From Planctomycetota bacterium (GTDB lineage Bacteria; Planctomycetota; SZUA-567; H5-PLA8), in contig JBBRPR010000102.1 of NCBI GenBank assembly GCA_038227875.1, positions 1 through 16,834 of the forward strand: a DNA stretch of 16,834 bases. The letters are read 5' to 3'. The translations under genes and the position numbers were made by a program. This document shows positions 1-16,834 of the stretch, piece after piece (positions within the stretch are counted from its first letter, which is position 1; each line of letters begins with the position of its first letter). Under the pieces are notes generated by a model, which was given only the letters and a program-made list of their open reading frames with translations, was not told the DNA's origin and made no database searches.

Positions 1-20
1 ACTGAAAATCAAGGGAAATC

Positions 21-140
21 TGGTGGATGAGCTAATTTGAGCAGGAATGAGAGCGAATGATAGCAAATGAGCGCGAATGAGCAGGAATGATTCAAAATGA
101 GCGTGTTTGAGCAGGAATGAGCGTAAATGAGCACGAATGA
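21..140. repeat. Degenerate 10-bp tandem repeat array (12 units, consensus ~GCnnrAATGA)
   Basis: Consecutive 10-mers tggtggatga, gctaatttga, gcaggaatga, gagcgaatga, tagcaaatga, gcgcgaatga, gcaggaatga, ttcaaaatga, gcgtgtttga, gcaggaatga, gcgtaaatga, gcacgaatga. All end in TGA, 9 of 12 end in AATGA, and gcaggaatga recurs exactly at 41, 81 and 111. Confidence 0.9.
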
Positions 141-165
141 GTGATTGCTACTGGGAAGCGGCTTC

Positions 166-204
166 GTGCTACGCTGGTGGCTAACGGCTTGCCACCAGTG
201 GCAC
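166..204. repeat. REP-like palindrome 1
   Basis: Arms cgctggtggc (172-181) and gccaccagtg (191-200), 10 bp with one G-T pair, 9-nt loop; extendable through gtgc(166-169)/gcac(201-204). Ends in GTGGCAC. Confidence 0.6.
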
Positions 205-243
205 ACAACGGCGGGCCAAATTGCAGGCGCGGTGTCGCACTCG

Positions 244-277
244 CACTCGTCTGAGAACTGCTTCAGACGAGTGGCAC
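244..277. repeat. REP-like palindrome 2
   Basis: Perfect 11-bp arms cactcgtctga (244-254) and tcagacgagtg (263-273), 8-nt loop, followed by GCAC; same GTGGCAC foot as palindrome 1. Confidence 0.6.
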
Positions 278-382
278 CCGGCAATTGCGATCTTGTTGAT
301 CGTTGTAAATCATTATGAATAAATTGTTTATGATAATTAAATTTGATTGTTTTTTGTGGCTACTTTCTTTGGAGTGGGGTGT

Positions 383-418
383 AAACAGTTGCATCGGATG
401 AAACAGTTGATACGGATG
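383..418 (+). promoter_or_regulatory. Tandem 18-bp direct repeat upstream of GntR/LacI gene 1, candidate operator
   Basis: aaacagttgcatcggatg (383-400) and aaacagttgatacggatg (401-418), 15/18 identical, ending 10 nt before the GTG at 429. Confidence 0.45.
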
Positions 419-428
419 GGCGGACGCC

Positions 429-1598
429 GTGACTATGGACAAATTCATCTTTCAATCCCACGAGACGTTGCCGGAAAAAGTGGGTGAGCAGATCAAAAAG
501 ATGATCGCGCGCGGGGGGAGCCGGCGCGGGGATCCGTTGCCGTCGTACCGCGAAATGTGCGAGCGATTCAACGTGTCGCTGCTGACGGTCAAGCGCGCCA
601 TGGATGGGCTGGCCAAGGAAGGGATCGTGCATGTGCAGCCGGGCAAGGGCGTGTTTGTCGATCGCGAGCCGGCGGTGCAGAAGCGCAAGCTGGAACAGAT
701 CGGTGTGGTGTTTTTCTGTTCGCGCAAGCTGATGTTCACGTCGCAGTACCTGGTGGAAATTTTCCAGGGCGTGCTGCAGGAGGCGGAGGCGATCGCGGCG
801 GACACGCGGTTGTTTTCGATCAAAAATCAGGGGCCGATGCCGCCGGAGGAAGTGGAGGCCAGCGGCGTGGACGGCGTGATCCTCGTCGGCGTGGCCAACG
901 AGCGCTACCTGCGCAGCTTCGCGTTGCAGCATCTGCCCGTGGTCGCGGTGGATGTCGATGCTCCGGATGTGCCGATGGAGTTCGTCGGCGCAGACAACGT
1001 GGCGGCGATGCAGCAGGTGATGGAGCATCTCGTGGCGCTGGGGCACCGGCGGATTCATTACGTGGATGGCTGGTCGACGGACACGACGGTGAGCAAGAGT
1101 TCGGGGCAACCGGATCCGATCATTGAAACCAGCGACGTGGTGGAGCGGCGCGAGGCGTACGTGAAAACCATGCGCGCGCTGGGCTTCGGCGACGGCGTGG
1201 TGCATGGAATTCAAAAGTCTGGCGGGGCGGGCGTGAGCAGCGCGGGCGCGGCGGATGTAATTGCGCGCATGAACCCCGCGCTGCGACCGACGGCGGTGCT
1301 GACGTACGACACGAGCATCGCCCGGGATGTGATCGCGCGGCTGGATGAGTTGGGCCTGAGCGTGCCGCGCGATATTTCCGTCGCGGCGGTGGCCGGAGCC
1401 GGCGACGCGCTGATCGGCTCAGCGACGCTGTGCTACAACCGCGTGCGTTTTGTCGAAATGGGGGCGCGCGCGGTGCAGACGCTGGCGGCGCGCTGCCAGA
1501 AATCGCGCGCGACGAAGACCGTGGTGATCAAGATTGGGTCGGATTTTGTGGCCGGCACGACGGCGGCGGCGGCAGAGCCGCAGGGGTCAGAGCGGTAG
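429..1598 (+). CDS. GntR-family winged-HTH regulator with LacI/GalR-type periplasmic-binding-protein sensor domain (AraR-like architecture)
   Basis: N-terminal GntR motif (GDPLPSYREMCERFNVSLLTVKRAMDGLAKEGIVHVQPGKGVFV) followed by LacI sensor motifs (VDGVIL, VGADNVAAMQQVMEHLVALGHRRI, RPTAVL, GLSVPRDISV). The start may instead be the ATG at 435. Confidence 0.92.
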   Translation: MTMDKFIFQSHETLPEKVGEQIKKMIARGGSRRGDPLPSYREMCERFNVSLLTVKRAMDGLAKEGIVHVQPGKGVFVDREPAVQKRKLEQIGVVFFCSRKLMFTSQYLVEIFQGVLQEAEAIAADTRLFSIKNQGPMPPEEVEASGVDGVILVGVANERYLRSFALQHLPVVAVDVDAPDVPMEFVGADNVAAMQQVMEHLVALGHRRIHYVDGWSTDTTVSKSSGQPDPIIETSDVVERREAYVKTMRALGFGDGVVHGIQKSGGAGVSSAGAADVIARMNPALRPTAVLTYDTSIARDVIARLDELGLSVPRDISVAAVAGAGDALIGSATLCYNRVRFVEMGARAVQTLAARCQKSRATKTVVIKIGSDFVAGTTAAAAEPQGSER

Positions 1599-1669
1599 CG
1601 GGATCGTCCTGTTGCGTGCGCTTATTGCGTAGCCAAAATTATTGCGTTGGACTTTTTTGGAGACTGCAG

Positions 1670-3649
1670 ATGAAGATGAAGCTGATTATTGCTGTTCTCG
1701 CGGCCTGTTTTGCGCTGCAAATTGCGCGCGCTGCGGACGTGGTGGTGATTGATAAGCCTGAGGCGCTGCCGACGTTTGAATGGATCGGGCGCACGCTGGT
1801 TAAGGAGCCGGCGTACAAATCGGAGAAAGTGCGGTATACGATTTGGGCGCTGGGCGAGGGCAAGAAGTCGGTGATGACGATGGTGTGGGATGAGTCGGGC
1901 GGGACGGGGAAGGGGTATGACACGTTCTACTTCGACACGAATTTCAATGGCGATCTGACCGAGGCGGCGAAGTGTTTTCATGGTCCGACGTTTGACGTCC
2001 CGAAAATCAAAGAAGCGGATGGGCCGCGCGAGTTTTCGATTCATGCGGTGCTGGAAGGGGACAATTTCAACTGGCAGTCGGCGTGGGAGATGACGGGGCC
2101 GGAGGTCGGTTTCCATGTGTCGCAGCTTCCCGGCAATTTGAAGATTCAATGGTCGAACGCGCTGAAGACGGCGCCGGTCTACCACCTGGGCGGTCGCGCG
2201 GAAGTGCACGCCAACGGAAAAAATCCGGGTGAGATGCTGGCGACGTGGAGCGCCGGAGGGATGGCGGAGGTTTCGACGGATGTAAATCTCGTCGGCGAGC
2301 CGCAGTGCTTGTTGCGCTTCTACCACAGCAATGTGCCGGGCGGCGGCGAAGCGCAGATTCTGCTGCGGACGCTGAGCGCCGGCGGCGCGAAGCTGGAAGA
2401 TATTCCGTTCACCGGCGGCTGTGGTTGCGCGGGGTCGTACAACAAGGGGCTGCTGATTCCGTCGCGCGTGCCGCCGGGCGCGCATCAGGTGGTGGTGCAG
2501 CTGAACCGTCCGGCGTTTCTGGGCGGCAAGGCGGAGTTTATCTTTACGGTGAGGTTTGAGAATCCCGATTTCGGCAAGCCGCTGATCGATCCGGCATACC
2601 AGGCGCTGAAAGCGGCGTATCCGGGGGTGCCGATCGCGAGTCTGCGGCGTGTTGCGGCGCCAGGACAGGAGCTCAAAGGATTTCCGGAAGAGAATGTCGT
2701 CGCGGCTCAGGTGTTCGACAATTCGCTCTATGGACCGACGCGCGACTGGGATATGAGCCTGTTCAACGCCGGCGGCGAACCGTCGTTGAGCCTCGGCGCG
2801 CAGATCCATCACAAAGTCGATGCGCGGACGCTGATGAAGTTCGATCTTTCCGCGCTGCCGAAAGACGTGAAGATTTCCGGTGCGCAACTGCGGCTGACGC
2901 TGAGTAATTCCGCGTTCACCGGCACGCAGCCGGGAGCGAAGATCACGGCGTACGCGATGAAACGCGAGTGGAACGAACTGGAATGCGGCTGGCGCAACGC
3001 GAAGAAGGACGTCGCGTGGAGTGCGCTGGGCGCTGACGGTCCGGCCGATCACGATGCGGAAGCGGTGGGGAGCGTGGACATCGGCGGATTTCCCGCGGCG
3101 AAGGAGAAGTACCGCTTCGTGACAATTGATCTGTCGGAGCTGGTGAAGAAATGGCAGGGCGGCGAGCCGAATTATGGCGTGGTGCTGAAGTATTCGGGAG
3201 GCGGCTGTGTGAAGTTTCACAGCAGTGAGTTCCAGGATTACCCGTTCCGCCCGACATTGCTGCTGGCTTGCTCGGGTTTGGATCTGAAAGCCGCGGCGGC
3301 GCCGGCGGTGGCACTCGACGCGGATCTGGAAGCAGCGAAGGTCAGCGCGAAGAAAGCGAACAAGCCGCTGGTGGTGAAGTTTTTCTCGCCGACCTGCGCG
3401 GTCTGCAAGCGCGTGCAGGAGACTACGTTTGCCGACGCTGAGGTGAAGGCGTCGCTGGCGAAGAATTATCAATATGTGAACGTGAATATCGACGACCACG
3501 CGCAGCTGGCGCTGGAATTGGGAGTGGGCAGCGTGCCGGCGGTGGTGATGCTGAAGTCAGACGGGCAGACGAAGCTGGGCTTAATCAACAGCGAGAAGCT
3601 GACGGATACGACTGCGTTTTTGACACTGTTGAGCGATGCGGGGAAGTAA
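1670..3649 (+). CDS. Secreted multidomain protein: signal peptide, uncharacterised N-terminal domain, DNRLRE/CBM96-like domain, C-terminal thioredoxin-fold domain (CAVC)
   Basis: Start reassigned to ATG 1670 (GGAG at 1659-1662; MKMKLIIAVLAACFALQIARA is a typical signal peptide). RTLMKFDLSALPKDVKISGAQLRL...W...IDLSELVKKWQGGEPNYGVVLK...FHSSE...RPTL matches the DNRLRE-type pattern. The C-terminus AKKANKPLVVKFFSPTCAVCKR...LGVGSVPAVV is thioredoxin-like. Confidence 0.8.
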   Translation: MKMKLIIAVLAACFALQIARAADVVVIDKPEALPTFEWIGRTLVKEPAYKSEKVRYTIWALGEGKKSVMTMVWDESGGTGKGYDTFYFDTNFNGDLTEAAKCFHGPTFDVPKIKEADGPREFSIHAVLEGDNFNWQSAWEMTGPEVGFHVSQLPGNLKIQWSNALKTAPVYHLGGRAEVHANGKNPGEMLATWSAGGMAEVSTDVNLVGEPQCLLRFYHSNVPGGGEAQILLRTLSAGGAKLEDIPFTGGCGCAGSYNKGLLIPSRVPPGAHQVVVQLNRPAFLGGKAEFIFTVRFENPDFGKPLIDPAYQALKAAYPGVPIASLRRVAAPGQELKGFPEENVVAAQVFDNSLYGPTRDWDMSLFNAGGEPSLSLGAQIHHKVDARTLMKFDLSALPKDVKISGAQLRLTLSNSAFTGTQPGAKITAYAMKREWNELECGWRNAKKDVAWSALGADGPADHDAEAVGSVDIGGFPAAKEKYRFVTIDLSELVKKWQGGEPNYGVVLKYSGGGCVKFHSSEFQDYPFRPTLLLACSGLDLKAAAAPAVALDADLEAAKVSAKKANKPLVVKFFSPTCAVCKRVQETTFADAEVKASLAKNYQYVNVNIDDHAQLALELGVGSVPAVVMLKSDGQTKLGLINSEKLTDTTAFLTLLSDAGK

Positions 3650-3678
3650 AGGGCAGCAAGAACGAGCAGCTTTAAGAT

Positions 3679-3707
3679 GGGCGGCCTGATGGCCGCCCTT
3701 TTTTTTT
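3679..3707 (+). terminator. Rho-independent terminator
   Basis: gggcggcc-tgat-ggccgccc 8-bp GC stem followed by nine T, ~30 nt after the stop at 3649. Confidence 0.92.
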
Positions 3708-3843
3708 GCTTTGCAATCGAGTGGTGTTTCTCGAGTGGGCGCGCGAGCGGTTTTGCCGTGGTTTGATCGCCCGGACTACGAAAAATTTGGAAAAATATCG
3801 ACGTGAGCCCCTTTGCGGTGTATGAACCACAAAGGGACCACAG

Positions 3844-4962
3844 ATGGATACCACGGATTTAGCACAATCAGCGGCGGCGGTGGGCGGACGGCAGGCGGCG
3901 AATCTGGCGCAGTCGTTGCGCCAGCGCATGGCCGACGGGCAGGTGCGCGCCGGGGAGTTTCTGCCGGGCGAGCGCGAACTGGCGGCCGAGCACGGCGTGG
4001 CGCGGAAGACGGTGGCCAGCGCGCTGAGTGCTCTGGAAGCCGACGGCCTGGTCCGCTGCGTACCGCGGCACGGCTACCGCGTCATGGCGCGCGCGCACGA
4101 TCCGACGCGCGGCGCGCCGCTGGCTTATGTGCGCACGGCTCCGCGTGCGGAGAAGCACCGCGAAACGGTGCACAACCATTTGCTCTCGATGCTCGAGCAG
4201 CTCGCGAGTCCTCACAGTTGGTCGATCCTGGCGATGCCGTCGGTGGGCAGCGCGCCGAGTGAAGTGATGCAGCGGCTGAAAGCGGCCGGCGCCAGCGGCG
4301 TGGTGCTGGAAGTGATGGACAAGCCGATGTTGGATTTGATCGCGGCGGCGGGGATGCCGGCGATCTGCGTCGATTCGTGGGCGGAAGGCGCGGAGATCGA
4401 TGCCGTCGTGCAGGACGGATTCCTCGGCGGCCTGCAGGCGGTGAACTGGCTGACGGCGCGCGGGCACCGGCAGATCGGCTGGTTCGGGCACGCGCTGAGC
4501 ACGTTTCAGAGCCGCATGCGGTTCAGCGGCGTGGCCACAGGATTGTTTGAAGCGGGACTGGAGATCGACCGCAAGCTGTGCGTGGAATGCGACGAGGCGG
4601 GGGTTCTCGACGCCGCCTTGAAGCTGCTTTCGCAGCGCCACCGGCCGACGGCCATCGTGACGCTATGGAGCCGACACGCCGCGGCAATTCTGACGGCGGC
4701 GGCGCAGTTGAAGCTGAAATTGTACCGCGACTTCGACCTGGTCAGTTGGACGACGGAAGAAGATTACGCCAGTGCCTATCGCACTATCCTGCCGGGCACT
4801 TTGGTTCCGCCGACGATTGTGTGGCGCGTGCGCGACATGGCGGAGGCGGCGATGTTCCGCCTGGTGCAGCGGCGCGAACACAGCGGCCTGGCGGCGGTGC
4901 AGATCCGCATTCCGACCCGGCTGGAACTGGCGAAGGGCACGCCGGCAACGTTCGGGCGTTGA
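3844..4962 (+). CDS. GntR-family winged-HTH regulator with LacI-type sensor domain (second paralogue)
   Basis: GEFLPGERELAAEHGVARKTVASALSALEADGLVRCVPRHGYRV (GntR HTH); VVQDGFLGGLQAVNWLTARGHRQIG and RPTAIV (LacI sensor); AAGGGA upstream of the ATG. Confidence 0.9.
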   Translation: MDTTDLAQSAAAVGGRQAANLAQSLRQRMADGQVRAGEFLPGERELAAEHGVARKTVASALSALEADGLVRCVPRHGYRVMARAHDPTRGAPLAYVRTAPRAEKHRETVHNHLLSMLEQLASPHSWSILAMPSVGSAPSEVMQRLKAAGASGVVLEVMDKPMLDLIAAAGMPAICVDSWAEGAEIDAVVQDGFLGGLQAVNWLTARGHRQIGWFGHALSTFQSRMRFSGVATGLFEAGLEIDRKLCVECDEAGVLDAALKLLSQRHRPTAIVTLWSRHAAAILTAAAQLKLKLYRDFDLVSWTTEEDYASAYRTILPGTLVPPTIVWRVRDMAEAAMFRLVQRREHSGLAAVQIRIPTRLELAKGTPATFGR

Positions 4963-5003
4963 TTCAGAAAAGTTGTGCAGTGGGGCAGAGCGGGGGAGTT
5001 TCC

Positions 5004-7481
5004 ATGCGCATCGCAGGCTCAATTTTACTCGCAGCGTTGTGTTTGGCGCGGGCACTGGCGCAGGAGACGGCGGTGAGTTTCACTGCGCCGCCGACGTTCA
5101 CGCGCTCGGGCGACGGCGGGACGATTGCGTTCACGGCGTCGTCGGTGACGGACGTGGAAGTGGCGATCGTCGGCGCTCAGGGGAAGGTCGTGCGGCATCT
5201 CGTCGCGGGGTTGCTGGGGAAGGGCGCTCCGGAGCCGTTGAAGCCGGATGCGCTGCAGCAGTCGGTGGCGTGGGACGGGAAGGACGATCTGGGGCAGACG
5301 CCCTCGGCATCCGCCGGACCCTTTACGGCGCGGGTGCGGCTGGGGATGCATCCGAAGCTGGATTCATTCATCGGCTATAACGCGTCGACGCTGGGATCCG
5401 TGCGTGGGATTGCGTGCGGGCCGACGGGCGAAGTGTTCGTCTTCCATGTGATGGGCGGATTGCACCCCGGCGACGGCACTGCGCAGTGCTCGGTTTTTTC
5501 GCGCGACGGAAAATACGTGCGCACGATCATTCCGACGCCGGCAAACATTCCGGCGGAGAAGCTGAAGGGCGTTAAGCGCATTGAACTCGGCGACGGGAAG
5601 AGCGTCCCATTCATCTACAACGTGGAGACGCGCCAGTTGCTACCCGGCACCGGCGACATGCCGGCACTGGGGCCGGTGGTTTCCAAGGATGGACGGGTGA
5701 TTTTCCCGGTGATTCTCGACCACATGCAGCGTTATCCGCAGCCGGGTCCGGAGCGCATCATGAATTTGAATCCCGACGGCAGCGTGGCGCCCGAAGGGCT
5801 GCTGACGTGTGCGCTTTCGCCCAACAATTCTCGGTCGGCGTTTCTGGCGCTGTCGCCGGACGAGAAGACAATTTACGCGGCGGGTCTGACAGGAAAGAAA
5901 GGTTCGGCCGACCACGTGGTGTTGAAGTTCGGCCGCGAGGACAAGCAGCCGCAGGTCTTCGCCGGGAAAGTGGGCGAAGCAGGGAACAGCGAGACGCTGC
6001 TCGACGATCCCTGCGACGTGGCGACGGACAAGGCCGGCAACGTGTACGTCGCGGATTTGAAGAACGATCGCATTGCGGTGTTTGCACCGGACGGAAAATT
6101 CCTGGCGGCGATGAAGGCCGATAAACCGCAGCGCGTGAAAGTGAACGCGGCGACCGGCGCGGTCTACACGCTGGGCGGCGTGGGGGTGAACGTGCTGCAG
6201 AAGTTCACCTCCTACAAAGACGCAACGCCCGTGGCGAGCGCGACGCTGCCGACGTTCAAGAACGATGGATACACGGCGTTCATGGCGCTGGATACGTCTG
6301 CGGCGACCCCGGCGCTGTACCTGGGGAACACGCATTCGGGCTACTGCTATTCGCTGTTGCGGGTGGAAGATTCGGGCAAAGAGTTTGCGAAGCCGGTGGA
6401 ATTGGGGAAGCAACCGGGAGGCATCGGGTCAGTGATGTCGGTGGAGTACGACCGGGTGCACGAAAAACTGATTTCCAATAACCGGACGTTCGACCCGGTG
6501 AAAAATCTGTTTGGACCCGCGCCACAGAGTTTGAATGGCGTGGGATATCCGATTTCGGTGGGGATGGATGGGAATTTCTACACGCAGCTCTATGGCAATT
6601 TTCTGATGCGGCTCAGCGGTGAATTCAAGCCAATGACGTTTCCGGAATCGAAGGAGAAAAACGGCTGGATGCACGACGGCCACACCTCGGCGCGGTTGCG
6701 CGGGCGGGGGATCGACGCGGATCCGGCGGGGAATGTGTTCATCATCTGGCAGGAGGATTACACGTCGCCGGCGATGAACTACGTCGATGTCTACACGCCC
6801 AGCGGCGCGATGAAAAAAGAGAAGCTGATCGATTCGGATATTCGCAGCGTGAATTCCATCCGGCTGGATTACCGCGGAAATGTTTACGTCGCGCTGGGTG
6901 CGCGACCGGGGACGGAGAAATTCCCGAAGGACTTTCAGGGCAAGATTCCCGACGGGGCGGACGATCCGGAAGCGTGCGGCGGATTGAACGGTTACCCGAT
7001 GCTCTACGGCAGCATCGCGAAATTCGGCCCGGACGGCGGCGTGATCAAGCTGGGTAGCGGCGGCGAGCCGTGTAATTATGCGTTCAAAGGAAAAACGGAC
7101 GTGAAAGGTGCGAAGTGGATTCATGGCGGCGCCAGCCCGGTGCCGTCGTGGCGGACGGCGGGGACGCCGGACATTTGCCTGTGCGAATCGCCGCGCTTTG
7201 ATGTCGATGGTTACGGGCGCAGCTTTTTTCCCGACGCGGGCCGATTTCGCGTCGGCGTGCTGGACACAGGCGGCAATGAGCTGGCTTTTTTCGGCAGCTA
7301 CGGCAACCCCGATTCCGGCGGCCCAGGCAGCGCGATTCCAGCGCCGGAGATTCCGTTCTGGTGGATCTACACCGTGGCGGTGGCCGATGACGTGGTCTAC
7401 TGCGGCGACCGGCTGAGCCGGAGAATCGCCGTGGTGAAGCTCGAGTATGCGGCGGAGAAAACGGTGGGGGTGGGAAAGTAA
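5004..7481 (+). CDS. Secreted protein with N-terminal FlgD-like Ig domain and NHL-repeat/beta-propeller region
   Basis: Start reassigned to ATG 5004 (GGGGAG upstream; MRIAGSILLAALCLARALAQ is a signal peptide). DVEVAIVGAQGKVVRHL...VAWDGKDDLG is FlgD-Ig-like; LDDPCDVATDKAGNVYVADLKNDRIAVFAPDGKFL is a clear NHL repeat; further blade-like segments follow. Confidence 0.8.
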   Translation: MRIAGSILLAALCLARALAQETAVSFTAPPTFTRSGDGGTIAFTASSVTDVEVAIVGAQGKVVRHLVAGLLGKGAPEPLKPDALQQSVAWDGKDDLGQTPSASAGPFTARVRLGMHPKLDSFIGYNASTLGSVRGIACGPTGEVFVFHVMGGLHPGDGTAQCSVFSRDGKYVRTIIPTPANIPAEKLKGVKRIELGDGKSVPFIYNVETRQLLPGTGDMPALGPVVSKDGRVIFPVILDHMQRYPQPGPERIMNLNPDGSVAPEGLLTCALSPNNSRSAFLALSPDEKTIYAAGLTGKKGSADHVVLKFGREDKQPQVFAGKVGEAGNSETLLDDPCDVATDKAGNVYVADLKNDRIAVFAPDGKFLAAMKADKPQRVKVNAATGAVYTLGGVGVNVLQKFTSYKDATPVASATLPTFKNDGYTAFMALDTSAATPALYLGNTHSGYCYSLLRVEDSGKEFAKPVELGKQPGGIGSVMSVEYDRVHEKLISNNRTFDPVKNLFGPAPQSLNGVGYPISVGMDGNFYTQLYGNFLMRLSGEFKPMTFPESKEKNGWMHDGHTSARLRGRGIDADPAGNVFIIWQEDYTSPAMNYVDVYTPSGAMKKEKLIDSDIRSVNSIRLDYRGNVYVALGARPGTEKFPKDFQGKIPDGADDPEACGGLNGYPMLYGSIAKFGPDGGVIKLGSGGEPCNYAFKGKTDVKGAKWIHGGASPVPSWRTAGTPDICLCESPRFDVDGYGRSFFPDAGRFRVGVLDTGGNELAFFGSYGNPDSGGPGSAIPAPEIPFWWIYTVAVADDVVYCGDRLSRRIAVVKLEYAAEKTVGVGK

Positions 7482-7516
7482 GTTGTTGTTTGCTGCAGTC
7501 GCGCAATCGTTCGCGT

Positions 7517-7987
7517 TTAAATTTTTATCTCCACACCGTACTTCGGTGCGATGGCGAGGAGCTTTTCGATTTCAGCCTTTGTCGGATGCGGGGCGGTGGT
7601 GGATCCCGCGGGGACAGGGACGCCGACTTCGAGGAACATCTTTTCCAGACCGGCCGGTGCGACGGTGATCAGCATCTTCGCGGGCTTGCTGCTCTCGTTG
7701 CGGAAAGAATGCAGCGTGCCAACGGAAACGTTGGCAAACATTCCGGCGGTCGCGACGATCCATTCAGTGCCGAGCGTTATCGTGATTTCACCTTCCATGA
7801 CGTAAAAGGATTCTTCCCCCCGCGTGTGAATGTGTGGTGGCGGACCGCCGCCGGGCGGAACGAGGGCTTCGATTTGCGCGTACGTTCCGTTGGTGTCTTC
7901 GCCAGTGGCCAGAAAGCGGTAGACGTCGCCGACCACGGCGAGGGACTTGCCTTCGTGGGTGTGGCGCAGCGTGGAGGGGTGGGGCAT
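7517..7987 (-). CDS. Cupin domain protein (quercetin 2,3-dioxygenase-like Cupin_2)
   Basis: Cupin motifs GGGPPPHIHTRGEESFYVMEGEI and GTLHSFRN; start set at ATG 7987 with GGAGAAG upstream. Confidence 0.9.
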   Translation of the reverse strand: MPHPSTLRHTHEGKSLAVVGDVYRFLATGEDTNGTYAQIEALVPPGGGPPPHIHTRGEESFYVMEGEITITLGTEWIVATAGMFANVSVGTLHSFRNESSKPAKMLITVAPAGLEKMFLEVGVPVPAGSTTAPHPTKAEIEKLLAIAPKYGVEIKI

Positions 7988-8017
7988 GGTCGTTGCTTCT
8001 CCGAAAGAGTTAGACAG

Positions 8018-8045
8018 AAAATAGTCGCCCATCAGCAGACGTCAA
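8018..8045 (-). promoter_or_regulatory. Putative sigma70 promoter of the cupin gene
   Basis: Minus strand TTGACG-16 nt-TATTTT in the rtcB/cupin gap. Confidence 0.4.
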
Positions 8046-8072
8046 CGGATTCGCCAGCGCAGCAATCCAACG

Positions 8073-9596
8073 CTACCCCTTAATTGTCATCAACGGCCTG
8101 AGTTCCGCGACGGGGCGGGCGAGTCCGGCGCCGGTCAGCGTGTTGATGACGGGTCCGATGCCTTTGTAGGCGAACGGCGCTTCCTTCTTGATGTCCTCCA
8201 GCTTTTTCTCGACGATGTCGCGGCGCTGGCGAATGTCGGTGCGGCGAAAATCGATCGGCGTGACGACGCGGAAGTCTTCCATGAATCGCCGGAAGGCTTC
8301 GTTGTTGCCCTTCAGCGCATCACCGCGCGAGAGCACGCGCCCCGCGCCGTGACTGGCGCTGCACAGGGAAGATTCATTGCCCAGTCCGGCGAGCACGAAA
8401 CTCGACGCACCCATCGAGCCGGGAACGAGCACCGGCTCGCCATAGTACGCAAACGGTGTCTGTTCCATCTGCTCCATCCCACGCGCGGGGCAGGCGCCTT
8501 TCCGATGGACGTAGACGCTTTCGCCGTCCCACTCCTCACGCCAGACCATGTTGTGCGGCGCGTCGTAAAGCAGATTGCAATCCATGCCTTTGAATTCATC
8601 GTTCAGTGCATTGACGGCAATCAGCGCAAGCATCATGCGATTGGCGAAAGCGAAGTTCGCGGCGTTGTGCAGGCAGTCCCAGAACAACGCCGATGCGTCG
8701 CTGAAACGATCGCCGTCGGGCAATGGAAAAATGCCGTTGGCGGGATGCTTCAGTGAGATGGGAAAGATGCGGCGGACCTGCTCGCGGTAATGGCTGCCAC
8801 AGAGATGGCCAATGGCGACCGAACCGGTGTGAACCATGACGGTGACCATGCCGGGCTTCAATCCCCAGGCGTGTGCGACGGTGCCATCGAGAATGCGATG
8901 GACCTGTTGGATTTCGACGAAATGATTGCCGCCGCCGATGCTGCCGATCTGGCCGTCGCGGGTGACGTCCGCGGTACCGAGAAAATCGTCCAGGCCGTAC
9001 GTGCGATGAGCCGGAAGACTTCCGCGCTGCTCAACACGAGTTATGTCGCGCGTGGCATGGCGATGGAACACGGACCAGACTCCGGTGTCCTGCGACTTGG
9101 GTACAGACTCCAGCAGTCCAGTCAGTCCTTCGCGCATCAGCGCTTCGCGCTGAACGCGATTCATGGGGATGTTGCGTCCGCCTTGGAAATAAGCATGCCG
9201 CAGCCGCGTCTCCAACGTGTCCAGCCTGGCGGTGATCTGTTCCGCACGCAGAGAGGTCACGTGCAGACGCATGCCGCAATTGATGTCATTGCCAACCGCG
9301 GCCGGGACCACAAATCCACGCGTGGCCATGATGGTGCCCACGGGAACGCCAGCCGCCTTATGAAAGTCCGGCGTCACGGCAACTTTGCATATGCGAGGAT
9401 TCTTCGCGAAGAAGGACGGCTCCGCTTCCTGGAGGCGTTCGACGGTGCGTTGTAATTCCAGCATCGCGACCAGTTCGTTGATCGCCACGGATTCAACGGG
9501 AACCTGAGCGTTGGCAAAGAGGACCGCATCGACGCCGGACGGATTCACGACGCGGAACGAATTCTCATCGACTTTTTCCAAACGATCGTCTGTCAT
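8073..9596 (-). CDS. rtcB: RtcB family RNA 3'-phosphate/5'-OH ligase
   Basis: RtcB motifs in the expected order: TPDFH, GVPVG, VGNDINCGMR (metal Cys), GSIGGGNHFVE, VHTGS, APHN, VHRKGA, PVLVPGSMG, SASHGAGR (guanylylated His), EAPFAYK, LRPLMTIKG; AAGGGAG RBS upstream. Confidence 0.95.
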   Translation of the reverse strand: MTDDRLEKVDENSFRVVNPSGVDAVLFANAQVPVESVAINELVAMLELQRTVERLQEAEPSFFAKNPRICKVAVTPDFHKAAGVPVGTIMATRGFVVPAAVGNDINCGMRLHVTSLRAEQITARLDTLETRLRHAYFQGGRNIPMNRVQREALMREGLTGLLESVPKSQDTGVWSVFHRHATRDITRVEQRGSLPAHRTYGLDDFLGTADVTRDGQIGSIGGGNHFVEIQQVHRILDGTVAHAWGLKPGMVTVMVHTGSVAIGHLCGSHYREQVRRIFPISLKHPANGIFPLPDGDRFSDASALFWDCLHNAANFAFANRMMLALIAVNALNDEFKGMDCNLLYDAPHNMVWREEWDGESVYVHRKGACPARGMEQMEQTPFAYYGEPVLVPGSMGASSFVLAGLGNESSLCSASHGAGRVLSRGDALKGNNEAFRRFMEDFRVVTPIDFRRTDIRQRRDIVEKKLEDIKKEAPFAYKGIGPVINTLTGAGLARPVAELRPLMTIKG

Positions 9597-9762
9597 GATG
9601 GCGTGCTCCCTTACACGAGCTCTGTCGAGCCGTGCGATTCAATTTTTGATTCAAGTTTTGGTGGCCGACAGTAACGCTGGCGGCTGAAAACGAAGCAACG
9701 ACGTGCGATCTGGCGCCGTCGTTGGGGGAAGGGCTATGAGCGCCCTCAGCAGCGGGCAGTGC

Positions 9763-9792
9763 AATAAACCATGTGGGAAAGGGCGTTGTCAA
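9763..9792 (-). promoter_or_regulatory. Putative sigma70 promoter of rtcB
   Basis: Minus strand perfect TTGACA (9792-9787), 18-nt spacer ending TGG, then TTTATT (9768-9763); implies a ~160-nt leader. Confidence 0.5.
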
Positions 9793-9869
9793 ATTAATAG
9801 ATAAAGGAGAAGTACTGCTTAAATGGTGTAATCACCCACCGATTTTTTGACTTCATCCGTCATGTGGAT

Positions 9870-10367
9870 TTACTTCTCTGGAGACAGATCACTCAAGAGT
9901 CTTTGCAGTTCAAGAAATCTTTCGTCATATCCAGCTTCCCAAGGAAACTTTCCCTGCTTGTCGGGCCAGATTAATTGAGTTGCTGGATAGGGCTGGTTTA
10001 GTGATCTGTAGAACCAATTTGCATATCCAAGATATTCCTCGTAATGTTCCAGCCCAATTGAGACGAAAGTGCAATCAAAACCCTCCGCCAGATCGCTTGC
10101 TCGTTCGTATTCCCTGTAGCGCTTGCCGTTCTTTAGGCGAAGGCCGATTAAATTTATTAAATGATGCGCAATTGAATGCTTCAACCCCATGATCAGAACT
10201 TCGGGTGCGCCAAACGAGAGGTAGAATCCTACCGAAAAAGAAAAGGCTGGGCCGGTCTCATCCTCAAAGATATTGATGACGTGCCAACCCAAGCTATTGA
10301 TATCGGATAGAAGCTTGCGGTCGCGATCGTCAGCGGCAACTGGCAAACTATACTCGGATGGGATCAT
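9870..10367 (-). CDS. DUF4262-like domain protein (low GC)
   Basis: INSLGWHVINI...PAFSFSVGF...GAPEVLIMGL...QLIWPDKQGKFPWE...Q fits the DUF4262 pattern. Start uncertain: ATG 10367, or the longer ORF from 10460. Confidence 0.8.
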   Translation of the reverse strand: MIPSEYSLPVAADDRDRKLLSDINSLGWHVINIFEDETGPAFSFSVGFYLSFGAPEVLIMGLKHSIAHHLINLIGLRLKNGKRYREYERASDLAEGFDCTFVSIGLEHYEEYLGYANWFYRSLNQPYPATQLIWPDKQGKFPWEAGYDERFLELQRLLSDLSPEK

Positions 10368-10612
10368 CGAGTTAGACCATTCATACGAAATCGAACGCCT
10401 CAGTTCAGGCACATATTGGAACTGATAATTTTCTAGCCCATCCGAGGTCGTCGGCAACATCCTTATCGCAATATCCTAACCTCTTTAGCATAAACGCTTA
10501 GTAGTATAGAGAAAAGAATTTCAAATTTCTCTTATCACTTCCCAAACAGTGGACTTGGATAGGTAGAGGATTCGGGAACAGGGCTGCGGCTTCGGCGCCA
10601 AAAGGGATTACA

Positions 10613-12085
10613 ATGGCAGCTCTCGAACTGAAACCGCGCGGAGCTGCCATGGACACGGCCGACGACCTTGCCCTTTTAAACGCCATCGCGGAACAACGTG
10701 ACCGCGGTGCGTTTACCGAGCTGGTCGAACGGCATCGCGAACGCGCGTACAATATGGCCTACCACATTCTGCGCAACTCCGCGCTGGCCGAAGAGGCGTT
10801 GCAGGAGTCGATGCTCGCCGTCTGGCTTAACGCGAAAACGCTGCGGCCCGAAGCCAACGCGGCCAACTGGATCCTGCGGATCGTATCGGGAAAAAGCCTC
10901 AATCTTAAACGGAACCGGACGCGCAGCGTCCGACGCGAGGAGCGTATGAGCACCATTGAATGTGGACGTGCGATTTCCGCCGCGGAAGACGCGGCCGAGC
11001 GCACGGAATTGATCGGCGCGCTGCGCAGTCAGCTCGAGGAATTGCCGGAGCTCGATTCGCAGCTTCTGGCGTGCAGCTTCGGCGCGAACATGTCGCACCG
11101 CCAGATCAGCGAATTCTTCAATCTCTCGCAGCCCACCGTTGGATCGAAAATTCAACAGGCGCTGTCGCGGTTGCGGAATGGATTGACGAAGGCAGGCGTC
11201 GCCGCGGTGGTACCGCTGGTCAGTGCGGAGAATTTGTTTGAAGCGATGACGACCGGCCAGACTTGTCCTCCGGGCGCGGCGCTGCGGGTGCTGAAATGCA
11301 TCGACAACGTCGGCAAGCCGGCGGCCAGGGCGCTCTCGAGGCGCGCGGTGGTTAAAGCGGGCTCGGCCGGGAGCGGCCCTTGGGCCGTGCTGGCGGTGAC
11401 GGTGGTGCTGGCGAGCGGAGCGGCCATCGCGTGGAGAACCTCAACTCCGGGCACTCCAGCGGCGCAGCAAGCCGCGAAAATTCCGGACACGGTCACCGTG
11501 CAAAGCGAGGACCCGGGTTGGATTCCGGTGAGCGTGGATACATCGTTCACGCTCCATGGGAAGTTTGACGGCAGCCACGACACTCAGCAGTTCTCTCAAT
11601 TCTCCAACAGCCGCGGTGGCTCGGCAATCTGGAAGATTGAGCAGACTCCGACGGGCACGGTGCTGGCGCAGCGGGATCCGAAGCTTCCCGATCATAACGT
11701 GATTGTATTCAGTAAGGACGTATCCGGTCCGATGGAGTGGTCGGCCACACTGGACGACACCGACGCATCCGACCGCAATGAAATCGCTGTCGTGGTCTTC
11801 GACGAAGCGCTGCAGGGGAAAATTTTTGGCGGTCACAGCGTTCGGAAATCGAAGAGCGTCTTTCGCATCGTGGTGTGGAATACCGCTGACGGCATGAAAC
11901 TGATCGCGCTGCGCGACCCCGAAACAAAAATCATGTCAGGCATTACGACGATGAAGGCTGGACGGTATTCCGTCGGCATCCTGACCAATGCAGCCCTGAC
12001 GCTGCGCGATTTCCGGATGAGAAAGTTGCCCGCCGATTGGACGCCCAGGCAGGATAAGTTTCTGAGCCATTTCAAAATCGAGTAG
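10613..12085 (+). CDS. ECF-type sigma-70 factor with long C-terminal extension (one predicted TM helix plus extracytoplasmic beta-rich domain)
   Basis: Region 2 (DRGAFTELVERH...AEEALQESMLAVW...NWILRIV) and region 4 (LEELPE...MSHRQISEFFNLSQPTVGSKIQQALSRLR), then hydrophobic PWAVLAVTVVLASGAAIAW (~11378-11434) and ~200 further residues. Alternative start ATG 10649. Confidence 0.9.
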   Translation: MAALELKPRGAAMDTADDLALLNAIAEQRDRGAFTELVERHRERAYNMAYHILRNSALAEEALQESMLAVWLNAKTLRPEANAANWILRIVSGKSLNLKRNRTRSVRREERMSTIECGRAISAAEDAAERTELIGALRSQLEELPELDSQLLACSFGANMSHRQISEFFNLSQPTVGSKIQQALSRLRNGLTKAGVAAVVPLVSAENLFEAMTTGQTCPPGAALRVLKCIDNVGKPAARALSRRAVVKAGSAGSGPWAVLAVTVVLASGAAIAWRTSTPGTPAAQQAAKIPDTVTVQSEDPGWIPVSVDTSFTLHGKFDGSHDTQQFSQFSNSRGGSAIWKIEQTPTGTVLAQRDPKLPDHNVIVFSKDVSGPMEWSATLDDTDASDRNEIAVVVFDEALQGKIFGGHSVRKSKSVFRIVVWNTADGMKLIALRDPETKIMSGITTMKAGRYSVGILTNAALTLRDFRMRKLPADWTPRQDKFLSHFKIE

Positions 12086-12107
12086 TGCACCGAACGCGGA
12101 GGTCGCC

Positions 12108-12974
12108 ATGCTGAGGGTGGAAGACATGGATGTCCTGGGCCTGTGCCCCGAGACGCGCTACACGCGGCAGCCGTCGAAGGCATCGCAGGTGCTGCGGGCG
12201 ATCCGGGATGATGCGGAGCAGGGTGTCGCTCTGGATATCGCCGCGGAGAGCGACGCGAATGCGGCGTGCCGCATCGTCGCGGCGGCCACGCGGCAGTCGC
12301 GGCAGCGGGCCTACGCGCTGGCGCACCGCGTGTACCGGCGGTCGGGTTACGCGCGGAACGAAGGAACCGGATTGTGTCTCTCACCCTTTGATGCCATCGA
12401 CCAGACGCTGACGTTGCTGGCGGAAAACGCGGACGGTCAGGCGACGGCGACGCTCTCGCTGGTCTTCGATTCCGATGAGGGATTGCCCTGCGATGAGATT
12501 TACCGTCCGGAAGTTGACGCGTTGCGCGCGCGGGGCTGCCGGCTGGCGGAAGTCACGCGCTTGGCGATTGAAGAACCGTGCGCGGACGCCAAAAGTCTGC
12601 TGCTGCGAATGTTCAACTACTGCTACATCTTCTCGCGTTTCATCCGGGGTTGCACCGATCTGGTGATTGAAGTCAATCCGTCGCATGTGAAATATTACCG
12701 GCGGCTGCTGTTGTTTACGCAGGTTGGACCCGAGCGTCGCTGTTCGCGCGTGCAAGGCGCGCCGGCAGTGCTGCTGCGACTGAATCTGGCTGAGATTGAA
12801 GCCGCGGTCAAAGGCTCGGGCTTTACGGAAGGGCGCGATTCGAGCGGCAACCGGCTGCACGCGTATCCGTATTCCGAAGCGGAAGAGGCGGCGATCGCCG
12901 AATCCCTGGCGCGCCAGCACCGGCCGATGTCCGCGGAAGAAGCGCGCTACTTCGGGTTGCAGCGCCAGTCCTGA
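12108..12974 (+). CDS. Long-chain N-acyl amino acid synthase (FeeM/NAS family, GNAT fold)
   Basis: AYALAHRVYRRSGY, ATLSLVFDSDEGLPCDEIYRPEVDALRARGCRLAEVTRLAI, DLVIEVNPSHVKYYRRLLLF and RVQGAPAVLLRLNL are typical FeeM-family motifs; GGAGGT RBS at 12098-12103. Confidence 0.85.
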   Translation: MLRVEDMDVLGLCPETRYTRQPSKASQVLRAIRDDAEQGVALDIAAESDANAACRIVAAATRQSRQRAYALAHRVYRRSGYARNEGTGLCLSPFDAIDQTLTLLAENADGQATATLSLVFDSDEGLPCDEIYRPEVDALRARGCRLAEVTRLAIEEPCADAKSLLLRMFNYCYIFSRFIRGCTDLVIEVNPSHVKYYRRLLLFTQVGPERRCSRVQGAPAVLLRLNLAEIEAAVKGSGFTEGRDSSGNRLHAYPYSEAEEAAIAESLARQHRPMSAEEARYFGLQRQS

Positions 12975-13042
12975 AAATTCGCATCACAAGAACTCTAAAA
13001 GATCGCGGCCGCACGCAACTCTGAGCGAGGTAGTCGATCATC

Positions 13043-14737
13043 GTGAGCTCTATCGAAACACAAACGCTTTCGAGCACCCGCTGCGCCGAGGCGGAATTCG
13101 CCAACGCCGCCGATGCATTTCCGCGCGTGCTCGACGCGTTGCGCGCGGTGGTGGGCGAGGGGTTTGTCCAGGACGACGCGGAAGTTCGTAAGCGGCGAGC
13201 GCGCACCACGCTGCCTACCGGAACGGTGCCGCGCGTGATCGTACAGCCGGCCAGCACGCAGGAAGTTCAGGCGGTGGTCAAGATTGCGGCGAGTTTTAAA
13301 TTTCCAATTCATCCCATCAGCGGCGGAAAGAATTGGGGCTATGGCGATGCCTGCGCGCTGACGCACGGACAGATCCTGCTGGATCTGAAACGCATGAACC
13401 GCATCGTGGAAGTGGATGCGGAACTCGGCTACGCGATCATCGAGCCCGGTGTGACGCAGGGGGAACTGGCTGAATATCTGGAAGCTCACGATTTGCCATT
13501 CATGCCCGACGCGACGGTCGCCGGGCCATCAGCCAGCATCGTGGGCAATACGCTGGAGCGCGGGTTTGGGCACACGCCGCACGGCGATCGATTTCTGCAC
13601 ACCTGCGGGATGGAAATCGTGCTCGCTGACGGCCGCGTGTTGAAAACGGGCTTCGGACATTTCGAAAATGCGCAGGCTGCTTCCGTTTACAAATGGGGCG
13701 TCGGCCCGTACCTCGACGGAATTTTTACGCAGTCGAACCTGGGAATCGTAACGCAGATGACGTTCTGGCTGTTGCCCAAGCCGGAATGCTTCAAAGCGTT
13801 CTTCTTCAGCGTCAAGAATCCGGAAGACATCGGCGGCCTCGTGGACGCGCTGCGTCCGTTGCGGATGAACGGCACGCTCACCACGCCGATCCACATCGGC
13901 AACGATCTGCGCGTGATCTCCATGACCCAGGCGTATCCGTGGGAGGAGATGCAGGGCCAGACGCCGCTCAGTGCAGAAGTCCGGCGCAGCATCGGCAAGC
14001 GCCACGGCGTATCCGCGTGGTCCGGTTCGGGTGCGCTCTACGGATCGAAGGCGGTCGTGGCCGCGGCGGAAGCGGAAGTGCGCAAAGCGCTCCGCGAAGT
14101 GACGGGACTCAACACGCTGGTCTTCTTCGACGAACGCCGCATGCGCTGGGCGCGCCGCGCGATCAATGTGCTCACCACGTTTGGAATCGGCGCCACTCTG
14201 GCGAGGTTGTTCAAGAAAGTGGAATTGGGATTCGACCTGCTGCGCGGCCGCTCACCGGACAATTGCGTGCAGTGCGGCCTCTGGCGCGTGCGCAACGCGC
14301 CCGCGGAGGGTCCGGAGCGCTCCGCCGATCCGCTCGATCACAACGCGGGATTTTTGTGGCTCTCGCCGGTGTTGCCGATGAAGCGCGCGCACATTGAACG
14401 GGTCAACGCGTTGCTGGAACCGATTTTCAATCGCTACGGCTTCGACTACCTGACTACGTTCTCGATGGTGACCGCGCGCTCGCTGTGCGCCGTGACGACG
14501 ATCGCGTTCGACAAATCCATTCCCGACGAGCGGCGTCGGGCGTCGGCGTGCCACGCGGAGGCGCTCGGTGCGCTCGTCGCGGAGGGATATATCCCGTACC
14601 GGATGGGAAATTCAGGGATGGAAAAGTTGGGCCAAGCGTCGTCGGTCTACTTCGACGTGACCGCCCGCATCAAATCCGCGCTCGACCCCCACGGCATTAT
14701 TTCTCCCGGCCACTACCAACCCAACGAGGCGCGGTAG
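13043..14737 (+). CDS. FAD-binding oxidoreductase, VAO/PCMH (4-phenol-oxidising) family; FeeG/CndG-like candidate
   Basis: HPISGGKNWGYG, LDLKRMNRI, IEPGVT, SIVGNTLERGFGHTPHGD, CGMEIVLADGRVLKTG, GPYLDGIFTQSNLGIVT, GYIPYR, IKSALDPHGIISPG; GTG start with GAGGT upstream. Confidence 0.9.
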   Translation: MSSIETQTLSSTRCAEAEFANAADAFPRVLDALRAVVGEGFVQDDAEVRKRRARTTLPTGTVPRVIVQPASTQEVQAVVKIAASFKFPIHPISGGKNWGYGDACALTHGQILLDLKRMNRIVEVDAELGYAIIEPGVTQGELAEYLEAHDLPFMPDATVAGPSASIVGNTLERGFGHTPHGDRFLHTCGMEIVLADGRVLKTGFGHFENAQAASVYKWGVGPYLDGIFTQSNLGIVTQMTFWLLPKPECFKAFFFSVKNPEDIGGLVDALRPLRMNGTLTTPIHIGNDLRVISMTQAYPWEEMQGQTPLSAEVRRSIGKRHGVSAWSGSGALYGSKAVVAAAEAEVRKALREVTGLNTLVFFDERRMRWARRAINVLTTFGIGATLARLFKKVELGFDLLRGRSPDNCVQCGLWRVRNAPAEGPERSADPLDHNAGFLWLSPVLPMKRAHIERVNALLEPIFNRYGFDYLTTFSMVTARSLCAVTTIAFDKSIPDERRRASACHAEALGALVAEGYIPYRMGNSGMEKLGQASSVYFDVTARIKSALDPHGIISPGHYQPNEAR

Positions 14738-14826
14738 AACCAGTGACTCGCCAAGGGGTGTGAGTTCACCGCCGCGGTCGTCGCGTCCAAATTTGGCCGC
14801 TGGTTAAATCAAACAATTCAGATTAA

Positions 14827-14913
14827 CGGAGCGAGAGGGATTCGAACCCCCGAGACCCTTGCGGGCCTAGTAGTTTTCAAGACTACCGCAATCGACCACT
14901 CTGCCATCGCTCC
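14827..14913 (-). tRNA. tRNA-Ser (anticodon UGA), CCA not encoded
   Basis: Reverse complement GGAGCGA-TG-GCAGAGTGGTCGATTGC-G-GTAGT-CT-TGA-AA-ACTAC-TAGGCCCGCAAGGGTCTC-GGGGGTTCGAATCCCTC-TCGCTCC-G: 7-bp acceptor stem, long variable arm, TTCGAA T-loop, G discriminator. Confidence 0.97.
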
Positions 14914-14959
14914 CGATATTCGGGTGAACGGTGATGGTGAACTCGCCGTTCATGCTTTG

Positions 14960-14988
14960 GTTATAAATGTAGGACGGCGGCCTTGCAA
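14960..14988 (-). promoter_or_regulatory. Sigma70-type promoter of tRNA-Ser
   Basis: Minus strand TTGCAA-17 nt-TATAAC, about 46 nt upstream of the tRNA 5' end. Confidence 0.7.
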
Positions 14989-15078
14989 GGGGGCGTCGGT
15001 AACGCGTGTCCGTGTAAAATTTGCGCGCTGACGATTCGTCCCAAGGTTCGTGCTATGAATCTCTCGGAGCGGATTGCG

Positions 15079-16834
15079 TTACTTTGAGAGCAGTGCGCCG
15101 GTGGCCTTTACCTTGGATTTGAGGTCGAAGGTTGCGGTGTAGTTCTGGCCGCTGATGCTCACGGTCAGGACGCAGGGGTGGACTCCCGATGCCGTCTTAG
15201 ACAACATGCCCGCCGCTAACCATGCCGATGCCCAGCTGCCTTTCTTGAGCGTGGCTTTGAACGGTACGTTCGCGGGAAGCACCGTTGCAGTGACGCCTTT
15301 TTTAGCTTTGGGCGCTTTGATGGTAAGCGCGAACGAGCCGTTGGCAGAGGCTGACTTCCCGTTCTTATCGAGCGTGAAATTGAAGCTCACGCCGCCGAGT
15401 GTCAATGTCGCGACTTTTCCGGTCAGATTCGATGCCACGAAGTTGGGCAGAATTCCGCTGACCGCGGCGGAATCGGAACCCGTCGTCACGAAGCTTACGG
15501 CGCCTTTGAACTTGCTCAGATTCATGGGGAGCGGAGGTGTCGCGCCGCCGCCACCACCGCCACCCGTGTCCGCGGTGGTGAAGAGCGTCGAAATCGTGTG
15601 GTCGCCAGTCACGTTATTGAACGTGTACGAGGCCACCGCGCCGATGGAAACGCCGTCCACGCTGACATCAGAGATCACGAAACCGGTGTTCGCTGCGATG
15701 GTGAAGGCCTGGCTTGCTCCCGAGGCGAGTGATGTCGCGCCAGTGGGCGAAATTGTTCCGCCCGCGCTGGCTGAGGCGGTGATGGTGTAGTTGACGGCAG
15801 TGACGACCAGTGAGACCGACTTGGTCGCGGCCGTATAGTTCGTGGCGTCGGTCGGCGAGAATGTGACGGTGAGCGTCTGCGTCCCTGCGCCGAGCGCCGT
15901 GCCGCTGACGGGCGTGTATACAAACGTTCCGGGCACGCTGGCCGTGGCGTTGAGCTGCGTGGCGCTTAGCGCCGTGCCGCTGGTGATTGCTGCGGGATTG
16001 GACCAGGTGAGGATGGGGGTAACTTTGTTCACGACGATCGTGACGCTCGCCGTCGCGTTGGCGTAGGTTGCCGTATCGGCGGGAGTAAACGTGACCGCCA
16101 GCGTCTGCGTTCCGGCATTCAGCACCGTGCCGGAGGCCGGGGTGTAAATAAACGTTCCTGGCACGCTGGACGTCGCATTGAGCTGCGTGGAGCTCAAGGC
16201 GGTGCCGTAGTTAATTGCGACGGGAGCGGCCCACGCGATGGTCGGCGTAATCAAGTTGGCGACCGTAAGTGTGCCCGCGACGTACGTGACGGAGTAATTT
16301 GCAGCGACGGCGCCGCTGGCGGTGATTGGATATGTTCCCGCGGGACTGCCGGCCGTGGCGGTCGTGGCCAGCGTGGGAGATGTGCTCAAGCTGGCGGACG
16401 TGTCTCCGTTAACGAATCCGGAATAGCTGACCGTCAGGGCGGGCAGAGCTGCACCCACCGTCTTCGTTTTTGAATCGGCCGTGATCGTTAGAGCTGCCTT
16501 GTTCACGGCGAGCGTGGCCGTCTTCGTTGTAGAACTGTAGTCCGTCGCGTCGGTCGGCGTGAAGGTGACTGACAGCGTCTGCGCGCCCGCGCCGAGCACC
16601 GTGCCGCTGGCCGATGTGTAAACGAATGTTCCCGGCACGCTGGCCGTGGCGTTGAGTTGCGTGGCGCTCAGCGCGGTGCCGTAGGTGATCGCGGCGGGAT
16701 TGGCCCAGGTGATTATCGGCGTGGCCTTGTTCACGGTCAGTGAAACGGACTGCGTCGAGGTCGTGAAGTCGGTCGCGTCGGTGGGTGTGAACGTCACAGA
16801 CAGAGTCTGCGCACCGGCTCCGAGCACCGCGCCG
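15079..16834 (-). CDS. Large surface/secreted repeat protein, C-terminal part (5' end outside window): ~76-aa Ig-like repeats, MBG domain, bacterial repeat domain, Gly linker, basic C-terminal domain
   Basis: The frame is open to the window edge. TPxIxWxxPAAIxxGTALSxTQLNATxSVPGTFxY...QTLxVTFxPxD occurs as three full copies and one partial; AALTITADSKTKTVGAALPALTVSYSGFVNGD...GTYPITASG...NYSVTYVAGTLTV is MBG-like; YTITASASAGGTISP...YTFNNVTGDHTI is a bacterial repeat unit. Confidence 0.88.
   Translation of the reverse strand, partial: GAVLGAGAQTLSVTFTPTDATDFTTSTQSVSLTVNKATPIITWANPAAITYGTALSATQLNATASVPGTFVYTSASGTVLGAGAQTLSVTFTPTDATDYSSTTKTATLAVNKAALTITADSKTKTVGAALPALTVSYSGFVNGDTSASLSTSPTLATTATAGSPAGTYPITASGAVAANYSVTYVAGTLTVANLITPTIAWAAPVAINYGTALSSTQLNATSSVPGTFIYTPASGTVLNAGTQTLAVTFTPADTATYANATASVTIVVNKVTPILTWSNPAAITSGTALSATQLNATASVPGTFVYTPVSGTALGAGTQTLTVTFSPTDATNYTAATKSVSLVVTAVNYTITASASAGGTISPTGATSLASGASQAFTIAANTGFVISDVSVDGVSIGAVASYTFNNVTGDHTISTLFTTADTGGGGGGGATPPLPMNLSKFKGAVSFVTTGSDSAAVSGILPNFVASNLTGKVATLTLGGVSFNFTLDKNGKSASANGSFALTIKAPKAKKGVTATVLPANVPFKATLKKGSWASAWLAAGMLSKTASGVHPCVLTVSISGQNYTATFDLKSKVKATGALLSK
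15800..16834 (-). repeat. Intragenic ~228-bp coding repeats
   Basis: Near-identical DNA, e.g. ggcacgctggccgtggcgttgag at ~15932 and ~16634, with a more diverged copy at ~16160; these encode the Ig-like units. Confidence 0.8.

Follow-up and report, generated by a model that had tools for sequence, protein, structure and literature searches.

A membrane-anchored ECF sigma factor, a FeeM-type synthase and a VAO/PCMH-family flavoprotein in one planctomycete operon: a probable route to a modified N-acyl-tyrosine

Organization of the locus

The window, a 16,834-nt stretch of a planctomycete genome, contains three adjacent genes that encode a sigma factor, a synthase of N-acyl amino acids and a flavoprotein (Table 1). 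The ORF coordinates confirm the co-directional trio of the first-pass annotation, with gaps of 22 nt between genes 1 and 2 and of 68 nt between genes 2 and 3, and its three gene identities are borne out by Pfam and PDB matches. The membrane anchor it had assigned to the sigma factor was recovered in a hydropathy scan as a single peak, and the cassette is, as had been stated, devoid of an ACP or FeeH gene, the three genes filling 10613-14737. The flanking genes of the operon are a divergent DUF4262 gene upstream and, downstream, a minus-strand tRNA-Ser(TGA) gene (14827-14913).

Table 1 Features of the operon and their positions in the window
Feature	Position	Strand	Evidence
AT-rich promoter-like motif, about 100 nt upstream of the sigma start	10512..10534	+	Gibbs motif
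Membrane-anchored ECF sigma factor, 490 aa	10613..12085	+	Pfam, TIGR02937, hydropathy
sigma2 of ECF sigma factor	10721-10924	+	Pfam Sigma70_r2, residues 37-104
sigma4 of ECF sigma factor	11018-11179	+	Pfam Sigma70_r4, residues 136-189; linker follows
TM helix of ECF sigma factor	11375-11431	+	Hydropathy scan, residues 255-273
Predicted periplasmic beta-sandwich domain of ECF sigma factor	11438-12082	+	Structure model
22-nt spacer with GGAGG ribosome-binding site	12086..12107	+	Sequence reading
FeeM/NasY-type N-acyl amino acid synthase, 288 aa	12108..12974	+	PF21926, 2G0B match
Conserved N-terminal motif of synthase	12165-12206	+	Alignment of 35 sequences
FeeM domain of synthase	12309-12785	+	PF21926
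Conserved C-terminal extension of synthase	3' of FeeM domain	+	Alignment of 35 sequences
68-nt spacer	12975..13042	+	Sequence reading; terminator scan
VAO/PCMH-family 4-phenol-oxidising flavoprotein, 564 aa, GTG start	13043..14737	+	Pfam, PDB matches
FAD_binding_4 domain of flavoprotein	13229-13651	+	Pfam, E 2.5e-29

The GGAGG of the synthase gene is located 6 nt 5' of its ATG; weaker Shine-Dalgarno-like sequences precede the sigma gene (GGGA, 8 nt upstream) and the flavoprotein gene (GAGG, 12 nt upstream). A terminator scan of both intergenic spacers revealed no site. Since five terminator-like sites occur across the whole 5.7-kb region versus 6.5 expected from shuffles, the scan carries little weight in either direction. 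One metatranscriptome contig (n=1) covers 12066-12271 with one mismatch and extends through the 22-nt spacer into the synthase gene; just 20 nt of it fall on the sigma side, DNA may be present in the run, and the support for expression is weak.

Linkage of the sigma factor to the synthase

This genome contains about 16 sigma-headed FeeM cassettes, the trio among them. Next to 16 of the 19 FeeM genes, with at most one gene between, there is a same-strand gene for an ECF sigma factor of 479-533 aa with the same architecture. A sigma core is encoded no more than 2.5 kb upstream of 15 of the 19; 2000 random trials gave 0.12 on average and 2 at most, which places the adjacency about 100-fold above chance. 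In six genomes of the same family, 24 of 33 testable FeeM loci have an adjacent same-strand sigma gene, whatever the tailoring gene. The tailoring genes differ from cassette to cassette: the flavoprotein is present at only five of the 19 FeeM loci, and seven other cassettes contain ThiF, three of them together with a nitroreductase-like gene. The genetic link between sigma factor and synthase is real. Thirteen of the 16 cassette sigma genes are preceded by a Gibbs motif, whose site in the window scores 25.8 bits; with 87 genome matches above 19 bits, versus 25-42 for column-shuffled matrices, its specificity is weak. No ECF-type -35/-10 promoter was found.

The divergence of the sigma core is not correlated with that of the synthase (r -0.17; 4427 of 5000 permutations as high), which is consistent with the sigma factor being a mere neighbour or a regulator of other genes, while genes 2 and 3 constitute an independent unit with its own control. 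The same explanation accommodates the closest sister cassette (L009), in which synthase and flavoprotein are 74% and 82% identical to those of the window and only a decayed, truncated 203-aa copy of the window sigma factor adjoins the synthase. It also accommodates FeeM-flavoprotein pairs in Massilia, Desulfobacterota and Syntrophobacteraceae, which occur without such a sigma factor, and sister-family FeeM expansions, in whose sampled loci sigma genes accompanied 0 of 10 FeeM ORFs (G028) and 0 of 28 (G021). Moreover, a fortuitous insertion of planctomycete ECF duplicates has been proposed (Pinto et al. 2020, PMC7671368). In the relative G012, the sigma gene is convergent to the synthase gene rather than upstream of it in two of three loci. 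Arguing against a chance neighbour are the frequency of the adjacency in this genome, its recurrence across the family regardless of the tailoring gene, and the 22-nt spacer without a terminator-like site; this explanation is considered improbable.

The outer domain of the sigma factor

The sigma factor scores 80 bits against TIGR02937 (cut-off 42.9), and no separate anti-sigma gene is present. Structure modelling gives its outer domain a lectin/SPRY-like beta-sandwich fold (pLDDT 68.6, pTM 0.71), which matches ConA-like lectin/SPRY structures with Z values of 8-11. A search of 5.8 billion proteins yielded one paralogue of this domain and no further homologue, and no profile similarity was detected to the ectodomains of 14 other cassette sigma factors (hhalign probability 0.7%). 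The outer domains of the cassette sigma factors belong to at least two families without a detectable mutual relation, and they differ even between cassettes that bear the same tailoring enzyme.

These properties bear on the LuxI/LuxR-like loop of the first-pass annotation, according to which the exported product binds to the periplasmic domain of the sigma factor and elicits more synthesis. In many cassettes the putative sensor is encoded next to the synthase and in the same direction, a sigma factor at the head of its own operon would yield positive feedback, and the stieleriacines, N-acyl tyrosines of planctomycetes, change the composition of biofilms (PMC7293339). However, the modelled fold is one that typically binds glycans or proteins, the window ectodomain has no detected similarity to those of 14 other cassette sigma factors, ectodomains vary among cassettes with the same tailoring enzyme, and the C-terminal extension of the sigma factor does not diverge in step with the synthase (r 0.01). 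Sensing of the product by the sigma factor is not supported by these data and is regarded as quite unlikely.

The synthase

The assignment of the second gene to FeeM/NAS is supported by the match to PF21926 (E 4e-47, 160 bits, cut-off 27) and to the FeeM structure 2G0B (E 8.9e-11). The catalytic-type glutamate E148 is invariant across 35 aligned synthase sequences, and the GNAT core is conserved throughout. Outside the FeeM-aligned part, the sigma-linked synthases share the motifs RRxSAVSQxLRAI at the N-terminus and HRPMSxxEAxYFGL at the C-terminus. These conserved extensions, together with the lack of a separate anti-sigma gene, could indicate that the synthase-like protein acts in sigma control, as a cytoplasmic partner or anti-sigma factor that binds the core or the linker. 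Such a role is very unlikely given the conservation of the catalytic-type residue and the entire GNAT core, the retention of the N-terminal motif in a natural fusion protein to which no sigma factor is attached (P0039, see below), and the tailoring enzymes around the synthases, which favour a metabolic role.

The flavoprotein and its coupling to the synthase

The best solved relatives of the flavoprotein are all 4-phenol oxidases or dehydrogenases: nsVAO (9FFK, 6e-99), PCMH (1DII, 5e-89) and VAD (8S7x, 2e-81). Relative to nsVAO and PCMH, it contains an insertion of about 40 residues (query positions 352-435). Y100 and Y519-R520 are invariant among the five paralogues, and we take them to be the phenolate-binding residues, a role assigned from the VAO literature. 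Thr158 aligns with an Asp of VAD and a Thr of nsVAO, and Phe437 with the flavin-linking His387 of VAD (compared with PMC7617285). The protein lacks the flavin-linking His and any recognisable flavin-linking Tyr, and the FAD is probably bound non-covalently. No cytochrome c family occurs among the neighbours of any flavoprotein cassette; without a cytochrome partner, a role in p-cresol catabolism is unlikely.

All five flavoprotein paralogues of this genome are encoded directly 3' of a FeeM gene, and in 30 relatives five of six homologues lie within 5 kb of one, so that 10 of the 11 copies within the family are linked. Two database proteins, P0039 and P0042, combine PF21926 and PF01565 in one chain; P0039 shares 34% identity with the window synthase and, across 525 gap-free residues, 50% with the flavoprotein. 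A FastTree tree of 90 rows places the window flavoprotein in a clade of seven rows (support 97), every one of which is synthase-linked, and its sister is a Massilia clade in which eight of eight rows are linked. The linkage label changes 10 times on the tree, compared with a shuffled mean of 26.4 (0 of 500 shuffles as low). The family is not universally synthase-linked, since the flanking DNA examined lacks a FeeM-type ORF for 60 of 80 homologues from other phyla, although 21 of the 90 rows, some of them among these 60, are labelled as having less than 2.5 kb of flank on one side. The pairing of synthase and flavoprotein proposed in the first-pass annotation is real, and their functional coupling is supported by the linkage, the fusion proteins and the synthase-linked clade. 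That the flavoprotein is a catabolic p-cresol or 4-alkylphenol dehydrogenase placed beside the synthase by chance, as might be read from the automatic naming of many homologues as '4-cresol dehydrogenase' in source records, the rank of PCMH among the best PDB matches and the dehydrogenase-type residue at the N5 site, is hardly credible for a NAS-linked protein of such a clade, with natural FeeM fusions and no cytochrome c subunit gene.

A proposed pathway

The operon rather likely serves the cue-induced synthesis of a modified lipoamino acid, an N-acyl-tyrosine derivative that is probably an enamide. The sigma factor would be held at the cytoplasmic membrane by one helix, with the sigma2-sigma4 core in the cytoplasm and the beta-sandwich of about 215 aa on the periplasmic side. 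A ligand from outside, for which a glycan or a protein is likelier than a lipid, would act on the outer domain such that the core is released or activated and transcribes its own operon. The GNAT-fold synthase would then acylate an amino acid, most likely tyrosine, with a fatty acyl chain whose presumed donor is the acyl-ACP of primary metabolism. In the cytoplasm, the flavoprotein would oxidise N-acyl-tyrosine by removing a hydride at its benzylic carbon. The resulting p-quinone methide would most likely lose CO2 to form the N-acyl enamide; desaturation or hydroxylation may be its fate instead. FeeG and CndG oxidatively decarboxylate N-acyl-tyrosine (PMC8762209, PMC11959600), and the flavoprotein is a candidate for a decarboxylase of this type. 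The product may function as a signal, an antibiotic, a surfactant or a membrane lipid. From the first-pass annotation, the identities, the anchor, the coupling and the synteny are retained in this pathway, whereas the LuxI/LuxR-like loop is not.

Comparison with known systems

The fee cluster of soil eDNA encodes the FeeM synthase and the flavin oxidase FeeG (Brady, Chao and Clardy 2002, cited in PMC8762209 and PMC11959600). As in that cluster, a FeeM-family synthase adjoins a flavoprotein in the window, with a proposed conversion of acyl-tyrosine to enamide, and as for the fee cluster and CndG of chondrochloren, a VAO/PCMH-type flavoprotein is expected to attack N-acyl-tyrosine at its tyrosyl moiety. 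Unlike the fee cluster, the cassette lacks dedicated ACP or acyl-activating genes; it differs from both systems in the membrane-anchored ECF sigma factor at its head, its planctomycete host and its being one of many paralogous cassettes. The hyellamide locus of Hyella patelloides encodes HyeB, a homologue of FeeG and CndG, in a similarly small acyl-tyrosine pathway without a dedicated ACP, the acyl donor being thought to derive from primary metabolism (PMC11959600). It contains an SGNH/GDSL-type acyltransferase instead of FeeM, as well as glycosyl and acetyl transferases, and the portion of that report available to us describes no sigma factor.

The stieleriacine, thalassotalic acid, kyonggic acid and tyrazolone loci combine NasY with the ThiF-like TyzB and the nitroreductase-like TyzC (PMC12479983). 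They share with the window a planctomycete NasY/FeeM synthase and a tyrosine-modifying oxidoreductase, which in the window is a VAO-type flavoprotein instead of ThiF plus nitroreductase. In that report, the planctomycete genes are judged to be mostly not clustered, and 'sigma', 'ECF', 'FAD' and 'oxidase' do not appear in its text.

Regulatory C-terminal extensions are known from other ECF sigma factors, among them planctomycete duplicates whose extensions are unrelated (PMC7826278, PMC7671368). The window sigma factor resembles these factors in its sigma2-sigma4 core, its long C-terminal extension, the lack of a separate anti-sigma gene and extensions that diverge much faster than the core. 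It differs in that the extension consists of a linker, one TM helix and a predicted periplasmic beta-sandwich, the topology of a fused anti-sigma factor, and in that its gene is consistently followed by one for a FeeM-type synthase; 'acyl' does not occur in the main texts of the two reports.

PCMH (PchF/PchC), VAO, EUGO, and VAD and nsVAO (PMC7617285) share with the flavoprotein the fold, FAD_binding_4 and the conserved phenol-binding residues, and nsVAO, its best match, binds FAD non-covalently. Unlike this group, the flavoprotein has no cytochrome subunit gene, and its linkage is with a synthase gene instead of genes of aromatic catabolism. NAS genes linked to PEP-CTERM/exosortase are present in Gram-negative bacteria (Craig, Cherry and Brady 2011, cited in PMC7293339), whereas the window contains no exosortase-type genes. 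The Massilia homologues of the flavoprotein, whose loci, unlike the window, have no ECF sigma factor of this type, adjoin a FeeM gene and lie in loci that also encode PEP-CTERM, Wzz/GNVR and TPR proteins.

Gene arrangement and surroundings

Three co-directional genes, separated by 22 and 68 nt according to the ORF coordinates, encode a membrane-anchored ECF sigma factor (gene 1), a FeeM-type synthase (gene 2) and a VAO/PCMH flavoprotein (gene 3). The arrangement had been proposed from the sequence in the first-pass annotation and was confirmed by the ORF coordinates and by Pfam. GGAGG lies 6 nt before gene 2, and weaker ribosome-binding sites precede genes 1 and 3. Neither spacer contains a terminator-like site, in a scan that overall yielded no more sites than shuffled sequences. 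The operon and the other features of the window, which comes from an assembly of 9.34 Mb in 176 contigs with an estimated completeness of 88%, are listed in the table. The GC content is 0.48-0.52 in a stretch that spans the DUF4262 gene and the region upstream of the sigma gene, versus approximately 0.61 elsewhere.

Features of the window in order of their position
Feature	Position	Strand	Remarks
Regulators, GntR-type HTH and LacI-type periplasmic-binding-protein-like sugar domain	429-1598 and 3844-4962	+	paralogous
DNRLRE/CBM96 and thioredoxin-domain protein	1430-3649		739 aa; flanked by the two GntR/LacI-type regulators
NHL/SGL beta-propeller protein	4578-7481		967 aa; follows the region of the regulators
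RtcB RNA ligase	8073-9596	-	adjoins the low-GC stretch
Low-GC stretch	9500-10500
DUF4262 gene	9870-10460	-	Pfam; divergent, upstream boundary of the operon
AT-rich motif	10512-10534		upstream of gene 1
Gene 1, ECF sigma factor	10613-12085	+	490 aa
Gene 2, FeeM-type synthase	12108-12974	+	288 aa
Gene 3, VAO/PCMH flavoprotein	13043-14737	+	564 aa; GTG start
tRNA-Ser(TGA)	14827-14913	-	downstream boundary of the operon
MBG/Ig-like repeat surface protein	15079-16834	-	large, convergent to the operon; alternative form with open 5' end runs to the window end

The two enzymes

The gene 2 product matches PF21926 with a score of 160.4 bits (Pfam, cut-off 27, E 4e-47), residues 68-226 covering positions 2-158 of the 158-position profile. 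It also aligns with the solved structure of FeeM, 2G0B_A (E 8.9e-11; residues 55-229 with residues 10-181 of the chain). Glu148, which we take to be the proposed catalytic base, is aligned with the Glu of the KLAEV stretch of FeeM. All 35 synthases of the source genome and its relatives that were aligned have this residue. The score above the curated cut-off, the structural match and the retention of Glu148 uphold the earlier assignment to the FeeM/NAS family, the predicted activity of which is the acyl-ACP-dependent N-acylation of an amino acid. In the alignment of the 35 proteins, the sigma-linked synthases share two conserved extensions outside the FeeM-aligned part, an N-terminal one with the motif RRxSAVSQxLRAI (residues 20-33 in gene 2) and a C-terminal one with the motif HRPMSxxEAxYFGL.

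Gene 3 encodes a FAD_binding_4 domain (Pfam, E 2.5e-29), and all of its best solved relatives are 4-phenol-oxidizing members of the VAO/PCMH family (E 6e-99 to 1e-59): nsVAO of Novosphingobium (9FFK, E 6e-99), PCMH (1DII, E 5e-89) and VAD of Marinicaulis (8S7x, E 2e-81), with EUGO and VAO as weaker matches. Tyr100 and Tyr519-Arg520, presumably the phenolate-binding residues, are invariant in the five flavoprotein paralogues of the source genome. Thr158 aligns with an Asp of VAD and a Thr of nsVAO, and Phe437 with His387 of VAD, the flavin-linking residue according to PMC7617285, from which the other residue roles, including that of the N5 site, and the identities of 9FFK as nsVAO and 8S7x as VAD were also taken. 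The gene 3 protein lacks the VAO/EUGO-type features looked for, namely a flavin-linking His and, at the N5 site, an acidic residue (Asp or Glu). The region of the flavin-linking Tyr of PCMH is not alignable because the stretch before residue 435 contains an insertion of approximately 40 residues relative to PCMH; the six residues preceding the aligned block do not include a Tyr. The protein is therefore probably a phenol dehydrogenase or oxidase that binds FAD non-covalently. A p-cresol dehydrogenase of the PchF/PchC type is unlikely because the gene of the cytochrome c subunit is absent: gene 3 is followed by the tRNA gene, and no cytochrome c family occurs among the annotated neighbours, whether in the window or in the genome's four further flavoprotein cassettes. 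By analogy, the most likely candidate activity is of the FeeG/CndG type, the conversion of N-acyl-tyrosine to an enamide. The names FeeG, CndG and HyeB do not appear among the best 120 of the 2051 database homologues.

Coupling of the synthase to the flavoprotein

The synthase and the flavoprotein are coupled, as revealed by their paralogues, their relatives, protein fusions and the tree of the flavoproteins. The five flavoprotein paralogues of the source genome, identified by tblastn, are 37-82% identical and all of them directly follow a FeeM gene. Thirty related genomes contain six flavoprotein homologues, five of which have a FeeM match within 5 kb (three pairs co-directional, one divergent, one convergent). 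Natural fusions that unite PF21926 and PF01565 in one chain occur among the 2051 database homologues, namely P0039 with 812 aa and P0042 with 822 aa. Residues 25-231 of P0039 are 34% identical to the window synthase, and the protein aligns without gaps with the window flavoprotein over 525 residues (50% identity). In a FastTree tree of 90 flavoproteins, the rows of which do not include PCMH, VAO, FeeG or CndG, the window protein belongs to a clade of seven with a support of 97, all synthase-linked or fused; its sister is a Massilia clade of eight, all linked. The label of synthase linkage changes ten times on the tree versus a mean of 26.4 after shuffling, and none of 500 shuffles gave so low a number. 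The pairing put forward in the first-pass annotation is thus borne out.

Among other phyla, a FeeM-type ORF was found near only 20 of 80 flavoprotein homologues in the available flanking DNA, and the clades of Hydrogenedentota/Nitrospirota and of Acidobacteriota have no FeeM-type neighbour. Absence of FeeM need not mean absence of an acyl-tyrosine, because the acyltransferase that cooperates with a FeeG/CndG homologue in hyellamide formation is of the SGNH type, as stated in PMC11959600. In 19 Acidobacteriota loci devoid of FeeM, a conserved ORF of approximately 283 aa without a Pfam match lies upstream of the flavoprotein homologue on the same strand (e.g. L091:3541-4389, +); its product may be an acyltransferase that takes the place of FeeM, or some other partner. 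In Massilia, the FeeM-flavoprotein pairs reside in PEP-CTERM/exosortase-type loci without an ECF sigma factor of the kind described here. An exosortase context has likewise been described for NAS genes; in the Massilia-type loci a FeeG-like enzyme is added. In seven loci of Massilia and its relatives (L057, L067, L074, L078, L081, L082, L101), the genes surrounding the pair are conserved and encode PEP-CTERM, Wzz/GNVR chain-length and 1375-aa TPR proteins.

The sigma factor

The gene 1 protein contains Sigma70_r2 (residues 37-104) and Sigma70_r4 (residues 136-189), with matches to PF04542, PF08281 and PF04545 (Pfam), and is assigned to the ECF superfamily by TIGR02937 (NCBIfam, score 80 bits, cut-off 42.9). 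Regions sigma2 and sigma4 are the only ones present, as is characteristic of ECF (group 4) factors. All 16 sigma factors adjacent to synthase genes in the source genome, termed cassette sigmas, exhibit exactly one strong hydropathy peak, located within residues 243-300. In the window protein an Arg/Lys-rich sequence precedes the helix, which fits an N-terminus in the cytoplasm and a C-terminus in the periplasm, and the membrane anchor recognized earlier is thereby supported. No separate anti-sigma gene lies beside gene 1, whose neighbours are the divergent DUF4262 gene and the synthase gene. Judged by its sequence, gene 1 has the topology expected of a sigma factor fused to a single-pass anti-sigma factor.

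The ectodomain (residues 276-490) is 27-29% identical to that of one paralogue, in cassette L025; a search of 5.8 billion proteins and of the loci of the relatives yielded no other homologue. An AlphaFold model of moderate confidence computed from the alignment of these two sequences is all-beta (pLDDT 68.6, pTM 0.71) and matches ConA-like lectin, SPRY/B30.2, DUF1080 and CBM66 structures (Z 8-11, Foldseek E ~3e-4), matches which indicate only the fold class. The ectodomains of the other 14 cassette sigmas are mutually related (19-25% identity), but a profile comparison with the window type by hhalign revealed no similarity (probability 0.7%). The occurrence of dissimilar ectodomain types agrees with the unrelated C-terminal extensions of planctomycete ECF duplicates mentioned in PMC7671368.

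Sigma-headed cassettes in the source genome and its relatives

A profile search of the source genome identified 19 PF21926 matches. All 19 neighbourhoods were examined and 151 neighbouring ORFs were annotated with Pfam. For sixteen of the synthase genes, a co-directional ECF sigma gene (479-533 aa) is either directly adjacent or separated by a single gene; the sigma gene is upstream in 15 cassettes and downstream in one (L026). As for the exceptions, L011 contains only a sigma fragment, the contig of L016 ends approximately 950 nt upstream of the synthase, and L022 has a different sigma fusion on the opposite strand. A sigma core within 2.5 kb upstream was found for 15 of the 19 synthases, whereas in 2000 random trials the number averaged 0.12 and never exceeded 2. 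In the genome as a whole, 21 of the 48 sigma hits of the cassette type are near a FeeM gene.

The cassettes differ in their tailoring genes (Pfam). Five contain the VAO-type flavoprotein and seven contain ThiF, together with a nitroreductase-like gene in L011, L018 and L024 and without it in L013, L015, L023 and L026. A glycosyltransferase is encoded in L014, methyltransferases in L021 and L026, and MacB/HlyD/ABC export genes in L009, L015 and L024. A ThiF and nitroreductase pair resembling TyzB/TyzC has been proposed to form the dehydrotyrosine of stieleriacines and related compounds (PMC12479983). Unlike such loci, in which NAS is combined with both genes, the window contains neither a ThiF-like nor a nitroreductase-like gene according to Pfam; the pair is present in L011, L018 and L024.

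Sixty FeeM neighbourhoods were sampled in ten other genomes. In six genomes of the same family, a long cassette-type sigma gene is adjacent to the synthase gene on the same strand at 24 of 33 testable FeeM loci (G004, 16/22; G001, 1/1; G002, 3/4; G006, 1/1; G010, 2/2; G012, 1/3); at the other two loci of G012 the sigma gene is in the cluster, convergent to the synthase. Synteny of sigma factor and synthase, which the first-pass annotation proposed to check, is supported. Near the sampled FeeM ORFs of the sister family, an ECF core was detected neither in G028 (0/10) nor in G021 (0/28; 20 regions sampled, 47 matches). Given that sigma adjacency occurs in same-family genomes and was not detected at the sampled loci of the sister family or at those of Massilia, the sigma link arose at the level of the family and is superimposed on a more widely distributed enzyme pair.

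Regulation

In the first-pass annotation a LuxI/LuxR-like circuit was envisaged in which the outer domain of the sigma factor could sense the product. Such a circuit would be expected to show co-divergence of synthase and receptor. Mantel tests over 16 pairs argue against it: the divergence of the synthase is uncorrelated with that of the sigma core (r -0.17) and with that of the C-terminal extension (r 0.01). Co-duplication of sigma factor and synthase was rejected on the same grounds. In a complex prediction with separate alignments, residues 1-255 of the sigma factor and the synthase scored 0.00 in both runs, which, without controls, gave no verdict on a contact between the two proteins.

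A regular expression for a GGAAC-type -35 and a CGT-type -10 element found no match upstream of the window sigma gene and three matches over the 16 cassettes, two of them inside ORFs. Gibbs sampling revealed an AT-rich motif 80-160 nt upstream of 13 of the 16 cassette sigma genes; its matrix was built without the sites of L012, L014 and L015, which looked misaligned. In the genome 87 matches, many of them at unrelated sites, scored above 19 bits versus 25-42 for column-shuffled matrices. The motif may be a general promoter element and, being AT-rich and poorly specific, was not counted as evidence of autoregulation.

A 206-nt contig of a wetland metatranscriptome covers positions 12066-12271 of the window with one mismatch and includes 20 nt of the sigma gene, the entire spacer and the start of the synthase gene. 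A second short contig of the same RNA run, which contained 5% of the sampled words, corresponds to positions 12341-12525; coverage is confined to these two stretches. The first contig is too little for concluding read-through, and DNA carry-over is possible.

Proposed mechanism

According to our model, an outside cue would act on the lectin-like outer domain of the sigma factor, the core of which, we infer, would be activated by release or by a conformational change and would transcribe its own operon. The synthase would form an N-acyl amino acid, probably of tyrosine because the partner flavoprotein retains a phenolate-binding site. Oxidation of the benzylic carbon by the flavoprotein would generate a quinone methide, which most likely would decarboxylate to the enamide. 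On indirect grounds we favour decarboxylation over desaturation because separate ThiF/nitroreductase cassettes would serve the desaturation route and because Thr in gene 3 replaces Asp170 of VAO, which we take to be the residue for water addition. Decarboxylation to an enamide has been reported for FeeG and CndG (PMC8762209 and PMC11959600).

A far-reaching extension, which we regard as rather unlikely, would be an array of orthogonal modules that convert cues to lipids. In this case, 16-20 anchored sigmas would each have their own ligand, synthase and tailoring enzyme, be it a decarboxylase, a desaturase/cyclase or a glycosyl- or methyltransferase, and each cue would elicit a distinct lipoamino-acid signal or weapon. 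If so, a combinatorial chemical vocabulary would be operated via sigma factors, not via LuxR-type receptors or two-component systems, and the ligands would be read through the fast-evolving outer domain of each sigma factor.

Relation to published work

The enzymes and their chemistry are of known kinds; the proposed regulatory wiring and the scale are new with respect to the literature searched. In that literature, no paper that mentions N-acyl amino acid synthases together with sigma factors and Planctomycetes connects the three. The text of PMC12479983, a study of stieleriacine biosynthesis from 2025, does not contain the words 'sigma', 'ECF', 'FAD' or 'oxidase', and the main texts of the ECF phylogeny papers PMC7826278 and PMC7671368 do not contain 'acyl'; an ECF group in such a gene context may be covered by their supplements. 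Within the limits of main-text literature, neither sigma-synthase cassettes nor a planctomycete FeeM-flavoprotein pair were found in print.

Planctomycete natural-product genes are mostly unclustered and hard to assign, as stated in PMC12479983. The cassettes contrast with this picture in being compact and in carrying their own regulator at the head. Overproduction of the soluble sigma core would provide a direct and cheap switch for each silent cassette and a route to its product. The pairing of FeeM with a VAO-type enzyme, backed by the fusions, predicts enamide-type acyl-tyrosines in planctomycetes, whose reported compounds of this kind are so far limited to dehydrotyrosines (stieleriacines). 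In addition, the cassettes represent a natural series of single-pass sigmas with exchangeable outer domains that is useful for studying how membrane-tethered sigma factors are activated.

Truncated, fused and interrupted copies

The closest sister cassette, L009, contains a truncated 203-aa copy of the window sigma beside the synthase gene and a different full-length sigma gene upstream. No other paralogue is closer to the window sigma than this truncated ORF (L009:8094-8705, -, contig C64), with 55-77% identity in the parts that can be aligned; it comprises region 4 only and lacks both region 2 and the ectodomain. The copy thus seems to be decaying, while the rest of the sister cassette is intact. 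In four further cassettes a second short ECF-like sigma ORF, in some cases region 4 only, directly precedes or follows the synthase gene (L013:7814-8170, L017:7848-8390, L018:7970-8545, L019:6801-7730).

Apparent synthase-ThiF fusions, with both profiles in a single frame, occur in the sister-family genomes G028 and G021 (L144:11443-13467, 675 aa; L150:3880-5679, 600 aa) and parallel the synthase-flavoprotein fusions P0039 and P0042. Compared with the 19 synthases of the source genome and 24 matches in G004, the 6.8-Mb genome of G021 contains 47 FeeM-profile matches, many of which are located in open frames of 600-970 aa. Many are split within one frame into two parts (profile positions 1-41 and 44-158), as if the FeeM domain contained an insertion.
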